DNA of 64,000 nucleotides, taken from Calditrichaceae bacterium. GTDB lineage: Bacteria > Calditrichota > Calditrichia > RBG-13-44-9 > J075. The stretch is from contig JABWBP010000016.1 in the NCBI GenBank assembly GCA_013360445.1, forward strand, positions 56,404-120,403, in the 5' to 3' direction. The translations under genes were made by a program, and so were the position numbers. The notes below the pieces were generated by a model. The model did not search any database. It was not told where the DNA came from and saw only the letters and a program-made list of their open reading frames with translations. Every line of letters starts with the position of its first letter. The first letter of the stretch is position 1. This document shows positions 1-64,000 of the stretch, one piece after another.

Positions 1-2707
1 CCGGGGCCAGGGAGCCGGCCAGCTCATATTTTTGATACGCTTCGGCAAATTTCCCCTGGCTGAATAAAATATCGGCTGCATTTTGATTTGCTTGATAGAA
101 AAATATACTCTCCCCATCTTGTTTCACCAGGGCGTATTGCACCAGGGCGGCTTCCGGCTCGCCGTCTTCCTGGGCCATTTTGCCTAACAGCAGCAGGGAT
201 TCGTTTTGGTAGGCCTCGTCGCGGGTAAAATTGAGATAGGCCAGCAGTCGCTGGCGCGCGGAACGGTATTCTTTTTTCTGGTAGTAAGCCTTCCCGGCGT
301 AGAAATAAAACGGGGCCGGGGGCGCGGCTAAGTAGCGGCGAATGACGGGGTCCGCGGGCGACTTGTAGCCGTTGATCTTCGGCTCCAGGTAAGCCAGCGC
401 TTTGGTATGCTCCCCGCTGCGAATATAGTAATCACTGATCTGCTCCCGGGCCGGTTCCGCTTCATCGGCATAGTTGAACAGATCCACCAGCCGCTCCAAA
501 AATTTGGCTGCGGTGGGGAAATCGCCCGCCGCGGCATAGTAGCCGGCTAATTTTTGATAGGCCCGGGCCTGGTAAGGATGGCGGGTGTATTCTAAGAGAA
601 AGTCCTTCAGGGTTTGGATCGCCTCGCCTTCATTTCCCCCGGCGGCGAGAAGCTCCGCTTTCTTCCAAAACGCTTTTCCGGCGGCGAAATAATCTTTTCG
701 AGCGGTAATCACCCGGTCGAGGTAAATGAGCGCCTGATCGGGATTGCCGGAGGCCGCCAAAATCTCCGCCAGTTGAAGCTGCACCCGGGGCAGCAGGGCG
801 GAGCGGGGATAGGCATCCTCGAAGCGCTGCCAGAACGCTAACAGCTTATCCGGCGGGGTGGCTTCCGCAGGAGCGGTCAGGCTCAGAAAGCGGTAAGTGA
901 GGGTGTCCGGATTCGGAGCATAGCGAATCGCGCCCATGGCCTGTTTGAAGGTTTCCTCCGCTTTGAGGGCGTAATTTTCATCCGGCAGCCGCAAAAAGCG
1001 CCGGTGCTCCGCCAATTTCAGATAACTCTCGCCTAAGTAGTACAGCCCTTCTCCCATGGCCGCGGAATCCCCACTCGATTCACTGACATAGTGTTCGAAA
1101 ATTTTCGCGGCCTCTTCATAATCTTTCAAATCGCTGAGATAAAGCTTGCCCAATTCGAACATCAGGGAGCGGCGCTCTACCCCGGTGAGCATCTTGCCCA
1201 GCAATTTGGCCAGCTCGGTGACGCCGGTTTGCTGCCCGGCCTGGTAATATGTCGCAATAAATTCGATAAAGGCATTGCTGGAATCCCAGGCCGCGGAACA
1301 GACATACTCATCGCTGACTTGCTGGAAAAACGGCAGACTGCGATCATACTGGCCTTCCCGGAAAAACGCCCTGCCGGTCTGGTAAAGCAAATCATCGCGA
1401 TAGGCAGAGTTGGGATAAGCCCCGCGGAAGCGCTGAAGCTCATCCACCGCGGGCAGCAGGGATTTTTGCCGCAGCGCCAGCTCCACCAAACGTTTGTGAA
1501 GCTGCTCCAGACCGGGATCATTGGGGTTGAGGGCGGCAAACTGGTTGAGATAATTGCGCGCCTGCTGAAAATTTCCCAGGGTGAACTGCAAATCGGCGAG
1601 GTTGTACAGCGCCGCGCTTTGGAATTCTCCTCCCTGCCCGGTTTCCTCGATGGTTTTCAGCACGGTCTTGAAGCCGTTTTCCGCGGCGTTGAACTGCTTT
1701 TCTTCCAGGTCGCAGCAGGCGGCGTAAAATTGCACTTTGAGGGGCAGCTCGCCGGGCGCGCTCGAGGGTATTTCCTGAAGCGTTTTGCGGGCGTTGAAGT
1801 AATCTCCCTTCAGGAAAAATGTTTGCGCTTGCAGAAGTTTCAGGTGATTTTTCGGCTCCGCAGCAGTGTAAGCGGCGGACTCCTTGCGCAACAGGGCGAT
1901 GGCGGTATCCCACTCCCGGCTTTCCTGGTAGATTTGGGCGAGCATGGCCAGCGCCTGGTAAGCGGGATCGCTGCCGGGGTTGGCCTTGATGATCTCTTGC
2001 AGGGCGGAAACCGCGCGGGTATTCAATCCCAATTTGCGGTACACCGTGGCCTCGCCTAATTTCGCCTCCGCCCGGAAGGCTTTGTTATCGGTCAGCTCGT
2101 ATACTTTCTGGAATTGCTGGCCGGCGCGCTCCAGCTCCTGCATTTGCAGCAGCACTTTACCGTAAACGATCCGTCCCCGGGGATACTCGGAGGATTCCAC
2201 GTAGCGATCCAGGAATTCTTTGGTGATCTGCTCCGCGCGGCTAAGCTGGCGGACCTCCATATAGCATTCCGCGGCCTTCAGGAGCGCGCCGGGGGCCAGG
2301 GCGTTAGCGGGATAGAGGATTTTTACGGTTTCGTAAGCCTTCGCGGCCTCCTCGATTTTGTTGAGCTTGTGGTAGCAATCTCCCACCATCAGCCAGGCCT
2401 GGGGGGCGCGGCTGTGCTCCGGGAAGCTCACCGCCAGCCCCTGGAACTCGATCCGGGCGTTCTCCACATCGTTGAGCTTGTAAAGCGCGTCGCCGTAGTA
2501 GTAGCGGGCGTCCGCCAACCGCTCGCTGCCGGGATAGCGGTTGAGGAACAGCGAAAACTGCTGCGCCGCGATGTCGAAGAAGCCCTCGTTGTAGAGCTTC
2601 AGGGCGTAGGAGAAGTCATTGCTTTCATTGTATTGCTGGGAAAATGCGCTGCCGAAGAGCAGGCAGAGGGTAAAAATCAGGAATGTCTTTTTACAGTGTC
2701 TTTTCAT
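1..2707 (-). CDS. TPR repeat-containing secreted protein (partial; C-terminus runs past window start)
   Basis: Minus-strand translation from the ATG at 2705-2707 gives MKRHCKKTFLIFTLCLLFGSAFSQ (signal peptide), then about 880 aa of TPR-like helical repeats (e.g. YYYGDALYKLNDVENA, LYYLGESYLKLAEH). There is no in-frame stop before position 1, so it is missing from the supplied ORF track. Plus-strand ORFs 1091-2059 and 2114-2854 are its antisense shadow. Confidence 0.75.
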   Translation of the reverse strand, partial: MKRHCKKTFLIFTLCLLFGSAFSQQYNESNDFSYALKLYNEGFFDIAAQQFSLFLNRYPGSERLADARYYYGDALYKLNDVENARIEFQGLAVSFPEHSRAPQAWLMVGDCYHKLNKIEEAAKAYETVKILYPANALAPGALLKAAECYMEVRQLSRAEQITKEFLDRYVESSEYPRGRIVYGKVLLQMQELERAGQQFQKVYELTDNKAFRAEAKLGEATVYRKLGLNTRAVSALQEIIKANPGSDPAYQALAMLAQIYQESREWDTAIALLRKESAAYTAAEPKNHLKLLQAQTFFLKGDYFNARKTLQEIPSSAPGELPLKVQFYAACCDLEEKQFNAAENGFKTVLKTIEETGQGGEFQSAALYNLADLQFTLGNFQQARNYLNQFAALNPNDPGLEQLHKRLVELALRQKSLLPAVDELQRFRGAYPNSAYRDDLLYQTGRAFFREGQYDRSLPFFQQVSDEYVCSAAWDSSNAFIEFIATYYQAGQQTGVTELAKLLGKMLTGVERRSLMFELGKLYLSDLKDYEEAAKIFEHYVSESSGDSAAMGEGLYYLGESYLKLAEHRRFLRLPDENYALKAEETFKQAMGAIRYAPNPDTLTYRFLSLTAPAEATPPDKLLAFWQRFEDAYPRSALLPRVQLQLAEILAASGNPDQALIYLDRVITARKDYFAAGKAFWKKAELLAAGGNEGEAIQTLKDFLLEYTRHPYQARAYQKLAGYYAAAGDFPTAAKFLERLVDLFNYADEAEPAREQISDYYIRSGEHTKALAYLEPKINGYKSPADPVIRRYLAAPPAPFYFYAGKAYYQKKEYRSARQRLLAYLNFTRDEAYQNESLLLLGKMAQEDGEPEAALVQYALVKQDGESIFFYQANQNAADILFSQGKFAEAYQKYELAGSLAP

Positions 2708-2888
2708 AATTCTGTTCCTTCAAGTTCCACAGAGTATGTGGCAATTAATAAAAGTTTTCCAGGGGGATCAGCGGTTGAGCAGATAGTTTTCAGCCATATA
2801 CCGGGGGGCGATTTGGCGTTCTCGGGACAGGTAGATGGCGACCGGGATTCCTAATAATTCCGCCGATTTTCGAGGTTATGCGGCAACC

Positions 2889-3956
2889 CTACGGTTCGGA
2901 TTTGAGATAATTGAGGATTTCCGCGCTGCTCTCGGCGGTAAGGACCATTTTCAAGGCCGCGTTCAATTTTTCGATGTCGGAAATCGAGCGGATAAGGGCT
3001 TTCCCGTCTTCATTCAACCCGAACCGGGCAATTAGAAGCATGATCAATACATCCTGTTTATCCAATATGTAACCTTCTTCACGTCCCTTTTCGATTCCCT
3101 TTTCGATTCCCTTTTCGATTCCCTTTTCGATTCCTTTCTCGATTCCTTTTTTGATTCCTTCCTCTACCCCTTCTTTTCTCCAACGCTGGGCTAAAGTGGG
3201 CATAATATCTTCTCCTTCAATTTCACTCTCTTCCAGGATTTTGACTAACTGCTTCGGGGGAATGTCCCGCGTCTCCGCAATGTAAATCAGCAAAAAGTTA
3301 ACCTGATCTTTTTGCTCGATCAAGCCCATTTTGTTCCATAACCGCACCACCTGCCGGATGGTCTCTAAATCCTTGCGGTAAGCGCCTTTCATCAACAACA
3401 TGGCCGAGAGCAGGAATACGTTCTCTTTTAGAGGGCGGCTGCTTTCTGCCTGCCAATCCCAACGGTTGGCGTCGAAGAAGAGGTATTCAAAATTGAGCAG
3501 GAAGCGCCGCAACTCTTTGCCAACCTCGAACTGTTCCACAAATTGGGTGGGCAGTTTCCAGCGGCCTTTGCCGTGATAAAAGACCAGCGGAATAATCGCC
3601 CGGAGCGGTTTTCCTTCCGCGCTGTCTTTCTGCCACATCAAATACATGTAGCGCAGCAGTTGCATGAAGATCCTTTTATCCGGGTAGGATTTGTGCTCGA
3701 AGAGCAGATAGACGTCCAGCGGATTCTGCCGCCCTTTGGCAGCGCATTTTACCACCACATCGGACAGGGAGGCTTTGTATTCCTCCGAAACGTAGGAAGT
3801 GGTATCCAACTCCAGGGCGCCAAGATCCAGTTGCCAGCGCATTTCTTCCGGCAGGGCGATTTCTAAGAAAGTTTTCACGTTGGCGACGTCGGAGAAAACC
3901 TTCTTGAAAAAATTGTCGTGGACGTTTTCGATCTTGGCCATGGTCGGCTCGCTCAA
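2889..3956 (-). CDS. Rpn family recombination-promoting nuclease / putative transposase (YhgA-like, PD-(D/E)XK)
   Basis: 355 aa. Length and N-terminal block (DNFFKKVFSD, LLFEHKSYPD) resemble the YhgA/Rpn family. The C-terminal region carries the (GIEKG)x6 repeat often seen in this family. Confidence 0.65.
   Translation of the reverse strand: MSEPTMAKIENVHDNFFKKVFSDVANVKTFLEIALPEEMRWQLDLGALELDTTSYVSEEYKASLSDVVVKCAAKGRQNPLDVYLLFEHKSYPDKRIFMQLLRYMYLMWQKDSAEGKPLRAIIPLVFYHGKGRWKLPTQFVEQFEVGKELRRFLLNFEYLFFDANRWDWQAESSRPLKENVFLLSAMLLMKGAYRKDLETIRQVVRLWNKMGLIEQKDQVNFLLIYIAETRDIPPKQLVKILEESEIEGEDIMPTLAQRWRKEGVEEGIKKGIEKGIEKGIEKGIEKGIEKGREEGYILDKQDVLIMLLIARFGLNEDGKALIRSISDIEKLNAALKMVLTAESSAEILNYLKSEP
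3085..3174. repeat. 15-bp tandem repeat (cccttttcgattcc-type) x6 inside the Rpn gene, encoding GIEKG x6
   Basis: Near-perfect tandem copies are visible directly in the sequence. Confidence 0.9.
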
Positions 3957-3982
3957 TCAACAAAACGATTACAGAATCATAA

Positions 3983-6220
3983 TTATTCCACCACCCGCAA
4001 ATTGGCATATTCGGCGATCAATTTTTTCAATCCCCTGCTCTTGAAGAACACCGAGAGCCTGGTACCGGCGCTGCCACGCTCCACTCCTAAGATTTGCCCT
4101 CGCCCGAATTCTTCGTGGATTACCCAGTCGCCGATTTTGTAATCGGGATGATCCAGCATTTCCGAGGCATACGCGGATACTTCCCGGGGCGACTCCTGGA
4201 AACGAATGCGCTGCTGGCGGGATTTTCGGTGGTGGGAACCGAAATTATCATAGGTCTCTTCGTTTTTGTACTCTTCCGGGATTTCTTCTAAAAATTTGGA
4301 AGAAGTGTTGATGAACGATGCGCCGTAATCGTTTCCGCTGAAGCGCCGCCGCTGCCGCGCCCATACCAGGTAGAGGCGGTCCTTGGCCCGGGTCATGCCC
4401 ACGTAAAAAAGCCGGCGCTCCTCTTCTAAGTCATCCGGGTTGCCGAAGGTGCGGGAGAGCGGGAATAACCCCTGTTCCAGCCCGCAAATAATCACCACCG
4501 GGAATTCCAGCCCCTTGGCGCTGTGCAGGGTCATTAGGGTGACCGCGGAAAAGCTGGGGTCCCAACGGTCCACGTCGGTGAGCAGGGAAACATCCTCTAA
4601 ATATTTTTCCAGGGTCGCCTCCCCGGGAAATTCCCCGGCTGCCGCGCCCCGCGTTTCGGTAAAGCTGGCGATGCTGTTCAGCAACTCATTGATGTTTTCT
4701 AACCGCGCTTCATCATCCGGCAGGCCGCTAAGCTCGTAGGGGCTTCTCAAAGCAAAGGTTTTCAGCACCCCGGCGGCGATTTCAAAGGCGCTGGCTGTGC
4801 TCGACTGCCTGCGGAAATCTTCCAGGGTATTCACGAAAGAACGAATTTTATCCTTGATTCCGGCGGATAAATCGTCGATTGCCGAGACATTCATCAACGC
4901 CTGGTACAGCCCGGTTTGCTGCTCCGCGGCGTACTGCTCCAATTTTTGCTGGGTAGCCATCCCAATGCCCCGGGCGGGGTAATTGATGATCCGCCGCAGC
5001 GCCACGGCGTCGCGAGGGTTGACGATCACCCGCAGGTAGGCCAGCACGTCTTTGATCTCCTTGCGCTCGTAAAAGCGCGTGCCGCCGACAATGACGTAGG
5101 GAATATTGGCCCGGCGCAGCTTGTCTTCTAAGGCGCGCGACTGGGCGTTGGTGCGGTAGAGCAGCGCAATGTCATTATAGGAAAGCTGATTCTTCGCCAT
5201 CTCGCTGCGGATGATATTGGCCGCTTCTAACCCTTCCCCGCCCTCGTCGGCGGCGCCGACCACGCGGATTTTTTCCCCCCCGCTTTTAAGGCTCCAGAGG
5301 TTTTTGCCCAACCGCTTCTGGTTATTGCTGACCACGGAGTTGGCCGCGCTCAGGATAACCTGGGTGGAGCGGTAGTTTTGTTCCAGCCGCACGACTTCGC
5401 AATCCGGATAATCTTTTTCAAAGCTGAGGATATTTTCGATATCCGCACCGCGCCAGCGGTAGATGCTCTGATCCTCATCGCCGACCACGCAGATGTTGCG
5501 GTGTTTCCCGGAGAGCTGCCGCACCAGGTAATACTGCGCTTTGTTGGTGTCCTGGTATTCGTCCACCAGGATATATTTGAATTTGGATTGGTATTTTTCC
5601 AGGATGGCCGGTTCTTTGGTGAACAAATCCAGGGGTTTGATCAGCAGGTCGTCGAAATCGAAAGCGTTATTGCGGCGCAGGGCGGTTTCGTATTCCCAAT
5701 AAATTTTGGCGATCTGCCGCTCCGCCAGGGTGCCGGCGCGGCGTTCGTATTGCTCCGGCCCGAACATTTTATTCTTACAGTCGCTGATGGCGTACTGCGC
5801 CTGGCGGGGTTTGAGGATGCTCTGGTTGATATTCAACCCCTCCATCACCTGCTGGATCTGGCGCAACTGGTCGTCCTGGTCATAAATTGTGAAATTGCTG
5901 TCGTAGCCTAAGTGCGCCCCCTCGATGCGCAGGATTCGAGCGCACACAGAATGAAAGGTGCCGATCCACATCCCCTCGATGGGAAATTGGAGCAGATTTT
6001 CCACCCGGCGCTTCATCTCATTCGCGGCCTTGTTGGTGAAAGTCACCGCTAAAATTTCGTACGGGCGCACGATGCGCTGCTCCAACAGATAACCGATCCG
6101 GTAGGTAAGCACCCGGGTTTTACCGCTGCCTGCCCCGGCCAGGATCAGCAAGGGACCGTTGATATGTTCCACCGCGCTGCGCTGCGCGGGATTGAGATCG
6201 TATAGGAGTTTAGAAGGCAT
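3983..6220 (-). CDS. uvrD: ATP-dependent DNA helicase UvrD/PcrA family
   Basis: Walker A (AGAGSGKTRVLTYRIGYLL). Helicase motifs (ILAVTFTNKAANEMKRR, DEYQDTN, VGDEDQSIYRWRGA, QNYRST). C-terminal UvrD tudor-like tail. Start placed at the internal MPSKLLYDLNPAQRSAV rather than the ORF-track start at 6328. Confidence 0.9.
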   Translation of the reverse strand: MPSKLLYDLNPAQRSAVEHINGPLLILAGAGSGKTRVLTYRIGYLLEQRIVRPYEILAVTFTNKAANEMKRRVENLLQFPIEGMWIGTFHSVCARILRIEGAHLGYDSNFTIYDQDDQLRQIQQVMEGLNINQSILKPRQAQYAISDCKNKMFGPEQYERRAGTLAERQIAKIYWEYETALRRNNAFDFDDLLIKPLDLFTKEPAILEKYQSKFKYILVDEYQDTNKAQYYLVRQLSGKHRNICVVGDEDQSIYRWRGADIENILSFEKDYPDCEVVRLEQNYRSTQVILSAANSVVSNNQKRLGKNLWSLKSGGEKIRVVGAADEGGEGLEAANIIRSEMAKNQLSYNDIALLYRTNAQSRALEDKLRRANIPYVIVGGTRFYERKEIKDVLAYLRVIVNPRDAVALRRIINYPARGIGMATQQKLEQYAAEQQTGLYQALMNVSAIDDLSAGIKDKIRSFVNTLEDFRRQSSTASAFEIAAGVLKTFALRSPYELSGLPDDEARLENINELLNSIASFTETRGAAAGEFPGEATLEKYLEDVSLLTDVDRWDPSFSAVTLMTLHSAKGLEFPVVIICGLEQGLFPLSRTFGNPDDLEEERRLFYVGMTRAKDRLYLVWARQRRRFSGNDYGASFINTSSKFLEEIPEEYKNEETYDNFGSHHRKSRQQRIRFQESPREVSAYASEMLDHPDYKIGDWVIHEEFGRGQILGVERGSAGTRLSVFFKSRGLKKLIAEYANLRVVE

Positions 6221-6254
6221 TCCTTTTGCCGGGTATAGCGATTGTTTTTTTTGA

Positions 6255-6328
6255 CAGCCGGTGATTCCGGATACCGGATACCTTCTTTTCCTGGTCCCTG
6301 GCATCCGGAATCCGGTATCTGGTATCAT
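6255..6328. repeat. Imperfect inverted repeat (TCCGGATACCGG / CCGGAATCCGGTATC) in the 5' leader of uvrD
   Basis: Seen in sequence at 6264-6282 and 6301-6326. Possible regulatory hairpin. Confidence 0.25.
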
Positions 6329-6391
6329 TATTTAAAAACCGCGCCCAATTTATCGACAAAACCCGGCTAATGAAAGACGAAATGTAACTAT

Positions 6392-6465
6392 CCCCTATTT
6401 CTCATCCGGGGAGTTACCCACCCCTTAATCCCCTCCCGGGAGGGGAAATAGGGGTGGGTAACTCC
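6392..6465. terminator. Complex nested GC-rich palindrome between the BNR-lipoprotein gene and uvrD
   Basis: GGAGTTACCCACCCC (6410-6424) pairs with GGGGTGGGTAACTCC (6451-6465). Inner perfect palindrome CCCCTCCCGGGAGGGG (6430-6445). Outer CCCCTATTTC/GAAATAGGGG arms. It spans the stop codon of the 6425-7465 gene, so it is a candidate intrinsic terminator or attenuator. No clear U-tract. Confidence 0.35.
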
Positions 6466-7465
6466 CAGTCGGGTTGATCGTGGGATTGAAGGTGTAATAC
6501 ACAAACCCGCTGTCGCTTCCGGCGAATAGCCTTTCATCGCGGTCCAACGCCAGGCAACGGACGATTTTGGAGGTCAGGTTAGCATTTTTCTCCTCCCAGT
6601 TCACCCCGTGGGTGGTAGAGCGATACACCCCGTCCCCGTGCCCGCAGGCGAACAGGAAATTATCGGAATTGGCGGCGACGTCGTACACCACAGTGGGATG
6701 AAAACCGTTTGCCGGGAGCGCCCAACTCCAGGTGGTTGCGAGATTCGTCGAATAGTATAACCCCGCTCCTAAGGTTCCGGCAAAGATCCGACCCTCTCCG
6801 TCAACCGCCAGCGTCAGAATAACGCCGATGGGCAGCCCGGTCTGCGACCAGCTATCTCCGTTATCGGTGGAACGGAAAACGCCCTTTAAACTGCCCCCGG
6901 CGTAAATTTCCCCGGAAGTTCCAAAAGCCAGGGAGAGCACCAGGGAGTCGCCCAGCCCATTGTTGGCCGGGGTCCAGGTAGCGGCCTGGTCGGTGGAGCG
7001 GTATAATCCCCCGGAGGTGGCGGCGAAAATATGCCCCGCGGCGTTGAGCGCAATCGTCCAGACGCTGCGATTTACCGGGCCGACGTTAACCCAGTTATCG
7101 CTGCCCGCGGGGGTGCGGAAGAGGCCGCTCCCGTCGAGGCCGGCGTACACCCGGTCATTAGCGTCAACTGAAAGGGCATAAACGGCGTTCCCCGGCAAAC
7201 CGGCGGTAAAGGGCGCCCAGTTCTGCCCTTTATCGGGGGATTTATACACCCCGCTGTCCGTCCCTGCAAACAGGCTCCCGGCGGAATCGAACGCCAGGCA
7301 GAGCACCGCCCCGGCATTGGGTCCCGCGGTTTTGACCCATTCGAGGTCTTGGGGCGCGGGAGGGTCGCTGCTAACCGGGTCTTTTTCCCGGGAGCAACCG
7401 CTCAGCCAGGCGATTCCCACCCCAATTACAATAATGGCTCCATACTTCGAGAATTGCCGCATCAT
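6425..7465 (-). CDS. BNR/Asp-box repeat lipoprotein (Ycf48-like beta-propeller)
   Basis: Signal peptide plus lipobox (IAWLSGCS). Repeated S-x-D-x-G-x-(S/T)-W motifs (YKSPDKGQNW, YRSTDQAATW, FRSTDNGDSW, YRSTTHGVNW). Confidence 0.7.
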   Translation of the reverse strand: MMRQFSKYGAIIVIGVGIAWLSGCSREKDPVSSDPPAPQDLEWVKTAGPNAGAVLCLAFDSAGSLFAGTDSGVYKSPDKGQNWAPFTAGLPGNAVYALSVDANDRVYAGLDGSGLFRTPAGSDNWVNVGPVNRSVWTIALNAAGHIFAATSGGLYRSTDQAATWTPANNGLGDSLVLSLAFGTSGEIYAGGSLKGVFRSTDNGDSWSQTGLPIGVILTLAVDGEGRIFAGTLGAGLYYSTNLATTWSWALPANGFHPTVVYDVAANSDNFLFACGHGDGVYRSTTHGVNWEEKNANLTSKIVRCLALDRDERLFAGSDSGFVYYTFNPTINPTGSYPPLFPLPGGD

Positions 7466-7537
7466 GCTTCCTCCTAACAGGTTTTGTATCTATTCAGGCT
7501 GGTTGCTTAGCGTAAGAAGAATAAGGGCAAAATAGGG

Positions 7538-7590
7538 ATGACTATGCCATGGGCTGAATAGTAAGGGCTTTCGCCCTTTTTATTGTACCA
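7538..7590. repeat. Fragment resembling the right arm of the MITE-like element at 12829-12950, followed by a small hairpin with T-run
   Basis: ATGAC...TGGGCTGAATAGTAAGGGC matches ATATGACCTCTGTGGCTGAATAGTAACCCG at 12924-12953. Followed by AGGGCTTTCGCCCTTTTTATT. Confidence 0.3.
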
Positions 7591-7804
7591 CTGAACGCTA
7601 ATGTGTTTCAATAACTCTGTGCGCTCAGTCGGGTACATTATTTTTTTCTGGCTCCCTAACCACCAGGCATTTAATACCTTCAAAAATTCTCCGCCATTTC
7701 TCACTCCCCATTTGAATTTCTTTCCGTTATATTACCACCGTTCATCGAATGCGCTGTATCGACCACGATGAGTTGCCGTTTCAATCATACCGGGTTGCGC
7801 TTGT

Positions 7805-10800
7805 ATGAGTCTTAACGAACGATTATCAAATAAAAAAGTACCGGCCGGCCGGGTTTTACACAAGCCATTTTTTACTTGCTGCGCAAAGGGAGATGGTTTG
7901 GTGTTTAAACCAGCAGCGGCGATCATATTGGCCGGCCTTCTATGGGGGTATGCCGCCGGCTTGCTGGCCCAGGAAATCAAATTCGAGCGCATCTCCTTTG
8001 AGCAGGGGCTGTTCCAGAGCAATATTTCCACGATTTACCAGGATCAGCGCGGGCTGCTGTGGATCGGCACTTCCGACGGATTGAATAAATATGACGGCTA
8101 CCGCTTCAGCACCTACCGTTTCGACCCCCTGGATTCCACTTCCATCTCCGGGAACTATATTTACTCTATCTATGAAGACCGGCTGGGTTATTTGTGGGTA
8201 GTCGCCAGCGGCGGGGGAATCAACTGTTTTGACCCGGCCACGGAAAAATTTAGCCATTACCGCAACGATCCCCAGTCTCGCGATTGCCTGAGCGATGACA
8301 ACGTTACCGCGGTTTTAGAGGACAGCCGGGGCAATTTCTGGATCGGAACGGCCGGCGGGGGACTGAACCTCTTCGACCGCGCAAAGGAGCGCTTTTTCCA
8401 CTATCGCCCCTCGCCCGCGGATCCATTCAGCCTCAGCAGCAACGTCATCCGGGTGCTGCACGAGGACCAGCAGGGGAATTTGTGGATCGGCGCCGAGGGC
8501 GGGGGACTCAACAAAACCGCCTTGCCGGCCGCCCCGCTGCTGAATAACGCAAAAGGCGCTTCTTCGAACTCTCTCGAATCCCCCGGCGAGCCTCCGCGAT
8601 TACGCTTCGAGCGCTTTTATGCCCGCAACCCCACCTATATCCCGGAAATATTTACTTCGCTGGATTCCCTGGCGAGCCGCAATCGCCGCCTGGCCTCGAT
8701 TCTGCATTTGCAGAATTTTGAAGACGAGACGGAATATTTTGAGATCAAACGCCCCGCTTACCTGTTGGCGGTGGCCGTGGGAGAGGGCAACGCTTACGGA
8801 ATGAGCGATTACGGCTGGATCGAAAAAATTCGCCCCAACCAGGTCGTCTGGAAAATGAATTACGAAAAATCCGTGCACGCCGGCGGGGCGGCGCGCAACC
8901 GCATCGAAATGCGGGTTCTCTACCTCGAACCCGGCCAGTACAAGCTGCGCTACCGCTCCGATGAGCAGCACTCCTTCCGGCAGTGGATCACCGAGCCGCC
9001 GGAGCGCCCGGATTTGTGGGGGATTCAATTGTTCCTGCTCTCCGGGCAAGAGGCGAGGAGTTTCGCCCGCAAATTGCGGCAAAAGAGCAATCCGAATTCC
9101 CTCCCCCACAACTGGATTACCGCCATTCACGAGGATGGCGAAGGCAATCTGTGGATCGGCACCGCGGACGGATTAGCCCGCCTGCGCCAGGAGGCGACCG
9201 CCAAACCGGGAGATTTTACGGTTTACAAACATGATTCCCGGGATCCCAACACTTTGAACCACAGCTACATCGTATCGATCTACCCCGGAAGCGGCGAGGC
9301 GCTTTGGATTATCACATACGCAAACGGGCTGAATCGCCTGGATCCCCGAACCGGGCGGGTGATCCGCTACCGCCCGGAAGATTATAACCCCGCCGGCGGG
9401 AGCGACCCCGCTTCCGGGAAAATCAACGCCGTGCTGGAGGATCGCAACCACAACCTCTGGATCGGGACGGCGGAGGGAGGGTTGAGTTGCCGGTATTACG
9501 AACCCGATCACCCGGAACCCGCCGAAACCGGGGCCGCCCGCCAGGGTTCTTCCAAACCGCCGAATGCGTTTATTTCCTACCGGAATGATCCGCTCAATCC
9601 GCAAAGTTTGAGCGATAACCTGGTTACGGCGATTTTCGAGGACCGCTCCGGGATTATCTGGGTAGGAACCGGGCGGGGAGGGCTGAATAAAATCAACCAG
9701 CGAAATCAAAACTTTCGCCATTATACCCATATTCCCGGCAACCCGCAAAGCCTGAGCGACAAGGTGGTAACGGCCATCATGGAAGATGATTCCGCGAGCC
9801 TGTGGGTGGGAACCGCCGGGGGAGGGCTGAACAAGCTGCGGAGCGACCCGCGCAGCCCCTCCCTTTATCAATACACGCATTTCCGGCACCATGCGGCTCG
9901 TCCTTACAGCTTGAGCAACGACGCGGTTACCGCCCTGTACCAGGATCAATCCGGGAACGTATGGGTGGGCACTGACGGCGGGGGGCTTAACCTGTTCGAC
10001 CGCCGAAGCGGGCGGTTCAAGCACTATCGTTATGATCCCCATTCGGCCAACAGCATCAGCGGGAACCGCATCAACTCCATTACTGAGGATCAATACGGGC
10101 AGTTGTGGATCGGAACCAACACCGGCTTGAATAAATTCGACCGCTTCACCGAGAAATTTACCCAGTACCGCCACGACGCCAACAACCCTCACAGCCTTAG
10201 CCACAACGAAGTATGGGCCATTTATGAGGATTCTTACAGCCAGGGCCGAACCCTGTGGATCGGAACCCGCGCCGGGGGGCTGAATAAATTCGATCGCAAG
10301 AACGAGCAGTTTATCCGTTACATGCGGGAATTCGATAACCCCCATAGTTTGAACAACCCGGCGATCCTTTCGATTTACCAGGATAGAGCCGGCAATCTCT
10401 GGTTCGGCACTTACGGCGGGGGTTTGAACCAGTTCAACCGCGAAACGGAGCAGTTCACCTTCTTCTCCGAGCGCGACGGGCTGGCCAATAATATGATTTT
10501 CGGCATCCTGGAAGACCGCCAGGGCAATTTATGGCTGAGCACCAATAAAGGGCTGTCCAAACTGATCCTGGGAGGCGGCGAATTCAACTCCCCCGGAATC
10601 ACTTTCAAGAATTATGACGTGTACGACGGCCTGCAAGGCAATGAATTCAATCCCAGCGCTTATTGCCTGCGCCGCAGCGGGGAAATGCTCTTCGGCGGGG
10701 TGAACGGTATGACCGCCTTCTTCCCGGACAGCATTAAAGATAATTTTCATATTCCCCCGGTCATTCTCACCTCCATGACCATCTTCGACCAGCCGCGCGT

Positions 10801-11881
10801 AGAAATGCTGAACCGGGCGATATTGCAGAATCTGCCCATTCACCTCTCCTACCGGGAAAATTATCTGACTTTTGAATTCTCCGCGCTGGATTATACCAAC
10901 CCGCGCAAAAACCGCTACGCCTACCGGCTGGAGGGATTCAACGAGGAGTGGATTCAGTGCGGGGCGCGCCGGTTTGCCAGTTTTACCAATCTGGATCCCG
11001 GGAAGTACGTTTTCCGGGTAAAAGGCGCTAACAACGACGGAATCTGGAACGAAGTGGGAGCAGCGGTAACGCTCATCATCGAACCGCCGTTTTGGAAAAC
11101 CTGGTGGTTTTACCTGGCCTGCGCCGCGGCGCTGCTGTTTTTGATCATATTTCTCCACGAATACCGGCTGCAACGAAAAATTCGCCGCATGAGGGAGATC
11201 GACCAGGTGAGAACCCAGGAAAACGAGCGGGTTCGCGCCCAGGCGGCGCATGATTTTCACGACGAATTGGGGCACAAGCTCACCAAAATTTCCCTTTTCA
11301 GCGAAATTGTGAAGCGCAGCCTCAACGGGGTTCCTGCGGAGGCGACCGAATATTTGAATCGCATCGGCGAGACCGCCAAAACCCTTTCCGGGGGAATGCG
11401 GGATTTCATCTGGACCCTGGACCCGGAAAAAGATTCCCTGCACGAGGTGGCGGTGCGACTGAAAGATTTCGGAGACGAGTTGTTCGACAAAACCGGCATC
11501 GCTTTCCGGGTGGAGGGGCTTACCAGGGAGATGGAATCCATCCGCCTTTCTATGGACTGGCGGCGGCATCTCACCCTTATTTTCAAAGAGGCGATGAACA
11601 ACGCCCTCAAGCATTCGCGCTGCCGCAACGTTACCCTGACGATCTCCGCCTCCGCCTCGGGTTTGGAGATTGCCCTGGCCGACGACGGCATCGGTCTGCC
11701 GTTTTTGAAGCCCGCCGCAGGCCCCGGCGAGGGAGACGAAGAAGCGCCCCCGCGGGGCAACGGGCTGAACAATATGCGCTTCCGCGCCGGAAAGCTTCAC
11801 GGGGCCATCGACCTCCTCCCCAACCGCGAGGGGGGAACCATCGTGCGTTTTAGCGGAGAAATCCCCCAAACAGGGAATTGA
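7805..11881 (+). CDS. Sensor histidine kinase with periplasmic two-component-regulator propeller (Reg_prop repeats) and Y_Y_Y domain, TM helix, HisKA_3/HATPase_c
   Basis: Many propeller blade repeats (GxLWIGTxxGGLNxFD). TM segment WWFYLACAAALLFLIIFL. H-box HDFHDELGHKLTKISL (NarX/DegS type). HATPase N/G boxes (EAMNNALKHS, DDGIGLP). Start may be a GTG/TTG a few codons downstream. Confidence 0.85.
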   Translation: MSLNERLSNKKVPAGRVLHKPFFTCCAKGDGLVFKPAAAIILAGLLWGYAAGLLAQEIKFERISFEQGLFQSNISTIYQDQRGLLWIGTSDGLNKYDGYRFSTYRFDPLDSTSISGNYIYSIYEDRLGYLWVVASGGGINCFDPATEKFSHYRNDPQSRDCLSDDNVTAVLEDSRGNFWIGTAGGGLNLFDRAKERFFHYRPSPADPFSLSSNVIRVLHEDQQGNLWIGAEGGGLNKTALPAAPLLNNAKGASSNSLESPGEPPRLRFERFYARNPTYIPEIFTSLDSLASRNRRLASILHLQNFEDETEYFEIKRPAYLLAVAVGEGNAYGMSDYGWIEKIRPNQVVWKMNYEKSVHAGGAARNRIEMRVLYLEPGQYKLRYRSDEQHSFRQWITEPPERPDLWGIQLFLLSGQEARSFARKLRQKSNPNSLPHNWITAIHEDGEGNLWIGTADGLARLRQEATAKPGDFTVYKHDSRDPNTLNHSYIVSIYPGSGEALWIITYANGLNRLDPRTGRVIRYRPEDYNPAGGSDPASGKINAVLEDRNHNLWIGTAEGGLSCRYYEPDHPEPAETGAARQGSSKPPNAFISYRNDPLNPQSLSDNLVTAIFEDRSGIIWVGTGRGGLNKINQRNQNFRHYTHIPGNPQSLSDKVVTAIMEDDSASLWVGTAGGGLNKLRSDPRSPSLYQYTHFRHHAARPYSLSNDAVTALYQDQSGNVWVGTDGGGLNLFDRRSGRFKHYRYDPHSANSISGNRINSITEDQYGQLWIGTNTGLNKFDRFTEKFTQYRHDANNPHSLSHNEVWAIYEDSYSQGRTLWIGTRAGGLNKFDRKNEQFIRYMREFDNPHSLNNPAILSIYQDRAGNLWFGTYGGGLNQFNRETEQFTFFSERDGLANNMIFGILEDRQGNLWLSTNKGLSKLILGGGEFNSPGITFKNYDVYDGLQGNEFNPSAYCLRRSGEMLFGGVNGMTAFFPDSIKDNFHIPPVILTSMTIFDQPRVEMLNRAILQNLPIHLSYRENYLTFEFSALDYTNPRKNRYAYRLEGFNEEWIQCGARRFASFTNLDPGKYVFRVKGANNDGIWNEVGAAVTLIIEPPFWKTWWFYLACAAALLFLIIFLHEYRLQRKIRRMREIDQVRTQENERVRAQAAHDFHDELGHKLTKISLFSEIVKRSLNGVPAEATEYLNRIGETAKTLSGGMRDFIWTLDPEKDSLHEVAVRLKDFGDELFDKTGIAFRVEGLTREMESIRLSMDWRRHLTLIFKEAMNNALKHSRCRNVTLTISASASGLEIALADDGIGLPFLKPAAGPGEGDEEAPPRGNGLNNMRFRAGKLHGAIDLLPNREGGTIVRFSGEIPQTGN

Positions 11882-11953
11882 CTGGCGCTCTAAAATCAGT
11901 ACTTTACCTTTCATGCTTTCACATTAAGGCAGGTAAGGTTGTGATGGGGTGAT

Positions 11954-11993
11954 GGAGTATTGGAGTATTGGAGTATTGGAGTATTGGAGTATT
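11954..11993. repeat. Tandem octamer (GGAGTATT)x5
   Basis: Perfect tandem copies between the kinase stop and the regulator start. Confidence 0.9.
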
Positions 11994-12056
11994 GAATGGA
12001 TTGTTAAAGGATTGAAAAATCGGCAGTCTCCCTCAACAAGAGGACTACCGAAAAAC

Positions 12057-12115
12057 CCATTAATCCAGTCATCCATTAATCCATCACTCCATTAATCCAA
12101 CACTACATTAATCCG
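12057..12115. repeat. Interspersed CCATTAATCC / CCAACACT motifs (x4), related to the copy at 23588-23625
   Basis: ACTCCATTAATCCAACACT is shared with 23588-23625. Confidence 0.5.
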
Positions 12116-12142
12116 CCGTACTTTTTCAACAGGGGAATATGT

Positions 12143-12766
12143 ATGATCACCGTTTCGATTGTAGAAGATGACCCGGATATCCGGGAAAGTTTGGCGCTGT
12201 TGATCAACGGGACGCCCGGCTATGCCTGTATCGGCGCTTATCCTAATTGCGAAAAAGGCATCAAGGGGATTTTGAAAGATCCGCCCGACGTGGTATTGAT
12301 GGACATCGGCCTGCCGGGAATGTCCGGCATCGAAGGCATCAAAATCCTGAAAGAGAAAATGCCGGAGTTGGACATTCTGGTGTTGACCATTCAGAGCGAT
12401 GACCGGGTGGTGTTCCAGGCGCTCTGCGCCGGGGCGTGCGGCTATTTGGTGAAAGATACGCCCCCGGCCCGGCTCCTGGAGGCCATCCGGGAATCTTACG
12501 ACGGCGGTGCGCCCATGAGCACCCGCATCGCCCGCATGGTGGTGGAATCTTTCCGGGTTACCCCGGAAACCTCCCTCACCCAGCGGGAAACGGAAGTGCT
12601 GACCCATTTGTGCAAGGGGCAGAGTTACAAAACCATCGCCGATGAGCTATTTATCAGCGAAGAAACGGTGCGGCGGCACATCAAGAATATCTATCGCAAG
12701 TTAGAGGTTCACTCCAAGTCCGAAGCGGTGGCCAAGGCGTTCAAAGAGAAACTGGTGAGCCTGTAA
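12143..12766 (+). CDS. NarL/FixJ-family response regulator (REC + LuxR-type HTH)
   Basis: REC domain with conserved Asp (VVLMDIGLPGMSG). C-terminal LuxR HTH (LTQRETEVLTHLCKGQSYKTIADELFISEETVRRHIKNIYRKL). Cognate to the HisKA_3 kinase upstream. Confidence 0.9.
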   Translation: MITVSIVEDDPDIRESLALLINGTPGYACIGAYPNCEKGIKGILKDPPDVVLMDIGLPGMSGIEGIKILKEKMPELDILVLTIQSDDRVVFQALCAGACGYLVKDTPPARLLEAIRESYDGGAPMSTRIARMVVESFRVTPETSLTQRETEVLTHLCKGQSYKTIADELFISEETVRRHIKNIYRKLEVHSKSEAVAKAFKEKLVSL

Positions 12767-12828
12767 GGCGTAGAGACCTTATCGTTCTGCATTTTTTTCT
12801 TGTATCTTGCGAATTATCATCCGAAATC

Positions 12829-12950
12829 GTAACTATTCAGGTTTTTTGCCACAGAGTTCACAGAGAGCACAGAGATATGGAAAAGTGCGTTAAACAAACC
12901 CCTTTAGTAGAAAAAAATGTTCCATATGACCTCTGTGGCTGAATAGTAAC
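12829..12950. mobile_element. MITE-like element (122 bp) with 12-bp terminal inverted repeats and an 8-bp target-site duplication
   Basis: TIRs are GTAACTATTCAG (12829-12840) and CTGAATAGTAAC (12939-12950), with 1 mismatch. The internal arms CCACAGAG...CCTCTGTGG are also inverted. Flanking direct repeat CCGAAATC at 12821-12828 and 12951-12958. A partial second copy lies at 25724-25771. Confidence 0.5.
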
Positions 12951-13113
12951 CCGAAATCTTAACCTCTTTGGCGCCGGTATTTCACGATAAATTTATGAGG
13001 AAAAGCCTGAGCGGAAAGGAAATGCCGAGATCATTGCGACGGCCGGTTATGGCGAACGTTGGGCGGCACAGGAACTTATAGAAACTGGTTGTATCATCGT
13101 CTTCCGACCCTCA

Positions 13114-13135
13114 TTACCTCAAATCTTTGAGGTAA
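13114..13135. promoter_or_regulatory. Perfect 10-bp inverted repeat TTACCTCAAA-tc-TTTGAGGTAA upstream of the P-type ATPase gene
   Basis: Seen in sequence about 107 bp upstream of the ATPase start. Candidate operator or leader hairpin. Confidence 0.25.
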
Positions 13136-13241
13136 CCAAACCTAAATTCACCAATTCAATTAGGTCTATCTGCGATTTGAAAATCAAATATCTCAGTCGT
13201 GAACCCGCCGTAGAATAGCACCACCTATCATAAGGATTCGT

Positions 13242-15980
13242 ATGACGCATAGAATTTGGCACACTTCAAGCATAGCAGATGTTGTTCAGGCGCTTGATGT
13301 TGATTTGAGCAATGGCTTGAGCGATGCCGAGGCAGCAAATCGCCGGAGCCAGTACGGCCCAAACGAACTGCAAGAACGGGGCGGCATCTCCCCTATACGA
13401 CTGTTGTGGGCGCAATTCACCAACAATATGGTGCTGATCCTCATCGCTGCCGCCGTGGTTTCCGGCTTTCTGGGCAAGGTCACGGAAACGGCTGCGATTG
13501 CGGCTATTGTTGTGCTTTTTGCCTTGCTGGGTTTTGTGCAGGAGTACCGAGCCGAGCGGGCGATGGCTGCCCTTAAGCGGCTGACCGTGCCGGTGGTGCG
13601 TGCCCGCCGAAATGGCGAACTCCGTGAACTTTCGGCTAAGGAATTGGTGCCCGGTGATGTGGTACTGCTGGAGGCGGGTAACTCCATCCCCGCCGATATG
13701 CGGCTGGTGGAGAGCGTTAATCTGCGCATCCAGGAAGCGGCGCTGACCGGGGAGTCGGAGCCGGTAGAGAAGCATGTGGCCCCCCTACCCGGCGAGGAGG
13801 TGAGCCTTGGCGACCGGCGCAACATGGCTTACATGGGCACAGTCGCTACCTACGGGCGCGGTACAGCCGTGGTAACCGCCACCGGTATGAACACCGAGTT
13901 GGGCAAAATCGCCACCCTGTTGCAATCAGTCGAAACGGGCATGACACCCCTGCAACAGCGGCTGGATCAGGTAGGCAAGCTGTTGGCTATTGGTGGTATC
14001 ATCGTGGCGGCACTGGTGATGGTCATTGGGCTTTGGCGTGGAGAGTCACTACAGGAGATGTTTTTAACGGCCGTTTCCGTAGCTGTGGCAGTGGTACCAG
14101 AAGGGTTACCTGCCGTAGTCACCGTTACCCTCGCGTTAGGCGCCCAGCGCATGTTGCGCCGCCGTGCGCTTATCCGCAAGCTGCCTGCCGTGGAAACCCT
14201 CGGCTCCGTCACCACCATCTGCTCCGATAAAACAGGCACGCTTACCGAAAATCGCATGACGGTCACCGTCATCGATGTAGCCGGACATTTCTTGGATCTG
14301 CAGGAAACGGCGCGCCATCCTTCCGTAGTACTCCGTTTGCCGGATGCCGGCCCGGATTTTCTGGACAGCCAGCCGCCGGAAATTGGACTGGCGCTGGCCG
14401 CCGGGACGCTCTGCAACGACGCTTCCCTTCGCCCTGACCCGCACACCGGGCGCTATTTGGCCCTGGGCGACCCCACCGAAGGGGCCTTGCTGGTGGCTGC
14501 CTCAGAGGCTGGCCTGCGCAAGAGCGCGTTGGAAGCTGTGGTCCCGCGGGTGTCCGAATTGCCGTTTGACGCTGACCGTAAACGCATGACCACGGTCCAC
14601 CGTCTGCCGGATCACTCTGCTCAACTGCCCGTAGCCCTGCGCGCGCTTACGGATGCCTCAACCCCGTTCGTTGCCTTCACCAAGGGAGCAGTGGACAGCC
14701 TGCTGCCGCTTTGCCGAGCTATCTGGCTGAATGGTATGGTCGTTCCCATAGATGATCACTGGCAACAACGGATTGAACTGGCTAACGACCGGATGGCACA
14801 AAACGGGATGCGAGTGCTGGGATTGGCCCTGCGCTGGCAATCCGACCCTGCGCCGGTGGAAGATGACCTTATCTTTATTGGTCTGACAGGGATGATTGAC
14901 CCACCACGACCGGAAGTAAAAATGGCCGTGGCCACCTGCAAAGCCGCAGGTATTCGCCCCATCATGATCACCGGCGACCATCCTCTGACAGCCCGTTTTA
15001 TTGCCCACGACCTGGGCATCATCGACAATATACGTGTCAAAACGGGGCAGGATTTGAGCCGCATGTCCCCGGAAGAGCTGGCGGCAATCGTGCGCGAGGT
15101 ATCGGTTTATGCCCGGGTAACGCCGGAGCACAAGCTGCGCATCGTTGAAGCGCTGCAGGCGCAGAATCAGGTGGTGGCCATGACCGGCGACGGCGTCAAC
15201 GACTCGCCGGCGCTGCGCAAAGCCGACATCGGCATCGCGATGGGCATTACCGGCACCGACGTTTCCAAGGAAGCGTCCGAAATGGTGCTGCTGGACGACA
15301 ACTTTGCCACCATTGTGTCGGCGGTGGAGGAAGGGCGAGCCATCTACGACAACATTCGCCGCTTTGTGAAGTTTTCGATTGCGGGCAACGTCGGCAAGGT
15401 GCTGGTCATGCTGCTGGCGCCAGTGGTGGGCATCAATGTAGCCCTGCTTCCGTTGCAGTTGCTATGGCTAAACCTCCTCACCGATGGTCTGCTGGGGTTG
15501 GGGCTGGGCGTAGAACCGGCTGAACCCCAAACGATGAAACGGCCGCCCCGTGCGCCGCAGGAAAGTCTCTTCAGTGGCGGGCTGACGCAGCACGTTATCT
15601 GGGTTGGGCTGATGATTGGCTTCTTGGGGCTTGGTGTGGGGGCGCTGTATTACGACGTTGACAATCCGGCCGACAATCGCTGGCAGACGATGATTTTCAC
15701 CTCGCTGGCCTTTATGCAGATGGGACAGGCGGTGGCCTCTCGCTCGACACAGGAATCTTTTGTTTCGCTGGGACTATGGTCTAATCCGGTTCTGTTAGGA
15801 CTGGTGGTGATAACGGCCGTACTCCAGCTCATCGTCCTCTACGTGCCCTTCCTCGACCAGTTCTTCCAGATTACGCCGCTCAGGGCCGGCGACTTGCTGT
15901 TATGTGTGGCGCTGGGCATAGCGATACTGCTGCTGATTGAAGTTGAAAAAGCCCGGCTGCGCCGCAGTGAGGCTGCATGA
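13242..15980 (+). CDS. Cation-transporting P-type ATPase, type IIA (Ca2+-ATPase-like)
   Basis: Phosphorylation motif [17 protein letters not shown] (LTGESEPV). Nucleotide-binding and hinge motifs ([34 protein letters not shown]). 912 aa with N-terminal cation-ATPase-N domain. Confidence 0.9.
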
Positions 15981-16175
15981 AAATGCCGCCCTGCTGCCTA
16001 CCTGCTCAATCCGCTAATGGCCTGGCTGACGAGCGGCTGCGTGGAAGACGACTGTTAGCCGCCACTTTTGGACATCTTTTGCCCCAATTTGCCCGTAAAA
16101 ATCCCCCGTTCGGGTTATAGATTTATCCCTTCCGAATTCGTATTATTTTAACGGAATGTATCTCTGTCTCCGGCG

Positions 16176-16219
16176 GGGGTTTCTGCCGAAAGTGCGGCGC
16201 TTCTTCCGGCAGAAACCCC
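16176..16219. terminator. 13-14 bp GC-rich hairpin (GGGGTTTCTGCCG ... CGGCAGAAACCCC) downstream of the ATPase gene
   Basis: Perfect stem with an 18-nt loop and no strong U-tract. About 200 bp downstream of the ATPase stop. Confidence 0.3.
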
Positions 16220-16288
16220 GGTAGTCAAAGAAAATAACCACGCAGGGATCGAAGAAATAATTTTGGGTCCCCGAACCGGGAGGCATCC

Positions 16289-16408
16289 ATGGACGAATTC
16301 TATTATATTTTAGGCAGCGCGTTTCTATTCAGCCGCACCCGGGTGGGCAAGCTTCTTTTTATTATGCTGTTCATCTGCGGGCTGTTTATTAAAAGCCTGC
16401 ACGGGTAA
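16289..16408 (+). CDS. Possible small hydrophobic peptide (39 aa)
   Basis: MDEFYYILGSAFLFSRTRVGKLLFIMLFICGLFIKSLHG. Too short for the ORF track, with no recognisable RBS or homology. Speculative. Confidence 0.15.
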   Translation: MDEFYYILGSAFLFSRTRVGKLLFIMLFICGLFIKSLHG

Positions 16409-16653
16409 CGGCTCGTTGACGGCATATTTCGGAAGTCCCCCCAGATACCTATCCGGCATGAATGGCGATAATTTTCATTGATGGTCAGCTTTGCCCGCCG
16501 GGGAGGCCGGTTGTATCAGGAACGGTCTTTCCCCCGAAAAATAAAAAACCACTTCCCATTCCGTACCCCATCCCATAATTTCCCGGACGCAATTCGCTAA
16601 ATTGTTGCGGTGATTTTAGCCTTGAATAGCGAGTAACAATTTTAACAAGGATA

Positions 16654-18984
16654 TTGCTGCTGATAATGACGGGTAAACATAGATTGTTCCTATTGATCCT
16701 GCTGCTAACCGCCTGGAGTTGTAAAACATCCTTCCGGGAGTACGAAGTTACCTTCATGGCGCTTCCGGATTCCCTACCGGCGGGTTCGGCCATTCACCTC
16801 ACCGGAAACCAGTTCAAATTAGGCAATTGGCGCCCCGACGGGCCGGCCCTGAATCCACAACCGGACGGCAGTTGGACGAAAACGCTCAAGTTTGAAAAAG
16901 ACGCCCAACTGGAGTATAAATTCACCCGCGGTTCCTGGCGAAATGAAGCCTTCAGCGACGCGGGCCTGGAATTTCCCAATTTCACGCTTACGGTTACCCG
17001 CGACACCACGGTAACGGTAAGAATTCCACACTGGCGCGACACCTACCGGGGTAAAACGGTTCTTTCCTACGAGCGCATGGTGAACAAAGTGGGGAACCTG
17101 GAGCTGTTCGAGAATTGGCGATACCATCCCGGCGACGATCCGGCCTGGTCCGCGCCGGATTTCGAGGACCGGGAATGGGAAACCGTGAACCCCCTGCTCC
17201 CTTTCGACCAGTATCCCGCGAGCGGCTGGCCGGGAATCGGCTGGTTTCGCACCCACCTGACCATCGACTCCTCGCTCTGGGCGGTTCCGCTGGCGATCTT
17301 CGTCGATCAGGCCGGCGCTTCGGAGGTGTATCTCAACGGCAGGATGCTCTATCGTTTTGGGGAAGTAAGCGCGGCGAAGGAAGGAGAGCAGCCCTTTTTT
17401 GACCGCACGCCCCGCGCCATTGTCTTCGATAATCAGCACGACCAGGTTTTAGCGGTGCGGTATTCCAACCATTCCGCGGAATATTTAAAGCAAATCGGGT
17501 ATGAAGCCGGTTTTCTCATTCGCCTGGGACATTTGAATTCCTACACCCAGGGGCGTATCGAAGAAGTTCGCAACGCCAGCCTGTCGCAAATCATCTTTTC
17601 CGCGGTGCCGCTGACCCTGGCCCTGGTGCACTTGCTGATGTTCATATTCTACCCCGCGGCAAAAGAGAATCTTTTCTATGCCGTCTCTATGATCGGCTTT
17701 GCCGCCCTCTCCTACGTTAATTTCCAATTTTTCTTTACCAATAGCGTGCATAGCATCATCTTGCTAAACCGCATTCTGCTCCTCTCCACCCTGACCGCCC
17801 TGGTATTCGGATTATTGACCACTTACACCCGGGGATATTCCAAGCTCCCGCGGCACGGGTTCATTTTTGTGGGCGTTGCAGCAATCATCGCCGTCAGCAG
17901 CTTATTTTCCCATAGCAAAATAGTGGGAACTATCTTCGACATATTTTTGGGGATTGCCTTAGTAGAGCTAATCCGGGTCATTTTTCGCTGCATCTTCCGC
18001 ATGAAAAAAAGGGAGTGGATTTCCGGCATCGGGTTTTTAGCATTGACCGCCGCGGTGGTCTATCAAATTTTGATCGATGCGAACCTGGTCAGCGCGCCGG
18101 GAGGAAGAGATGTGGTTTACGTGTACGGGGTGTTGGTGCTCAGTATTGCCATGTCGATCAACCTGGCGCGGGATTTTGCGCGCGCCAACCAGCAATTATT
18201 GGAAAGCGAGCGCCAGGCCCGGGAACAGGAAATTCAGCGCCGGCTTTTAGAGGCGGACAACGCCCGCAAAACCGCGGAATTGGAGGAAGCCCGCCGGATT
18301 CAGCTTTCCATGCTGCCGGAAAAAGTGCCCCAACTCCCCCACCTGGACATCGCCGTGTACATGAAAACCGCCAGCGAGGTGGGCGGCGATTATTACGATT
18401 TCCAGCTTGATTCCAGCGGCATCCTGACCGCCGCCATCGGCGACGCCACCGGCCACGGTACCAGGGCGGGCATTATGGTCACTTTGATGAAAAGCCTGTT
18501 CAACACCATGGGCAACACCTTTTACATTCCGGACTTTTTTCACCACTGCACCAGAATGATCCGCAAAATGCACTTAGGCAACCTCTACATGGCCATGCTG
18601 CTGGTGCGGATTCGCGGCAATAAATTAGTGGCTTCCTCCGCGGGGATGCCCCCGATTCTGATTTTCCGGAAACAAAACCGCGCCGTTGAGGAACTGTTGA
18701 TCAAGGGAATGCCCCTGGGCGGGCCGGAGGGATACCACTATCAGCAGGTAGGGGTGGAATTATCGCCCGGCGATGCGGTGCTGCTGATGTCCGACGGGTT
18801 GGAAGAGTTGTTTAACGACAAGTGGGAAATTTTTGACACATCGCGGATCAAAACGGTTTTTGCAGAAGCGGGAGATAGAGATCCGCAGGAAATCATCGCG
18901 CACCTGAACGAGGCAGCGGAGCGTTGGCGCAACGGCCGCCCGCAGAACGACGATATGACTTTTGTGGTGCTGAAGATGAAATAG
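16654..18984 (+). CDS. 7TM receptor (7TMR-DISM extracellular + 7TM) fused to PP2C/SpoIIE-type serine phosphatase
   Basis: N-terminal signal and beta-rich extracellular module. Seven predicted TM helices (about aa 305-480). Coiled coil. C-terminal PP2C motifs (GGDYYDF, GDATGHGTRAGIMV, LLMSDGLEE, QNDDMTFVVLK). Confidence 0.8.
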   Translation: MLLIMTGKHRLFLLILLLTAWSCKTSFREYEVTFMALPDSLPAGSAIHLTGNQFKLGNWRPDGPALNPQPDGSWTKTLKFEKDAQLEYKFTRGSWRNEAFSDAGLEFPNFTLTVTRDTTVTVRIPHWRDTYRGKTVLSYERMVNKVGNLELFENWRYHPGDDPAWSAPDFEDREWETVNPLLPFDQYPASGWPGIGWFRTHLTIDSSLWAVPLAIFVDQAGASEVYLNGRMLYRFGEVSAAKEGEQPFFDRTPRAIVFDNQHDQVLAVRYSNHSAEYLKQIGYEAGFLIRLGHLNSYTQGRIEEVRNASLSQIIFSAVPLTLALVHLLMFIFYPAAKENLFYAVSMIGFAALSYVNFQFFFTNSVHSIILLNRILLLSTLTALVFGLLTTYTRGYSKLPRHGFIFVGVAAIIAVSSLFSHSKIVGTIFDIFLGIALVELIRVIFRCIFRMKKREWISGIGFLALTAAVVYQILIDANLVSAPGGRDVVYVYGVLVLSIAMSINLARDFARANQQLLESERQAREQEIQRRLLEADNARKTAELEEARRIQLSMLPEKVPQLPHLDIAVYMKTASEVGGDYYDFQLDSSGILTAAIGDATGHGTRAGIMVTLMKSLFNTMGNTFYIPDFFHHCTRMIRKMHLGNLYMAMLLVRIRGNKLVASSAGMPPILIFRKQNRAVEELLIKGMPLGGPEGYHYQQVGVELSPGDAVLLMSDGLEELFNDKWEIFDTSRIKTVFAEAGDRDPQEIIAHLNEAAERWRNGRPQNDDMTFVVLKMK

Positions 18985-19040
18985 ATTCAGCAGGGCCGCC
19001 GATGCCCGAGTGCGGCCTATCCGCCGCCAGGCAGGGAATT

Positions 19041-22000
19041 TCATTGCAGATCGAATCTGTTATCCTTGCGGTTCTTGTCAATGAGAAGAAAATTCGGATC
19101 TATAATACAGGTTTCCGGTTTCGCCTTCACGTGCACCCTCAAAGTATTCCGAATGGAAGTGATTTTATGCTTTCGAAGATGAAGCAGTGAATCTTCGCCG
19201 TACAATCCTATTTCAAGGTAGTCCGCCAGGGGCAGCGACTTTATTGCATTTGGCGGGTTTTCCGGTTTAAATACTAAAAACGACCCGGCTTCATCCTGAT
19301 AGCCGGCGCTATCAGCCTCCTCCCGATACTTGCTTGCCACAAGATCGATTTCGACTTCATATTCGCCATTGGGCAAGCTCCTGGTCTTGACATCGACCAA
19401 TTTGTTGTCGTAAAAAGTGACCGTTTCAAACATATCATGAATCAGGTATTGCAGGGAATCCGGCGTGCCCCGGCGAATGAAATCGACCATTTCAACGCTG
19501 GTGGTGTAGGGAGCATCCTGCAATTTTACCTTCCGGTAATATGCGCCTAAAGCGGCGTTGAAAGCGCCCTCGCCGAGGTACTCATTCATAGCATTCATTA
19601 CCAGAACGCCTTTTTGATAGGGGATATGTTTTTTATCCAGACCCCGGTTATACATCAGCGGGCGTTCGGCATCCGGATCGTTCTTGCGCTTGTTCAGATA
19701 CAACTCCAGCGCCATTTCGAGAAAATTTTGTTTGGCCTGAAGCCCGTATTCCTGCTCCAAAACCTTCAAGGCAATGTATTCCGCCATGCTTTCGGTAATC
19801 ATGCGCGCGCCCATCACGTCCGCCGGAATAACCTGGTGTCCCCACCACTGGTGCGCCATTTCGTGCGCCGCCCCTAAAAACGCAAAATCGAGGGCATCCG
19901 GGTTTTGCTTTTCCAAGATAAAGCCAAGCTCCGACCACATAATTACCCCGGCAAAAGATTGGGCATGGTTGCCCAGCCCCCGGGGAAACTCCGCTATTTT
20001 CATTTTCGAGCGCCGGTAGCTTCCGAAATGCCGCTTGTGGTACTCCAATGTGGCCTTCAGGCCGTGAAACATGGACGCCAGATTGTAGCGGTGCCCCTTG
20101 TGATAGTATATCTCCAGGTCGATATCTTTCCACGTGTCGCGAGCCACCTGGTAGCGGGCAGAGCAAAACGCGAAGTCCCTGGTGGCTTTGCCCCTGGAAA
20201 CATATTTAAAATAGTTCCGGTCTCTTTCGATCCACTTGTCTTCCAAATTTCCCGAGGCAACGATGGTTTGATCTTTAGAAGTGCTGATCAGGAGCTCTAA
20301 ATCAACAAAATCCGCGTCGATGGCGCGATAGTGGTTGGCCAGGGCGGCGCTGTCGGATGGCGGGGTATCGGCCTGATCCAGGTAATAGCCTATCTCCGGG
20401 AAAATGGAAGAAGTTATGAAAGTTCCGTTTTTTTCGACCGGGGAATTTTTCTTCAGCATCGCGTTGGGAATATTCCGCACCTGGAACGCCAGCGCCGCGC
20501 TATCTCCCGGCTCCATTGATTCATCCAATTTGAGAATATCCAGGTGCGCGATGCTGTCGCTGAGAAACAGGGTATGCCCCCAATTCAAGCGATAGTGGGT
20601 AATGGCCTCGCCGGAATGGTGAATCAACAGCGTATCTATCGGGGTTGAGGATTTGTTGAGCAAAAGATAATGTCCGCTTGCCCGAAAGCTTTGCGATTCA
20701 GGGAACAGGTCTATGTTCACCTCCACTGCGACCACCCGGGGCTGCGGGAAGCGCCGGTATTTTTCGTATTTTTCCTCCGTTTGTCTGGCCGGCTTCTGCA
20801 TCTCTTTTTTTGATGGTAAGACTTCAGCCTGCTTTTCTTGCGACCTCAACCAGAACCCCATGCTCAAAAATGCCGCGGATATGCCGCACAAGCTCAGCGC
20901 CAACGCCGGCTTAAGTCTCGATCTGGCAATCGAAAGCCTCTCCTTAAAAGACTGGGGCAGTCCCCTGATCCAGAAAAGCAGGGTTGCGCAAAACAGGATT
21001 CCCCCGAAAATCAACCAATACAACTTATAAAGAAAGTAAGGAATTAAAGAATGGCCGTAACCGTTCATATCCGAATAGTACAGGAAGAAGCCCGGCTCGG
21101 GATTCTGGTTGAATTGAAATACCGGGGAAGCGATCACGATTTGGCTTAGCTGCGGAAGGCCGAAAAAGCCAACCAGCAATAAAAAAAACCCCAGGTACAG
21201 GTTGATAAAAATGCTCTGGACAAATACCGCCGCAATATCCCAAATGACAAAACTTATCAAGTGTATGCCAAAAAGCGCGAACAGGTAAAGCTCGATCTCG
21301 AAATGATAATACCCGTTGGCCGCCTGAACCGCTATTCCCGCCGCCATCGTTCCCAGCAGCAATAGCATCTGCATTTTTACGAGCGCGATAATTTGAGAGC
21401 CGGCGAATACCCAGTTGGGAAGCGGGGTAACGTCAATCAGAGCGTCCATTCGATGGGTTCTGGAACGGTGAACCAGAACCCCGGCAAACAGGAACCCCAC
21501 CAGGTTAATCAATATGGAGATAAAGAAAACCGGGAAGGCCAGCATCACCCAGGTCGCCGGTATAACCCTGGTTTGATACGGGGGATCCATCTGGGAAATC
21601 AGCAGGGTCTCCAGGATGATTCCCGCCAGGGCAATGCCGATAAAGTAGCCTCTTGAGATAATGTATTTAAAATCGATCCGGGAAAGCTCCCGGGCGGTTT
21701 TGATTTGCCGGATGATTGAATAATCGAATTGAACCGCGGGCAAACGGATTCCCAAAACCCCGCCAAAATTGCGCTTGAGGAGACGTTCACCCTTAGATTT
21801 CCTGAAGCGGAAGGCAAATGGGTGCTGCGTCAAAGAGAATTTTTTGCCGGTGATCGCAAAAATCGCCACCGCAGCCCCCAGCCAAATCACGCGATTGAGT
21901 AAGATGATGCGCTGGAAAGGAATCGGGCGGGTATTTTTCTCTGCCACGGTCCAACCCCCGGTGTAGAGAGCGGTAGCAACTTCACCGAACGGTTCCAGCA

Positions 22001-22625
22001 AGGCAGTCAATGCGGCGCTGTCAAACCCGGCGATCAAGCGGCTGGCAATTTCCCGCACAATCAAAAGAATGACCACCGCGATAAAGCCGGCATAAATATT
22101 TCGTGAAAAAACCACCATTCCGAAAACGACCGCCCCGGCAAAGAGCAAGTTGGGCAGCAGGTAAACAACATAAAGCTGCACGTAGGTCATCAAGTCCAAC
22201 GGCAAAACCATTCGACTGTCTATGCCGGGAAGTTTCGTTCCGATAATAAACCCCGCTCCCAACGCCAGGGAGATCAGCAGCACCACGCTGAAGGCGCTCA
22301 GGAATTTTCCCAATAGATAATCGGATTTTTGAAAGGGGTAGGAATACAACACTGCCTGCATGTTGCTCTTGTAATCCCGGTAAACGGCGTGTCCCACGAT
22401 GGCGGGAATAAGAAACAGCAGTAGTTTGCCGTATAGGTTGAATAGCGAAAACAAGTTTGCGGGAGAGTTTGCGATTGCTCCGGCGTCAACCGAACCTTCC
22501 CCGAAAAAACCCGCTGAACCGGCCATTGTGATTACCGATAAAACCAGGAAAAAGACTGCATAAACAGAGATGGAGGGGTTCTTAAACCAGTATTTCAGCT
22601 CATGTCGAAGAATGGCGTAAAACAT
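19041..22625 (-). CDS. Fusion protein: ABC-2 type transporter permease (N-terminal, about 12 TM) + M1-family zinc aminopeptidase (C-terminal)
   Basis: Multiple hydrophobic TM blocks in the N-terminal about 560 aa. C-terminal HEXXH-18-E zinc site (GAAHEMAHQWWGHQV ... ITESMAEYIA) typical of aminopeptidase N. Confidence 0.8.
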   Translation of the reverse strand: MFYAILRHELKYWFKNPSISVYAVFFLVLSVITMAGSAGFFGEGSVDAGAIANSPANLFSLFNLYGKLLLFLIPAIVGHAVYRDYKSNMQAVLYSYPFQKSDYLLGKFLSAFSVVLLISLALGAGFIIGTKLPGIDSRMVLPLDLMTYVQLYVVYLLPNLLFAGAVVFGMVVFSRNIYAGFIAVVILLIVREIASRLIAGFDSAALTALLEPFGEVATALYTGGWTVAEKNTRPIPFQRIILLNRVIWLGAAVAIFAITGKKFSLTQHPFAFRFRKSKGERLLKRNFGGVLGIRLPAVQFDYSIIRQIKTARELSRIDFKYIISRGYFIGIALAGIILETLLISQMDPPYQTRVIPATWVMLAFPVFFISILINLVGFLFAGVLVHRSRTHRMDALIDVTPLPNWVFAGSQIIALVKMQMLLLLGTMAAGIAVQAANGYYHFEIELYLFALFGIHLISFVIWDIAAVFVQSIFINLYLGFFLLLVGFFGLPQLSQIVIASPVFQFNQNPEPGFFLYYSDMNGYGHSLIPYFLYKLYWLIFGGILFCATLLFWIRGLPQSFKERLSIARSRLKPALALSLCGISAAFLSMGFWLRSQEKQAEVLPSKKEMQKPARQTEEKYEKYRRFPQPRVVAVEVNIDLFPESQSFRASGHYLLLNKSSTPIDTLLIHHSGEAITHYRLNWGHTLFLSDSIAHLDILKLDESMEPGDSAALAFQVRNIPNAMLKKNSPVEKNGTFITSSIFPEIGYYLDQADTPPSDSAALANHYRAIDADFVDLELLISTSKDQTIVASGNLEDKWIERDRNYFKYVSRGKATRDFAFCSARYQVARDTWKDIDLEIYYHKGHRYNLASMFHGLKATLEYHKRHFGSYRRSKMKIAEFPRGLGNHAQSFAGVIMWSELGFILEKQNPDALDFAFLGAAHEMAHQWWGHQVIPADVMGARMITESMAEYIALKVLEQEYGLQAKQNFLEMALELYLNKRKNDPDAERPLMYNRGLDKKHIPYQKGVLVMNAMNEYLGEGAFNAALGAYYRKVKLQDAPYTTSVEMVDFIRRGTPDSLQYLIHDMFETVTFYDNKLVDVKTRSLPNGEYEVEIDLVASKYREEADSAGYQDEAGSFLVFKPENPPNAIKSLPLADYLEIGLYGEDSLLHLRKHKITSIRNTLRVHVKAKPETCIIDPNFLLIDKNRKDNRFDLQ

Positions 22626-22631
22626 AGTTTT

Positions 22632-23534
22632 TTAGCCTGAGGCGGTCATTTCATCCAGTTTTAAGGCTCGGAAGTAGGCATCCTCCAGGGTGGGGCGTTC
22701 CGGCGTAAAATCCTCGCCCGGTTTGCTTTCCGCATATACCCTCACGTTCAAGGAATTGTTGAGATTGTAGGCAGAGGAAAGCACCTGGCTGGTTTGTTCG
22801 ATTTCCGGCAGGGCCGCCCCATCCCGGTTTGTTGACCAGATGCGGCCATCCAGCTCTGAGATAGCCCCGGCGGGGGTGGTTTGTTTCAGAATTCTGCCGC
22901 CATTGATGATCGCCATCTCATGGCATAAATCTTTTACGTCATCGACGATGTGGGTTGAAAAAATGATGACATTATTGGAAGCAATCCCGCGGAGCACATT
23001 CAGGAAACGGTTTCTTTCGGCGGGGTCCAATCCCGCGGTGGGTTCATCCACAATGATGAGCCGGGGATTATTTAGCAGGAGTTGGGCGATGCCGAAACGC
23101 TGCTTCATTCCCCCGGAATAGCCATCGACATATTTTTTCCGCGCCTCGTAGAGATTGGTGATTTCAAGCGCCTCTTGCACGATTTGCTGGCGCTGCTTTT
23201 TAGAGGCAACGCCTTTTAGCATGGCAAAATAGTCCAGCAAATCTTCCGCAGATATTTTGGGATACACCCCAAATTCCTGCGGCAGGTATCCCAGGACTTT
23301 TCGCAAGGAGGCCGGTTCATTCAGCGCATCAATGCCGTCGAAATAGATGCTTCCCCGGTCCGGGCTTTGCAAGGTTGCAATGGTTCTCATCAAGGTGGAC
23401 TTGCCGGCCCCGTTTGGCCCTAAGAGGCCAAACATTCCCGGTTTGATTTCCAGGGTGAGATCATCCAATGCTTTTACGCCATCGTCATAGCATTTGGTGA
23501 GATTCGATATCTTGAGCATCGCATTATTTTGCAT
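22632..23534 (-). CDS. ABC transporter ATP-binding protein
   Basis: Walker A GPNGAGKST. ABC signature YSGGMKQR. Walker B IIVDEPTAGLD. Directly upstream of the permease/peptidase fusion. Confidence 0.9.
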   Translation of the reverse strand: MQNNAMLKISNLTKCYDDGVKALDDLTLEIKPGMFGLLGPNGAGKSTLMRTIATLQSPDRGSIYFDGIDALNEPASLRKVLGYLPQEFGVYPKISAEDLLDYFAMLKGVASKKQRQQIVQEALEITNLYEARKKYVDGYSGGMKQRFGIAQLLLNNPRLIIVDEPTAGLDPAERNRFLNVLRGIASNNVIIFSTHIVDDVKDLCHEMAIINGGRILKQTTPAGAISELDGRIWSTNRDGAALPEIEQTSQVLSSAYNLNNSLNVRVYAESKPGEDFTPERPTLEDAYFRALKLDEMTASG

Positions 23535-23587
23535 ATTGTTTGACCGAATACAGATGATGAAGTGACCCCCCTAAGGGGTTTGCAATA

Positions 23588-23625
23588 TCCAACACTCCAA
23601 CAATCCATTACTCCATTAATCCCCT
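23588..23625. repeat. ATCCAACACTCCAACAATCCATTACTCCATTAATCC repeat, same family as 12057-12115
   Basis: Shares ACTCCATTAATCC and CCAACACT with 12057-12115. Lies between the ROK kinase stop and the ABC ATPase start. Confidence 0.4.
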
Positions 23626-23628
23626 ACC

Positions 23629-24498
23629 CTAAACCCCAGCGCCCTCGCTCCCACCCTCCATCGCCAGGGCGATCGCTCCTATCAGCGCGGAGTCGTATCC
23701 CAACCGGCTGAGCCGCACCTGCGGGGCGGGAACGATTTTCAAATGCGCGTGCAGGGTTGCCCGGGCCGGGCGGAGCAGTTTTTCCCCCGCGCCGACGGCC
23801 ACGCCCCCGCCTAATACGATCACCTCCGGGGCATAGAGCGTGGCTAAATTGCGCAATCCCTGGCCAAGGTTATAGCCCACTTCCTCCCACTCCTCTTCCG
23901 TTAGCTTTTCCGCCGGTTTTCCGTAAATGCGCCGGATACCGTTGCCGGAAACCAGCGCCTCCAGACAATCCCGCGCCCCGCACTCGCACTGCACCCGCTC
24001 CGGGCGGGCGCAGCAAAAATGGATCGACTGGTGTCCCGCCTCCTGGTGAACCCCGCCGGCCCCGCGGTAAATTTTCCCGTCGATCAAAAATCCCCCGCCC
24101 ATGCCGGTGCTGAGGGTGAGATACAACAATCGAGAGGCGGTTTCCTTGCCGAATTTGTATTCGCCTAACGCTGCAACGTTGGTATCCACGTCCACGACAA
24201 AATGGCAGCGGAATTGGGTTTCCATAATGTTTTTCAGGGGCACGCTGCGCCATTGGGGCTGGTGCAGGGGAGAAACCACCCCGCTATTATGCTCCAACGG
24301 CCCGCCAATCGCCGCCCCGATGGCAATGATGCGGTTATTCTCCCGGAGCCGCGCCGCCAATTTTTTGAGCAGGCTTAAACCCTCCTGCAGATCGAGGGGC
24401 GTGTCCGCCCGCAAACGCCGCAGGATTTCGCCGCCCTCGTTGGCGGCTGCGGCCATAATTTTGGTTCCCCCAATATCCAGGCCGATGAGAATATTCAT
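23629..24498 (-). CDS. ROK family sugar kinase (glucokinase-like)
   Basis: N-terminal LIGLDIGGTKI ATP-binding motif. ROK zinc motif HxxCxCGxxGCxE (HFCCARPERVQCECGARDCLEA). Confidence 0.8.
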   Translation of the reverse strand: MNILIGLDIGGTKIMAAAANEGGEILRRLRADTPLDLQEGLSLLKKLAARLRENNRIIAIGAAIGGPLEHNSGVVSPLHQPQWRSVPLKNIMETQFRCHFVVDVDTNVAALGEYKFGKETASRLLYLTLSTGMGGGFLIDGKIYRGAGGVHQEAGHQSIHFCCARPERVQCECGARDCLEALVSGNGIRRIYGKPAEKLTEEEWEEVGYNLGQGLRNLATLYAPEVIVLGGGVAVGAGEKLLRPARATLHAHLKIVPAPQVRLSRLGYDSALIGAIALAMEGGSEGAGV

Positions 24499-24504
24499 TT
24501 CTCA

Positions 24505-25512
24505 CTATATCTCCATCGCCAGCCTTATAATCCGCTCCATCAACTCAGTGAACCCGATTCCCACCGCTTTGGCGGCCTTGGGAACCAGGCTGGTAGGGGT
24601 CATGCCCGGGAGGGTGTTCACTTCCAAACAGAAGAACTGCCCGTCATCTTGCAGGCGGAAATCCACCCGGGCATAGCCGCGGCAGCCCAGGGCGTGATAG
24701 GCTCCCGCGCCCGCTTCCCGGATTTTCGCCGCCAGCTCTTCCGGCAATTCCGCGGGAACCACGTAACGGGTTTTGCCGCCCTGGTATTTGGCCTCGTAGT
24801 CGTAAAAACCGCTTTCGGGAATGATTTCGATAATGGGTAGGGCCTCTCCGCCTAACACCGAGACGGTTAGCTCCCTGCCGGGGATGTATTTTTCGACCAG
24901 TGTGACGTCGCCGTATTGAAAAGCCCGCTCCAGCGCGGCGCTCAACTCTCCCGGCTGGCGCACGATGGAAAGGCCCACCGTAGAACCCTGCTCGTTCGGC
25001 TTCACCACCAGGGGCAGTTCCCTTGCGGCAAGTATGGCGGCATCGGCGCCTTCGCGCCGGGAATATTTCTCCCAGGGCGCGGTGGGCACGCCGTTCGCTT
25101 GAAAAATCACTTTTGAGAGATGTTTATTCATTCCCAGGCCGCTGGCCAGGGCCCCGCTGCCGGTGTAGGGAATTCCTGCGAGATCGAGCAACGCCGCCAA
25201 CTGCCCGTTCTCCCCGTAGCCCCCGTGCAGGGCGTTGAAAACCACTTCGATTTTTTCCCGGATCAAATATTCCACCGCAGCGAAAATATTGCGATCTAAC
25301 GCCGGTTTCTCTTTTTCGATTTCCGACGGCGTTACCCGGATGATCTGCCCGGTATCGGCTCCCAGGAAATCCACCGGCTTAGCGCCATAGGCGCAATCAA
25401 TCGCCTGTACCTCATGGCCGTTTTCCTTCAAGGCCCGGGCAATGGCGATGCCGGTGGAAAGGGAAACGTCGCGCTCCGCGGAGGTGCCGCCTAACAGAAC
25501 TGCGATTTTCAT
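24505..25512 (-). CDS. ddl: D-alanine--D-alanine ligase
   Basis: MKIAVLLGGTSAEREVSL N-terminus. ATP-grasp motifs. Full-length 335 aa Ddl architecture. Confidence 0.9.
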   Translation of the reverse strand: MKIAVLLGGTSAERDVSLSTGIAIARALKENGHEVQAIDCAYGAKPVDFLGADTGQIIRVTPSEIEKEKPALDRNIFAAVEYLIREKIEVVFNALHGGYGENGQLAALLDLAGIPYTGSGALASGLGMNKHLSKVIFQANGVPTAPWEKYSRREGADAAILAARELPLVVKPNEQGSTVGLSIVRQPGELSAALERAFQYGDVTLVEKYIPGRELTVSVLGGEALPIIEIIPESGFYDYEAKYQGGKTRYVVPAELPEELAAKIREAGAGAYHALGCRGYARVDFRLQDDGQFFCLEVNTLPGMTPTSLVPKAAKAVGIGFTELMERIIRLAMEI

Positions 25513-25723
25513 AGTTTTTGTTTGGTTATTGGTGGTTAGTGGTCAATCAATGTCGTTAAGTTGAGGCGTGGTCATAATTATCCGGTAGCGAAATCAAGGA
25601 GATTCCGGCATTCGCCGGAATGACAGTCGCCGACCTTGTCACTCCTGCTTCAAAGGAGTCACTTCGTGACGAATGCAGGAGTCTCCCGCTAAAAGCCAAC
25701 CCTTTGTTTATTAAAGAATCGGA

Positions 25724-25771
25724 GTAACTATTCAGGCGTTTTGCCACAGAGGCCACAGAGAGCACAGAGAC
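25724..25771. repeat. Partial copy (left arm) of the MITE-like element at 12829-12950
   Basis: GTAACTATTCAGGCGTTTTGCCACAGAGGCCACAGAGAGCACAGAGACAT matches 12829-12877 with few mismatches. No right arm is present. The region 25600-25700 also carries several short hairpins (e.g. ATTCCGG-N6-CCGGAAT). Confidence 0.45.
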
Positions 25772-25852
25772 ATAAAAAAATTCCTAATCAAATCACAAAT
25801 ACAGGGATATAAGGCTCTAAATCGGAATTATGACCACGTATCAACTAATTAA

Positions 25853-27301
25853 TCATACATACTTTTCCAGCGCCTGGCGGATGAAGCTGGCCGCTTTTTC
25901 TTTGCCGAAAACTTCGATCACCGCGGGAAGCTCCGGACCGGAGATCATCCCGGTGAGGGCCACCCGCACCGGCTTCCAAAGCTCCTGCCCCTTGATCCCG
26001 GTTTCCTGCTGCACTTCCTTCATGGCCTGGCGAAAGGTATCCATATCTAAGCGCTCCAGCGCCTGCGCTTTCTTCAAAAATGTTTCTAAAACCGTTTTCA
26101 CGCCGGGAGTTTTCAGGTGCGCCAGGGCCTCCGGCTCGCTGATTTCCAGAACATCCCGGTAGAAAATCGCCGCTGCGCCATACACTTCGTCGCCGCGGTT
26201 GATCTTCTGGTACACCGCCCGGATGATTTTGCGGGTTTTCCCGGCGTCGGAAACGTCCGCCCCGGCTTTTTGCAGAAAAGGGGTTAAAAATACTACCGCT
26301 TCATCTTCGGAAAGCTGGCGGAGATAGTGCCCGTTCATCCAGTTGAGTTTGGCGAGGTCGAAAACCGCCCCGGCCTTGTTGACCCGCTCCAGGGAAAATT
26401 CTTTGATCAACTCTTCTAAGTTGAAAATTTCCCGGTCCGTGCCGGGATTCCACCCCAACAGCGCCACAAAATTGATCAGCGCCTGCGGCAGATAGCCTTT
26501 ATCGCGGTAATCTTCCACGGCCACGTCGCCCTGGCGCTTGCTCAGCTTGCTGCGATCAGGGTTCAGCAGCAGCGATAAATGCGCCATTTTCGGAGGCTCC
26601 CATCCGAAAGATTTGTAAAGCTGGATGTGCTTGGGCACGCTCAGCAGCCATTCTTCCCCGCGGATGATGTGGGTAATTCCCATCAGGTGATCGTCCACCA
26701 CGTTGGCGAGATGGTAAGTGGGGTAACCGTCGGATTTGAGCAGGATTTGATCGTCGATCAATTCATTCTGGAAGGAAACCGTTCCGCGGATGAGGTCTTC
26801 TACCACGGTTTCCCCGTCCAGGGGCATTTTCATGCGCACCACCCGGGGGATATTGGCGGACAACTTTTGATTCACCGCTTCCGGGCTCAGGCGGCGGCAG
26901 GTTCCGTCGTATTTGGGGGTCAATCCCTGGGCGGCCTGGCGTTCCCGCATGGCTTCCAGCTCCCCGGGGGTGCAGAAACAGTAATAGGCGTGGCCGGATT
27001 GCAGCAGTTTTTGCGCATTTTCCCGGTAAATTTCCAGGCGCTGCGACTGGATGTAAGGACCGTGGCCGCCCCCGGCGTCGGGACCTTCATCGTATTGCAA
27101 TCCCGCCCATTTCAGGCTGGCCAGCAATTGCTCCATCGCGCCTTCCACGTAGCGGGTCTGGTCGGTATCTTCGATTCGCAAAATAAATTTGCCGCCCTGG
27201 CACCGGGCAAACAGGTAATTGAACAGGGCGGTTCGCAGCCCCCCCACGTGCAGAAATCCGGTGGGGCTGGGCGCGAAGCGGGTGCGGACAGTATCAGACA
27301 T
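25853..27301 (-). CDS. gltX: Glutamate--tRNA ligase
   Basis: Class I motifs: HIGH region (PSPTGFLHVGGLRTAL) and KMSKS (KLSKRQG). 482 aa. Confidence 0.95.
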   Translation of the reverse strand: MSDTVRTRFAPSPTGFLHVGGLRTALFNYLFARCQGGKFILRIEDTDQTRYVEGAMEQLLASLKWAGLQYDEGPDAGGGHGPYIQSQRLEIYRENAQKLLQSGHAYYCFCTPGELEAMRERQAAQGLTPKYDGTCRRLSPEAVNQKLSANIPRVVRMKMPLDGETVVEDLIRGTVSFQNELIDDQILLKSDGYPTYHLANVVDDHLMGITHIIRGEEWLLSVPKHIQLYKSFGWEPPKMAHLSLLLNPDRSKLSKRQGDVAVEDYRDKGYLPQALINFVALLGWNPGTDREIFNLEELIKEFSLERVNKAGAVFDLAKLNWMNGHYLRQLSEDEAVVFLTPFLQKAGADVSDAGKTRKIIRAVYQKINRGDEVYGAAAIFYRDVLEISEPEALAHLKTPGVKTVLETFLKKAQALERLDMDTFRQAMKEVQQETGIKGQELWKPVRVALTGMISGPELPAVIEVFGKEKAASFIRQALEKYV

Positions 27302-27358
27302 CTCTTTGTTGCTCCGGTTAGAACATGAAGCAGAGTGCGTCTCACTCTGCTCAAATTT

Positions 27359-27982
27359 TCATCTTGCCAGCCGGTTCCTTCTAAAAAAGAAGTAATACAC
27401 GCCATAGCCAACCAGCGCTATCGCCAACCCGTAAAGAACGAATTTATTATAAGCGTTGATATATTTCAGAATCTCTTCCCAGCTTTTTCCGATGAAGGCG
27501 CCCGCGTAGATGACCGCCGCATTCCACGCTAACGAGCTTAGCGTTGACAACAGCGCCACCTTGAGGATATTCAGCTTTGCCAACCCCGCCGAAATCGAAA
27601 TAACCGAACGAACCCCGCTCAAAAAACGGTTGGCGAAAATGAGGGAGTAACCATATTTTTGCAGCCAGCGATCCGCTTTTTCCAGGCGGGATTTTTTTAG
27701 CCAGCGGATATTACGTTTCTCGAAAAACCCCCACCCTAACCCGTAGGCGATCAGAAAGAGAGTCATGAATCCCGCCACGCTTCCCAGGGTGGTGCTGGCC
27801 AGAACTCCCCAATAGCTCAGATGGCCTCTCCCTACAAAATAAGCGCCGATGAGCGTCACCGTATCCCCGGGAACCGGCGGCAGCAGGTTCTCCCCCATCG
27901 CGCTCAGGAAAAGCAATCCATACGCCAGCAAGGGATTTTCCTGGGGAATGCGTATAAACAGGTCGAAGAGTTCATTCCACAT
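27359..27982 (-). CDS. DedA/SNARE-associated family membrane protein
   Basis: Conserved DedA core (LLPPVPGDTVTLIGAYF ... FANRFLSGVRSVISISAGLAKL). Start placed at MWNELF. The upstream 50 codons of the ORF-track call are translated repeat DNA. Confidence 0.75.
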   Translation of the reverse strand: MWNELFDLFIRIPQENPLLAYGLLFLSAMGENLLPPVPGDTVTLIGAYFVGRGHLSYWGVLASTTLGSVAGFMTLFLIAYGLGWGFFEKRNIRWLKKSRLEKADRWLQKYGYSLIFANRFLSGVRSVISISAGLAKLNILKVALLSTLSSLAWNAAVIYAGAFIGKSWEEILKYINAYNKFVLYGLAIALVGYGVYYFFFRRNRLAR

Positions 27983-28004
27983 ATCGTATGAATACCGATG
28001 GCTT

Positions 28005-28160
28005 CGCCGCCATTTGCTGCGCGTCATTCGCTTCGCGTCATTCACTGCGTTGTCATTGATAGTCATTGGAGAAGCACTAAATGACGCCGAAGGCAAATGA
28101 CAATGAATGACAGCGAAGCCCCAACGGGGCAAGCAAATGACGGCGAAGCCAAATACCGCG
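28005..28160. repeat. Palindromic array of GTCATT/AATGAC half-sites with central GCCCCGTTGGGGC hairpin (family shared with 33133-33235 and 52178-52310)
   Basis: Four forward GTCATT and four reverse AATGAC copies at about 12-nt spacing. rc(28080-28160) aligns with 33150-33235. Confidence 0.6.
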
Positions 28161-28164
28161 CAGC

Positions 28165-29910
<1,746 letters not shown>

Positions 29911-30222
29911 AACCGCATTCCTTTGTTTTGAGCATCTCTCCCAAATAATTCGGTGGTATTATCGACCGGATGCCATACCGCTTAATCGCTGTGAAAAAAT
30001 GTTTGGCGAAATCGCTCAAACATCCTGCCTTAAATGGCATCAATAATACAAAAAGATGCACTTTGAAACAAGGGGGAAAGCGGGAAAAACCGGCAGGGGC
30101 AGATTGATCTTTGAACCACGAATTTCACAAATTTACACGAATGATATTCGCATAATTCGCGGTTTGTTTTTAATCTGCGCCAGGTTGGAAAGAAGTTGGG
30201 TAATAATGCGAATTAAGGTATG

Positions 30223-30244
30223 AGTGCAAAATTTATTTTGCACT
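30223..30244. promoter_or_regulatory. 22-bp palindrome AGTGCAAAA-TTTA-TTTTGCACT (near-identical site at 49557-49578)
   Basis: Two 9-bp perfect arms with a TTTA spacer. The second copy differs by one compensated position. Confidence 0.35.
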
Positions 30245-30272
30245 GCGCCTAAGGGGGGCAGAGTCGGGGATT

Positions 30273-30539
30273 TCACTCCGGTTTCTTTTCAGCGCCGGAT
30301 TTTCCCCCCGCTCCCAGCAAAACTCCCATCACTGCGCCATAGGCGGTGCTGATATAGGGGCTGCTGGTAATGGGGCAGGTTCCGGTGTTGCAACCGATAA
30401 AGTAGTAGTATCCGAATCCCAACAGCGCTCCGGCAAGGCCAAAAAGGGCGGGTTTGAAGAGGATTTTTTTCCGGTTTTGCTTCAGGTTCATTGTTGCCAT
30501 ACTCCTGTTCGCAGCCCGGCTCACCACGGGCTTCGTCAA
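30273..30539 (-). CDS. Small membrane protein with a GCNTGTCP Cys motif (hypothetical)
   Basis: 88 aa. TM helix ALFGLAGALLGFGYYYFIG followed by CNTGTCPITSSPY. Part of a small-gene cluster with DUF1858 and rhodanese. Confidence 0.45.
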   Translation of the reverse strand: MTKPVVSRAANRSMATMNLKQNRKKILFKPALFGLAGALLGFGYYYFIGCNTGTCPITSSPYISTAYGAVMGVLLGAGGKSGAEKKPE

Positions 30540-30546
30540 TCTGAGA

Positions 30547-30756
30547 TTACGATGATTTGCCGATCCGTTTGTTCAATTCCGCGACAATCTCCGCAACATT
30601 CTCGATTCCCTTGATCTTCGCGTTTTCCGCAATGGTGCCCCACACCGGCTCCCCGCAGGCGATGCACTTGATGCCGAACTCGCTGAGCGGGCGCACCAGT
30701 TCGGGAAATTCCGTTACGATCTCTTCAATGGAGGTTTCGGGGGTAATTTTCGCCAT
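30547..30756 (-). CDS. DUF1858 domain protein
   Basis: 69 aa with conserved CIACGEPVWGTI core typical of DUF1858. Confidence 0.55.
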   Translation of the reverse strand: MAKITPETSIEEIVTEFPELVRPLSEFGIKCIACGEPVWGTIAENAKIKGIENVAEIVAELNKRIGKSS

Positions 30757-30773
30757 CGCATATTCATCCTCGA

Positions 30774-31217
30774 TTACTTCTCTACCGGGTAACCTTTATT
30801 ATTCCATTCCACCATCCCGCCCTGGACCGCCACCAGATTCGTGAACCCCCGGGAGCGCAAATATTCCGCGGCTTTGCCGCTGCGATTCACGGTGCGGCAA
30901 ATCAGAATGACCTGCCGGTCTTTCAGGGAATCGATTTGCGCAGCCCAGGTCTGCATTTCCTGAACCGGCTTCAATTGCGCCCCGGCAATATGTCCCAGCG
31001 GGCCGCTGAATTCTTCTTGCGTGCGAACGTCGATGACCATCGCGCCAGGCTGGTTTTGAAGGATTTGATAAACTTCTTCAACCGGTAAGTGTTGAACCGC
31101 GGGGGTGTTTTGAGCGAGGCTGTCGGGGGAGTTCCGGGCTTCGCTGCACCCCCACCCTCCGAAAGCAGTCAGGGCAAGCACAAAACAGATATAACGGCAA
31201 ACCAGAAATCTTCTCAT
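30774..31217 (-). CDS. Rhodanese-like sulfurtransferase (secreted/lipoprotein)
   Basis: Signal peptide plus rhodanese fold with active-site loop CRTVNRSG (catalytic Cys) and the conserved VIDVRTQEEF block. Confidence 0.85.
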   Translation of the reverse strand: MRRFLVCRYICFVLALTAFGGWGCSEARNSPDSLAQNTPAVQHLPVEEVYQILQNQPGAMVIDVRTQEEFSGPLGHIAGAQLKPVQEMQTWAAQIDSLKDRQVILICRTVNRSGKAAEYLRSRGFTNLVAVQGGMVEWNNKGYPVEK

Positions 31218-31355
31218 CTTTATTATTTTCTCCTGAACTTAGTTTTTATTCCCGGGCGCGTAATTTTTTTTACCGGGCGAAGGTATAGATGCCGGCAGGC
31301 GCGGGAAGGTTACAGCGCCCCCTCACAGACCAGGCGCCTTCCCGGCTCGAGAATT

Positions 31356-32003
31356 TCAGGATTTTCGCAATTGGATTTTGTTTTCCGTTCCGCGGAGCAG
31401 CCGCTTGAGGTTGGAGCGATGGGTATAAAGTATCAACGCCGGGATGAACAGGCTGAAGATCAGCAATTGCACCGGAACGTTCCCGCCCATGGCAAATCGT
31501 TGCACAAATAACACCACCGGCAGGGTCAGCGAGGCCAGGATGGAGCCGAGCGAGACGAAACGGCTGAGGGCGACCGTTGCCACAAAAACCCCCAGGCAGA
31601 TGAGTACCGCCAGCGGCGCCAGGCCGATCACCATGCCCGCGCCGGTTCCCACCCCTTTGCCGCCTTTGAATCCGGCGAAAATGGTCCAGATGTGCCCGAA
31701 AACCGCGCTCAAACCGGCGAGAATCTGAAAATTGACCGTCTCCCAGCCCAGGCCGGTTTGCGCTCCCAATTTGGCAAACCAAACCGTGGGAATCAGCCCT
31801 TTCAGCATGTCGATCAGTAAAACAACCACCCCGGTTTTCCAGCCTAACAGCCGGAACACGTTGGTAGCCCCGGCGTTGCCGCTGCCCTTCGCATCTTTGC
31901 GGATGTCATACTCCTTTCCCCGCAGCAGCTTTCCGGCAATGATGCTGGTGGGAATGGAGCCGATGAGGTAGCTTACAACAATCATTCCGATAAGGTAAAT
32001 CAT
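31356..32003 (-). CDS. plsY: Glycerol-3-phosphate acyltransferase PlsY
   Basis: Hallmark GSGNAGATNVFR motif and five TM segments. 215 aa. Confidence 0.9.
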   Translation of the reverse strand: MIYLIGMIVVSYLIGSIPTSIIAGKLLRGKEYDIRKDAKGSGNAGATNVFRLLGWKTGVVVLLIDMLKGLIPTVWFAKLGAQTGLGWETVNFQILAGLSAVFGHIWTIFAGFKGGKGVGTGAGMVIGLAPLAVLICLGVFVATVALSRFVSLGSILASLTLPVVLFVQRFAMGGNVPVQLLIFSLFIPALILYTHRSNLKRLLRGTENKIQLRKS

Positions 32004-32135
32004 GGACTCTCCTCATAATTGTCTGTTGCATGTGGCGCGTGGCCATGGAAATCAATGATTGCCTCACTTTAGTAAGCCCCCCCGTGCGAGGTACGCCTGT
32101 GGCGCGTTCCATCGGTACTACCACCGTACCGCCAC

Positions 32136-33155
32136 CTACTCCCTCACCCGGCCAATAGGATAAAATTGGTACTGAAACTGCCTTCCAAAATCCAGCAGCG
32201 CCTGCCGGTGATGCGCCTCGATGATGAAAATGATCCCAATACCCAGGTTGAAGGTTTGCCGCATGTCTTCTTCGGGTACGTTCCCGGTTTCCTGAATCAG
32301 TCGGAAGATCGGGGGAACCGGCCAACTCTCCCAATCAATCTCCAGGGAAAGCCCCCCGGGCAGCAGGCGGTTGGTGTTTTTAACGATCCCACCGCCGGTC
32401 ACGTGGGAAATTCCCCGCAGGGGAAAATTCTCCAGCGCTTTGGAGATCACGGAATGGTAATTGGGATGGATTTTCAGCAGCTCGTCGGCCAGGGCAGCGT
32501 TCAGCGCCGGAATGTGGTCGTTCACCCCGTATTCGGCGAAGAGCACCCGCCGCGCCAGGGAATAGCCGTTGGTGTGCAGGCCGTTCCCGGATACTCCAAT
32601 GAGCGCGTCGCCGGGGCGGATGGCGCGGCCATCGATGATTTTCGATTTTTCCACGATCCCCACGATAGTGCCGCACATATCGTATTCGCCGGGCTGGTAG
32701 AGATCCGGCATTTCCGCGGTTTCCCCGCCGATGAGGGGAATGTTGGCGGCTTTGCAGGCCAGGGTAATCCCGGTAATCACCGCTTCATAAATTTCCGGCT
32801 GCAAATGGCCGCTGGCGAAGTAATCCAAAAAAAACAGCGGCGTTGCCCCGCATACCGCCACGTCGTTAGTGCAGTGGTTCACCAGATCCTGTCCCACGGT
32901 ATCGTGGCGGTTTGCCAGAATAGCCACTTTCAGCTTGGTTCCCACCCCGTCGGTAGAGGAGACCAGCACCGGTTCCTGAAAAGACCGCCCGGAGAGATCG
33001 TAAAAACCGCCGAACAAACCCACCCCGGAGAGTACTTCCGGGGTGTAGGTGCGGGCGATGCGCTCCTTCAGGCGTTCCAGGGAGCGTTCCGCTTTCTCGA
33101 TGTCCACTCCGGCGTCTTTGTAGGTTGTTTGTTGCTTCGCGTCATTCATGGTCAT
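32136..33155 (-). CDS. purM: Phosphoribosylformylglycinamidine cyclo-ligase (AIR synthetase)
   Basis: YKDAGVDI N-terminal motif, PurM N and C domains. The start codon lies inside the GTCATT repeat array (MTMND...). Confidence 0.9.
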   Translation of the reverse strand: MTMNDAKQQTTYKDAGVDIEKAERSLERLKERIARTYTPEVLSGVGLFGGFYDLSGRSFQEPVLVSSTDGVGTKLKVAILANRHDTVGQDLVNHCTNDVAVCGATPLFFLDYFASGHLQPEIYEAVITGITLACKAANIPLIGGETAEMPDLYQPGEYDMCGTIVGIVEKSKIIDGRAIRPGDALIGVSGNGLHTNGYSLARRVLFAEYGVNDHIPALNAALADELLKIHPNYHSVISKALENFPLRGISHVTGGGIVKNTNRLLPGGLSLEIDWESWPVPPIFRLIQETGNVPEEDMRQTFNLGIGIIFIIEAHHRQALLDFGRQFQYQFYPIGRVRE

Positions 33156-33235
33156 TCGCTTTCAGCGTCATTTGCCTGCCCCTTTGGGGCTTCGCGTCAT
33201 TCAATTGTCATTTGTCGCCATTCGTGAAATTGGTG
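33133..33235. repeat. GTCATT half-site array with GCCCCTTTGGGGC hairpin (same family as 28005-28160)
   Basis: GCGTCATTTGCCTGCCCCTTTGGGGCTTCGCGTCATTCAATTGTCATTTG aligns to the reverse complement of 28090-28140. Confidence 0.6.
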
Positions 33236-33771
33236 CAATTCGTGGTTGATACCACCAATTGCGCAAGATATGCTTCTCTTACTTCTTCAAAAAACCGCAG
33301 CACCTCCGCTTCGCGGTAGTCCGGGTAAGTCCACTCCTGGGGCCGGAAATGCCCTTTCTGATATTTCAAATGCAGGTCGGCAAAGATACCGCTATCCAGG
33401 TAGATGCGATGGCTGAAATCTTTGGTAGTGGCCAGCACTAATTTCGCTACACAAACATATCCGGGATCGATGTTGATCTGCCGCTTTCCTGCGCGTGAGA
33501 AGCCCTGTTCTAGTTCGTTGGCGGCTAATTTGATATCCGGAAGCTGCTCCGCCGGAATCAGGTCCCGGAAGGAGACCATGCGTTTTTTCAGGTTGTCGCC
33601 CATTTCCGGCAGGTAATAATCGGTGTGGTGAAACTCATACCACTCCATCGCCCGGTCAACCGGCGAATAGAGCTTCTCTAATTTCTCCTGGCAGGCCGGC
33701 CACAACGCCAGGTCCGTAATCGTAATTGCACTGATGAGCTTGACGGGGGGATAGGGTTTGATAAGTCCCAT
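33208..33771 (-). CDS. DUF4416 family protein
   Basis: MGLIKPYPPVKLI N-terminus and about 185 aa length typical of DUF4416. The upstream part of the ORF-track call is probably not coding. Confidence 0.5.
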   Translation of the reverse strand: MGLIKPYPPVKLISAITITDLALWPACQEKLEKLYSPVDRAMEWYEFHHTDYYLPEMGDNLKKRMVSFRDLIPAEQLPDIKLAANELEQGFSRAGKRQINIDPGYVCVAKLVLATTKDFSHRIYLDSGIFADLHLKYQKGHFRPQEWTYPDYREAEVLRFFEEVREAYLAQLVVSTTNCTNFTNGDK

Positions 33772-33926
33772 AAAAAGCCGTATTTTAGTGATTTTCTTTG
33801 AGCGGCAAACCTGGCGTATTGCCGGAAATACAAACCGCGCAATCCCGGGTCTTTCCGGAGGTTGCCTGGCTTTTACCGGGGCGCAGCACAATATGCAATT
33901 TGTGCTGCGCCCTTTATATCAAATCA

Positions 33927-35720
33927 TCAGTCCCGGTACAGGGTCTCTATTTCTTCCCGGTAATTCTTCTCCACTATTTTCCGCTTAATTTTCAGCGAGG
34001 GGGTCAGCTCCCCGCTTTCGATGCTAAAAGGCTGATCTAACAAGATAAATTTTTTGATCTGCTCATACGAAGCGCATTGGGCATTAACGGCATCGACTTC
34101 GCTTTGAATCAGTTTCACGACTCCCGGGTTCCGGTACAGCTCCTTGAGCGATGGGTAGGCAATCCCCTTTCCCTGGGCGAATTTTCCCACAACCTCTCCA
34201 TTGGGAACGATGATCGCGGCGCAGTATTTGCGCCGGTCGCCGATCACCAGCACCTGGTCGATATAGCGGGAAGTCGCCAGCAGGTTCTCCATCTTCTGGG
34301 GGGCCACGTTTTTGCCCCCCGCGGTAACGATGATGTTCTTCTTCCGGTCGGTAATCACCAACATGCCGTCTTCATCGATATGGCCGATATCGCCGGTGTA
34401 TAACCACTTTTCACTGTCGATGGCTTCCCGGGTCTCTTCCGGCTTTTTATAATATCCCTGCATGACGTGAGGCCCGCGGGTCAAAATTTCGCCGTCTTCG
34501 GCGATTTTGACTTCCACATTATCCAATCTTGTCCCTACGGATCCGAATTTGAATTTTTCAAACCGGTTCAAGGTGATGATCGGGGAGGTTTCCGTAAGAC
34601 CGTAACCTTCCAGGATCATCAGTCCCGCGGCGGTAAAGAATTCGCCGATCTCCTTTGCCAGGGGCGCGCCGCCGGATGCGAAAAAGCGAATCCGCCCCCC
34701 CACCCGCTCCTTCAGCTTTGAAAAAACCAGCTTGTTCGCAACGGCGTACTTGATTTTCAATCCCCCGGGAAGGGGTTTATTTTTTTGGCGATACTCCGTT
34801 ACCACCCGCCCCACCCCGATGGCCCAGTGGAACAATTTGCGTTTGAGGGGCGAGCCTTCTTCCACAGAACCGACCACCCGGGCGTAGATCTTCTCGAACA
34901 GGCGCGGAACGCTGGTCATTACCGTGGGGCGCACTTCCTGCAGATTCTGGGGAACCGTTTCGATAGATTCCGCATAGGCAATCGCCGCGCCCTGGTGGTT
35001 GACGAAGAAATGCCCCGCCATGCGCTCGAACACGTGCGAAAGCGGCAGGAACGAGAGGAAGGTATCGTTTTCCGTGACCGGAATCGCCCGGGCGCTGGCT
35101 TCGATGTTGGAGAGGAAATTTTCGTGGGTGAGCATCACGCCTTTCGGTTCCCCGGTAGTGCCGGAAGTATAGATGAACGTTGCCAGATCACTCCGGGTGA
35201 GGCCGGCGACAGACTTTTCGACCACCCCGGGATTCTCTTCCAAATACGCCTGCCCAATCTCATAAAAGCGCTCAAGCGGAATGGCTTTGGGGTGATTCAC
35301 CCCGGCCGGATCGATCAACACATATTTTTCAACATTGCGAATACCCTTTTCGATCTCCAATAGCTTCCCGAATTGGATGAGGTTCGATACTACCACAATT
35401 TTAGCTTCGCAATCATTGATAATGTATTCAACGTCTTTGGGGAGCAGGGTGGCGTAGATCGGAACCGAAATTGCCCCGAGAGATAAAATCGCGTAATCGA
35501 AGAAAGCCCACTCCTTGCAATTTTCCGAGAAAATCACCACCCGATCCCCCTTTTTTACTCCCAGGGATATCAGTCCCCCGGCCAGGCTGGCAACCGCAGC
35601 CTGAATTTCCTTGAATTTAAGGGGTTGGTAGCCGCCCTCTTCTTTGTAAAGGATGCCGGTACGCTCTGAAAACTTTCGACAGGTTGTAAAAAACATTTCG
35701 GAAAGGCTTGAATAGTTCAT
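33927..35720 (-). CDS. Long-chain fatty acid--CoA ligase (AMP-dependent synthetase)
   Basis: AMP-binding motifs YTSGTTGEPKGV, GYGLTET, TGDIGHIDEDGMLVITDRKKN. About 600 aa. Confidence 0.85.
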   Translation of the reverse strand: MNYSSLSEMFFTTCRKFSERTGILYKEEGGYQPLKFKEIQAAVASLAGGLISLGVKKGDRVVIFSENCKEWAFFDYAILSLGAISVPIYATLLPKDVEYIINDCEAKIVVVSNLIQFGKLLEIEKGIRNVEKYVLIDPAGVNHPKAIPLERFYEIGQAYLEENPGVVEKSVAGLTRSDLATFIYTSGTTGEPKGVMLTHENFLSNIEASARAIPVTENDTFLSFLPLSHVFERMAGHFFVNHQGAAIAYAESIETVPQNLQEVRPTVMTSVPRLFEKIYARVVGSVEEGSPLKRKLFHWAIGVGRVVTEYRQKNKPLPGGLKIKYAVANKLVFSKLKERVGGRIRFFASGGAPLAKEIGEFFTAAGLMILEGYGLTETSPIITLNRFEKFKFGSVGTRLDNVEVKIAEDGEILTRGPHVMQGYYKKPEETREAIDSEKWLYTGDIGHIDEDGMLVITDRKKNIIVTAGGKNVAPQKMENLLATSRYIDQVLVIGDRRKYCAAIIVPNGEVVGKFAQGKGIAYPSLKELYRNPGVVKLIQSEVDAVNAQCASYEQIKKFILLDQPFSIESGELTPSLKIKRKIVEKNYREEIETLYRD

Positions 35721-35811
35721 GGTCTCCTCCGCAAGATTATGTTTGCGCATCATATTATGAAAATTCGCTGAATATGTCAATAGCGCAGGAGTTCATTCAG
35801 GAGCAGAGGCA

Positions 35812-36050
35812 GTTAAACCGGGAGGGTTTAATCCCGACAAATTCACAGGGAAGTGAATGTAGTTGTCGGGAGGGCGGGAGCAGGGGCAGTTGGCAGGAGC
35901 AGGGGCAGGAGCAGGGGCAGGGAGCAGGGGCAGGGAGCAAGAGCAGGGGCAGGGAGAGACCAGGTGAGGAGTTGAAATTGCCTATTGCCTACTGCCACCT
36001 GCCTATTGCCTACTGCCACCTGCCAACTGCCCCTGCTCCTGCCTACTGCT
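35812..36050. repeat. Composite repeat: hairpin CCCGACAA/TTGTCGGG, tandem (GGAGCAGGGGCAG)x6, tandem TGCCTATTGCCTACTGCCACC x2, flanked by 27-bp inverted arms
   Basis: GGGGCAGTTGGCAGGAGCAGGGGCAGG (35883-35909) is the reverse complement of CCTGCCAACTGCCCCTGCTCCTGCC (36020-36044). ORF 35708-36073 is a translation artefact of these repeats. Confidence 0.7.
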
Positions 36051-36053
36051 TCG

Positions 36054-36512
36054 CTATTCCCGAAGCGCCGTAACGATCCGCCACTCCCGCTCCGTTACCG
36101 GCTGAACCGACAGGCGGCTGCCTTTGCGAAGCAAAACCATGTTCTCCAATCCCGGGATTTCTTTCAACTGCGGCAGGGAGACGGGCGCGGAAAATTCCCG
36201 GTAATATTGAATATCCACGGTATCCCAGCGAGGGTTTTCCGGGGTGCTTTGGGGATCGAAATAATGCGAGGAGGGATCGAACTGGGTGGGGTCGGGATAA
36301 GCGCCGCGCACCACTTTGGCGATTCCCATAATGGCCAGGGGATTTGCCTGGCTGTGATAGAACAAAACCAGGTCGCCGGGCTGCATTTCCCGCATGAAAT
36401 TCCGCGCCTGGTAATTCCTCACCCCCTCCCAGGAGGTGGTTTGGCCGGGCGCGGCTTTCAAGTCTTCCCAGGAAAACTCAGAAGGCTCGGTTTTCACTAA
36501 CCAGTATTTCAT
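36054..36512 (-). CDS. EVE domain protein (PUA-like)
   Basis: MKYWLVKTEPSEFSWEDL N-terminus and about 150 aa length typical of EVE/thymocyte nuclear protein-like domains. Confidence 0.85.
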   Translation of the reverse strand: MKYWLVKTEPSEFSWEDLKAAPGQTTSWEGVRNYQARNFMREMQPGDLVLFYHSQANPLAIMGIAKVVRGAYPDPTQFDPSSHYFDPQSTPENPRWDTVDIQYYREFSAPVSLPQLKEIPGLENMVLLRKGSRLSVQPVTEREWRIVTALRE

Positions 36513-36550
36513 TGCTTAACAACCTTTTCCCGGCGAGGGAAAAGCATTAG

Positions 36551-36838
36551 TTACGCGGCAGACAATTTTTTTACTTTGAATTCTCCACGGCGCTGTTGTA
36601 TGCGCCACAGATCATACTGTGCTTGCTGGTTCATCCAGCTCTCGGCGGACGTGTCGAATGCAATGGAAAGACGCACCGCCATCTCCGGACTTATTCCCGT
36701 GCGACCATTCAATAAGTTGGATAACGTCTTGCGGCTCACCCCAAGAGCCCTGGCAGCCTCGGTGACACTCAGGCTCAACGGCTCAAGACATAACGTACGC
36801 AGGATTTCTCCCGGGTGAGGGGGATTATACATTAACAT
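36551..36838 (-). CDS. higA: HigA-family antitoxin (XRE-type HTH)
   Basis: HTH segment [33 protein letters not shown]. 95 aa. Immediately downstream of a HigB-like gene. Confidence 0.8.
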
Positions 36839-36847
36839 GTTTACTCC

Positions 36848-37126
36848 TTAATGATAGTCCTCATAGTCAACCAACTCTACATCCTTCTCAACAAACACAA
36901 AAGTCACTCGCCAATTGCCACTTACCTTCACTGCCCATGTCCCTTTTCGATTGCCCTTGAGTTGGTGAAGCTGCAACCCCGGCAGTTTCATATCCTGGGG
37001 GCTGGTTGATGCGTGCAAACGCGCCAGGATCAAACGCAGTCGTTTAGCATGCCCGGCCTGAATACCTGCCTTCGTTCCATTCAGAAAAAACCGTTCGAGC
37101 CCCTTATGCTTGAAGCTTTTGATCAT
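36848..37126 (-). CDS. higB: HigB-family toxin (RelE/ParE superfamily)
   Basis: 92 aa. MIKSFKHKGLERFF N-terminus typical of HigB 'killer protein'. Toxin-first, antitoxin-second order. Confidence 0.8.
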   Translation of the reverse strand: MIKSFKHKGLERFFLNGTKAGIQAGHAKRLRLILARLHASTSPQDMKLPGLQLHQLKGNRKGTWAVKVSGNWRVTFVFVEKDVELVDYEDYH

Positions 37127-37153
37127 TCGTTGAGTCGCTTACAATCGTCATCA

Positions 37154-38821
37154 TTACCGCCCCTTGGGCACTTCCACGAAGACCACCCGGCTGTCATCTT
37201 CCCCGGGAAGACGGCTGTCCTTCAATTTAAAGCGCAGGTATTGCCCCGGCTTTGCCTGGCGGATTACCTGCTCGAATTCGGCGATGCCGGCCAGGGGTTT
37301 GTTGTTGATGCTGAGTATGATCGATTGGGAGAAAACCCCGGCGCTTTCCGCCGGGCTTCCCGGGGCTACTTTTTCGACCAGCAGCCCGTTTTCGAGGGAG
37401 AGGCGCTCTTTTTCTTCCCCGGTGAGTTCGCGCACGCCAATCCCCAAGTTTTCAAATTTCTCTTTTACGGCGCCGTTCTTCTGCGCTGCCGGTTCCTCGT
37501 CCTCCGGGGCTTCCGCCAGGGTTACCGCCACATCCAGGGCGCGGCGCTCCCGCCAGATCGTCACCCGCACGGTTTCGCCGGGATAATGCCGGGCGATTTT
37601 GGTTTGCAAATCATTCACCGAAACCACTTCTTCCCCCTCTACTTTCAGCACCACGTCTCCCTGGCGCATCCCCACTTCCCCCGCCGGGGAACCGGGGGTG
37701 ACTCCCTGGATGAGGGCGCCGCCGGGCCGCGCCAGCCCCACCGCCCGGGCCACGTTGTCGGTAACCGGCTCGATGACCACTCCTAAGATGGCGCGCCGCA
37801 CCCGCCCGAATTTCAAGAGATCGGTAACCACTTTGCGGGCCAGGTTAACCGGGATGGCGAACCCGTAGCCCTGGTAGTACCCGTTGCGGGTGGCGATGGC
37901 GGTGTTCAGGCCGATCACCTCCCCCTTTAAATTCACCAGCGCCCCCCCGCTGTTGCCGGGGTTGATCACCGCGTCGGTCTGGATGAAATGTTCGATGCGG
38001 TAGCGGTATTTCGGGTCGATAATATTGATATTCCGCCCCAGCGCGCTGATGATCCCCGCGGTCACCGTGGAAGTAAAATTCAGGGGATTTCCCACCGCCA
38101 TCACCCACTCGCCGATCTGCACGCTGTCGGAATTTCCCATCAAGGCTACCGGAAGAGCCTGCGCCTTCACTTTTAGCAGTGCCACGTCTGTAGTCGGGTC
38201 GCCGCCGATCAATTCCGCGTCGAACTCCCGTTTATCGTACAGGGTAATTTGCAGCCGCTCCGATTCTTCCACCACGTGATAATTGGTCATAATATAACCG
38301 TCGTCGCTGATGATGATGCCGGAGCCGGAGCCGGGCTGGATGATTTCGTCGTCTTTTTCGCCTTCATCCTCTTTCTCCCCGTCTTTTTTCGGGGGAAAAA
38401 AATGCGGGAAGAAGTCGATAGCGGGATGGCGGAACCGCCGGGAGCTGCGGATGGATACCACCGCGGGAAGGATTTGCCGGGCGGCGTTCACGAAAATCGT
38501 ATTGGGATTATCGGAAAACGGGATTTTCCCGGAGATGGAGGGAGTTGGCGGATAGGGCTGCATTTCCGTAGAGGTTCGCCAGGAGATGGTATCCCCGGGG
38601 GAAGGTGCGTTATCGGATTGCCGGGCATCGGGATCGGGAGGCGATTCCGGCTCCCGGGCCTCCGGCGCCGGGGCTGCCGGTTTGTCCGGCTGGGGAGAAA
38701 TTTGCTGCGTCAGCGGGGAGGGAGTATTCTGCGATTTCGATCCCAGGGTGAGCATCCACACCATTACCACCACGACGAGAACGCCGCTCAAAATTACTCC
38801 GATTTTTTTCATCTCTTCCAT
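37154..38821 (-). CDS. htrA: Periplasmic serine endoprotease DegP/HtrA family with two PDZ domains
   Basis: Catalytic triad context (TNYHVV ... DVALLKV ... GNSGGALVN). Two PDZ-like segments. N-terminal TM/signal and a Pro/Glu-rich low-complexity linker. Confidence 0.9.
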   Translation of the reverse strand: MEEMKKIGVILSGVLVVVVMVWMLTLGSKSQNTPSPLTQQISPQPDKPAAPAPEAREPESPPDPDARQSDNAPSPGDTISWRTSTEMQPYPPTPSISGKIPFSDNPNTIFVNAARQILPAVVSIRSSRRFRHPAIDFFPHFFPPKKDGEKEDEGEKDDEIIQPGSGSGIIISDDGYIMTNYHVVEESERLQITLYDKREFDAELIGGDPTTDVALLKVKAQALPVALMGNSDSVQIGEWVMAVGNPLNFTSTVTAGIISALGRNINIIDPKYRYRIEHFIQTDAVINPGNSGGALVNLKGEVIGLNTAIATRNGYYQGYGFAIPVNLARKVVTDLLKFGRVRRAILGVVIEPVTDNVARAVGLARPGGALIQGVTPGSPAGEVGMRQGDVVLKVEGEEVVSVNDLQTKIARHYPGETVRVTIWRERRALDVAVTLAEAPEDEEPAAQKNGAVKEKFENLGIGVRELTGEEKERLSLENGLLVEKVAPGSPAESAGVFSQSIILSINNKPLAGIAEFEQVIRQAKPGQYLRFKLKDSRLPGEDDSRVVFVEVPKGR

Positions 38822-39075
38822 AAATTGATTCCGGCTATTATTAACGGCTATCTGTTCCCATTAAGATATGAGGCTTCATGATTAAGATTCAATCGCCAAT
38901 TTAGCGCCGGAGCGAAGTAAAACATAATTAAAATTTCTTTATCTCCTGCTTTTTTCTTTGATTTTTTGGCTTTGCATCTACTGGCGCGCTTTCATAATTT
39001 CGGGTTGAAATCGAGGCTCAACCGAAGTGCAAGCGGGTTTCTAAACAACCAGAACCGACCTTTTAGGATAAGCAC

Positions 39076-40314
39076 ATGAAACATCCTTTCATTTTAGCAG
39101 GGATACTCAGCATGGCATTGCTGGCAACCATTCTCGCAGAGAACCAGGGGAACGCACCCGCTCCCGCGGACGCCCCGGTCATCCGGGTGGCAACCTTCAA
39201 CGTGGAAGATATTCGCACGGAAGACCTGAAAAATCCCGGCCACCCGCGCTTGAAACGCATCGCCGAAATCGTCCAGCGTATCCGCCCGGATATCATTCTG
39301 ATCAATGAAATTGCTTATGACCAGCCCGGCGCACCCGGCGTGGCGGAAGGCGATCCCCCGGGATTGAACGGCCAGCGCCTGGCGGATAATTTCCTGGGCG
39401 CGGCGCAATCGCCGGGCTTGCAGCCGTTGCGCTTCCGCGTTTTTATGGCCCCTTCCAACACCGGCGTCTCCAGTGGCTTCGATCTCAATAATAACCGCGA
39501 TACCACCCGCGCCTTTCCCCCGCCTCCCGGCCCGGCGCCGGACGGCAGCCCCGGGAAACAAACCCCGGAAGGGCGGGCATACGGCGACGATTCCTGGGGC
39601 TTCGGGACCTTTCCCGGGCAATACGGCATGGCCCTGCTGGTAAGCGAGCGCTTTGAAATTCTGCACTCGCAAGTGCGCACTTTTCAAAAATTTCCCTGGC
39701 GCGCCATGCCCGGGGCGCTCCTGCCCGCCGATCCGCAGACCGGCGCGCCCTGGTACTCCCCCGAAGAGGTCGCCCGATTTCCCCTGAGCTCCAAAAGCCA
39801 CTGGGACGTGCCGGTGAAACTCCCCCACGGCGCGGTTTTGCACCTGCTGTGCAGCCATCCCACTCCCCCGGCGTTCGACGGCGCGGAACAGCGCAATAAA
39901 CGCCGCAATCACGATGAAATCCGCTTCTGGGCCGACTACCTGAACGGGGCGGGGTACATCGTTGACGACGCCGGAACTGCCGGGGGCCTGGAGGCGGGGG
40001 CGGCATTCGTGATTTTAGGAGATCTGAACGCCGATCCCGATGAAGGAAACTCTATAAACAATCCCATCAAACGTTTTCTGCTCAGCCATCCCCGCGTCAA
40101 CGGTGAATTTGTGCCCCACGCGCCTCTTGCGGATGAAAAATTAGATATCGACGATACCGCCGCCTGGGAGCTGCGGGTCGATTATGTGCTGCCCTCCCGG
40201 GGTTTGGAGGTTGTCTCCGGGGGAATCTGGCGTCCGCAGGAAACTTCGCCCGGGGCAACCCCGGTGAGCGACCACTTCCCGGTTTGGATCGATATCGCCG
40301 TTCCCGCTCGTTGA
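39076..40314 (+). CDS. Secreted endonuclease/exonuclease/phosphatase (EEP) family protein
   Basis: Signal peptide. EEP motifs VATFNVE ... ILINEI ... VILGDLNADP ... SDHFPVWIDI. Confidence 0.8.
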   Translation: MKHPFILAGILSMALLATILAENQGNAPAPADAPVIRVATFNVEDIRTEDLKNPGHPRLKRIAEIVQRIRPDIILINEIAYDQPGAPGVAEGDPPGLNGQRLADNFLGAAQSPGLQPLRFRVFMAPSNTGVSSGFDLNNNRDTTRAFPPPPGPAPDGSPGKQTPEGRAYGDDSWGFGTFPGQYGMALLVSERFEILHSQVRTFQKFPWRAMPGALLPADPQTGAPWYSPEEVARFPLSSKSHWDVPVKLPHGAVLHLLCSHPTPPAFDGAEQRNKRRNHDEIRFWADYLNGAGYIVDDAGTAGGLEAGAAFVILGDLNADPDEGNSINNPIKRFLLSHPRVNGEFVPHAPLADEKLDIDDTAAWELRVDYVLPSRGLEVVSGGIWRPQETSPGATPVSDHFPVWIDIAVPAR

Positions 40315-40554
40315 ATTCCGGGCGGCAAGCGGCAATTTTTCTATAAAATACTGGTAACTATAGTTTTTCAGAAAAATAATTTCCACGGCAGAATAATTTG
40401 ATGGCAAAATGATTCAAATGTTTACATCAAACATTATTTTGCCAATCAATCATTTTGCCTTGATTAGCAGGCTCAAATTAGCCGACCTGAATCCTTGTAA
40501 GCTGGGAATATAATTTTCTGAAAATCTATATTCATCCAAAACGGAGGAATCGCC

Positions 40555-42588
40555 ATGAAATGCTGGTTATGGTTTGGCATAATGGTTTTATTCCTGGCCG
40601 CGCCATTGTTCGGCCAGGCCCGGCGGATCGTGTTATTAGAAGAGGCGACCAACGCAAGCTGCGCCCCCTGCGCGGCGAACAATCCCAATTTACAGGCTTT
40701 TTTTTCCACCCATTTCGGGGGAGTGGTTTCGGTTCGCTACCATGCCTGGTGGCCGGGCTACGATCCCATGTATCAATTGAACACCGGCGACAATACCGCC
40801 CGGATCAACTATTACGGCATCAGCGGGGTGCCCAATTATATGCTCGACGGGGCGAATTACGGCGTGCCCGGCGACCCGGCTTTTATGGCGGTGCAGATGC
40901 GCAATAACATGGCGCAGGCGTCGCCGGTCAAAATCGCGGTATCGGCCAATATCAGCGCCGGCGAGTTGGTCGCGGATATCAAGGTGATCGCCCTGGCAAA
41001 CGTTACCCCGGCGAATCTATGGCTGCGCACCGCGGTCATCGAACGTATGGTGGTTTACGCCAACCCTCCCGGCAGCAATGGGGAAAGAGATTTCCCGGAT
41101 GTGCTGCGCAAACTGCTCCCGGATCCCGCCGGCATGGCAATTCCCGCCCTGAACGCCGGCGACACCCTCAGTTATCAATTGACCACCCCGGTCAACCCGG
41201 CCTGGAACTGGCCCGACCTGGCGGTGGTCTCCTGGCTGCAATCCGACGCTACCCAAGAGGTTCTCCAGGCGAACATCAGCCTGCCTACTTTCATTGTGGA
41301 AACCGCCGATCCCCTGGCGGATCTCCTGGATCCCAACCAGGCGGTAACGAAATCGCTGCACGTTCTCAATGACAACCCTCAGCCGGTGAATCTCAATATC
41401 GCCGTAAACGCGCTGCAAATCTCCCCGGGGTGGTCCTACAGCCTGCTGTACAATGGCGCGGCGGTGGATTCGATCGCCATTACCCTGGCGCCCAATGAAA
41501 CCCTCAACTTCGAATTGGAGGTACTGGCGGGGCCGGAGGATGGATCGATCAAACTGAGCGTATTGGCAAAAAACCAGGATGACCCCTACGGATACGGCTA
41601 CGCGGTCGATTACTTCGGATTGATCCTCTCCGGGGAGGTGCTTTTTGTGGATGACGACGGCGGGGAGAATTACGAATACTACTATTACGCCGCATTCGAC
41701 AGCGCCGGGATCGCTTATACCAGCGTCGAACAATCCGCCCTGGCGCTGTTAGCATACGCCATACCCGCCGGGCAGTTTGCCGCAGTGGTATGGAACGTTT
41801 CCTGGGGATTTCCGGCGCTCACGCCGGAGGACGTGGCCTTTTTGAGCGCGTACCTGGATAGCGGGGGCAACCTTTTCATTGCCGGGCAGGACATCGGCTG
41901 GGATATCTTCGATCCCAGCGGCAGCAGCAATTTCCCCGCGGCGCAGAGTTTTTACCATACCTATTTAGACGCCAACTACCTCAGCGACAACGCCGCGGTG
42001 TACGCCATGCAGGGCATTCCCGGCGATCCGATCACCGACGGGCTGGCTTTCAATATTAACACGATTTATTCCCGCTACCCGGAGCAGATTTCCAGTTTTT
42101 CCGGCAACGGGGCTTTGATCTTGAAATATACCAATTCCAGCAAATACGGCGCGATCCGCTATGACAGCGGGAATTATATGACCGTGTACTCAGGCGTCGG
42201 GCTGGAGCAAATGTCCGATTCTCACGCCCGCATCGCCATCGTTGGCCGCGCCCTGAACTGGTTCGGCATTAGCGGGGTGGGCATCGATCCCGAACCGGGG
42301 GCGGCTCCGCAGGAGCTGTTTCTGGCGCAAAACTATCCCAATCCTTTCAATCCCTCTACCGCTATTCGTTTCGGGCTGCCTCAAAACGGCGAGGTTCGGC
42401 TCACGATTTACAATATCCTGGGTGAGAGAGTGGCCGAGTTAGCGAACGGAACCCTTCCCGCGGGGCAATACACTTACACCTGGGATGGCCGGAACCACAA
42501 CGGCCGGCCGGTCGCCTCAGGCATGTATTTCTACCGTTTAGAAAGCGAAGGGAAAATATTTCAGAAGAAAATGTTGCTGGTGCGATGA
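40555..42588 (+). CDS. Secreted protein with T9SS (Por) C-terminal sorting domain; N-terminal domain of unknown function with CAPC motif
   Basis: Signal peptide. C-terminal about 80 aa (NYPNPFNPSTAIRFGLPQNGEVRLTIYNILGERV...GMYFYRLESEGK...KKMLLVR) match the T9SS CTD consensus. Confidence 0.75.
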   Translation: MKCWLWFGIMVLFLAAPLFGQARRIVLLEEATNASCAPCAANNPNLQAFFSTHFGGVVSVRYHAWWPGYDPMYQLNTGDNTARINYYGISGVPNYMLDGANYGVPGDPAFMAVQMRNNMAQASPVKIAVSANISAGELVADIKVIALANVTPANLWLRTAVIERMVVYANPPGSNGERDFPDVLRKLLPDPAGMAIPALNAGDTLSYQLTTPVNPAWNWPDLAVVSWLQSDATQEVLQANISLPTFIVETADPLADLLDPNQAVTKSLHVLNDNPQPVNLNIAVNALQISPGWSYSLLYNGAAVDSIAITLAPNETLNFELEVLAGPEDGSIKLSVLAKNQDDPYGYGYAVDYFGLILSGEVLFVDDDGGENYEYYYYAAFDSAGIAYTSVEQSALALLAYAIPAGQFAAVVWNVSWGFPALTPEDVAFLSAYLDSGGNLFIAGQDIGWDIFDPSGSSNFPAAQSFYHTYLDANYLSDNAAVYAMQGIPGDPITDGLAFNINTIYSRYPEQISSFSGNGALILKYTNSSKYGAIRYDSGNYMTVYSGVGLEQMSDSHARIAIVGRALNWFGISGVGIDPEPGAAPQELFLAQNYPNPFNPSTAIRFGLPQNGEVRLTIYNILGERVAELANGTLPAGQYTYTWDGRNHNGRPVASGMYFYRLESEGKIFQKKMLLVR

Positions 42589-42619
42589 GCGGGGGCGTTA
42601 CGACGGTGAAATGTGGCAA

Positions 42620-42680
42620 AAAGTGAAACGTGAAGCGTGAAACGTGATTTCACGCTTCACGTTTTACGTTTCACGCCTTA
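42620..42680. terminator. Bidirectional hairpin (AAACGTGAAGCGTGAAACGTGATTTCACGCTTCACGTTT) between convergent genes
   Basis: 17-bp perfect arms. Lies between the stop codons of 40555-42588 (+) and 42686-43618 (-). Member of the CGTGAAACG palindrome family. Confidence 0.55.
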
Positions 42681-42685
42681 AAATT

Positions 42686-43618
42686 TTACAGCGTCAGTTC
42701 CATGCCTTCGACCGCGAGCAGCGTCTGCGCAAAGCGCTCCCGGGCCTTTTTTTCGATGGCGCGGAGTTTTTCATCATCGTAGCGGGGATCGTGGTGAACC
42801 AGCACCAATTTCTTCACTTCTGCTTTTTCCGCTACTTCGCAGGCCATCTCGTAAGTGCTGTGCCCGAATCCCTGCATCATTCCATATTCCCCGGGATCGT
42901 ACTGGGCGTCGTGGAGCAGAATATCCGCGCCTTTGGCAAATTTGATCAAACGCTGATCTCCCCCTGCAAATCCCTCGGTATCCGTGGCAATTACCAGGAT
43001 CGCCCCGGCGGCGGTTTCGAAGCGGTAGAAAAAGGAGCCGCCTTTGGGGTGGGTGTAATTCCTCATAGAGGTAATCCGGGAGAGCCAGTCCGGCTCGATC
43101 TTTTCGATGAGCGGGCGCAGCTCGAAGCGATCTTTATAGAGATAGATGGCTTTGTTTTCTGCCATTTCGTGGAAATTCGCCCGGAAGGGCAAATCTTCAA
43201 TCCCGACCGGGAAAAATGGCGGATGCACAAAGGTGCGCACCGCCTCCTCTAACTTGTAATCCAAAATCTGCGGCCCAATGAAGTGAACGTCGGATTTGGG
43301 AGAATACAGCGGGGCAAAAAAAGGCAACCCCGCCAGGTGGTCGATGTGCATGTGGGTAAAGAGAAGATAGACAGGCCATTCCGCCCGGTCGGCGCGTTCC
43401 CGCTGAAGCTCTTTGAGCAGCTCCCCGCCGCAGTTGATGATCCCGGAGCCGGCATCGACGATGAGAATCTGCTCGCCTAAGTCAACCCGGAAACAGGTGG
43501 TATTCACTCCGAAGGAAGTGCCGTGATTACTGGTGGATGAGTAGCTCCCCCTCGCTCCGTAAATTCGTACTCGCAACGCTGGTTTCGACATTCCTGTTCC
43601 TTTTCGCAGTCCTTGCAA
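42686..43618 (-). CDS. MBL-fold metallo-hydrolase
   Basis: HxHxDH motif (FTHMHIDHLAG) and downstream His/Asp ligands. About 300 aa. Confidence 0.8.
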   Translation of the reverse strand: MQGLRKGTGMSKPALRVRIYGARGSYSSTSNHGTSFGVNTTCFRVDLGEQILIVDAGSGIINCGGELLKELQRERADRAEWPVYLLFTHMHIDHLAGLPFFAPLYSPKSDVHFIGPQILDYKLEEAVRTFVHPPFFPVGIEDLPFRANFHEMAENKAIYLYKDRFELRPLIEKIEPDWLSRITSMRNYTHPKGGSFFYRFETAAGAILVIATDTEGFAGGDQRLIKFAKGADILLHDAQYDPGEYGMMQGFGHSTYEMACEVAEKAEVKKLVLVHHDPRYDDEKLRAIEKKARERFAQTLLAVEGMELTL

Positions 43619-43622
43619 AAAT

Positions 43623-44177
43623 TTATTGGCGGGATTCTAATTTCTTGATGTCATCTCTGAGCTTGGCGGCTCGTTCATAGTCTTCTTTATCGACCGCTTC
43701 CTGCAATTCCCGTCTCAGGTTCTCCAGGCGATCGTGGCTGGGATCGATGCGCCGTTCCTCCACGTCTTGAAATTCATCGGCGCTGTAAGCGCCCTTACGC
43801 ATCACGTCTTCTTCTACAAAGATTTGAACACCCTGCCGCACCGCCAGGGCCAGGGCGTCGCTGGGCCGGGCGTCGATTTCGAGTAATTCCGACCTGCGCC
43901 GAAGTTGTATAATCGCATAATAGGTATTATTCCTTAAGTCCGAAATAATGATGCGTTCGATCTGCGCCTCCAGGGTTTCCAACAAATTCAGTACCAGGTC
44001 GTGAGTAATAGGTCGCGGAGGCGTGATGTTCTCCAGTCCCAGCGCGATGGATTGCGCCTCGTATTCTCCAATAATGATCGGAAGGGTTCGATCGCCGTCC
44101 AATTCCTTTAAAATTACCCCGCTGGCCTGGGACTGCGTCAAAAACAACCCGTTAATTTTTACTTCGATCATTTGCAC
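43623..44177 (-). CDS. Bifunctional nuclease family protein (DUF151) with C-terminal UVR motif
   Basis: DUF151 core (ILKELDGDRTLPIIIGEYEAQSIALGLE...RPITHDL). C-terminal UvrB/UvrC-like helix LRRELQEAVDKEDYERAAKLRDDIKKLE. Confidence 0.7.
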   Translation of the reverse strand: MQMIEVKINGLFLTQSQASGVILKELDGDRTLPIIIGEYEAQSIALGLENITPPRPITHDLVLNLLETLEAQIERIIISDLRNNTYYAIIQLRRRSELLEIDARPSDALALAVRQGVQIFVEEDVMRKGAYSADEFQDVEERRIDPSHDRLENLRRELQEAVDKEDYERAAKLRDDIKKLESRQ

Positions 44178-44383
44178 CTCAAATCAAATTGACTATGGGT
44201 TTATTTTGTCGAATGATGGTCATTTAATCTTCCCATCAATGATTTTGGCCATAGAACAATCAGCTTTTTACAATAACACCGATGCGCTAATTTAAATATG
44301 ATCCAAATCAATTTCAACGCGATAATCTAATACCTGCGGGCTGAAATCAAAAGGGTTAATCGGAAATTTTTGGGGGAGGCGGC

Positions 44384-44500
44384 GCAGTAGGCAGTAGGCA
44401 ATAGGCAGTAACCAGCAGCAGTGGGCAATAAACAGGAGCAAGGTTAAGAGGGTGAAGGTAAAATTGCTTACTGCTTACTGCCTACTCCCTACTCCCTCCG
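44384..44500. repeat. Inverted arms CAGTAGGCAGTAGGCAATAGGCAGTAA ... TTGCTTACTGCTTACTGCCTACTCCCTACTCCC (same family as 35970-36020)
   Basis: GGCAGTAGGCAATAGGCA is the reverse complement of TGCCTATTGCCTACTGCC at 35980-36020. A related GTAGGCGATAGGCAGTTGGCA lies at 51125-51150. Confidence 0.55.
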
Positions 44501-44508
44501 GCAACTCG

Positions 44509-45636
44509 CTAACTTCCCAGCACATCTTCATAAAGTTGGATATATTGCGGGATGATGGAATCGGCGTGGAAATTTTCTAAGGCCCGCTTCCGGGCTTGCT
44601 GAGAAAGGGTTTCTTTCAAGGAAGGATTGCTCAAAATTTGCAGCACCTGGCTGCTCATCTGCTCCACGTCTCCCACGGGCGCCAGAAAGCCGGTCTCGCC
44701 GTGGATATTCAACTCCGGCAAACCCCCGGCGTTGCTGCTGATGCACGGCAATCCGCAGGCCATCGCTTCCAATGCCGCCAGCCCGAAACTCTCGGTCTGG
44801 CTGGGCATCAGGAAAATATCCCCTAAGGAGAGGAAAAAATAGACCTCTTCCTGCTTGCCCAGGAAAATGGTGCTTTTTTCGATTCCCAGGTCGCGCACGG
44901 TTTTTTCCGCAAGGGAGCGCTCCGGCCCGTCGCCGATCAATACTAAGCGAACCGGCATCCGGTCCAATACCCGCCGGGTAATCTGGATGGTATCCAAAAC
45001 GCGCTTCACAGGGCGAAAATTGGAAAGGTGTATCAGGATCGGTTCCCCGTTCGGGGCATATTTGCTTCGTAACTGCCGGCAAATGTTCTGCTGGTCGCGC
45101 TCTTCTTTTATAAAATTATAGATTACCCGAATGGGAACCGTGGGATTGAAGGTTTTGATGGTTTCGTTCTTCAAGAACTCGGAGACCGTGGTAACGGCGT
45201 CGCTGCGGTTTATTCCGTAGCGGGTAATGCGCATAAAGGAGGGATCGGCGCCCACCAGGGTAATGTCGGTGCCGTGCAGGGTGGTGATGATTTTTAAGCG
45301 GTGCTGGTCGCGGATCATTTCCCGGGCCAGGTAGGCCGAAACCGCGTGGGGAATGGCGTAGTGGGCGTGAATCAAGTCTAACTTTTCATGGATGGCGATA
45401 TCCGCCATTTTGGTCGCCAGGGAAAGGGAGTACGGGGGATATTCGAATAAAGGATACTCAGGAACTTTGACTTCGTGGAAAAGGATATTGGGATCGAATG
45501 AATCATTCAAACGGTGAGGCAGGGCGTAAGCGATGAAATGAACTTCGTGCCCCCGCTGGGCCAGGCTCTTTCCCAGTTCGGTGGCCACGATGCCGCTGCC
45601 GCCATAGGTCGGATAACAAGAAATGCCTATTTTCAT
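44509..45636 (-). CDS. bshA: N-acetyl-alpha-D-glucosaminyl L-malate synthase (bacillithiol biosynthesis GT4 glycosyltransferase)
   Basis: Near-collinear similarity to B. subtilis BshA: MKIGISCYPTYGGSGIVATELGK, HAHYAIPHA, TTLHGTDIT, ESFGLAALEAMACGLPCI, GGLPEL. Confidence 0.8.
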   Translation of the reverse strand: MKIGISCYPTYGGSGIVATELGKSLAQRGHEVHFIAYALPHRLNDSFDPNILFHEVKVPEYPLFEYPPYSLSLATKMADIAIHEKLDLIHAHYAIPHAVSAYLAREMIRDQHRLKIITTLHGTDITLVGADPSFMRITRYGINRSDAVTTVSEFLKNETIKTFNPTVPIRVIYNFIKEERDQQNICRQLRSKYAPNGEPILIHLSNFRPVKRVLDTIQITRRVLDRMPVRLVLIGDGPERSLAEKTVRDLGIEKSTIFLGKQEEVYFFLSLGDIFLMPSQTESFGLAALEAMACGLPCISSNAGGLPELNIHGETGFLAPVGDVEQMSSQVLQILSNPSLKETLSQQARKRALENFHADSIIPQYIQLYEDVLGS

Positions 45637-47171
45637 ACACTATCCACGGTTTCGTGAATCTCTGCCACGTCAACCACCTTGTTTCTGCCGGTTCTCTTGG
45701 CGTGGTACAACGCTTTATCGGCGTGCAGGATCAGATCCTCTTCGGTGAGGGCGTCTTCCGGGAAGGTGGCTATGCCGATGCTGATGGTCAACTTGCCGTT
45801 GGGTTGAATTTCCTGCCGGAAAAACGCGGTATTCTCCACTTTGATACGGATACGCTCTGCCAGGGTGTGCGCCCCGATTTTCTCCGTCCCGGGCAGGATG
45901 ACGGCGAATTCCTCTCCCCCGTAGCGCGCGACCACGTCGTTGTCGCGCACGGATTTTTTCAGAATCGCGCTCACCTTTCGCAGCACTTCGTCGCCGGCGG
46001 GATGCCCCAGGGTATCATTATAATTTTTGAAGTAATCCACGTCTAAAATCAGCAGGGAGACCGGGGTGTTTTCCCGCCGGGTACGGGCAAACTCTTCCTT
46101 GATCCTCATGCGGAAGAAGCGGTAGTTGTGCAAACCGGTCATTCCGTCGGTGTAGGAAAGCGCCTTGATCTGCTCAAAAGTCCGGGCATTGTTCACCGCC
46201 ACCGCCAGCATGTTCGACAGGATTCCCAACGCTTCCAGGCTATCCTCGGCATATTCTTCGTCTTTGGCATTGGGGCCCAGGCACAGCATCCCGATAATAT
46301 CATCCTCCCGGAACAACGGGCTGATCACTTCCAACTCCAGGGATTTCATTGCCGGGATGATTTCCCGAAATTCCCCCCCCACTTCCTGAATCTTAAACAC
46401 TTTCCTGGCCAATTCCAAATAGTGAAATAACTTGTCATGGCGGTAGAGGCGGAATTTCCGCAGGGCGTCGTTGTGATACCCTTTGTATTCCACCACTTCG
46501 AAAATATCGCTATCGTCCTTATTGACCAGCAACAATACCGCGCTGCGGGCGGAAAATGTTACCAGGATATTGCTCAGCGACTGGCTGACCAGGCCCTGAA
46601 ATTGCAACTGGCTCATCACCCGGTAACTCATGTCGAACAGGCGGTGAAAATCATAGAGTTTTTTCTGGAGTTGCTTGTTAGTCTGCACCAGCACGTGGTT
46701 TAAGCGGCTGATTTGCTGGTTCGCTTCGTTCAACTCTTCGGTTTTATGCACCAGGCGGTCTTGCAGCTTTTTCAAGCGCAGCATATTGTTGATCCGGGCC
46801 ATCAGCTCATCGAACTCGAAGGGTTTGGTAATATAATCGTCCGCTCCCGCTTCCAGCGCGATGACCATGTCGCGGGTTTCTTTTTTAGCGGTCAACATAA
46901 TGATGGGCAGGTAGGAGGCCAGATCCAGGTTGCGAACCCGGCGGGTCGCGCTGATTCCGTCCAACTCCGGCATCATCAAGTCCAAGAGCACCAGGTCCGG
47001 CTGGAACGCCTGAATGCGCTCCACAATTTGTTGGCTGTTCAAACAGCTATCGACCACAAAGCAATATTTTTTCAAATAGGCCGATAGCAGCTTATGAACC
47101 GGCAATTCATCATCCACAATCAGAATTTTATAGGGTTGAACAGGGGTATTTTCATGCATCTCCATCACCAC
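45633..47171 (-). CDS. Response regulator diguanylate cyclase (REC-GAF-GGDEF)
   Basis: REC with phospho-acceptor Asp (LVLLDLMMPELDG). Central GAF-like region. GGDEF A-site RYGGEEF with upstream RxxD-type context. 4-bp overlap with bshA suggests co-transcription. Confidence 0.85.
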   Translation of the reverse strand: MVMEMHENTPVQPYKILIVDDELPVHKLLSAYLKKYCFVVDSCLNSQQIVERIQAFQPDLVLLDLMMPELDGISATRRVRNLDLASYLPIIMLTAKKETRDMVIALEAGADDYITKPFEFDELMARINNMLRLKKLQDRLVHKTEELNEANQQISRLNHVLVQTNKQLQKKLYDFHRLFDMSYRVMSQLQFQGLVSQSLSNILVTFSARSAVLLLVNKDDSDIFEVVEYKGYHNDALRKFRLYRHDKLFHYLELARKVFKIQEVGGEFREIIPAMKSLELEVISPLFREDDIIGMLCLGPNAKDEEYAEDSLEALGILSNMLAVAVNNARTFEQIKALSYTDGMTGLHNYRFFRMRIKEEFARTRRENTPVSLLILDVDYFKNYNDTLGHPAGDEVLRKVSAILKKSVRDNDVVARYGGEEFAVILPGTEKIGAHTLAERIRIKVENTAFFRQEIQPNGKLTISIGIATFPEDALTEEDLILHADKALYHAKRTGRNKVVDVAEIHETVDSV

Positions 47172-47191
47172 GGTCCCTCACAGGTAAGGTT

Positions 47192-47265
47192 AAGCATAGC
47201 GCATGGCGCATAGCGTATAGTACGCGTTGCTGTTCTCTGCTCTTTGCGCTATGCTCCATACGCTT
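47192..47265. repeat. Hairpin repeat CATAGCGCATGGCGCATAGCG ... GCGCTATGCTCCATACGC (family shared with 60117-60206)
   Basis: Arms are inverted complements with 2 mismatches. A near-identical architecture lies at 60117-60206. Confidence 0.55.
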
Positions 47266-47361
47266 TGTCAAATTATCCTTTATATGCGGAGACGAATGTA
47301 GTAAATTTTACGCCATTAAAATTGATTAAAGCGGAAATAATTAACAGGAAAAATTAAATTT

Positions 47362-47793
47362 ATGAGCCTTAGAGCGATTTTTGGACTGGTAATATCGGCT
47401 TTTTGGGTATTTTTTTTAATACTGGCGGGCTGTAAAGACAGCAGCTCCTCCAACGAGCAGGACCAGGATATTTACCCTGACAGCATGTTGAGCTATTCCC
47501 GGCACATCCGCCCCATTTTTTTGGAGGATTGCGCCATGCCGGGAGGCTGCCATCACAGTTCGGTGCGCGAGGGCGGATTAGACCTGGAGAGCGATCCCCC
47601 GGATTTCCAGGGCGATCACGGGCTGGTGGTTATTCCATTTTCTTCCACCGGAAGTTTATTATACCAATTGCTCTTTAACGATGTTAGCGGCATCTCACGC
47701 ATGCCGCCGCCCAATTATAGCTCTTATTTATCGGATCCGAAAATCAAGGCCATCGGCACCTGGATCGATGAAGGCGCCAATCCCAGCAACTGA
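47362..47793 (+). CDS. Lipoprotein with PSCyt1-like (planctomycete cytochrome c family) domain; heme motif degenerate (CAMPGGCH)
   Basis: Signal/lipobox (ILAGCKDSS). Domain signature IRPIF..DC....CH...GGLDL.S...G..VIP......SLLYQ......RMPP....LSD..I..I..WI.EGA.P. The canonical CxxCH is replaced by CX5CH. Confidence 0.55.
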   Translation: MSLRAIFGLVISAFWVFFLILAGCKDSSSSNEQDQDIYPDSMLSYSRHIRPIFLEDCAMPGGCHHSSVREGGLDLESDPPDFQGDHGLVVIPFSSTGSLLYQLLFNDVSGISRMPPPNYSSYLSDPKIKAIGTWIDEGANPSN

Positions 47794-47806
47794 AAGGAAT
47801 TCCCGC

Positions 47807-49138
47807 TTGGCACAGAAAATAGAACCGCGCATTTTCAAGGGCGCCCGCGACTTTCTCCCGCCCCAAATGGTGAGACGAAATTACGTTATCAATATCATCA
47901 AGACCGTATTCGAGAAATACGGCTTCGAGCCTCTGGAAACCCCGGCCATCGAGTTATGGGAAACGCTTGCCGGAAAATACGGCGAAGAGGGCGACCGCCT
48001 TACCTACCGTTTTACGGACCGGGGCGACCGGGAAGTAGGTCTGCGCTACGACCTGACCGTTCCCCTCTCCCGGGTGGTAGCGATGTACCCGCAAATTCCC
48101 AAACCCTTCAAACGCTACCAGATTCAGCCGGTCTGGCGGGCGGATAAACCCCAGAAAGGGCGCTTCCGGGAATTCTACCAGTGCGACGTGGACATCGTCG
48201 GCAGCGCTTCCATGCTCGCCGATGCGGAAATCATCGCCATCATTTACGAAATTTTGAAAATCCTGCGCTTCGAAGAGTTCACCATCCGGGTCAACAGCCG
48301 CAAGGTGCTCTCCGGGATGGTGGAAGTCTCCGGCGCGGGCATGGTAAAGGAATTCGATATCTATCGCGCCATCGACAAGCTCGACAAGATCGGATTCGAA
48401 GGCGTCGCCGAAGAGTTGCGGAAGTTGGCCATCCCGGAAAGCGCGGTGGGCAGGCTGCTGGATATTCTCAAAATCGAAGGAACCTCCGCGCAGCGCCTGG
48501 ACGCCGCCGCCGGGCTGTTAGCCGGAAGCGCCGCCGGGCAACAGGGCGTCGCCGAGCTATCCGCGCTCCTCCAATACCTCTCCCGCTACGAAATTCCCGA
48601 TTCCTGTTTTGCGTTCGATATTTGCCTGGCCCGGGGATTGGATTATTACACCGGCCCGATTTACGAAACCGTGGTGGAAAAACCGCGCATCGGCAGCATT
48701 ACCGGGGGCGGGCGTTACGACAATTTGATCGGGCTGTTTTCCGGGCAAAGCCAGCCCGCCACGGGCAGCTCCGTGGGGCTGGAGCGCATCATCACCGTCA
48801 TGGAAGAACTGGAGATGTTCCCGCCCCATCTGAACACCTCCACCCGGGTGCTGGTGACGGTGTTCAACGAAGAGCTGCTCCCCTACTCCATTCAAATTGC
48901 CGGGAAACTGCGCCAGGCCGGGATCAACACCGATTTGTACACCGGGGTCTCCAAACTGCGCGGGCAATTCGGCCTCGCCAATGATAAAAATATTCCCCTG
49001 GTGGTGGTGGCCGGCCCGGATGAGCAGGCGCAAGGGAGCGCGAACGTTAAAAACATGGCCAGCGGCGAGCAGCAAACCCTTCCCCTGGATGCGCTGGTGG
49101 AACATATCCATTCGATATTGCGGAACGATCAGGATTAG
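47807..49138 (+). CDS. hisS: Histidine--tRNA ligase
   Basis: Class II motifs (RYDLTVPLSRV, FREFYQCDVDIVG, GGGRYDNL) and anticodon-binding domain. TTG start at 47807 (LAQKIEPRIFKGARDFLP). The ORF-track N-terminus overlaps the upstream gene in another frame. Confidence 0.9.
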   Translation: MAQKIEPRIFKGARDFLPPQMVRRNYVINIIKTVFEKYGFEPLETPAIELWETLAGKYGEEGDRLTYRFTDRGDREVGLRYDLTVPLSRVVAMYPQIPKPFKRYQIQPVWRADKPQKGRFREFYQCDVDIVGSASMLADAEIIAIIYEILKILRFEEFTIRVNSRKVLSGMVEVSGAGMVKEFDIYRAIDKLDKIGFEGVAEELRKLAIPESAVGRLLDILKIEGTSAQRLDAAAGLLAGSAAGQQGVAELSALLQYLSRYEIPDSCFAFDICLARGLDYYTGPIYETVVEKPRIGSITGGGRYDNLIGLFSGQSQPATGSSVGLERIITVMEELEMFPPHLNTSTRVLVTVFNEELLPYSIQIAGKLRQAGINTDLYTGVSKLRGQFGLANDKNIPLVVVAGPDEQAQGSANVKNMASGEQQTLPLDALVEHIHSILRNDQD

Positions 49139-49144
49139 CGGTTT

Positions 49145-49537
49145 GTGATGATGGAATCGGGCTTCAAAAAATATTTTACCCCCGCGGAGGCCGCCCAAAC
49201 TCTTCCGCTGGTGAAAAACATCGTCCAGGATATTCTCAATTTAAGCTACGAAATCCACTCCCTGGCCACCATGTTAGGGCAGGAAGCGCAGGCGCACCCC
49301 CAGGTGCTGGGCATGGTGCATCAATTGCGGGAATATTTTGCCGAACTGGAAGAGATCGGCTGCTTTTATAAAGATTGGGGATTTTCGATCGGGTTGGTGG
49401 ATTTTCCGGCGATCATCGAGGGGAAAGAGGTATTCCTGTGCTGGCGCAGCGATGAACCGAAGATCCGTTATTACCACGAGATAGACGCCGGTTACGCCGG
49501 GCGCAGGCCGATTCCGGAAAAATATTTTGCGGAGTAG
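49145..49537 (+). CDS. DUF2203 family protein
   Basis: KKYFTPAEAAQTLPLVKNIVQDI N-terminal block and 130 aa length typical of DUF2203. Confidence 0.65.
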   Translation: MMMESGFKKYFTPAEAAQTLPLVKNIVQDILNLSYEIHSLATMLGQEAQAHPQVLGMVHQLREYFAELEEIGCFYKDWGFSIGLVDFPAIIEGKEVFLCWRSDEPKIRYYHEIDAGYAGRRPIPEKYFAE

Positions 49538-49556
49538 CTTATTGAACCGCCACAGG

Positions 49557-49578
49557 AGTGCAGAATTTATTCTGCACT
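49557..49578. terminator. 22-bp palindrome AGTGCAGAA-TTTA-TTCTGCACT followed by TTTT
   Basis: 9-bp stem, 4-nt loop, T4 tract. 20 bp after the DUF2203 stop. Could be an intrinsic terminator or an operator. Near-identical palindrome at 30223-30244. Confidence 0.4.
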
Positions 49579-49660
49579 TTTAGTGAAAGATGTTAATAAA
49601 GTGCTTGAATCCTTTTCCGGGGTATGAGTACCTTCTCTTCAAAACCGAAAGGGGGTACTC

Positions 49661-49957
49661 ATGCAAACCTACATTTTGATGACCAAGCTATCGCCGGAAC
49701 TGGCCCGGCAGACCAAACAGCGTGCGGAAATCGGGATCGAGTGGCTGGAGCAGGTGAAAAAGAAATGCCCGAAAGTGCGTTTCATCGATCATTACGCCCT
49801 GTTAGGTCCCTACGATTTCTTAGACATCTACGAAGCGCCGGACGCGGAAACCGCCGCCAAGGTCTCCATGATCAGCCTGGCCAACGGGGCGCTGCAAGCG
49901 GAGAGCTGGACCGCCATTCCCTATAAGCGCTTTTTGGAGTTGGCGAAGGAGATTTGA
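49661..49957 (+). CDS. GYD domain protein
   Basis: 98 aa. MQTYILMTKLSPE ... GYD-like fold signature. The start codon and SD are embedded in the hairpin at 49624-49662. Confidence 0.65.
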   Translation: MQTYILMTKLSPELARQTKQRAEIGIEWLEQVKKKCPKVRFIDHYALLGPYDFLDIYEAPDAETAAKVSMISLANGALQAESWTAIPYKRFLELAKEI

Positions 49958-49972
49958 AGCTGAAGCGGGAGG

Positions 49973-50037
49973 CGTGAAACGTAAAACGTGATGCGTGAAG
50001 AATTGCGAACGGCGGTTTACGTTTCACGCATCACGTG
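49973..50037. terminator. Bidirectional hairpin ACGTGATGCGTGAA ... TTCACGCATCACGT between convergent genes
   Basis: 14-bp perfect stem. Additional pairing GTGAAACGTAAA/TTTACGTTTCAC. Lies between the stops of the GYD gene (+) and ltaE (-). CGTGAAACG family. Confidence 0.55.
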
Positions 50038-50075
50038 TCTCTATCCTGATTTCGCAACCGGTTTAATATCCCGTT

Positions 50076-51116
50076 TCATGTTTCCCGCACCAGCACGCTT
50101 TTCAGAAACGCTGCGAAATCCCGCACCTCCTCCTCCGTGGTATCGAATGAAGTCATCCAGCGCACTTCGCCGGTCTGTTCGTTCCAGACGTAGAAGAAAT
50201 AACGCTCTTGCAATCGGGGAATTATTTCTTTGGGGAGAATGGCAAACACCGCGTTGGCCTGCACCGGTTGGGTGAGCTGGATTTGCGGGATTTGCGAAAC
50301 CGCCTCGGCCAGCAGACCCGCCATTTGGTTGGCGCGGCGGGCGTTTTTCAGCCACAAATCATTGCTTAACAGGGCCAGAAACTGCGCCGCGATGTAGCGC
50401 ATTTTGGAAGCGAGCTGCATTCCCTGCTTGCGGATGAAGGGAAATTCCCGCGCCGGCGCGGTATTGAAAAAAATCACCGCTTCTCCATACATTATCCCGT
50501 TTTTCGCCCCGCCGAAGGAGAGCACGTCCACCCCGGCGTTTTTAGTAAATTCCACGAAGGGCAAATTCAGCGCCGCGGCGGCGTTGCAGATGCGCGCTCC
50601 ATCTACGTGCAGGAACAAGCCTTCGCGGTGGGCAAATTCCGCCAGCGCCCGGATTTCTTCCGCGGTATAAAGGGTACCCAACTCCGTGGTCTGGCTGATG
50701 GAAATCGCTTTCGGCTGCGCGTGGTGGGGGTCGCCGCGGCGGGCCAGCAGGGGGCGAATCGCTTCCCCGGCCAATTTGCCATCGGAGGTGGGAACATCTA
50801 ATAATTTGCAGCCGCTGAAGCGCTCCGGCGCGCCGCATTCATCCACGTTGATATGGGCGGTTTCCGCGCAAATCACCGCCTGGAAGGGTTGCAGCAGACT
50901 CGCCAGGCCCAACACGTTCGCCCCGGTGCCGCCGAAGACGAAAAAAACTTCAACATCTTCCCCGAAATGTTCTCGAAACAGCGCCGCCGCCCTTTCGGTG
51001 TACGAATCATCCCCGTAGGCAGGGACGCGGCCGTGGTTGGCCGCTATCATCGCAGCCAGGATCTGCGGGTGCACCCCGGAGGTATTATCGCTGGCAAAGG
51101 TGTAGAGTGGTAACAT
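50076..51116 (-). CDS. ltaE: Low-specificity L-threonine aldolase (PLP-dependent)
   Basis: FASDNTSGVHPQILAAM, FVFGGTGANVLGLASL, HVDGARICNAAAAL and LSFGGAKNG (PLP-Lys) blocks. Start set at MLPLYTF. The upstream ORF extension overlaps the ferredoxin gene. Confidence 0.8.
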   Translation of the reverse strand: MLPLYTFASDNTSGVHPQILAAMIAANHGRVPAYGDDSYTERAAALFREHFGEDVEVFFVFGGTGANVLGLASLLQPFQAVICAETAHINVDECGAPERFSGCKLLDVPTSDGKLAGEAIRPLLARRGDPHHAQPKAISISQTTELGTLYTAEEIRALAEFAHREGLFLHVDGARICNAAAALNLPFVEFTKNAGVDVLSFGGAKNGIMYGEAVIFFNTAPAREFPFIRKQGMQLASKMRYIAAQFLALLSNDLWLKNARRANQMAGLLAEAVSQIPQIQLTQPVQANAVFAILPKEIIPRLQERYFFYVWNEQTGEVRWMTSFDTTEEEVRDFAAFLKSVLVRET

Positions 51117-51195
51117 CGTATCGAATCCGGTAAAAGTAGGCGATAGGCAGTTGGCAAAATTGCCCGCTCCAAAGCCGGGAGAGGCTGAACCGCCT

Positions 51196-51447
51196 TTATC
51201 CGCCGGCCCCCGGCGCCCCAACTCGTGGGGCGTATTTCTTGCGGCGGGCAACTTCCTCGTGGCTGATCGCGGTTACCGGGCAAATCTCCTCGCAGGCCAT
51301 GCAGGCAATGTTGCAGGGTTCATCCACCGCGATGGTGTCGAAGGCGCTCACGAAACCGGCGTCCTGCGGGCAGACCGCAATGCAGGCCGCGCATTTGATG
51401 CAGGCGTTCCAGTCGATGTCGAAAACCACCGGGGTTCGTTTGGGCAT
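51196..51447 (-). CDS. 4Fe-4S dicluster ferredoxin
   Basis: Two CxxCxxCxxxCP motifs (CIKCAACIAVCP; CNIACMACEEICP). About 83 aa. Confidence 0.8.
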   Translation of the reverse strand: MPKRTPVVFDIDWNACIKCAACIAVCPQDAGFVSAFDTIAVDEPCNIACMACEEICPVTAISHEEVARRKKYAPRVGAPGAGG

Positions 51448-51678
51448 AGTGCACACCTCTTTCTACCAGTTCAGAAGTTCCGGGAAATTCTAACCTGCGT
51501 ATAGCTCCGCCGCATGCCCGTACTCCTGAATCTCCAACTCTTCTTCGCTTTCTTCCACAAAGGTTTCCATAAAAAAGAAGAAATCCTTCAGGATTTCGGT
51601 TAATTCTTGCCGGGCTTGCCGGCTCAACTGATGTTACGCATTAACGACTCATTCATCGCCATTCATAAGCCTGCGCCG

Positions 51679-52218
51679 TCAACTTTTCAGCACCGCCAGG
51701 GGGCGAACCCGCGCGACCGCCCTGGCAATGCGGAACTGCTGCATCACCCGCAGCACGTTGTCAATATCCTTGAGGGCGTCCGGGGCCTGCTCGCTGATGT
51801 GATCCTTCCCGTAGCGGTAGAGCCGGATGCCGCGTCGTTGCATGGTCGCCTCGCGTTTTTCGTTCAATAGTTGGCGCACGTTCAGGCGGCAGAACAGGGC
51901 CATGTTTTTTGCGCGAATGAGATCGCTCCACAACAGGCCGCCCCGCACCCGGAACAACCGTTTGCCTACCTGAACGGCTTCGGGGTCTTCCGCCCGCCGC
52001 AGCAGGGGGAATTCCTTCCCTTCCGCTTCCCACAGGTTGATGGAAATGCAAATCTCCGCCTCGCCGGGATGGCGCTCCGCTACTAACGGCCGGGCGTGTT
52101 CCGCAATTTGTTCCAGCAGCGGCGCGTGGTTGCAGCGGATTTCTACCCTGGTCTGGTTGGACTCGACGTGGAGGGTAAGGTCATTTATGGTCATTTGCTG
52201 CGCGTCATTTATGGTCAT
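51679..52218 (-). CDS. Hypothetical protein (no recognised family)
   Basis: 179-aa ORF with coding-like composition. The N-terminal MTINDAQQMTIND is derived from the GTCATT repeat array, so the true start is uncertain (possibly 52194). Confidence 0.45.
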   Translation of the reverse strand: MTINDAQQMTINDLTLHVESNQTRVEIRCNHAPLLEQIAEHARPLVAERHPGEAEICISINLWEAEGKEFPLLRRAEDPEAVQVGKRLFRVRGGLLWSDLIRAKNMALFCRLNVRQLLNEKREATMQRRGIRLYRYGKDHISEQAPDALKDIDNVLRVMQQFRIARAVARVRPLAVLKS

Positions 52219-52310
52219 TTGGCTTCGCGGTCATTTATTGTCATTGGTTTCACAGTCATTTGTTGTCATTAGCGTTGCGTCATTGGTGGTCATTGGCTGC
52301 GCGTCATTCT
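52178..52310. repeat. Tandem about 24-bp repeat (TATGGTCATTTGCTGCGCGTCATT-like) x5.5; GTCATT half-site array
   Basis: Eleven GTCATT copies at 11-13 nt spacing. Same half-site family as 28005-28160 and 33133-33235, but without the central GC hairpin. Confidence 0.75.
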
Positions 52311-52383
52311 CACGCCGGAAAATACTCCCCAATCCGAAACTCGTGGTGAGCGAAGTCGAACCATCCCAAATCCAAATCGAAAC

Positions 52384-53097
52384 TCACTCTTCGCACACAA
52401 ACTTATACCCGTATCCCCGCACGGTTTGAATGTATTGGGGCGCGTCCGGCGCGTCTTCGATCTTTTTGCGCAGGCGCAGGATATGGTTATCCACGGTGCG
52501 GGTGGTAAGGTAGGCGTCGTAGGCGCCGTATTCCCACACTTCATCTAAGAGCTTTTCCCGGGTAATCAGCCTGCCGCGGAAGTCGATCAGGTATTCCAGG
52601 AGGCGGAATTCCCGGTGGGTCAGCTCTATCGCTTTGCCGTTCTTGCGCACCTCGTGGCGCTCGAAATCCACCTCCACGTTGCCAAAGCTGAAATGGGTAA
52701 TTTTTTCACCCTGCAAGCCGGTTTTCTGCGCGTACTCCACCCGCCGCAACAGCGCCCGCACCCGCGCCAGCACCTCGCGAGGGTTGAAGGGCTTGGTCAC
52801 GTAATCATCGGCGCCCAATTCCAGACCGAGGACTTTGTCCGTGGCGTCGTCGCGGGCGGTGAGCATCAGCACCGGCACGTTCACTTCCCGGTCGCGCAGC
52901 TTCTTCAGCACCTCGAACCCGCTCATTCCCGGCAGCATAATGTCTAAAATGATCACGTCCGGCTGAAACGATTCCGTTTTGGCCAGCCCCCGTTCCCCCG
53001 TAGCCGCGGAGCCGACCTCGAACCCTTCCTCCGAAAAGGTCTTTTCCAGGCCCAACAGCACGGAATCGTTGTCTTCGATGATCAGTATCTTGGCCAT
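52384..53097 (-). CDS. OmpR/PhoB-family response regulator (REC + winged helix)
   Basis: REC (DVIILDIMLPGMSG, phospho-Asp) plus C-terminal wHTH (RTVDNHILRLRKKIE ... VRGYGYKF). Confidence 0.9.
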   Translation of the reverse strand: MAKILIIEDNDSVLLGLEKTFSEEGFEVGSAATGERGLAKTESFQPDVIILDIMLPGMSGFEVLKKLRDREVNVPVLMLTARDDATDKVLGLELGADDYVTKPFNPREVLARVRALLRRVEYAQKTGLQGEKITHFSFGNVEVDFERHEVRKNGKAIELTHREFRLLEYLIDFRGRLITREKLLDEVWEYGAYDAYLTTRTVDNHILRLRKKIEDAPDAPQYIQTVRGYGYKFVCEE

Positions 53098-53103
53098 AAT
53101 ATC

Positions 53104-55257
53104 TTAACTTTTCAACGGCAATTTGATGGTAAACGTCGATCCCTTTCCGTACTCGCTTTCCACCGCTACCTCCCCCCCGTGCGCTTCCACGACGTGTTTC
53201 ACCAGCGCCAGCCCCAGGCCGGTGCCGGCAACGTAGGCCGCTTTCCCGTCTTCCACCCGGTAATAATCCTCGAAAATGTGCTTGAGATGTTTCTTTTCGA
53301 TGCCGATGCCCCGGTCGCACACCCGGATGGCCAGGAACCCATCGCTTTCCCGGGCGCTCACCGCCACCGGCGTTTTGTCCGGCGAATATTTGGCCGCGTT
53401 GGAGAGCAGGTTCAGCAGCGCCTGGAGGATGGCGTGGCGGTCGATGTAAACTTCTCCCAGGGAATCGGTAATATCCAGCTGGATATCGATCCCCTGGGTT
53501 TCCGCGTAGTAGCGAAAGGCATCTACGGCGGTGCGAACCACTGCTTCCGCCTCTTCGTACTCGAATTGATATTTCTTAACGCCCCGCTCGATTTTGGAAT
53601 AATCCAGCACGTTATCCACCATGCGCGCCAGGCGCTCGCTTTCCGCCTGGAGAATACGCAGGTATTTCCGCGCCTCCGTGTCGCCCTGGAAGCTTTCGCG
53701 TTTCGCCAAAAACTCCGCAAACATGCGGATCGAGGTCAACGGCGTTTTCAATTCGTGGGTTACCGAGGAGATGAAAGTGCTCTTTTGCAAGGAAAGGAGT
53801 TGCTGCTTGCGCAGGTGATAGAGCAGCGCCGCGGAGCCGGCGATGATGAATAGCCAGAGCAGAAAGATGCCCCCTAATTTTAGATAGAGCGCGCGAAACC
53901 CGCCCTGCAGCAGGGGATTTTGGGCGGTCGGAAAAACGCCCAACTGCCAGAAATTCAGGGGATCGCGCAGGGGAAGCAGCACCGCCGGGCGGTTGAGCAG
54001 GTTTTCTTCTCCCCCCAGCACGATCTTACGGTTCTCGTCTAAGACGGCGATGGCGACGTCTTCGGGATAGTTCTCCTCGTTCATGATGCGCGGAAAAATC
54101 TGTTTTTTCAACTGCTCCAGGTTGATCTCCAGCCCCAGCGCCGCCTCCACCACCTGGTTTTCGGTGCGCGACAGCAGGATATAGGCGACCAGGTAGGGCT
54201 GTTCTACCGCGTAATCGGATAAAAATTTGAAGCGGTTGCGGTAAGTGCCGCGCTCGATGATATCCCGGCTGAGGCGCTGGTGCAACTTTTCCACCAGGTA
54301 TTTGGCGCCGATGTTTTTCTTCTTCTGCTCCTGTAAGCGGCTGTACAGGGTCGAATATTCCTGTTGTTTTTCCCCTTCGAAACCGGTGATGAGCCGCCGG
54401 AAAAATTCCTGAATCCGCTCCACGAAAAAATCATACTGGGTGCGGTTGACTTCATCGGAGTGGTTGAGCAAATCCCGGTATAGCTCTAACAGGGCGTTCA
54501 TCGCCTCTTCCCGGCGATTCATGTTATCCAGGGTGACCACCCGCTGGTATTTGGCATAGAAACGCAGGTGCAGGTTGTGCAAGTCCCGGGCCTCGGGGTA
54601 GTTTTCAATGATCTGGCCGTAATAATCATGTGCGATTTGCCATTCCGCCCGGAACAGGTAAATGCGGGCAATCTCGCCCAGGGCGATGGCTTTCAGGTGC
54701 GGGGCCGGGAAGGTGTCCGCAATACCCTGGTAAATGCGAATCGCCCCTGCCGGGTTATTTTCTTTGAATTCTAAGTCTTCTGCCTGCTCGGTTAATTGCC
54801 GGAATTTCAGCAGCCAGGTTTCCAATTCCGGAACGGTTTCCCTGCCGAGTGCGACAGATGACTGCTCGTAGAAAATTTGCCCTGCCAGGGGATAGATCAC
54901 CCTCCCGGCGCTGCTGACCAGGTAAGCGTCGCTGATCAAGGAATCATTCGCAAGCAATTGGTTCAATAACCGCTCCTGCTCCTCGCCCGGCAGGGCCAAT
55001 AAGTTTCGCGGGGCGATATTCTCCAGCCAGCGCTGGCGCTCGGCATCGATCAATTGGGAGATTTCCGACGTCGCAAACCGCGCTAACCGCTCATAGCTCG
55101 CTACCACCCGTTGCCGATAGACCAGCCGTTCCGCTTCCAGCGCCCGGCCGGCAAAATAAGCCAGTAAAAAGCTGGGGATAATAATCAAGGCCAGGAACCA
55201 CAGCGCCAGTTTTAGCTGCCAGTTCTTCGACAAAATCGATGGCGGTTTAATTTTCAT
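53104..55257 (-). CDS. Sensor histidine kinase (large periplasmic helical/TPR-like sensor, HisKA + HATPase_c)
   Basis: Two TM helices flanking an about 450 aa periplasmic region. H-box SVTHELKTPLTSI. N/G1/G2 boxes (LLSNAAKYS, DRGIGI, GTGLGLAL). Start placed at MKIKPPS. Confidence 0.85.
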   Translation of the reverse strand: MKIKPPSILSKNWQLKLALWFLALIIIPSFLLAYFAGRALEAERLVYRQRVVASYERLARFATSEISQLIDAERQRWLENIAPRNLLALPGEEQERLLNQLLANDSLISDAYLVSSAGRVIYPLAGQIFYEQSSVALGRETVPELETWLLKFRQLTEQAEDLEFKENNPAGAIRIYQGIADTFPAPHLKAIALGEIARIYLFRAEWQIAHDYYGQIIENYPEARDLHNLHLRFYAKYQRVVTLDNMNRREEAMNALLELYRDLLNHSDEVNRTQYDFFVERIQEFFRRLITGFEGEKQQEYSTLYSRLQEQKKKNIGAKYLVEKLHQRLSRDIIERGTYRNRFKFLSDYAVEQPYLVAYILLSRTENQVVEAALGLEINLEQLKKQIFPRIMNEENYPEDVAIAVLDENRKIVLGGEENLLNRPAVLLPLRDPLNFWQLGVFPTAQNPLLQGGFRALYLKLGGIFLLWLFIIAGSAALLYHLRKQQLLSLQKSTFISSVTHELKTPLTSIRMFAEFLAKRESFQGDTEARKYLRILQAESERLARMVDNVLDYSKIERGVKKYQFEYEEAEAVVRTAVDAFRYYAETQGIDIQLDITDSLGEVYIDRHAILQALLNLLSNAAKYSPDKTPVAVSARESDGFLAIRVCDRGIGIEKKHLKHIFEDYYRVEDGKAAYVAGTGLGLALVKHVVEAHGGEVAVESEYGKGSTFTIKLPLKS

Positions 55258-55337
55258 CGTCGTCCAAAAATTAAAAGCCCGGAACCAAACTCCAAAACAC
55301 ATGAATACTTGCGCACTTGAACCCCCTCCCTCCCGCT

Positions 55338-55736
55338 TTACGGTAGCGCCTTCCACGCTTCCGCACAAGTGCAATGCGCGGGCATTTCCTTCGCCCGCTC
55401 GATCACCGCGTCCGCCAGCGCCAGCATCTGCCCGACCTTTTCCACCCGGTCTGCATGAAAATGTTTGGCATATTTGAAAGCCTGTTTATGGATCAGCAGA
55501 CCGCTCAAAAATCCCATCACTGCCCGGGCGGGGATGGGCCAGCGTGCGTGGGCGGCATACCCTTCCAGGAACAGGCGGGCAATTTCCCGGCGCAGACCGG
55601 CATCGACAAAATCCTGCGCGTCCAGGTAATACATAGAGGCGAGGAAATTCGCCACGTCGTATCCCGGGTGCCCCACGCAGCAACTGTCGAAATCTAACAA
55701 AAATAGTGATCCATCGTGCAGAAAAATATAATTCAT
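55338..55736 (-). pseudogene. C-terminal fragment of an aminoglycoside/protein-kinase-like phosphotransferase (APH family)
   Basis: LLDFDSCCVGHPGYDVANFL matches the APH DFD..GDPxYDLA block, but the catalytic HGD loop and N-lobe are absent. An in-frame stop lies 3 codons upstream of the ATG. 132 aa only. Confidence 0.4.
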
Positions 55737-55899
55737 GCAAATTCAAAAAAGCAGTATGGATACATACCACGAATCCTTCAAGTTACATAAAATTTACAGA
55801 ACCGTGAAATCACGGAAACATCGGGGGTTTAGATTTCTTCGGTTCAATAAGATCATTACGCATTGAAAAACGGTTCCAATAATCTAAGGAGGAATACCA

Positions 55900-56457
55900 A
55901 TGAAGCGTATGTTTATGGCGTTCACGGTGTTGATGTTCGTAACGGTAAATCTCTGGCTTACTGCGGAAGCCCAGCAGTTGGAGAATTTTTTGAGCAAGAT
56001 CAAGATGGGCGAGTGGATCGAGTTCGAAGGCCCGCCCCAGCCCAATTCTACCATCCTGGTGAATGAGATCAAAGTTCTCCGCGGGGAGATGGAGGATGAC
56101 GACTGGGAAGTAAGCGGCGCGGTCAGCCGGGTAGCCCCGGAAGAGAAAACCATCTATATGCTGAATCTTCCTATCAAATTCGATAATAACACCGAATACG
56201 ACGACCTGGGCGTCATCAAATCCTTCTCGGACATCAAACCGGGCATGACCGTGGAAGTTGATGGTCAATATACCATGGACGGGGTATTTTTAGCCTCGGT
56301 AGTCGAATCCAAGAAATTCAAAGAGGATGAAAAGAATTTTGTCAAATGGATCGGGAAAGTAGAAGGTGTGGAACCGGAAAGCCATTCCATTAATATCCTG
56401 GGCCACGTCATTATCCTCACCCCGGAAACCAAGATCAAATCTTTTCTTCCCGAATGA
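55900..56457 (+). CDS. Secreted hypothetical protein with two OB-fold-like (DUF5666-type) repeats
   Basis: Signal peptide MKRMFMAFTVLMFVTVNLWLTAEA. Two about 70 aa internal repeats (IEFEGPP...VSGAVSRV / VEVDGQY...IGKVEGV). Confidence 0.55.
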   Translation: MKRMFMAFTVLMFVTVNLWLTAEAQQLENFLSKIKMGEWIEFEGPPQPNSTILVNEIKVLRGEMEDDDWEVSGAVSRVAPEEKTIYMLNLPIKFDNNTEYDDLGVIKSFSDIKPGMTVEVDGQYTMDGVFLASVVESKKFKEDEKNFVKWIGKVEGVEPESHSINILGHVIILTPETKIKSFLPE

Positions 56458-56744
56458 TATAGAAATGGTAAAGGATGATGGCTATAAGGGTAAGGGCTGA
56501 GAGGTGGAGAGTAAAAAAGATCTCAGCCTTTCCCTTCATCACTTTCATCCTTAATCCTTAATCCTTAGGACAATCCATATCTAACAGACCTAACAAATTT
56601 TAAGCGATCGAGGTTCTGATGACTCCCCGTTTGGACCGAATCCTTTCTTTTGTTCTGTTGCTCGGATGTCTCACCGGTTATGCCCGGGAGGGGGGGAAGG
56701 AGCACACAGTTTTGGAAGCGTTCGTTCCCCAAAAAACAACCAGT

Positions 56745-56887
56745 ACCTGTAGTGCTAGTTCTACCAACGGACGCCCGATCTAACCGCGAATTGACGCGAA
56801 TAAACACTAATTTCGGCCAGTCTTGATCCTATAGTTATTCGCGTTATTCGCGTGTATTCGCGGTTTAAACCGACTAGCACTACAGGT
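56745..56887. mobile_element. MITE-like element (143 bp) with perfect 15-bp TIRs and 7-bp target-site duplication
   Basis: TIRs are ACCTGTAGTGCTAGT (56745-56759) and ACTAGCACTACAGGT (56873-56887). Flanking direct repeat AACCAGT at 56738-56744 and 56888-56894. Internal ATTCGCG-rich repeats. An inverted homologous copy lies at 63650-63785 and a fragment at 30140-30175. Confidence 0.55.
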
Positions 56888-57664
56888 AACCAGTATGTGT
56901 ACATGGGCGGGGCGGCCGCGGTCGTGGTTTTTTGGGCGCTCGTTTTTCTGTTAAGCGGAGACAATTATTCGAGTGTTTTGACCTCCCGGCGACCTGGTCG
57001 TGAAAGTCAGCGAAACCGGCGAACTGGTAGCCCAGAACCAGGCCACCATCAGCGCCATCAATGACAAGCAGATTCTCAACCTGGCCCCGGAAGGCTCCTG
57101 GGTAGAGCCGGGCGATACGCTGAAGGGCTACGTGGTGGAAAGCGGAGTGGAGCAGGCTCGCCTCGCCTACCTGGAGATGCAGGCGCGCACCCGCTCCCTG
57201 GCTTCGGTAGTGGACGCCCGCGCCGCAGACGTGGAACGCGCCGAAAGTGTGGTAAAGAACAACGAACGCAAGACGTATTTCCGGGAGCGGTTTTCAACGG
57301 AGAGGTGGTGAGCATCGGAACCCTGGCGCGCCCCAAGACCAACCCGGCTACCGGAAAAATCACCAGCACCAAGGTGTTCGACCTCATGATCAAAGTGACC
57401 GAAAACGACAAGCGCCTGAAGCCGGGGCTGAGCGCGACCGTCGATATTATCGTGGACCGCCTGAGCAACGTGGTGTACGTTCCCATCGAGAGCGTGTTTA
57501 CCACCGATAATAATCGCACCTTTGTGTATTTGAGAAAAAAAGGCGACAAGGTGGAGAAACGCCTGGTGGAGATCGGGCGCAGCAACGATCTCCACGTGAA
57601 AATCAACATCGTCATGGGGGCGATTGCCGCCGTCTCGTTGCGGGTGGGGGAATCGGGATCATGA
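56852..57664 (+). pseudogene. Frameshifted/degraded efflux periplasmic adaptor (membrane fusion protein, HlyD/RND-MFP family)
   Basis: MFP-like pieces lie in three different frames: a TM anchor (AAAVVVFWALVFLL, 56852-), a beta-barrel lead (VVKVSETGELVAQNQATISAINDKQILNLAPEGSWVEPGDTLKGYVV, 57000-57311) and a C-terminal segment (KITSTKVFDLMIKVTENDKRLKPGLSATVDIIV, 57305-57664). No intact reading frame. Confidence 0.45.
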
Positions 57665-57935
57665 AAATTATGCTGGCCACGGTTACCGAACGCATGGAAA
57701 AAAATCCAGCCGGAGGGAGAAAAACGCCCCGCCGGGCGGGTGGACCATTGTATGGCCTATGATCCCTACAAAAAACGGCTGCTGCTGTTCGGGGGATGGC
57801 ATAGCGAGTGAAACAAAGTAAGCGCCGGCAATGAAACCGCCGGTGAGAATTTTCGGTACTGGGCGCTGAAACCGCGCATTTCCCCCAAATTTTTTATGGC
57901 GAAGTCATCCCTTTGGGAAAGGCCACGTGGTAGAC

Positions 57936-59099
57936 CTATACCTTTCTGAACTCCGACCGCGGGCTGAAGTACTGTGCCAGGGTTTGGTAGAGCATCCGGT
58001 CGCGCTCTGCTGTCGGCTGACGGAAAATCTCCCGTTTCAGGCGATACAGCTTCCACATGGCTTCGCCTAATTCCTTCATCCAGCGGCGCTGGTATTCGGC
58101 TAAATTTTCCGCGTCCGGCGGCAGCCCGGCGGGCAGAAAATCGCCCAGGAAATTGCCGGCGATTTGTCCGCAGCGCAGGGCGGTATGGATACCCCCGCCG
58201 GTAATGGGATTGACATGCCGGGCGGCGTCGCCCACCAGGATAACATTGTCGGCGTATTGCTGCTTCAGGGGCGCAGCTAAAGGTACGCCGCCGCCCTGCA
58301 CTTCCAACACCCGGGCATCTTTGAGACGTTCCGCCAGAAAGGAATGGCGGATGAAATGCTCCAGATGCCAGCGCGCGTCTTTGCCGGTGAGGGTGCGCGC
58401 CACGCCCAGGCCCACTTCTGCATACCCACGCCCCCGGGGAAAGATCCAGGCATAGCCGCCGGGAGCCCACTCGTGGCCGGTGATGATTTCCAGCAGACCA
58501 TCGGTATCCACCCGGTCCATGACGAATTGCAAACAGGAAGCCAGCTCCGCCAGCCTGATATGAGTGCGCAGGCCGGCCCACTTGCCCACCCGGGATTGCA
58601 GCCCGTCGGCTCCCACGATGACCCGGGCGCGTATCGTGAGTTCCTGCCCGAATTTCTTCATCAGGACATTCGCGGTTCCGTCGCCGTTGGCATGGTATTC
58701 CAACGCCTCGGTTTTCAGCCACACTTCCACCCCCGCTCTTTCCGCCAGGGCGGTCAAATAGCGGTCGAAACGCCGGCGATCCACCACGTAACCTAACGGC
58801 GATCTGTTATATTCCCCGGGCTTCAATGTGCGATAATCCAATGTTTCCGCCGCGCCGTTTGCGTCATAGACTTTGAACCCGTAAATCGGCGTGGCAATGT
58901 ACTCATCATCGGGTTGGACGCCGGTATCGCCGAGGGCGTGGGCGCTCACCGCCCCGGAGCACTGGATGGGCGCGCCTAACTCCTGCTTTTTATCGACTAA
59001 AAGCACCCGCAAGCCTCGTTCCGCAGCAATTCGCGCGGTGGTCGCCCCGGCGGGGCCGGAGCCGATGACTATGACATCGAAATCTGTATTGGGAGACAT
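57936..59099 (-). CDS. Geranylgeranyl reductase family FAD-dependent oxidoreductase (ChlP/BchP-like)
   Basis: FAD dinucleotide fold DVIVIGSGPAGATTA. GGR family blocks (VIVGADGLQSRV, GGYAWIFPRG, ILVGDAARHVNPITGGGI). Confidence 0.85.
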   Translation of the reverse strand: MSPNTDFDVIVIGSGPAGATTARIAAERGLRVLLVDKKQELGAPIQCSGAVSAHALGDTGVQPDDEYIATPIYGFKVYDANGAAETLDYRTLKPGEYNRSPLGYVVDRRRFDRYLTALAERAGVEVWLKTEALEYHANGDGTANVLMKKFGQELTIRARVIVGADGLQSRVGKWAGLRTHIRLAELASCLQFVMDRVDTDGLLEIITGHEWAPGGYAWIFPRGRGYAEVGLGVARTLTGKDARWHLEHFIRHSFLAERLKDARVLEVQGGGVPLAAPLKQQYADNVILVGDAARHVNPITGGGIHTALRCGQIAGNFLGDFLPAGLPPDAENLAEYQRRWMKELGEAMWKLYRLKREIFRQPTAERDRMLYQTLAQYFSPRSEFRKV

Positions 59100-59189
59100 G
59101 GTTTTCTCTCTCTCGAAAAAAATCGCATCGGATAAACAGTTAAAAGCGCCGGCGTAAAAATGGCCGGTGCAAAACTAAAGTTTTGCACT

Positions 59190-60086
59190 CTACGCCGCCA
59201 GGCAGGCTATGGGAAAAAATATGTACTCCGAGAAGAACAGCACCCAAATGAACAGATAATACCGGGCGATCGAGGCGCGGTTGCCCGGGGTGGCCCGCAA
59301 ACTCGCCAGCCACATCATGCCCAGCAAGCCGGCGTGGGTTGCGGCCAATACCGCCCCGTTCACCCCCGGAATGCCGGCAATACCGGCAACGATCAATCCC
59401 AGGTAACAGGCCGCCAAAAGACCCCGCCCGACGTTAAATACCTTCCGCGCTCCCAGGGTGAGGGAGAGGGTCATAATCCTGAAGCGGCTGTCCCCTTCCA
59501 TGTCGGGAATGTCCTTGAACCAGGCGATCACCAGACTGAGGCCGAAAATAAAGGCGGTGAGCGCCCACATTTGCGGAGGGATATCCACCGCGCCGCTGAG
59601 TTGCCGGTTGAAATGCAGAAACAGGAACAGGTTCACCACCACTCCCCGCACCGTAAAGATGCAGGCGGCAGCCCAAAGGTGAAAACGTTTCAGGCGCAGG
59701 GGGGGCAGGGAATAAGCGGTTCCGATGAGCAGGCTGAGGATGACGGTAAGCGTTAAAAAGAACCCTTCGCGAAGCGCGATCAGCAGGGAAATCAGCAAAC
59801 AAACCGCGATAATGGCCTTGCCGGTGCGCAGGGAGTAGGTTCCCGCGGCCAGGGGTAAATGGGGTTTGTTGATGCGGTCGATCTCCACGTCGGTAAGCTG
59901 GTTCAATCCCACGATATAAATATTCGCCCCTAAACAGCTCAACAGCGCGGGGAACAGAATTTCCCATTGCCAGGGGGGAGTTCCGACGTGCGCCCAGGCG
60001 ATTAAATATAAGCCGACCACGCTCAAGGTAGTGCCGATAATAGTATGGGGGCGGGAGAACTGAATAAATGCTTGCAGCCACTTCAT
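59190..60086 (-). CDS. UbiA-family prenyltransferase, homogentisate phytyl/prenyltransferase-like
   Basis: First Asp-rich motif reads NQLTDVEIDRINKPHLPLAAG, the NQxxDxxID variant diagnostic of homogentisate prenyltransferases (cf. Synechocystis Slr1736 / plant VTE2). About 8 TM helices. Start set at MKWLQAF. The upstream ORF extension is repeat-derived. Confidence 0.7.
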   Translation of the reverse strand: MKWLQAFIQFSRPHTIIGTTLSVVGLYLIAWAHVGTPPWQWEILFPALLSCLGANIYIVGLNQLTDVEIDRINKPHLPLAAGTYSLRTGKAIIAVCLLISLLIALREGFFLTLTVILSLLIGTAYSLPPLRLKRFHLWAAACIFTVRGVVVNLFLFLHFNRQLSGAVDIPPQMWALTAFIFGLSLVIAWFKDIPDMEGDSRFRIMTLSLTLGARKVFNVGRGLLAACYLGLIVAGIAGIPGVNGAVLAATHAGLLGMMWLASLRATPGNRASIARYYLFIWVLFFSEYIFFPIACLAA

Positions 60087-60116
60087 CGTATCGCTCTTTA
60101 TTATGAAACTCTTTTC

Positions 60117-60206
60117 GCATAGCGCATGGCGCATGGAGCATAGCGCAGGGGACGGCAGGATATAGGCCATGCGCTCTGCCCTATGCGCTATGCTCCATGC
60201 GCTTTA
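60117..60206. repeat. Hairpin repeat GCGCATGGAGCATAGCGC ... GCGCTATGCTCCATGCGC (family shared with 47192-47265)
   Basis: 18-bp perfect inverted arms separated by about 35 nt. Sits between the prenyltransferase start and the methyltransferase stop. Confidence 0.6.
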
Positions 60207-61038
60207 CCCCTTGCAGCAGCCCAAAACGCACCAGCCCGCTGCGGTAGCCGCGAATCATCAAATTCATGGCCAGGGCCCCGCGGATGGTAGGCCAGCCCGC
60301 GCGGATCAATCCTCGAACGCTTTTGAAACTGAGCGCCGAGCGCGCCACCGCCTTCCAAAACGGGGATACCGCCCGGGTCCAATCGGCAGTGCGGAGATCG
60401 GTAAATCCCGCTTCGGCGGCAAAATTCTGGTACTCCTCGATGGAAACGAGCGGGGGCAAATGATAAACCCGGCAGAGACGCCGCAACAGGCGTTGTTCCG
60501 AGAAAGAGAGCGCCGGGGGCAGGGCGCGGCGGCACCAGGCGGCCATCAGGAATTTGCCGCCGGGGCGGAGCATTTCCATGCCGGCTTGCAAAAAGCGGCG
60601 CTTCTCGGGCATGTGCTCCCCGCTTTCCAGGGACCAGGCCAGGTCGAAGGCGCCGGGGCCAAACGGCGGATGAAGGGCGTCCGCGACGGCGAACTGCGCC
60701 CGCCCGCTCAACCCCGCTGCGGCGGCGCGCTCCCGGGCGCGGTTGGCCTGCACCGGGCTGAGGGTAATCCCCGCCACCCGGGCGTTGAATTTCTGCGCCA
60801 GGTACAGGGAACTGCCGCCAATCCCGCAGCCCAGGTCTAAAATATGCTCCGCCCCGCGGACCTCGCCCCAGCGCAGCAGTTCCTCGATCAGGTCAACCTG
60901 CGCCCGGCGATGGTCGCGTTTTTCGTCGCCATTCGGCCCGTAGTAACCGTGGTGCATGTGCTCTCCCCAGGTTTCTTCCCACAGCGCCGAGGAGACGTCG
61001 TAGAATTGGCGGATGTTGTGGTAGAGTTTTTCGGACAT
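60181..61038 (-). CDS. Gamma-tocopherol methyltransferase-like SAM-dependent methyltransferase (VTE4/Slr0089 family)
   Basis: Collinear conserved blocks: YHNIRQFYDVSSALWEETWGEHMHHGYYGP, ILDLGCGIGGSSLYLAQKF, SPVQANRA, AWSLESGEHMPEK, GLVRFGLL. Confidence 0.8.
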   Translation of the reverse strand: MSEKLYHNIRQFYDVSSALWEETWGEHMHHGYYGPNGDEKRDHRRAQVDLIEELLRWGEVRGAEHILDLGCGIGGSSLYLAQKFNARVAGITLSPVQANRARERAAAAGLSGRAQFAVADALHPPFGPGAFDLAWSLESGEHMPEKRRFLQAGMEMLRPGGKFLMAAWCRRALPPALSFSEQRLLRRLCRVYHLPPLVSIEEYQNFAAEAGFTDLRTADWTRAVSPFWKAVARSALSFKSVRGLIRAGWPTIRGALAMNLMIRGYRSGLVRFGLLQGVKRMEHSA

Positions 61039-61068
61039 GGGGAGTTCCGTGATGGGTGTTTTGTAACC

Positions 61069-61150
61069 CGTAAAACGTAATGCGTAACTTTGGGGAGTAT
61101 TTCGTATTTCGTATTGCGTATTCCGTTTTTGTTACGCATTACGTTTTACG
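61069..61150. terminator. Perfect 20-bp inverted repeat CGTAAAACGTAATGCGTAAC ... GTTACGCATTACGTTTTACG with 42-nt loop
   Basis: Located between the two methyltransferase genes. The loop has CGTATT direct repeats. CGTGAAACG/CGTAAAACG palindrome family. Confidence 0.5.
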
Positions 61151-61170
61151 CAATACGCAGTACGAAACGT

Positions 61171-62130
61171 TTAGATGATCCACCAGGCCAGCAGCGCCAG
61201 GAGCAGGATGGGAATGAGGGCCAGGCTGATCTTTTGTTGAAGAGTCAATGTTTCGACCGATTCAGCTTCCGCAGGAGCGCGTCCGAACAAACCGCGGATG
61301 AAGCGGCGCAGGTAACCGTAAATCGCCATGGGGATGAAAAAGAACCCGGCCAGGGAGCCGATCAGCAGCCGGGGGATGAACAGGAGGATGCGTGTGAAGG
61401 TTGCCGGCTCTTCCCGGCGCTCTTTTTTGACCGCGGGGAGCGGCGCCGGCGAGGGCCCCGGCTGCGTTTTCTTTCCGGCAATGGCGATGCCGTATTTCTC
61501 CCGCAGCACCCAGGAAGGCTTCACATAGCGTTTTTGGATCTCGCTGAAACCGGCCTCGCGAAACCAGCGCTGGTATTCATCTTCTTCCGGGAAGAGCATC
61601 CAGGTATCGGCCAGGAAACGTCCCAGCCGGTTTTGCGGGCGCAGCGGGCCGATCATCAGGGCGACGCCGCCGGGTTTGAGCACCCGGTAGGCTTCGGCAA
61701 TGCCGCGCTGCGGTTCCGGCCAATATTCGATGCTCCCGGCGGAGACGTAGCGGTCGAAATGATCGGTGGGAAAAGGCAGGTCTTCCGCGTCGCCGAGGTG
61801 GAAGGCGCAGCCCTGCAAGTCGTTTTTCGCCTTCGCCCTGGCCATCTGGTGGGGGCTTTGGTCGATGCAGGCGACGTTTTCCGGCGCGATCTGGCGCACA
61901 ATCCCTTGAGTGGTAAATCCGGTGCCGGAACCGACGTCCACCACCCGCAAATCCGGGCGATCCAACTGCGCCAACTCCAGGGACCGCTCCCGCATCGGCC
62001 CGGTCCAGAAAAAGGGATTGACGAAATTATCGTAAAAAATGGAGAGGAAGCGATAGAACCAGTAGGCTTCTTTTTTGTGCTGGACGGTGCGCATGGAGGA
62101 GAAAGAACAAAAGAAACCCGCTATCTGCAA
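61171..62130 (-). CDS. MPBQ/MSBQ (2-methyl-6-prenyl-benzoquinol) methyltransferase-like protein (VTE3/Sll0418 family) with C-terminal membrane anchor
   Basis: Blocks WFYRFLSIFYD, VVDVGSGTGFTT, DQSPHQMARAKAK, GDAEDLPFPTDHFDRYVSAGSIEYWPEPQRGIAEAYRVLKPGG, plus C-terminal hydrophobic helices. Confidence 0.8.
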   Translation of the reverse strand: MQIAGFFCSFSSMRTVQHKKEAYWFYRFLSIFYDNFVNPFFWTGPMRERSLELAQLDRPDLRVVDVGSGTGFTTQGIVRQIAPENVACIDQSPHQMARAKAKNDLQGCAFHLGDAEDLPFPTDHFDRYVSAGSIEYWPEPQRGIAEAYRVLKPGGVALMIGPLRPQNRLGRFLADTWMLFPEEDEYQRWFREAGFSEIQKRYVKPSWVLREKYGIAIAGKKTQPGPSPAPLPAVKKERREEPATFTRILLFIPRLLIGSLAGFFFIPMAIYGYLRRFIRGLFGRAPAEAESVETLTLQQKISLALIPILLLALLAWWII

Positions 62131-62193
62131 TAGAAAAATAAAAAAGGCGCTCCCCTTGGCAGGAAGCGCCCCAAAAAACCTTAACGTCTTTCT

Positions 62194-63507
62194 TTATTTC
62201 ATCTTCGCCTTGCTCTGGTGCACGTAGCCCTCCTTGCCGCCCAACAGTTTAATGCGGTAATATTGGCCTTCCTGGTTGAGCACATTAAAGGAGACGCCCC
62301 CGGGAACCTGCCCGACCACCTCGCTCCCCTCTCGCGGCTCGGCAAAAACGGGAATGCGGTCTGCGCTGCCGCCTTTGATCTCGATCTTTTGCGCCATGGC
62401 AGCCGCCTGAATGGTTTCGCTGATTTCAAAGGAGTGCTCGGCAATCACGATTCCCAATTCGCGCAATGCTTCGGAAAACATGAGATTTTTTTCTACCCGG
62501 GTAAACGCCTTTTTATAATTCTTTTCCTCTTTCAATTGAAGCGCCATTTCATAGAACTCTTTTGCCTGGCCGTAGTTGCCCACCACTTCGTTCAGGATGC
62601 CCATATTGTAGAGAAGTTCGGGATTATAGGGATCCTGGTCGTAGATGCTCTTGTAAAGCACGTATGCGCCGTCGATCTCCAAGCTTTCCGCTTTCTTCGC
62701 CGCGGTTTCTCCTAAGTCTTTGAATTGTTTGAGTTCGATCTTTTCCAATTCATATTCCGAAAGGCTGTAATGAGGGGCCAGGTAGTTGGCAATTTCGGAG
62801 CTTAATTGCTTGAGGCAATCATCTACCATTTGGGCGACCGGGGGCAGGTTGGCGATATTGCTTTCGCATTCCTTCTTTTCTAATGCCCGGGTGGCCTCTT
62901 TACTGCCCAATATTTGCCCGCTTTCCGCGCCAATGATTCGCGCTCTTACGGTAGCGGTGACGCCTCTTTTGCGACAATTGACATAAGTGGTGTACTGTTT
63001 CTTGTCCTTTGTATAAGTTCGCTCTTCCTGGAAATCGTTGTCTTTGTAGGTATAACTGACATTTCCTAAAACCAATGCCTGCACTCCCAGAATTTGTCCC
63101 AGTTGGGCTGCCTGGCTCTGGTTCAATAACCCGCCGGCGCCAAGCTGCTGTTCATCCAGTACCTGCAATAAGCGGCTCCGTTCGATGATGCCGAAGACAT
63201 TGGTAAACGTGCCTTCCTGAAGGGTCTTGCCCTCTTTTTTCTCGCCCATTCCCAGGAAACCGCTTTGCAGATCATAGATTCCCCGGTTCTCTTCCAGGAA
63301 AGCGCCGATCAGGTAGTCCGAAAAATTTCTCCCGTAATTTCCCTCGCCTTCAAAATCCAGCACGGCAATCTGTTTAACGCCGGGCAGAATTTGCTCCGGG
63401 GGATCGATAACGAACACTTTGATCTTTTTGTAAGAATAAACCGGGAAAATCAAAACCAGCAGCAATACCAGGGATACAATCAGTCTGCCTCTTAACAATA
63501 GATTCAT
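62194..63507 (-). CDS. Secreted hypothetical protein (CsgG/LpoB-like alpha-beta N-domain, TPR-like helices, SH3b-like C-terminus)
   Basis: Signal/TM (LIVSLVLLLVLIFPVYS). VKQIAVLDFEGEG motif. TPR-like segment (LLYNMGILNEVVGNYGQAKEFYEMALQL). C-terminal SH3-like GQYYRIKLLGGKEGYV. Confidence 0.45.
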   Translation of the reverse strand: MNLLLRGRLIVSLVLLLVLIFPVYSYKKIKVFVIDPPEQILPGVKQIAVLDFEGEGNYGRNFSDYLIGAFLEENRGIYDLQSGFLGMGEKKEGKTLQEGTFTNVFGIIERSRLLQVLDEQQLGAGGLLNQSQAAQLGQILGVQALVLGNVSYTYKDNDFQEERTYTKDKKQYTTYVNCRKRGVTATVRARIIGAESGQILGSKEATRALEKKECESNIANLPPVAQMVDDCLKQLSSEIANYLAPHYSLSEYELEKIELKQFKDLGETAAKKAESLEIDGAYVLYKSIYDQDPYNPELLYNMGILNEVVGNYGQAKEFYEMALQLKEEKNYKKAFTRVEKNLMFSEALRELGIVIAEHSFEISETIQAAAMAQKIEIKGGSADRIPVFAEPREGSEVVGQVPGGVSFNVLNQEGQYYRIKLLGGKEGYVHQSKAKMK

Positions 63508-63649
63508 GCCTGCACCTCCGAATGTGTTTTGTCAGAAAAATTATAAAGAACCATGCCCACAGGCGGTTTTTGATCGAATTGCACCGGCAAATTATCTTTC
63601 AGGCATTTTTTTCGCAATCATTTTTTAAATTAGACTGAAAAGTCCATCA

Positions 63650-63785
63650 TACGTGATAAATGATTTAAACCGCGGATTAACGCCGATAAACGCGAATGGC
63701 TGTGAGACTGCGACTGACCGGAATTAGCGTTCATTCGCGTCAATTCGCGGTTAGCCTGGAAAGCCGGTGTTAGAACTATCACGAC
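63650..63785. repeat. Inverted, diverged copy of the 56745-56887 MITE-like element
   Basis: rc(63700-63770) aligns to 56778-56830 (CTAACCGCGAATTGACGCGAATRAAC). rc(63650-63700) aligns to 56830-56885. The terminal repeats are degenerate. Confidence 0.5.
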
Positions 63786-63796
63786 AGGTTCATTAT

Positions 63797-64000
63797 GATC
63801 CGCTTCCTCCTTCCGCTTTCCACATTCCCAACAGCCGGTCGATGTCCCCCACCACCTCCAGCCCGGCGTGGCGACCGGTTTCGTCGAATATAATTTCTTG
63901 CCCGGCGGAGAGGCGCACATGCAGCGCCGCGTTCAGGCGCTCTTCGATGCGCCGGTCCATTCCCTTGATGCTTGGCGCGTGGAGCAGGGCGGCGGGGGTT
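63797..64000 (-). CDS. Hypothetical protein (partial; N-terminus beyond window end)
   Basis: Open minus-strand frame ending ...GMDRRIEERLNAALHVRLSAGQEIIFDETGRHAGLEVVGDIDRLLGMWKAEGGSGS* with stop at 63794-63796. No family recognised. Confidence 0.3.

Follow-up and report, generated by a model that had tools for sequence, protein, structure and literature searches.

A probable MITE family with CACAGAG arrays and 8-bp target-site duplications on Calditrichaceae contigs

Elements in the window and their insertion sites

The window, i.e., the whole 64-kb stretch of DNA analyzed here, encodes proteins that carry the names Calditrichaceae or Calditrichia bacterium at NCBI. In its first quarter a gene for a LuxR-type response regulator (12143-12766) is followed by a gene for a P-type cation ATPase (13242-15980). 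Between the two lies a 122-bp unit that starts 62 nt past the stop codon of the regulator and ends 291 nt ahead of the start codon of the ATPase (Table 1). It is bounded by GTAACTATTCAG and CTGAATAGTAAC and has CCGAAATC on both flanks, exactly as had been predicted from the sequence. The original prediction had also placed the unit in a promoter region. The location between the two genes is correct, while the promoter is not borne out, as no promoter-like or terminator-like consensus was found in or beside the element.

The terminal arms of the 12829 element are complementary at 11 of 12 positions and show a fixed A/T asymmetry at position 3. Further inward, CCACAGAG (12849-12856) is complementary to CTCTGTGG (12931-12938). 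The conspicuous CACAGAG block of the original prediction turned out to be an array of three CACAGAGnn units that reads CCACAGAG TT CACAGAG AG CACAGAG A, and it is followed by a core of 55 nt. The pattern CACAGAGNNCACAGAG has five matches in the window compared to 0.13 expected, and none of 100 shuffled sequences reached five. For an exact 8/8 direct repeat flanking such a unit, we estimate the chance to be ∼1.5e-5 per site.

Table 1. Features of the probable MITE copies and of a doubtful relative in the window.
Feature	Position	Strand	Basis or remark
Doubtful relative, GTATCTATTCAGG ... GGCTGAATAGTAAG, without CACAGAG array	7486-7565	+	Arms found by search
Left 8-bp target-site duplication CCGAAATC	12821-12828		8/8 identical to 12951-12958, abuts element end
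Probable MITE copy, subfamily A, 122 bp	12829-12950	+	nhmmer E = 7.7e-31; long hairpin fold
Left terminal inverted repeat GTAACTATTCAG, then 8-nt spacer GTTTTTTG (long arm)	12829-12840	+	Kept in all aligned copies
Subterminal array CCACAGAGTTCACAGAGAGCACAGAGA, three CACAGAGnn units, 9-nt period	12849-12875	+	Motif count, alignment
Junction of 41-bp internal deletion	12926-12927		Window compared with L001 and L003; long form in L029 and L030
Sole inverted unit left in the right arm, CTCTGTGG	12931-12938	+	Sequence, family alignment
Right terminal inverted repeat CTGAATAGTAAC (short arm, without spacer)	12939-12950	+	Sequence, family alignment
Right 8-bp target-site duplication CCGAAATC	12951-12958		Abuts element end
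Left target-site copy GAATCGGA	25716-25723		Empty site in L031 and L032 reads AAAGAATCGGAATTATGACC
Probable one-ended MITE copy, subfamily B, ∼100 nt	25724-25822	+	nhmmer E = 3.5e-25
Right target-site copy AATCGGA (7/8)	25820-25826		Overlaps truncation junction via AAT microhomology

The same site was compared between strains. In the sister MAG GCA_023151135.1 (L001), which belongs to the same species, the element is 163 bp long, and contig L003 has the same form. The 41 bp missing from the window copy are TACAAGAATAATGATTCTAAGAGTCTTAAATTCTTTCTCTG and include one CTCTGTG unit. The right arm of the full element must therefore contain two or more inverted units, and the window copy, having lost one of them, is probably a decaying copy. 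The regulator protein is present on L001 as well as on several Logan and JGI contigs. Three contigs (L004, L029, and L030) end inside the element at this site, and in the MAG L041 a deletion of ∼105 bp takes the stop codon of the regulator along with the left end of the element, by which the regulator becomes 224 aa long.

In a related species (L033, L039) the element is absent from the 12829 site, yet 28 nt of adjacent spacer are missing too. Of the proposed empty-site comparison, the absence in a relative thus holds and the clean empty site does not. The exact empty allele of the site gave 0 matches in a scan of JGI metagenomes. Three homologues of the ATPase (84-87% identity) were also considered as an empty-site test and set aside, as they lie in unrelated gene contexts and are not syntenic.

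The second copy lies 12.9 kb away, in the spacer between gltX and ddl. A repeat finder paired 12829-12884 with 25724-25779 at 88% identity over 56 nt. The original prediction had described a half copy at 25724-25771. It is indeed a copy of the same family, and it extends beyond the predicted end to ∼25822: a truncated subfamily B element of ∼100 nt that holds the left inverted repeat, the array and the core as far as GGCTCTAAAT, with 100% identity over 99 nt to the left part of two full-length subfamily B elements (L011_B and L024_B). The window here reads AAAGAATCGGA[GTAACTATTCAGG...GGCTCTA]AATCGGAATTATGACC. The orthologous spacer in the Calditrichaceae MAG GCA_964522165.1 (L031) and in the Logan contig L032 reads AAAGAATCGGAATTATGACC, with a single GAATCGGA and without the element. 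It is a clean empty site for the 25724 insertion, and the empty-site comparison suggested for this element thus succeeded here. We suggest that a full element inserted with an 8-bp duplication and that its right part was lost afterward by a microhomology deletion, as AAT is common to the truncation junction and the duplicated target. As the copy has no right end, it is presumably immobile. We also looked for a second empty site upstream of wecG; the contigs of relatives end in other repeats there or differ in context.

A further fragment had been predicted at 7538-7565. This stretch pairs with a matching left arm at 7486-7497. The family HMM described below does not detect anything at 7486-7565, and the flanks match at only 2 of 8 positions, i.e., there is no target duplication. 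The left arm moreover aligns to ATATTCAGG in relatives that are without ∼165 nt at this place, and hence appears to be ancestral sequence. We do not regard this region as a convincing copy.

The element family, its hosts and its mobility

To describe the family we scanned species-representative genomes with the pattern CTATTCAGN{0,8}CCACAGAGNNCACAGAG, which yielded at least 20 loci. Twelve copies were aligned, and an HMM was built from the alignment. In the window the HMM finds exactly two copies, at 12829-12948 and 25724-25823, and in ∼90 kb of syntenic sequence from relatives it finds none. Beyond the two window copies, more than ten further loci were found on Calditrichaceae contigs at unrelated intergenic sites, so that the additional copies looked for following the original prediction do exist.

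Full-length members of the family are ∼160-215 bp in length, non-coding and built as mosaics; with the shortened window copy included, the lengths measured span 122-216 bp. All of them have the 12-nt sequence GT(A/T)ACTATTCAG at both ends. A spacer, G(C/T)nTTTTG, follows on the long arm and is missing from the short arm. Each arm carries an array of one to six CACAGAGnn units, the two arrays being inverted relative to each other, and between them there is one of two alternative cores, which define subfamily A (the 12829 type) and subfamily B (the 25724 type). In some copies either array can hold an additional nested insert of ∼33 nt, whose core is CATGGTTCGATAAACTCACCATG. In a variant found in L018 (6193-6336) the ends are the same, but the units are CACTAAGG/CACGAAGG. 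Complementarity between opposite arms does not extend to the dinucleotide spacers; it is the heptamer that is kept and not a perfect stem. Reading frames, as read from the arm sequences, are short and not conserved between copies. Besides these, the repeat finder shows that the host genome has numerous further intergenic arrays in which short units form inverted pairs. Such an array build therefore seems to be a general trait of these genomes.

The copies at different loci are very similar. L001_A and L011_A, from different loci of the same species, are 99.4% identical, and the second window copy, L011_B and L024_B are 100% identical over 99 nt. Copies in other Calditrichaceae species have 79-89% identity to those of the window. 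Contigs end inside the element in independent Logan assemblies (L004, L029/L030, L124-L131), which is typical of multi-copy repeats. Judged by the identity of 99-100% across loci and by these contig breaks, the family is shown to have been active recently in Calditrichaceae. The elements also vary between strains by internal deletion, change in unit number and replacement of an end: at one locus, two strains have one and two array units, respectively, and the 33-nt insert is present in one and absent from the other. The element thus breaks short-read contigs and coincides with strain deletions, end replacements and one gene fusion, and therefore influences, in these organisms from wastewater and bioreactors, both how the genome is arranged and how well it assembles.

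The flanking duplications have a fixed length of 8 bp. Including the 12829 site, which has CCGAAATC in both the window and L001, they are exact (8/8) at six independent sites, the other five being GATTTTTA in L008, AACTTTTT in L011 and L122, AAAAAATC in L018, GGTAAATC in L020 and CGATTTTT in L023. At two more sites 7 of 8 positions match, with AAATTTTA and AAATTTCA in L015 and GAAAAAGG and GAAAAACG at the L018 variant. The duplicated targets are A/T-rich, and in five of the eight AAATC or GATTT is present, its orientation to the element being variable. From this we infer a preference of the element for A/T-rich targets containing AAATC/GATTT. No duplication was found around L011_B, L024_A and L024_B. 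In L011_B this is because the left flank has been replaced: its right junction is also present in L122, and the left end and left flank differ, so that one of the two must be rearranged. L024_A and L024_B are adjacent to each other, 7 nt apart.

It had been considered beforehand that the apparent duplication might stem from local sequence duplication. As the duplications recur at unrelated loci, each with its own 8-mer, this explanation fails. The broader form of the objection, that the whole pattern is a chance palindrome combined with a local duplication or else an assembly artefact, could point to joins that do look like artefacts, namely the junction in L002 (see below) and the fusion of regulator and element in L041. 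The same structure is nevertheless present in independent NCBI, JGI and Logan assemblies and at unrelated loci with separate duplications, and the motif count exceeds that of all shuffles. We therefore consider this explanation refuted, with a probability close to nil.

Among the matches listed, elements with GTAAC-type ends were found in MAGs labeled Calditrichaceae, "Deltaproteobacteria PRO9," "Brocadia sp. WS118," and "Bdellovibrionales." In PRO9 (WYBG01; L040) the regulator protein is identical to that of the Calditrichaceae MAGs and the gene order is the same. On the "Brocadia WS118" contig the WecG protein and a Calditrichaceae protein share 99% identity, and the locus also occurs in GCA_023151135.1 and GCA_026648155.1. 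These comparisons of protein and gene order show PRO9 to be a mislabeled MAG and the WS118 contig to be misbinned Calditrichaceae DNA. The contig from the "Bdellovibrionales" MAG (L024) comes from the same study as GCA_026648155.1 and from a sibling of a MAG set that contains Calditrichaceae, and is likely misbinned Calditrichaceae DNA as well. A transfer of the element across phyla was consequently dropped as an explanation, and we treat the element as a Calditrichaceae family because the other carriers are mislabeled or misbinned, the last of them by inference. The element may be of use as a marker, since its sequence helped to expose the PRO9 and WS118 assignments.

Both strands of the 12829 element can form long RNA hairpins of -33 and -43 kcal/mol, with z-scores of -3.0 and -3.9 relative to shuffled sequences. 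The full element folded as DNA gave z = -5.5. In a read-through transcript, the element would thus be expected to fold into a strong hairpin located between regulator and ATPase, for which a regulatory role is hypothetical. One could argue from this stability, and from the intergenic position of all examined copies, that the element is a structure used by the host, such as a terminator, an RNase III or mRNA-stability hairpin, or a small RNA gene, with incidental repeats at its borders. We find this very improbable. A search of the window against Rfam 15 gave no match at gathering thresholds, and with E-values allowed up to 10 the best score was 14.5 bits compared to a threshold of 45. Neither the element nor its borders contain a site resembling a promoter or terminator, and the non-complementary dinucleotide spacers of the opposite arms mean that the stem is not kept by compensatory change. 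Furthermore, orthologous spacers in relatives lack the element, deletions and truncations of it occur freely, and its orientation to the target motif varies.

We then turn to the question of how such an element would move. The genes beside the copies are ordinary and encode a tRNA synthetase, an MFS transporter, a methyltransferase, a glycosyltransferase and others. No transposase gene is located within 10 kb on either side of the L001 element or beside any copy in the fetched loci. Pfam analysis of the main ORFs gave a single transposase-like gene in the 64 kb, a YhgA/Rpn-like gene (PF04754, E = 1.8e-42; 2889-3956, minus strand). This "Transposase_31" gene lies ∼9 kb from the 12829 element. 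It was rejected as an evident partner, as it is wedged between its neighbors and has no matching ends. The statement that no transposase lies nearby thus agrees with our data. The suggested search for a cognate transposase came back empty: the window, ∼370 kb of fetched loci and viral contigs did not yield a partner carrying the ends of the element, and in the fetched loci a transposase gene was not found between any two ends spaced 0.5-5 kb. Viral contigs had 0 matches to the element pattern and 0 to the pattern of an end without array, so that neither a phage vector nor an autonomous copy is indicated there. Plasmid records gave no blastn match to the element. The contig L002 was examined as a potential sighting of an autonomous element. 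It diverges after GTTTTTTGCC and enters the interior of an unrelated lipoprotein-like ORF (identified by eye), and we judged it to be a rearrangement or chimera.

The length of the duplication gives some indication of the enzyme. Duplications of IS630/Tc1 elements are TA and those of IS5-type elements 3-4 bp, and these families, which the original prediction had named as possible sources, are poor candidates because the duplication here is 8 bp. In the description of IS66 given in PMC11946415 (citing Ross et al., 2021), the inverted repeats are 20-30 bp, start with GTAAGCG and are accompanied by 8-bp direct repeats. Set against that description, the element has in common the GTAA termini and the 8-bp duplications, and it differs in that its end GTAACTATTCAG starts with GTAAC rather than GTAAGCG and in that the perfect repeat is only 12 nt. 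An IS66 gene was not present in the fetched DNA. Our best guess for the mobilizing enzyme is an IS66-like transposase, which we offer only as a lead. In such a scheme a transposase encoded elsewhere in the genome, most likely a DDE enzyme of the IS66 kind, would bind the terminal repeats, and possibly the heptamer arrays too, and would cut the target with an 8-bp stagger. An autonomous partner would be bounded by GTAACTATTCAG ... CTGAATAGTTAC.

Taken together, the further copies, the duplications of fixed length, the empty site, the lack of coding capacity and the lack of an adjacent transposase support the proposed non-autonomous nature of the element. We conclude, with a probability of about 0.85, that the feature at 12829 is a MITE copy and belongs to a multi-copy family on contigs of uncultured Calditrichaceae (phylum Calditrichota).

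CACAGAG arrays and PDDEXK_3 genes

The scan also matched sequences from different phyla. The matches listed include a 659-kb Methylophilaceae contig, a 2.7-Mb Chloroflexi contig, Sulfuriferula, Burkholderiales, Brocadia carolinensis and others. The hairpins at these loci have the structure (CACAGAGnn)x2-3, loop, (nnCTCTGTG)x2-3 and, among the matches listed, neither GTAAC ends, nor a second CTGAATAG, nor duplications. CACAGAG arrays are thus also part of elements in other phyla that lack terminal repeats and duplications, which sets a limit on the MITE reading. Part of the sequence of the MITE therefore has an origin or a role outside transposition.

In one of these matches (L013) the arrays enclose a gene for a 121-aa PDDEXK_3/GxxExxY protein (PF13366, E = 2.5e-40), and in another (L012) a PDDEXK_3 gene abuts the array hairpin. 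Using the L013 protein as query we retrieved 80 metagenomic loci with 62-73% identity, of which 74 had enough flank to be scored. At least two exact CACAGAG units are located within 70 nt upstream of the ATG in 53 of the 74, and in 62 when variant units are included; the query itself had been found through the array pattern, and its homologues were picked by protein sequence alone. The last unit mostly ends ∼7-20 nt before the start codon. Downstream of the genes there are inverted arrays in 31 and further direct arrays in 41 of the 74 loci. The array spacers are purine-rich on the sense strand. Among the 58 loci with enough upstream flank we count at least 45 distinct contexts, and the neighbors, where identifiable, are housekeeping genes (e.g., argD-argF, lysS, an oxidoreductase). 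In some of the cassettes the bracket also holds a second ORF, of unknown function.

The arrays at the PDDEXK_3 loci share a junction consensus, which is a T-rich stretch followed by (A/T)(A/G)GCC and ACAGAG. This explains the one-sided matches to CTATTCAG in other phyla, which arise because the T-rich...AGCC array junction is general. The idea that CTATTCAG is a terminal repeat shared across phyla was rejected: it is found on one side only elsewhere, and is a variant selected by the pattern and not a shared end.

We compared the cassettes with the MITE. They have in common the heptamer, its 9-nt period, the junction and the inverted arrays, and hairpins without an ORF exist as well. The cassettes differ from the MITE in having an ORF, in lacking GTAAC repeats and visible duplications, and in being found in many phyla. 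The MITE, by contrast, is ORF-less, bears terminal repeats and duplications, and turned up on Calditrichaceae contigs alone. With no ORF of its own, the MITE shares a module with the PDDEXK_3 cassettes and is not one of them. Its core looks like a gene-less version of the PDDEXK_3 array module. Speculatively, the arrays may be a module borrowed from, or shared with, these cassettes, and might serve as sites for protein binding or RNA processing.

The comparison allows another reading, namely that the MITE is the gene-less bracket of a cassette and is spread by the cassette's own mechanism (e.g., nuclease-triggered copying or array recombination) and not by a transposase acting on terminal inverted repeats. 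The arrays, with a junction that can also be written T-rich, AGCC/TGCC, ACAGAG, do precede PDDEXK_3 genes in 53-62 of the 74 loci and in at least 45 contexts, 31 loci having inverted arrays downstream. ORF-less array hairpins in Methylophilaceae, Sulfuriferula, Burkholderiales, a deltaproteobacterial MAG and Brocadia carolinensis, as well as the gene inside or adjoining the hairpin in L013 and L012, also speak for this reading, and the L018 variant, with the same ends and another array type, shows together with the varying unit number that arrays and ends are separable modules. Exact 8-bp duplications, however, abut the GTAAC ends at six Calditrichaceae sites, whereas the cassettes of other phyla have no flanking duplications (read by eye). 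The ends GTAAC...CTATTCAG were found in 0 of the 80 PDDEXK_3 loci, and neither the window nor any fetched Calditrichaceae locus contains a PDDEXK_3 gene. We consider a bracket that spreads in this way improbable and retain the MITE reading.

A combination of the two is a tentative alternative that we rate as possible, if on the unlikely side. Here the arrays would be the recognition or processing module of a cross-phylum cassette system, and the MITE would be a hybrid, a gene-less bracket that has come under a transposase generating 8-bp duplications. If this is true, small accessory genes, chiefly PDDEXK_3/GxxExxY nucleases, would have entered the spaces between housekeeping genes, with direct or inverted arrays as brackets, and the arrays, not the 12-nt ends, could be the target of a dedicated protein or RNase.

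PDDEXK_3 has been described as a family of unknown function with multiple horizontal transfers (Steczkiewicz et al., PMC3424549). Our literature search on GxxExxY/PDDEXK_3 returned only listings as "function unknown," and we did not find CACAGAG-array cassettes around these genes described. There is no Rfam model for the arrays. A conserved array whose end lies ∼7-20 nt ahead of the start codon, recurring across at least 45 independent contexts, offers a handle on both the function of PDDEXK_3 and the movement of its gene. The association of the arrays with PDDEXK_3 genes across phyla is a more unusual outcome than the MITE itself.

Relation to known repeat systems

Searches of full-text literature, Rfam and plasmid records gave no relevant description of this MITE family, and as far as these searches go it is previously undescribed. 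We therefore compared it with the known classes of intergenic repeats.

REP/BIME, REPIN (RAYT) and IS200/IS605-derived palindromes resemble it in being intergenic, hairpin-forming and multi-copy. To our knowledge, REP/REPIN and IS200/IS605-derived elements do not generate target duplications. They carry GTAG or CGTC tags (PMC3733652). The Calditrichaceae element has clean 8-bp duplications of varied sequence and no GTAG or CGTC tag, and is thus not a member of these groups.

The modular build has a counterpart in the BOX elements of Streptococcus pneumoniae, which are MITE-like and intergenic and in which the copy number of an internal module varies, as it does here. Their modules are ∼45-60 nt compared to the 9-nt heptamer units, and the sequences are not related. 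We know of no defined 8-bp duplication for BOX.

The closest likeness in type is to bacterial MITEs such as Correia/NEMIS of Neisseria, RUP of Streptococcus pneumoniae and Nezha of cyanobacteria. These are likewise short and non-coding, have terminal inverted repeats and a duplication of fixed length, and are present in many intergenic copies with polymorphic insertions, hairpin potential and no transposase of their own. They have no sequence similarity to the Calditrichaceae element, and the duplication of Correia and RUP is TA and not 8 bp. The Calditrichaceae element is further set apart from Correia, RUP and Nezha by a true repeat of 12 nt that is followed by arrays of 7-nt units, by a mosaic build with two interchangeable cores and nested mini-inserts, and by its host, an uncultured lineage of the Calditrichota.

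CACAGAG arrays at PDDEXK_3 genes

Arrays of CACAGAGnn units were found upstream of PDDEXK_3 (GxxExxY, PF13366) genes in 53–62 of 74 metagenome loci fetched with the L013 protein. The arrays mostly end ∼7–20 nt before the gene, and the genes that they precede lie in at least 45 distinct genomic contexts. Where neighbors were identified, the cassettes are flanked on both sides by housekeeping genes (e.g., argD-argF, lysS). Arrays are also seen downstream of the PDDEXK_3 genes: 31 loci have them in inverted and 41 in direct orientation. Neither Rfam nor the literature searched yielded a description of these PDDEXK_3-associated arrays.

The sole transposase-like ORF of the window is a YhgA/Rpn-like “Transposase_31” gene, which contains an in-frame tandem repeat of eight 12-nt units (3073–3168; unit CCCTTTTCGATT on the + strand). 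We detected no inverted repeats around this gene and no evident link between it and the MITE.

Features and their locations (window positions unless a locus is named)
Feature	Location	Strand	Match
CACAGAG-array PDDEXK_3 cassettes	L013:330-770; L012:3-402; L042-L121 (metagenome loci)		
∼33-nt insert	L011:4722-4754; L015; L018; L024; L122:2300-2335		
YhgA/Rpn-like “Transposase_31” gene	2889-3956	-	PF04754, E = 1.8e-42
Other intergenic arrays	11937-11992 + 12047-12114; 35873-36043; 44384-44502; 42649-42678 with 49970-49999; 52180-52308; 23579-23630		

Inserts, deletions and rearrangements

Some MITE copies carry a ∼33-nt insert, with the small palindrome CATGGTTCGATAAACTCACCATG as its core, within the CACAGAG array of either arm. 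One locus differs by this insert between strains, being with it in L122 and without it in L011. The insert could itself be mobile, as a nested unit smaller still than the MITE, or it could be a deletion hotspot. In the gltX-ddl spacer, the window differs from L031 (a related Calditrichaceae MAG) and L032 (a Logan contig) by a 22-nt indel (TTCAAAGGAGTCACTTCGTGAC, 25649–25670). Through this indel, a CTCCTGC…GCAGGAG hairpin already present there has a mini-hairpin in its loop.

A segment of ∼165 nt (7486–7650) is present in the window and in L041, another MAG, and absent from the relatives L033, L034 and L039. It contains the end-like motif CTGAATAGTAAG and a degenerate CTCTGTG, and the matching left arm overlaps sequence conserved in the same relatives. 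The segment may represent a very old, eroded insertion.

Two strain-specific rearrangements affect the element. In L041 (7600–7760) a ∼105-bp deletion removes the MITE left end together with the stop codon of the regulator gene, and the regulator product is therefore 224 aa. The contig L002 (860–1336) diverges past GTTTTTTGCC and from there continues inside an unrelated putative lipoprotein-like ORF. Both could be either real variants or assembly chimeras.

Public MAG labels

Errors were noted in public MAG labels. “Deltaproteobacteria bacterium PRO9” (L040, WYBG01000072.1) has Calditrichaceae genes in Calditrichaceae gene order, and scaffold_211 of “Candidatus Brocadia sp. WS118” (L011, PHFX01000102.1) is a Calditrichaceae locus placed in the wrong bin. 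For the contig labeled “Bdellovibrionales” (L024, JAPKGD010000044.1), which has two MITEs in tandem, misbinning is likewise probable.

Other short-unit arrays

Many further intergenic arrays occur in the window, built of 7–12-nt units, for example TGGAGTAT, ATCCATTA, GCAGTAGG and TTCACGC. Several of these arrays form inverted pairs. Further unit types precede genes in relatives (e.g., L135:2440–2500). The other window arrays share the architecture of the CACAGAG arrays but differ from them in unit sequence.

Follow-up and report, generated by a model that had tools for sequence, protein, structure and literature searches.

Dispersed intergenic arrays of the hexamer GTCATT, with mini-hairpin spacers and fixed arm polarity, in a Calditrichota genome and in other bacterial genomes

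Three loci within a 64-kb stretch of Calditrichota DNA (64,000 nucleotides, hereafter the window) carry arrays of the polar hexamer GTCATT, which reads AATGAC on the opposite strand. These arrays belong to a cross-phylum family of intergenic repeats with a fixed grammar and polarity, in which hexamers and mini-hairpin stems are conserved, copies turn over by whole units, and an IVP (PF05635) gene is occasionally carried as cargo. On balance, we lean towards the view that the three loci are dispersed copies of a non-coding intergenic repeat, a REP/REPIN-like or IVS-like hairpin element that works in single-stranded nucleic acid. The initial annotation had offered two readings, namely iteron-like arrays of binding sites or a repeat element recruited as 5′ leader and start region; that the arrays are a repeat element is borne out by copies of one and the same family in other genomes.

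The hexamer occurs 45 times in the window, counting both orientations, and 24 of the 45 occurrences fall in three clusters (Table 1). Shuffled windows contained 28.4 hexamers on average and 43 at most, the observed number never being reached, and the composite GTCATT-N4-GTCATT-N7-11-GTCATT was found seven times in the window compared to 0.00 in shuffles, which confirms the three arrays first noticed at these loci. Their spacing had been given as 11-13 nt; hexamer starts are actually 10 nt apart in alternation with 14-16 nt, with a mean of approximately 12 nt and a unit of approximately 24 nt. For array 3, Tandem Repeats Finder (TRF) reported a period of 24 and 5.2 copies. This array is located between the gene of an OmpR-type response regulator (52384-53097) and an orphan ORF that we regard below as a probable RtcB remnant, while array 1 is flanked by GlnRS and DedA and array 2 by DUF4416 and purM. 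The genes flanking the three arrays are all encoded on the minus strand.

Array 1 is a complete two-armed element with degenerate units at both edges and folds as RNA at -85 kcal/mol (z = -7.4 relative to shuffles). Array 2 is weakly structured as RNA (z = -2.7), and array 3 is unstructured, lying below its own shuffles in structure (z = +2.6). Of the long inverted symmetry that had been attributed to two arrays, only that of array 1 holds; array 2 is one-armed like array 3. The hairpin GCCCC-N3-GGGGC is indeed present in two arrays, at 28118-28130 and 33178-33190 (arrays 1 and 2), but it is not central as had been described, the copy of array 1 being located in the right arm; all remaining matches of this motif in the window are in coding sequence. 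Both array copies lie within a nested 23-nt insert that occurs twice in near-identical form.

Several familiar classes of element were considered for these loci. Neither promoters nor terminators were predicted inside the three arrays by the scans made for them, and none of the arrays contains a site resembling an intrinsic terminator (GC-rich hairpin followed by a U tract). CRISPR arrays, which have repeats of 23-55 nt and unique spacers, were rejected, the repeat here being 6 nt long and the spacers 1-12 nt and stereotyped. Rfam gave zero matches at gathering score in the window, and array 1 produced only chance-level matches (E >= 0.9).

Table 1. Coordinates of the arrays, their parts and related features (window positions unless a locus is named).
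Feature	Position	Strand	Description
Array 1	27999..28164	.	two-armed complete element; between GlnRS stop (28165) and DedA start taken as true (27982)
Array 1, left arm	28023-28067	+	four GTCATT at 28023, 28037, 28052, 28062
Array 1, loop	28068-28079		GGAGAAGCACTA
Array 1, right arm	28080-28141		four AATGAC at 28080, 28096, 28106, 28136
Nested 23-nt insert in array 1 spacer	28113..28135	+	GCGAAGCCCCAACGGGGCAAGCA; GCGAAGC mini-hairpin and GCCCC-N3-GGGGC hairpin
Array 2	33141..33222	-	one-armed; reads AATGAC on the purM sense strand; five exact GTCATT at 33141-33212 and one degenerate GCCATT at 33217
Nested 23-nt insert in array 2, second near-identical copy	33173..33195	-	minus strand reads GCGAAGCCCCAAAGGGGCAGGCA
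Array 3	52180..52308	-	one-armed; 11 units, period approximately 24; AATGAC on the minus strand; eleven GTCATT spanning 52180-52308
DedA start codon taken as true (MWNELFD...)	27980..27982	-	judged from homologue N-termini; 3′ of array 1 in the DedA sense
purM start region	33147..33155	-	ATG ACC ATG; both candidate starts from AATGAC units
Third ORF	51679..52218	-	179 aa; predicted start in array 3, MTIND; RtcB C-terminus match
Other array, GATACCG	6263-6326
Other array, GGGCAG/TGCCTAC	35872-36049
Other array, AAACGTG/TTCACGC	42619-42676
Other array, GCAGTAG/TGCTTAC	44384-44497
Other array, CGCATAG	47194-47260 and 60116-60214
Arms flanking a PF05635 ORF	L017 5701-6229		Bacteroidota MAG
Arms flanking a PF05635 ORF	L062 7432-7960		Bacteroidota MAG
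Arms flanking a PF05635 ORF	L097 2610-3120		Bacteroidota MAG

The window is also rich in other short-period arrays, which often form inverted pairs (Table 1). The CGCATAG palindrome at 60116-60214, for example, fills the junction between a UbiA and a methyltransferase gene, and both ORFs extend into it. In the window and the carrier genomes together, TRF listed 749 non-GTCATT rows in approximately 0.86 Mb, the commonest period being 7 and units of 7-9 nt being typical. Given the many other short-period arrays in the window, the GTCATT arrays are a single family in a phenomenon that extends over the genome. Save for one repeat region, contigs of two NCBI metagenome-assembled genomes (MAGs) have the same sequence as the window, and the homologues of its DedA and PurM proteins bear Calditrichota or Calditrichia names.

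A scan of 185,579 species genomes with a three-hexamer pattern, in which three exact hexamers were required for the cross-genome set, revealed at least 118 loci of the GTCATT family in other genomes. Among the matches listed, approximately 92 (about 78%) are labelled Bacteroidota, including Saprospiraceae, Prolixibacteraceae, Chitinophagales, Fibrella, Dyadobacter, Segatella, and others, the window itself being Calditrichota; those listed outside Bacteroidota include Ignavibacteria, 'delta proteobacterium' MAGs, Nitrospinia, Acidobacteriota, and Oscillibacter. Taxonomic labels of MAGs are unreliable here: at least one 'delta proteobacterium' MAG, PRO9, is labelled Deltaproteobacteria and is really a Calditrichota relative that groups with this phylum. 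The carrier loci range from 27 to 61% in GC content and the arrays from 3 to 46 hexamers. A parallel scan of viral contigs gave 22 matches. Since the genome loci nearly all carry extended arrays and the viral matches are mostly bare three-hexamer hits without a surrounding array, the genome matches are not due to chance; phages were rejected as the main reservoir, the viral matches being mostly chance occurrences. In a metagenome scan with GlnRS, only relatives of at most 76% identity were found, with neither DedA/purM synteny nor arrays.

The family is overwhelmingly intergenic. In 119 sequences, whose gene maps outside the window were made by a crude longest-ORF procedure, 163 of 169 clusters lie between genes, in flanking gene contexts of ++ (51), -- (44), +- (21), and -+ (18). 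The elements often occupy the intergenic space as far as the adjoining stop and start codons, arrays commonly being 0-40 nt from these. A specific link between arrays and start codons, as had been proposed, is not supported by the gene ends that face the 169 clusters, which are approximately 131 5′ ends and 137 3′ ends. Nor do one-armed arrays significantly prefer one orientation towards the genes (27 vs 18 at 5′ ends and 21 vs 20 at 3′ ends).

None of the features of spacing, mini-hairpin, polarity, and location was part of the search pattern. The building block throughout is the hexamer, and successive hexamers are separated by a 4-nt spacer in alternation with a spacer of 8-12 nt. Start-to-start distances of AATGAC peak at 10 nt (322 of 816 intervals, with A-rich NAYN spacers), followed by 7-8 and 14-16 nt, so that periods among copies extend from 7 to 18 nt (7, 8, 10, 14, 15, 16, 18). 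The longer of the two spacers forms a mini stem-loop whose triloop is GNA (GCGAAGC/GCGCAGC type). A stem of at least 2 bp closing a triloop was found in 143 of 220 long spacers from 105 loci, compared to 44 in shuffled spacers; 115 of these 143 have a GNA loop, compared to 5.3 in shuffles, and no TNC loop occurs on the AATGAC strand of the 220 spacers. The GNA hairpins have 20 different stem sequences, which covary (GC-GAA-GC, AC-GAA-GT, GT-GAA-AC, GGC-GAA-GCC, GCAC-GCA-GTGC, ATCC-GAA-GGAT, and others). Pairs adjacent to the loop are Watson-Crick in 252 cases, G.T in eight, and A.C in seven, and thus the stems have no asymmetry between G.T and A.C.

Arm polarity is equally strict. Two-armed elements have the order GTCATTn...AATGACn in 56 cases and the reverse order in two, and the rule is kept in 12 of 12 elements located between convergent genes. 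A complete element therefore consists of a 5′ GTCATT arm and a 3′ AATGAC arm, reads the same on both strands, and constitutes a long imperfect palindrome. Folding energies of sense and antisense RNA are without bias (20 vs 15, p = 0.31). Selection for an A-rich leader was considered as the source of the polarity and was rejected because the polarity also holds between convergent genes.

Orthologous loci allow the turnover of the elements to be followed. The element between GlnRS and DedA is also present in PRO9 (L206), which is approximately 81% identical to the window at fourfold-degenerate sites, and in the more distant relative L205, the loop TAGTGCTTCTC being common to all three. In PRO9, the right arm has been enlarged by 30-nt duplications and the nested 23-nt insert is absent, the window having gained the 15-nt GCCCC hairpin. 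The purM array of L210 (92% PurM identity) has two units more and keeps the CATGAATGACGCGAAGCAA start, and array 3 of strain L234 differs by two substitutions, one of which is GAA>GCA in a triloop. Over three ortholog comparisons, changes were found at 2 of 154 hexamer sites and at 28 of 251 other sites (Fisher p = 1.2e-4), although this conservation of the hexamers could partly be concerted evolution within arrays; between the window and L206, none of 52 hexamer sites has changed. Several changes are GAA<->GCA replacements at the triloop N, and one is a compensatory stem change from AC..GT to GC..GC. Hexamers and stems are thus conserved while the loop N positions and short spacers drift. The elements are inherited at a locus across species and grow or shrink by gain or loss of units, and no presence/absence polymorphism of the GTCATT array itself was seen at the loci compared. 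In the near-identical strains L001-L006, array 1 is identical and uninformative on turnover. The contigs of the relatives L205 and L207-L209 begin inside the array, from which it follows that the elements break assemblies.

Three ORFs in the window read MT(I/M)ND at their predicted N-termini (MTMND in purM, MTIND in the DedA ORF and in the ORF at 51679-52218), exactly as had been noted, and the arrays were accordingly proposed to have been recruited as start regions. This proposal stands for purM and is not supported for the other two. On the minus strand, the purM start reads ATGACCATGAATGAC, giving MTMND; the last two units of array 2 together with a GCGAAGC spacer encode the N-terminus M-T-M-N-D-A-K-Q, the first 6-8 codons being an AATGAC unit plus this spacer. 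PurM homologues typically start approximately six residues before the motif YKDAGVD. From the array ATGs (33155 and 33149) to YKDAGVD, the window offers no further ATG, GTG, or TTG, which places the purM start in the array. The closest relative (92% identity) reads MAMNDAKQQTTYKD from its corresponding array, and the two proteins begin M(T/A)MNDAKQQTTYKD. As far as these sequences can tell, purM really starts within the terminal array units.

The DedA ORF was called from 28066. All DedA homologues listed outside the cluster of the window itself are 172-222 aa long and align with no more than 88% of the 235-aa query. Most of the inspected N-termini have the form M(E/W)xLxxQF, in agreement with a start at the ATG 27982; the sequence ATG TGG AAT GA at this position is conserved in L205 and L206. 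The 28-residue 'MTIND...' extension occurs only in the window's own cluster and forms one palindrome arm. Judged by these homologues, the 'MTIND' N-terminus of DedA is an annotation artefact. In the third ORF, only residues 116-178 (the last 63) match the RtcB C-terminus and no homologue was found outside its own cluster; it is probably an orphan remnant of an RtcB gene, with a start that is a prediction. With ATGA inside AATGAC, an arm next to a gene can provide it with a real start codon, as in purM, or with a stop codon. The element only incidentally supplies start codons and can mislead gene callers, as with DedA and the RtcB remnant.

A partner of the arrays was sought by all-against-all BLAST of 509 ORFs located within 3 kb of arrays. 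The sole family tied to the arrays was a protein of approximately 120 aa belonging to PF05635 (23S_rRNA_IVP, S23p), the rest being generic. In three Bacteroidota MAGs, the two arms flank a PF05635 ORF (Table 1). These three loci are all the arm pairs in which the AATGAC arm follows the GTCATT arm by more than 200 nt, and they hold three of the five clear IVP homologues among array-bearing loci; the link thus consists of three loci, none of which is in Calditrichota. In the window, no Y1 transposase (Y1_Tnp) and no IVP gene were found among the ORFs, and the three copies are without an ORF. The only plasmid IVP gene found, on a cyanobacterial (Pseudanabaena) plasmid, has no flanking arrays. In the 23S rRNA intervening sequence (IVS), a stem carries an S23p ORF in its loop and is excised by RNase III, and in Coxiella the ORF of the IVS is preceded by tandem heptamers, with differences in their number from strain to strain (PMC4990558). 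PF05635 has been described in a review as related to the Avd accessory protein (PMC10053308). By analogy, the arrangement of arms enclosing a PF05635 ORF appears to be the layout of an IVS-type hairpin cassette.

We therefore prefer to see the GTCATT arrays as hairpin elements that may be selfish or commensal, whose units would be recognized and kept in single-stranded nucleic acid. It is the conserved GNA mini-hairpins that suggest a single-stranded form rather than a duplex. Between the two possible substrates, single-stranded DNA is more likely than RNA, in view of published thermodynamic data on GNA hairpins with 2-bp stems, the intolerance of the stems to wobble pairs, and the strand symmetry of the elements: d(GCGAAGC) melts at 76.5 C, and the related r(GCGAAAGC) at 39 C (PMC13037366). 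If transcribed, a two-armed copy would form a long intercistronic hairpin and might plausibly act as a site for RNase III or as a barrier to decay. The array edges simply decay, and neither defined termini nor target-site duplications were seen.

A bolder extension of this reading, which we regard as rather unlikely, takes the arrays as the non-autonomous form of unrecognized mobile or semi-domesticated hairpin cassettes, the full form of which would carry PF05635, a four-helix bundle (S23p, Avd-related) that might bind the units on single-stranded DNA or RNA; such cassettes would occur mainly in Bacteroidota, Ignavibacteria, and Calditrichota. If this were true, it would provide a function for the orphan IVS-protein family and explain the heptamer and hexamer 'STRR-type' repeats of these phyla.

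Selected functions of the arrays have also to be weighed. In leaders and intercistronic regions, AAUGAC/GUCAUU arrays could act in cis on RNA by binding an RNA-binding protein or by forming hairpins that serve as RNase III sites or decay barriers; the protein would be S1, Csp, or CsrA-like, a proposal already made for TAACTGA heptamers, and the hairpins might tune translation and mRNA stability where Shine-Dalgarno sequences are little used. The closeness of the arrays to start and stop codons (often 0-40 nt), the unusual lack of structure in the A-rich leader formed by array 3, the strong hairpin of array 1, and the initiation of purM inside an array would all suit such a role, for which there are precedents in the TAACTGA repeats located 5′ of start codons in Beggiatoaceae, Cyanobacteria, and Bacteroidetes (PMC4679880) and in the cleavage of IVS stems by RNase III (PMC4990558). 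However, an RNA signal would hardly keep its polarity between convergent genes, where there is no leader, and one-armed arrays are without significant orientation bias. Sense and antisense strands fold equally well as RNA, G.U is tolerated in the stems no more than A.C, and the hairpin stems, mostly of 2 bp, would be only marginally stable as RNA. We consider this possibility unlikely, albeit one to be kept in mind for a primary or a secondary function. Still more doubtful is a reading as iteron-like double-stranded sites, at which an OmpR/PhoB-type regulator or a nucleoid or partition protein would regulate adjacent genes. The commonest spacing of 10 nt is approximately one helical turn, the hexamers are conserved between species, and an OmpR-family regulator gene is located directly upstream of array 3, but the other periods (7, 8, 14, 15, 16, and 18 nt) are also common and helical phase is lost, arrays reach 46 units, and they are found as frequently behind stop codons or between convergent genes as 5′ of genes. 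In addition, the neighbouring genes are functionally unrelated, IVP being the sole recurring family, there is no rep or par gene nearby, and covarying GNA hairpins would have no role in a duplex operator. The double-strand binding sites initially suggested are therefore very improbable. A Pho box or OmpR-type site, prompted by the regulator gene adjacent to array 3, was rejected on spacing and distribution; the Pho box has a period of 11 bp, compared to 10 in GTCATT arrays.

The remaining alternative is a neutral micro- or minisatellite ('long simple sequence repeats') arising from replication slippage alone, with GTCATT as one unit among many. Such slippage would be in keeping with the abundance of other 7-9-nt tandem arrays in the window and the carriers, with the differences of whole units between relatives, and with the degenerate array edges. 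It would not account for the recurrence of hexamer, GNA spacer, and arm polarity across phyla and over GC contents of 27-61%, spacer and polarity not having been part of the search pattern, nor for conserved hexamers and stems beside drifting loop N positions and short spacers, nor for arms that specifically enclose IVP genes in three genomes. We consider slippage alone decidedly unlikely, and the hairpin element in single-stranded nucleic acid remains the preferred explanation.

Cyanobacteria, Bacteroidetes, and giant sulfur bacteria have been known for approximately 35 years to carry short-period intergenic repeats (STRR, heptamers, TAACTGA), for which we know of no established mechanism. 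The GTCATT family provides a grammar ready for experiments, with an invariant hexamer, a GNA mini-hairpin whose stem covaries and whose stability is very high in DNA alone, a strict polarity, and PF05635 as candidate partner; culturable carriers include Fibrella, Dyadobacter linearis, Segatella copri, and Melioribacter. The elements also matter for genome annotation, as they corrupt the gene calls of MAGs, in which proteins receive false extensions at the N-terminus (DedA 'MTIND...' is one) and ORFs run into arrays, break assemblies, and occasionally supply a real start codon (purM).

The combination of GTCATT, GNA mini-hairpins, fixed polarity, and IVP cargo appears in none of the papers searched, which include few subscription journals, and an earlier description is possible. 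The nearest described systems are heptamer repeats (PMC4679880), REP/REPIN (PMC3733652, PMC6006769), IVS (PMC4990558), and BrickBuilt (PMC4596501). The heptamer arrays (STRR, 'long simple sequence repeats', TAACTGA; MacGregor 2015, PMC4679880) resemble the present family in being intergenic and dispersed, in varying by whole units, in often standing immediately 5′ of start codons, and in occurring in Bacteroidetes and Cyanobacteria; neither GTCATT nor AATGAC is mentioned in that paper. The window unit differs from them in being a composite of approximately 24 nt, in which two hexamers are combined with one 4-nt and one GNA mini-hairpin spacer, and the family differs in its fixed two-arm polarity and, for the window, in its Calditrichota host. 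Pure 7-nt GGTCATT arrays in two of the loci (L026 and L027) resemble head-to-tail repeats of STRR type, and we take GGTCATT to be a rotation of STRR2, TTGGTCA.

BrickBuilt, a minisatellite-containing MITE of Porphyromonas gingivalis, is likewise an intergenic tandem array from Bacteroidetes, with units of approximately 23 nt, variable copy number, predicted long stem-loops, and spurious gene predictions by annotation pipelines (PMC4596501). Unlike GTCATT elements, which have no unique ends and occur in several phyla, it has a unique leader and tail with IS5-like terminal inverted repeats and is restricted to one species. The BrickBuilt paper contains GTCATT once, as part of an unrelated terminal inverted repeat, and a MITE was rejected for the present arrays on account of degenerate edges, copies of 3-46 hexamers, and the absence of visible target-site duplications. 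Plasmid iterons and centromere-like arrays share with the family short direct repeats, in some cases in two opposed groups. GTCATT arrays differ from these in being chromosomal, with many loci per genome, variable phase, hairpin spacers, and no rep/par context; the constant length and helical phase, the adjacency to rep or an origin, and the small number of loci that characterize iterons are all absent.

Similarity to REP/BIME/REPIN elements is closer. These are intergenic, have many copies, and join a short conserved tag to a small hairpin in each unit; in functional REPIN copies, two inverted units together fold into a larger hairpin, singletons being decayed remains, and REP/REPIN sequences persist vertically over long times and are handled as single-stranded DNA. 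The GTCATT family shows the same intergenic location (163 of 169 clusters), high copy number, and inverted pairs (56 two-armed elements, -85 kcal/mol for array 1). It differs from REP in that its units are not single 20-40-nt palindromes with a GT[AG]G or CGTC tag, in that its hairpins measure 7-12 nt, and in that a tandem array takes the place of the single REP in each arm. A RAYT (TnpA-Y1) was not found among the ORFs of the window. Bacteroidetes and Cyanobacteria have Y1 subclasses of their own (PMC6006769), and the RAYT/REP tables of that paper, including the Bacteroidetes subclass 2.6 REPs, contain neither AATGAC nor GTCATT.

The 23S rRNA IVS shares with the three IVP-bearing loci an inverted-repeat stem that encloses a PF05635 ORF; the GTCATT elements differ from it in being located between protein-coding genes, in mostly lacking an ORF, and in having stems made of hexamer arrays. 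Known natural cases of d(GCGNAGC) mini-hairpin DNA (Hirao; PMC13037366) are single hairpins at priming and promoter sites of phages and plasmids, with no chromosomal intergenic tandem arrays among them. The long spacers of the GTCATT family are exactly this motif or stem-extended forms of it (GC-GAA-GC, GGC-GAA-GCC, GCAC-GCA-GTGC), with the GNA triloop always on one strand.

At window positions 25690-25822 (14092-14165 in L001 and 14092-14228 in L002, loci from near-identical strains), strains that are 100% identical elsewhere differ from one another. A 74-nt element, containing CGTTACTATTCAG plus three copies of CCACAGAG, is present in both L001 and L002 and absent from the window, and 70 nt of the window, including the GTAACTATTCAGG...CACAGAG repeats, are missing in L002. 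Since these differences lie between otherwise identical strains, the CACAGAG-heptamer element is mobile or indel-prone; another copy occurs at 12838-12875.

A 23-nt insert, GCGAAGCCCCA(A/C)(A/C)GGGGCA(A/G)GCA, is common to two GTCATT arrays, located within a spacer of the GlnRS-DedA array (array 1, 28113-28135) and of the array at the purM start (array 2, 33173-33195), and is absent from the array 1 ortholog (L206) of the 'Deltaproteobacteria bacterium PRO9' MAG. This insert resembles a tiny element that lies within the arrays. The PRO9 MAG (GCA_011526015.1, WYBG01...; L206, L018, and L034) is evidently a mislabelled Calditrichota relative, considering its 87% identity to the window in DedA, its 90% nucleotide identity in GluRS, and their common gene order. 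The contigs of other relatives start within the GlnRS-DedA array (L205, 1-148; L207-L209, 1-99), and thus repeats of this type appear to break short-read assemblies. The AATGAC arm comes first in only two elements, L064 4889-5096 (a Planctomycetaceae MAG) and L038 114-283, which may represent unrelated convergence; the displayed spacers of the former are not GNA hairpins (mini stem-loops with a GNA triloop).

The YhgA/Rpn-like ORF carries six copies of a 12-nt tandem repeat (TCCCTTTTCGAT, 3084-3158) close to its 3′ end; no other gene of the window is transposase-like. Because its match to the RtcB C-terminus is confined to the final 63 residues, the orphan ORF looks like a truncated gene remnant. 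The closeness of the OmpR-family regulator to the direct repeats of array 3, which have a 10-nt spacing, was judged to be presumably coincidental. A palindromic array of CGCATAG units occupies 60116-60214, and both the UbiA prenyltransferase and methyltransferase ORFs (region 59190-61038) run into it; the upstream start of UbiA is likely false as a result, and the methyltransferase stop codon likely lies within the array.

Window features beside the GTCATT arrays
Feature	Position	Strand	Remarks
Arrays of 7-9-nt units	6263-6326; 11953-12114; 23588-23622; 35872-36049; 42619-42676; 44384-44497		Intergenic
Arrays of 7-9-nt units, continued	47194-47260; 60116-60214; 61060-61130; 56780-56862; 63722-63749		Intergenic
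Orphan ORF, 179 aa	51679-52218	-	Adjoins array 3
OmpR-family response regulator and histidine kinase	52384-55374	-	Immediately upstream of array 3
YhgA/Rpn-like putative transposase	2889-3956	-	PF04754, E = 1.8e-42

The window is also rich in further short-unit arrays, which usually consist of an array followed by its own inverted complement. Several units, including CGCATAG, TGCCTAC/GCAGTAG, and CCATTAATCC, are found at two window loci. TGCCTAC-type arrays are likewise carried by Bacteroidales MAGs (L042, L071, and L092), and hence more than one repeat unit is common to different phyla.

Follow-up and report, generated by a model that had tools for sequence, protein, structure and literature searches.

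The window analyzed here is a stretch of 64,000 nucleotides from a Calditrichaceae bacterium, identical to contigs of two NCBI MAGs (GCA_023151135.1 and GCA_026648155.1). Toward its right end lie the remains of an efflux operon, interrupted by an element of 143 bp that we call copy A. To find intact homologs, we conceptually translated the ORF fragments that lie right of copy A and searched with the product. Two intact membrane-fusion proteins (MFPs; P0001 and P0002), 395 amino acids long and 92 to 95% identical to the disrupted MFP, sit on short Logan contigs, where the operon has the order TolC-like OEP (499 amino acids), MFP, MacB-like ABC ATPase. When the intact operon is mapped onto the window, what survives of the OEP part is the promoter region and the first 39 codons (56553-56736). 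This coding remnant, on the plus strand at 56619-56737, includes the signal peptide and lipobox, and its homology to the intact gene stops at 56736. The MFP (MacA/YknX-like) pseudogene follows at 56888-57664 on the same strand.

The operon is heavily decayed. A 1458-nt deletion took the OEP gene together with the first eight MFP codons (the native N terminus reads MKEFFQKHKQ...) and fuses the OEP remnant to MFP codon 8 or 9. Further into the MFP gene, deletions have removed 11 nt near 56987, which shifts the frame, roughly 165 nt at 57122 and roughly 220 nt at 57272; the gene has also lost its final 38 nt, and the ABC genes no longer exist at the locus. The 54-, 103- and 118-amino acid 'genes' of public assemblies are thus remnants of an OEP-MFP operon cut by a mobile element, which is useful for annotation. 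The decayed operon with its element lies in a block of about 6.4 kb, located between a geranylgeranyl reductase gene and a ferredoxin gene (window 56400-63800; 11165-17650 of contig L120), that also contains a DUF5666 gene, a histidine kinase/response regulator pair and an RtcB fragment. This block is absent from the syntenic locus of a sister species, where 55 nt separate the geranylgeranyl reductase gene from the ferredoxin gene (L161, 15509-15563).

Copy A occupies 56745-56887, or 150 bp when one flanking direct repeat is counted. An earlier reading of the sequence alone (hereafter the sequence-only reading) had proposed perfect 15-bp terminal inverted repeats and a 7-bp target-site duplication, and both are present. 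The left terminal repeat, ACCTGTAGTGCTAGT, lies at 56745-56759 on the plus strand and, with the T that follows it, reads AC(N)6T(N)5TT. The right terminal repeat, on the minus strand at 56873-56887 (ACTAGCACTACAGGT on the plus strand), is its exact reverse complement (15 of 15 positions). AACCAGT directly abuts both ends, at 56738-56744 and 56888-56894, with all seven positions matching. The ends can also be parsed as a 16-bp repeat with a 5-bp duplication; we prefer 15 plus 7 because the extra T/A is missing both in the second copy and in a related metagenomic element, described below. Between the terminal repeats lie a left subterminal spacer of 22 nt (56760-56781, plus strand; partly conserved in the second copy), an inner hairpin of 84 bp (56782-56865, from AACCGCGAAT to ATTCGCGGTT) and a right subterminal spacer of 7 nt (56866-56872, plus strand).

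The interior is as rich in heptamers as had been claimed. Each arm of the inner hairpin (56782-56811 and 56834-56865) holds three of them at a spacing of 9 to 10 nt: CGCGAAT, CGCGAAT and CACTAAT on the left, 10 nt apart at 56785, 56795 and 56805, and ATTCGCG three times on the right, at 56837, 56846 and 56856. The facing heptamers form an inner inverted repeat of 22 nt that is 91% complementary, and the whole of copy A is predicted to fold as one long hairpin on either strand (-57.4 and -63.1 kcal/mol; z = -8.0 and -7.0 against dinucleotide shuffles). Coding content is limited to mechanical ORFs of 54 to 80 amino acids that enter from the flanks in the ORF list. Matches to the 15-mer with up to three mismatches number three in the window, with 0.21 expected. 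Perfect inverted arms of at least 15 nt within 400 nt arose in 3 of 100 Markov-shuffled windows, none of them longer than 15, and the adjoining 7-bp repeat contributes a further chance factor of about 6e-5 (4^-7, our own arithmetic). A chance origin of the repeats and the flanking duplication is excluded.

The sequence-only reading had placed the insertion at the 5' end of a decayed efflux gene, and the intact homologs bear this out. In their DNA (L126 to L128), the 7-mer occurs once only, as AAACAGT, and the 143 bp are absent. The intact MFP gene reads ...CACAAACAGTATGTGTA... (over a longer stretch, ATGAAAGAGTTTTTTCAGAAACACAAACAGTATGTGTA...), and the window reads ...ACAACCAGT, the 143 bp, and then AACCAGTATGTGTA.... 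The element-derived codons are thus foreign to the intact genes. Because the window has two 7-mers and an additional 143 bp where the intact gene has one 7-mer, AACCAGT is a true target-site duplication. It corresponds to MFP codons K9 and Q10 and the first base of Y11, and the right copy still represents these bases in the pseudogene. In the frame of the MFP gene, translation would enter the element as Y-L and stop at a TAG two codons in. One Logan contig that appeared to carry a long intact ORF through the site (L122, SRR25608318_2829) was rejected as an assembly chimera with a P-type ATPase gene; at 4070-4535 of this contig, the MFP remnant changes to the P-type ATPase gene at about window position 57030.

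Two further suggestions about this gene hold in part. The N-terminal coding frame of the pseudogene had been said to begin inside the element, and an ORF at 56852-57064 does start there as a frame. It is a mechanical GTG-to-stop ORF, opening at the first GTG after a stop and running into the transmembrane helix, and the native start lay upstream. As for insertional disruption, copy A does interrupt MFP codons 9 to 11, but an inactivating role is not demonstrable in a gene with at least four further deletions.

The diverged inverted copy that had been reported at 63650-63785 is confirmed as a second family member, copy B, at 63653-63789 on the minus strand. It is about 75% identical to copy A (75% over 106 ungapped nucleotides) and lies 3 nt past the stop codon of a tocopherol cyclase gene. 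Its left repeat, ACCTGTCGTGATAGT, is the third of the 15-mer matches counted in the window and agrees at 13 of 15 positions; the right repeat is eroded (about 9 to 10 of 15). All 10 contigs that bear the exact neighboring gene also carry copy B. We reached the syntenic locus of a sister species through a member of the ≥90%-identity cluster of that neighboring gene. At this locus (L161, GCA_964522165.1; about 88% nucleotide identity), the roughly 137 bp of copy B are absent: the intergenic region runs ...GATGATAA directly into ACGATGAA..., with nothing between. The source region reads ...CATAATGA, the element from ACCTGTCGTG to TTTATCACGT, and ATGATGGA.... Since it is missing from the syntenic locus, copy B is an insertion too, and its left breakpoint coincides exactly with base 1 of the repeat. 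No duplication is recoverable at the locus, where the right repeat is short by its last 5 to 6 nt; the lengths would fit a later loss of 12 nt comprising the repeat tip and the right duplication copy. Copy B is the older insertion of the two. Loci reached through CsgG-like proteins of 77 and 63% identity were rejected as empty sites for copy B, as they are not syntenic.

The surroundings of copy B may be unusual in their own right. A CsgG/SH3 lipoprotein gene is inserted in an apparently complete tocopherol cluster (window 57936-64000 and beyond; L129, 8702-15572) that comprises a cyclase (PF14249), UbiE-type and CMAS/gamma-TMT-like SAM methyltransferases, a UbiA prenyltransferase and a geranylgeranyl reductase, and that is kept in the sister species. 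To our knowledge, Calditrichia are non-phototrophic, and such a cluster would be unusual there. Perfect inverted repeats of 19 and 20 nt lie in gene gaps of the cluster (60129-60202 and 61069-61150) and may be terminators or further hairpin repeats.

Across the roughly 81 kb of source contig covered, the family has two copies. No further members were found in 21 kb of the sister species, nor in the 9.5 kb to the right and 7 kb to the left of the window, and the 81 kb made up of the window and its contig extensions contain no transposase gene or full-length insertion sequence with these repeats. A protein search with the conceptual translation of the element, aimed at spurious ORFs over other copies, returned no candidates. 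A scan of metagenome contigs for the terminal repeat together with AACCGCGAAT gave no match in a collection that evidently lacks some JGI contigs, since copy B is carried by a JGI contig (L134). A second scan of metagenome contigs, for both terminal repeats 100 to 130 nt apart, gave one match: an element of 132 bp at 1270-1401 of L140 (JFBN01307333.1), bounded by ACCTGTTGTGCTAGT, between a 5-formyl-THF cyclo-ligase gene and secD. Its repeats agree at 15 of 15 positions with each other and at 14 of 15 with copy A. Its interior is AT-rich, palindromic and unrelated to that of copy A. What is conserved as the functional end is thus the terminal repeat and not the interior. L140 looks Firmicute-like in its base composition and genes. 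Beyond the L140 element, at a distance of 13 nt (region 1270-1429), there is a third and degenerate repeat of the right-end type, ACTGGTACAACAGGT, which suggests tandem or nested insertions there.

Reproduction of the ends and of the duplication therefore has to be judged separately. The terminal repeat is seen again both in copy B and in the unrelated metagenomic element. The duplication is clean in copy A only, where it is a perfect 7 bp verified by the empty site; copy B has none that is recoverable, and the 7-nt flanks of the L140 element, CAATACT and CAATAAT, match at five of seven positions.

Calditrichota are usually placed in the FCB superphylum. The IS982 family is present in the FCB group and in Firmicutes, and an alignment of 69 of its elements gives the inverted-repeat positions 5'-AC(N)6T(N)5TT-3' (Fayad et al. 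2020, PMC7335449). Inverted repeats in this family range from 11 to 32 bp and direct repeats from 2 to 10 bp, with 7 bp in IS1187 of Bacteroides (PMC7335449). The end ACCTGTAGTGCTAGTT satisfies every specified position of this signature. Three ends carry the full signature, namely the left ones of copies A and B and the right one of L140, and two others (copy A, right; L140, left) deviate from it at position 16 only. Because the terminal repeat fits this five-position signature, an IS982-type DDE transposase is the most likely mobilizer of the element. Copy A resembles IS982 elements in that its ends begin with AC, its left end carries the complete signature, and its repeat length of 15 and duplication of 7 fall within the family's range. 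It differs in having no transposase gene, in its length of 143 bp rather than about 1 kb, and in a right end with TC, not TT, at positions 15 and 16.

The inner 84 bp of copy A have a much wider distribution than its ends. They belong to a class of hairpins, here called decamer-arm hairpins, that we define as inverted pairs of arms, each with at least two C[GA]CN[GA]AT heptamers at a spacing of 9 to 11 nt. The 10-nt units of the class read NNACGCGAAT, with the variants CACGAAT, CGCTAAT and CGCCAAT, and two to four of them are usually followed by a loop and an inverted arm. The inner hairpin of copy A (56782-56865) has such 10-nt-phased heptamers, starts with AACC and ends with GGTT. We scanned one genome per species for the motif AACCGCGAATNNACGCGAAT, which matched in at least 119 stretches, compared with about 17 expected by chance (our own arithmetic; many loci hold several matches). 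The matches listed are mostly from Verrucomicrobiota, and also come from Planctomycetota, Kiritimatiellia, Chloroflexota, Nitrospirota, Acidobacteriota, several Proteobacteria and one Methanothrix bin. The motif was also found in 19 stretches of viral contigs. A profile built from copies A and B matches dozens of loci in other genomes only over positions ~35 to 125, that is, the inner hairpin, and among the matches listed no AACCGCGAATNNACGCGAAT locus of another genome has the terminal repeat of copy A.

Some of these hairpins are associated with a particular gene. Among the matches listed, the loops of 93 arm pairs range from 8 to 460 nt, and each of the six longest (370 to 460 nt) encloses a GxxExxY gene; two of the six were confirmed against TIGR04256 (E = 3e-38 and 3e-43). 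Conversely, the fetched loci contain 15 GxxExxY matches, 10 of them flanked by arms left and right and another 4 by arms on one side. Examples of arm-bracketed loci are L013 (85-599), L032 (2154-2594), L072 (1311-1774), L078 (3045-3565), L080 (2808-3232) and L107 (3629-4093). The bracketed ORF starts inside the upstream arm (MNANERE..., NREWTRM...), and the short-loop hairpins look like empty derivatives of the long-loop versions. One study lists the PDDEXK_3 family (PD-(D/E)XK) as functionally unknown and notes 'multiple transfers, mixed clades' (PMC3424549). We found no description of the decamer arms in the searchable literature, including that on GxxExxY, PDDEXK_3 and TIGR04256, nor are they in Rfam; the class appears to be undescribed.

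The class also accounts for a supposed family fragment at 30140-30175. This is a separate, stand-alone decamer-arm hairpin of 51 nt (30114-30164) with CACGAAT/ATTCGCG units, without the terminal repeat or a match to the family profile. Other identities for the hairpins were considered and rejected. As an integron attC site, ATCTAAC fits R'', but its partner GTTTAAA fails GTTRRRY, and the pairing ends at AACC/GGTT; the attC-like same-strand 'arrays' in L024 are single arms and not hairpins. CsrA-binding arms, which would carry GGA, were rejected because the element's own units read TGA/AAA.

Transposon ends are not a general trait of the class. In the 70-nt flanks of about 100 hairpins, the length distribution of the best outer inverted repeat equals that of a mismatched-flank control; the longer outer repeats are mostly further arm units, and we rejected outer repeats as a property of these hairpins apart from a few cases. 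Two cases, both checked by eye, stand out. In a Planctomycetota MAG, a hairpin at 1157-1284 of L033 is bounded by 14-bp repeats GTAACCGTTCAGTC and an 8-bp duplication CTAATTTT, and in a Holophaga MAG, one at 1453-1730 of L020 is bounded by 15-bp repeats TCCCGATTATCGGCC and a 6-bp duplication AAGGGA. Both elements are MITE-like, with repeats unrelated to those of copy A. Including copy A, three unrelated transposon ends are found on the same kind of hairpin in three phyla, with duplications of 6, 7 and 8 bp. Several reasons for this repeated wrapping are possible. A stable foldback may help a two-ended mini-element to transpose; such hairpins may merely be the commonest palindromes available; or a hairpin element may insert into palindromic centers. 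We tentatively entertain a broader model, possible but still the less probable outcome, in which the arms together with the GxxExxY nuclease are a selfish unit that spreads horizontally and whose hairpin is repeatedly packaged between unrelated transposon ends, thereby creating MITEs.

Copy A is very probably a non-autonomous, MITE-type DNA transposon of 143 bp, with 15-bp terminal repeats and no coding capacity. This reading is supported by the empty sites of both copies and by the independent occurrence of the terminal repeat in L140. A DDE transposase encoded elsewhere in the genome would bind both repeats, excise or copy the element, and insert it via a 7-bp staggered cut, the repair of which would yield the AACCAGT duplication. 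Copy A landed in the MFP gene, at codons 9 to 11, of an efflux operon of the OEP-MFP-ABC (MacAB-TolC-like) type. Its body, a very stable hairpin either borrowed from the cross-phylum decamer-arm class or common to it, would bring the ends together but is not what defines the termini. Several points count against this account: the 81 kb yielded two copies, no transposase and no full-length insertion sequence with these repeats; copy B has an eroded right end and no recoverable duplication; the L140 flanks agree at five of seven positions; neither the protein search nor the first metagenome scan turned up further copies; the IS982 link draws on a signature of five positions; and the left breakpoint of the 1458-nt deletion lies, by a striking coincidence, 1 to 2 nt to the left of the left duplication copy. 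Copy A could instead be a plain decamer-arm hairpin that moves by the mechanism of that class, its outer repeat being an extension of the stem, as the match of the inner 84 bp to the class in dozens of genomes and the folding of the whole element into one long hairpin would allow. We consider this quite improbable: about 100 other hairpins of the class have neither an outer repeat above the control nor a flanking repeat, the terminal repeat also delimits the L140 element, which has no such hairpin, and both empty-site breakpoints fall at the terminal repeat and not at the AACC/GGTT ends of the stem.

A question of origin is whether the element was assembled by nesting, with a generic hairpin entering a pair of repeats of about 59 bp, or with repeats gained around a resident hairpin. 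Such a history is compatible with later behavior as a MITE, and the L033 and L020 hairpins, wrapped by unrelated repeats and duplications in other phyla, speak for it. Since copies A and B share the whole composite, any nesting would predate their split. We nevertheless regard it as rather unlikely, because no hairpin-less repeat pair was seen in the roughly 81 kb of the source genome, and generic hairpins bear neither a duplication nor any other trace of having inserted. That the sequence is a structured RNA or regulatory hairpin native to the efflux operon, or a palindrome arisen by chance, is barely credible despite the strong predicted fold. The element breaks the ORF, adds a stop codon and is missing from the intact homologs, so that the empty site refutes a native role; a second copy lies at an unrelated site, and the statistics given above dispose of chance. 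Rfam covariance models, moreover, gave no match in the window at the gathering threshold and none on the element even at E ≤ 10.

As a MITE, copy A can be set beside several known systems. Bacterial MITEs have been reviewed by Delihas 2008 (PMC2229807). Like Correia/NEMIS, RUP and MITEAba12, copy A is small, has terminal repeats, a duplication and a foldback, has no ORF, and lies in or near genes. The duplication is TA for Correia and RUP and 9 bp long for MITEAba12. Copy A differs from all of these in its repeat sequence, its 7-bp duplication and the low copy number seen, and in having a cross-phylum module as its core instead of sequence derived from a parent insertion sequence. REPs are species-specific units of 20 to 40 nt that are recognized by a Y1 (HUH) RAYT transposase and make no duplication. 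The hairpin class recalls the REP/REPIN-RAYT arrangement in that inverted arms flank a small gene with a nuclease fold and 'empty' hairpins are intergenic. Unlike REPINs, the arms of the class are 10-nt tandem units shared across phyla that bracket a PD-(D/E)XK GxxExxY gene, and copy A has classic terminal repeats and a duplication. The arm-GxxExxY layout also recalls the stems of rRNA intervening sequences. Rickettsia palindromic elements are palindromic and lie inside coding regions. Copy A is likewise a palindrome in a gene, and with its duplication measures 150 bp, a multiple of three; however, it meets a TAG two codons in and is therefore not translated through.

In itself, copy A is an ordinary, textbook-type case of a MITE inserted in what is now a pseudogene, in an uncultured member of the Calditrichia. 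We know of no IS982-type MITE described in Calditrichota, and our analysis likely adds one to this phylum. The wider value lies in the core: a motif specified at 18 bases that occurs in well over 100 places over many phyla and brackets GxxExxY genes of unknown function. If the pairing of arms and GxxExxY genes reflects a mechanism of mobility or processing, it would provide a first clue to the function of an orphan gene family that is very common.

The window holds other repeats as well. An ORF at 2889-3956 on the minus strand contains an in-frame 12-nt tandem repeat (3073-3168) that encodes (KGIE)n near its C-terminal third; it has no Pfam match in the precomputed table, and its N terminus resembles what we take to be the Rpn/YhgA-like nuclease (putative transposase) family. 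Two copies of a 56-nt repeat with CACAGAG heptamers, 88% identical, lie at 12829-12884 and 25724-25779. Short-period intergenic tandem repeats (8-mers, heptamers, and GGCAGG-type and GTGAAAC-type inverted pairs), in the same periodic-heptamer style as the core of the MITE, are found at 11937-11992, 12047-12114, 23579-23630, 35876-36049, 42624-42678, 44384-44408, 49961-49999 and 56553-56566. Finally, a GTCATT/AATGAC repeat family with a spacing of about 10 nt occurs at 27990-28160, 33140-33250 and 52180-52308; it includes 61-nt inverted copies, 77% identical and 5 kb apart, and a single CACGAAT-type arm abuts it at 33220-33247.
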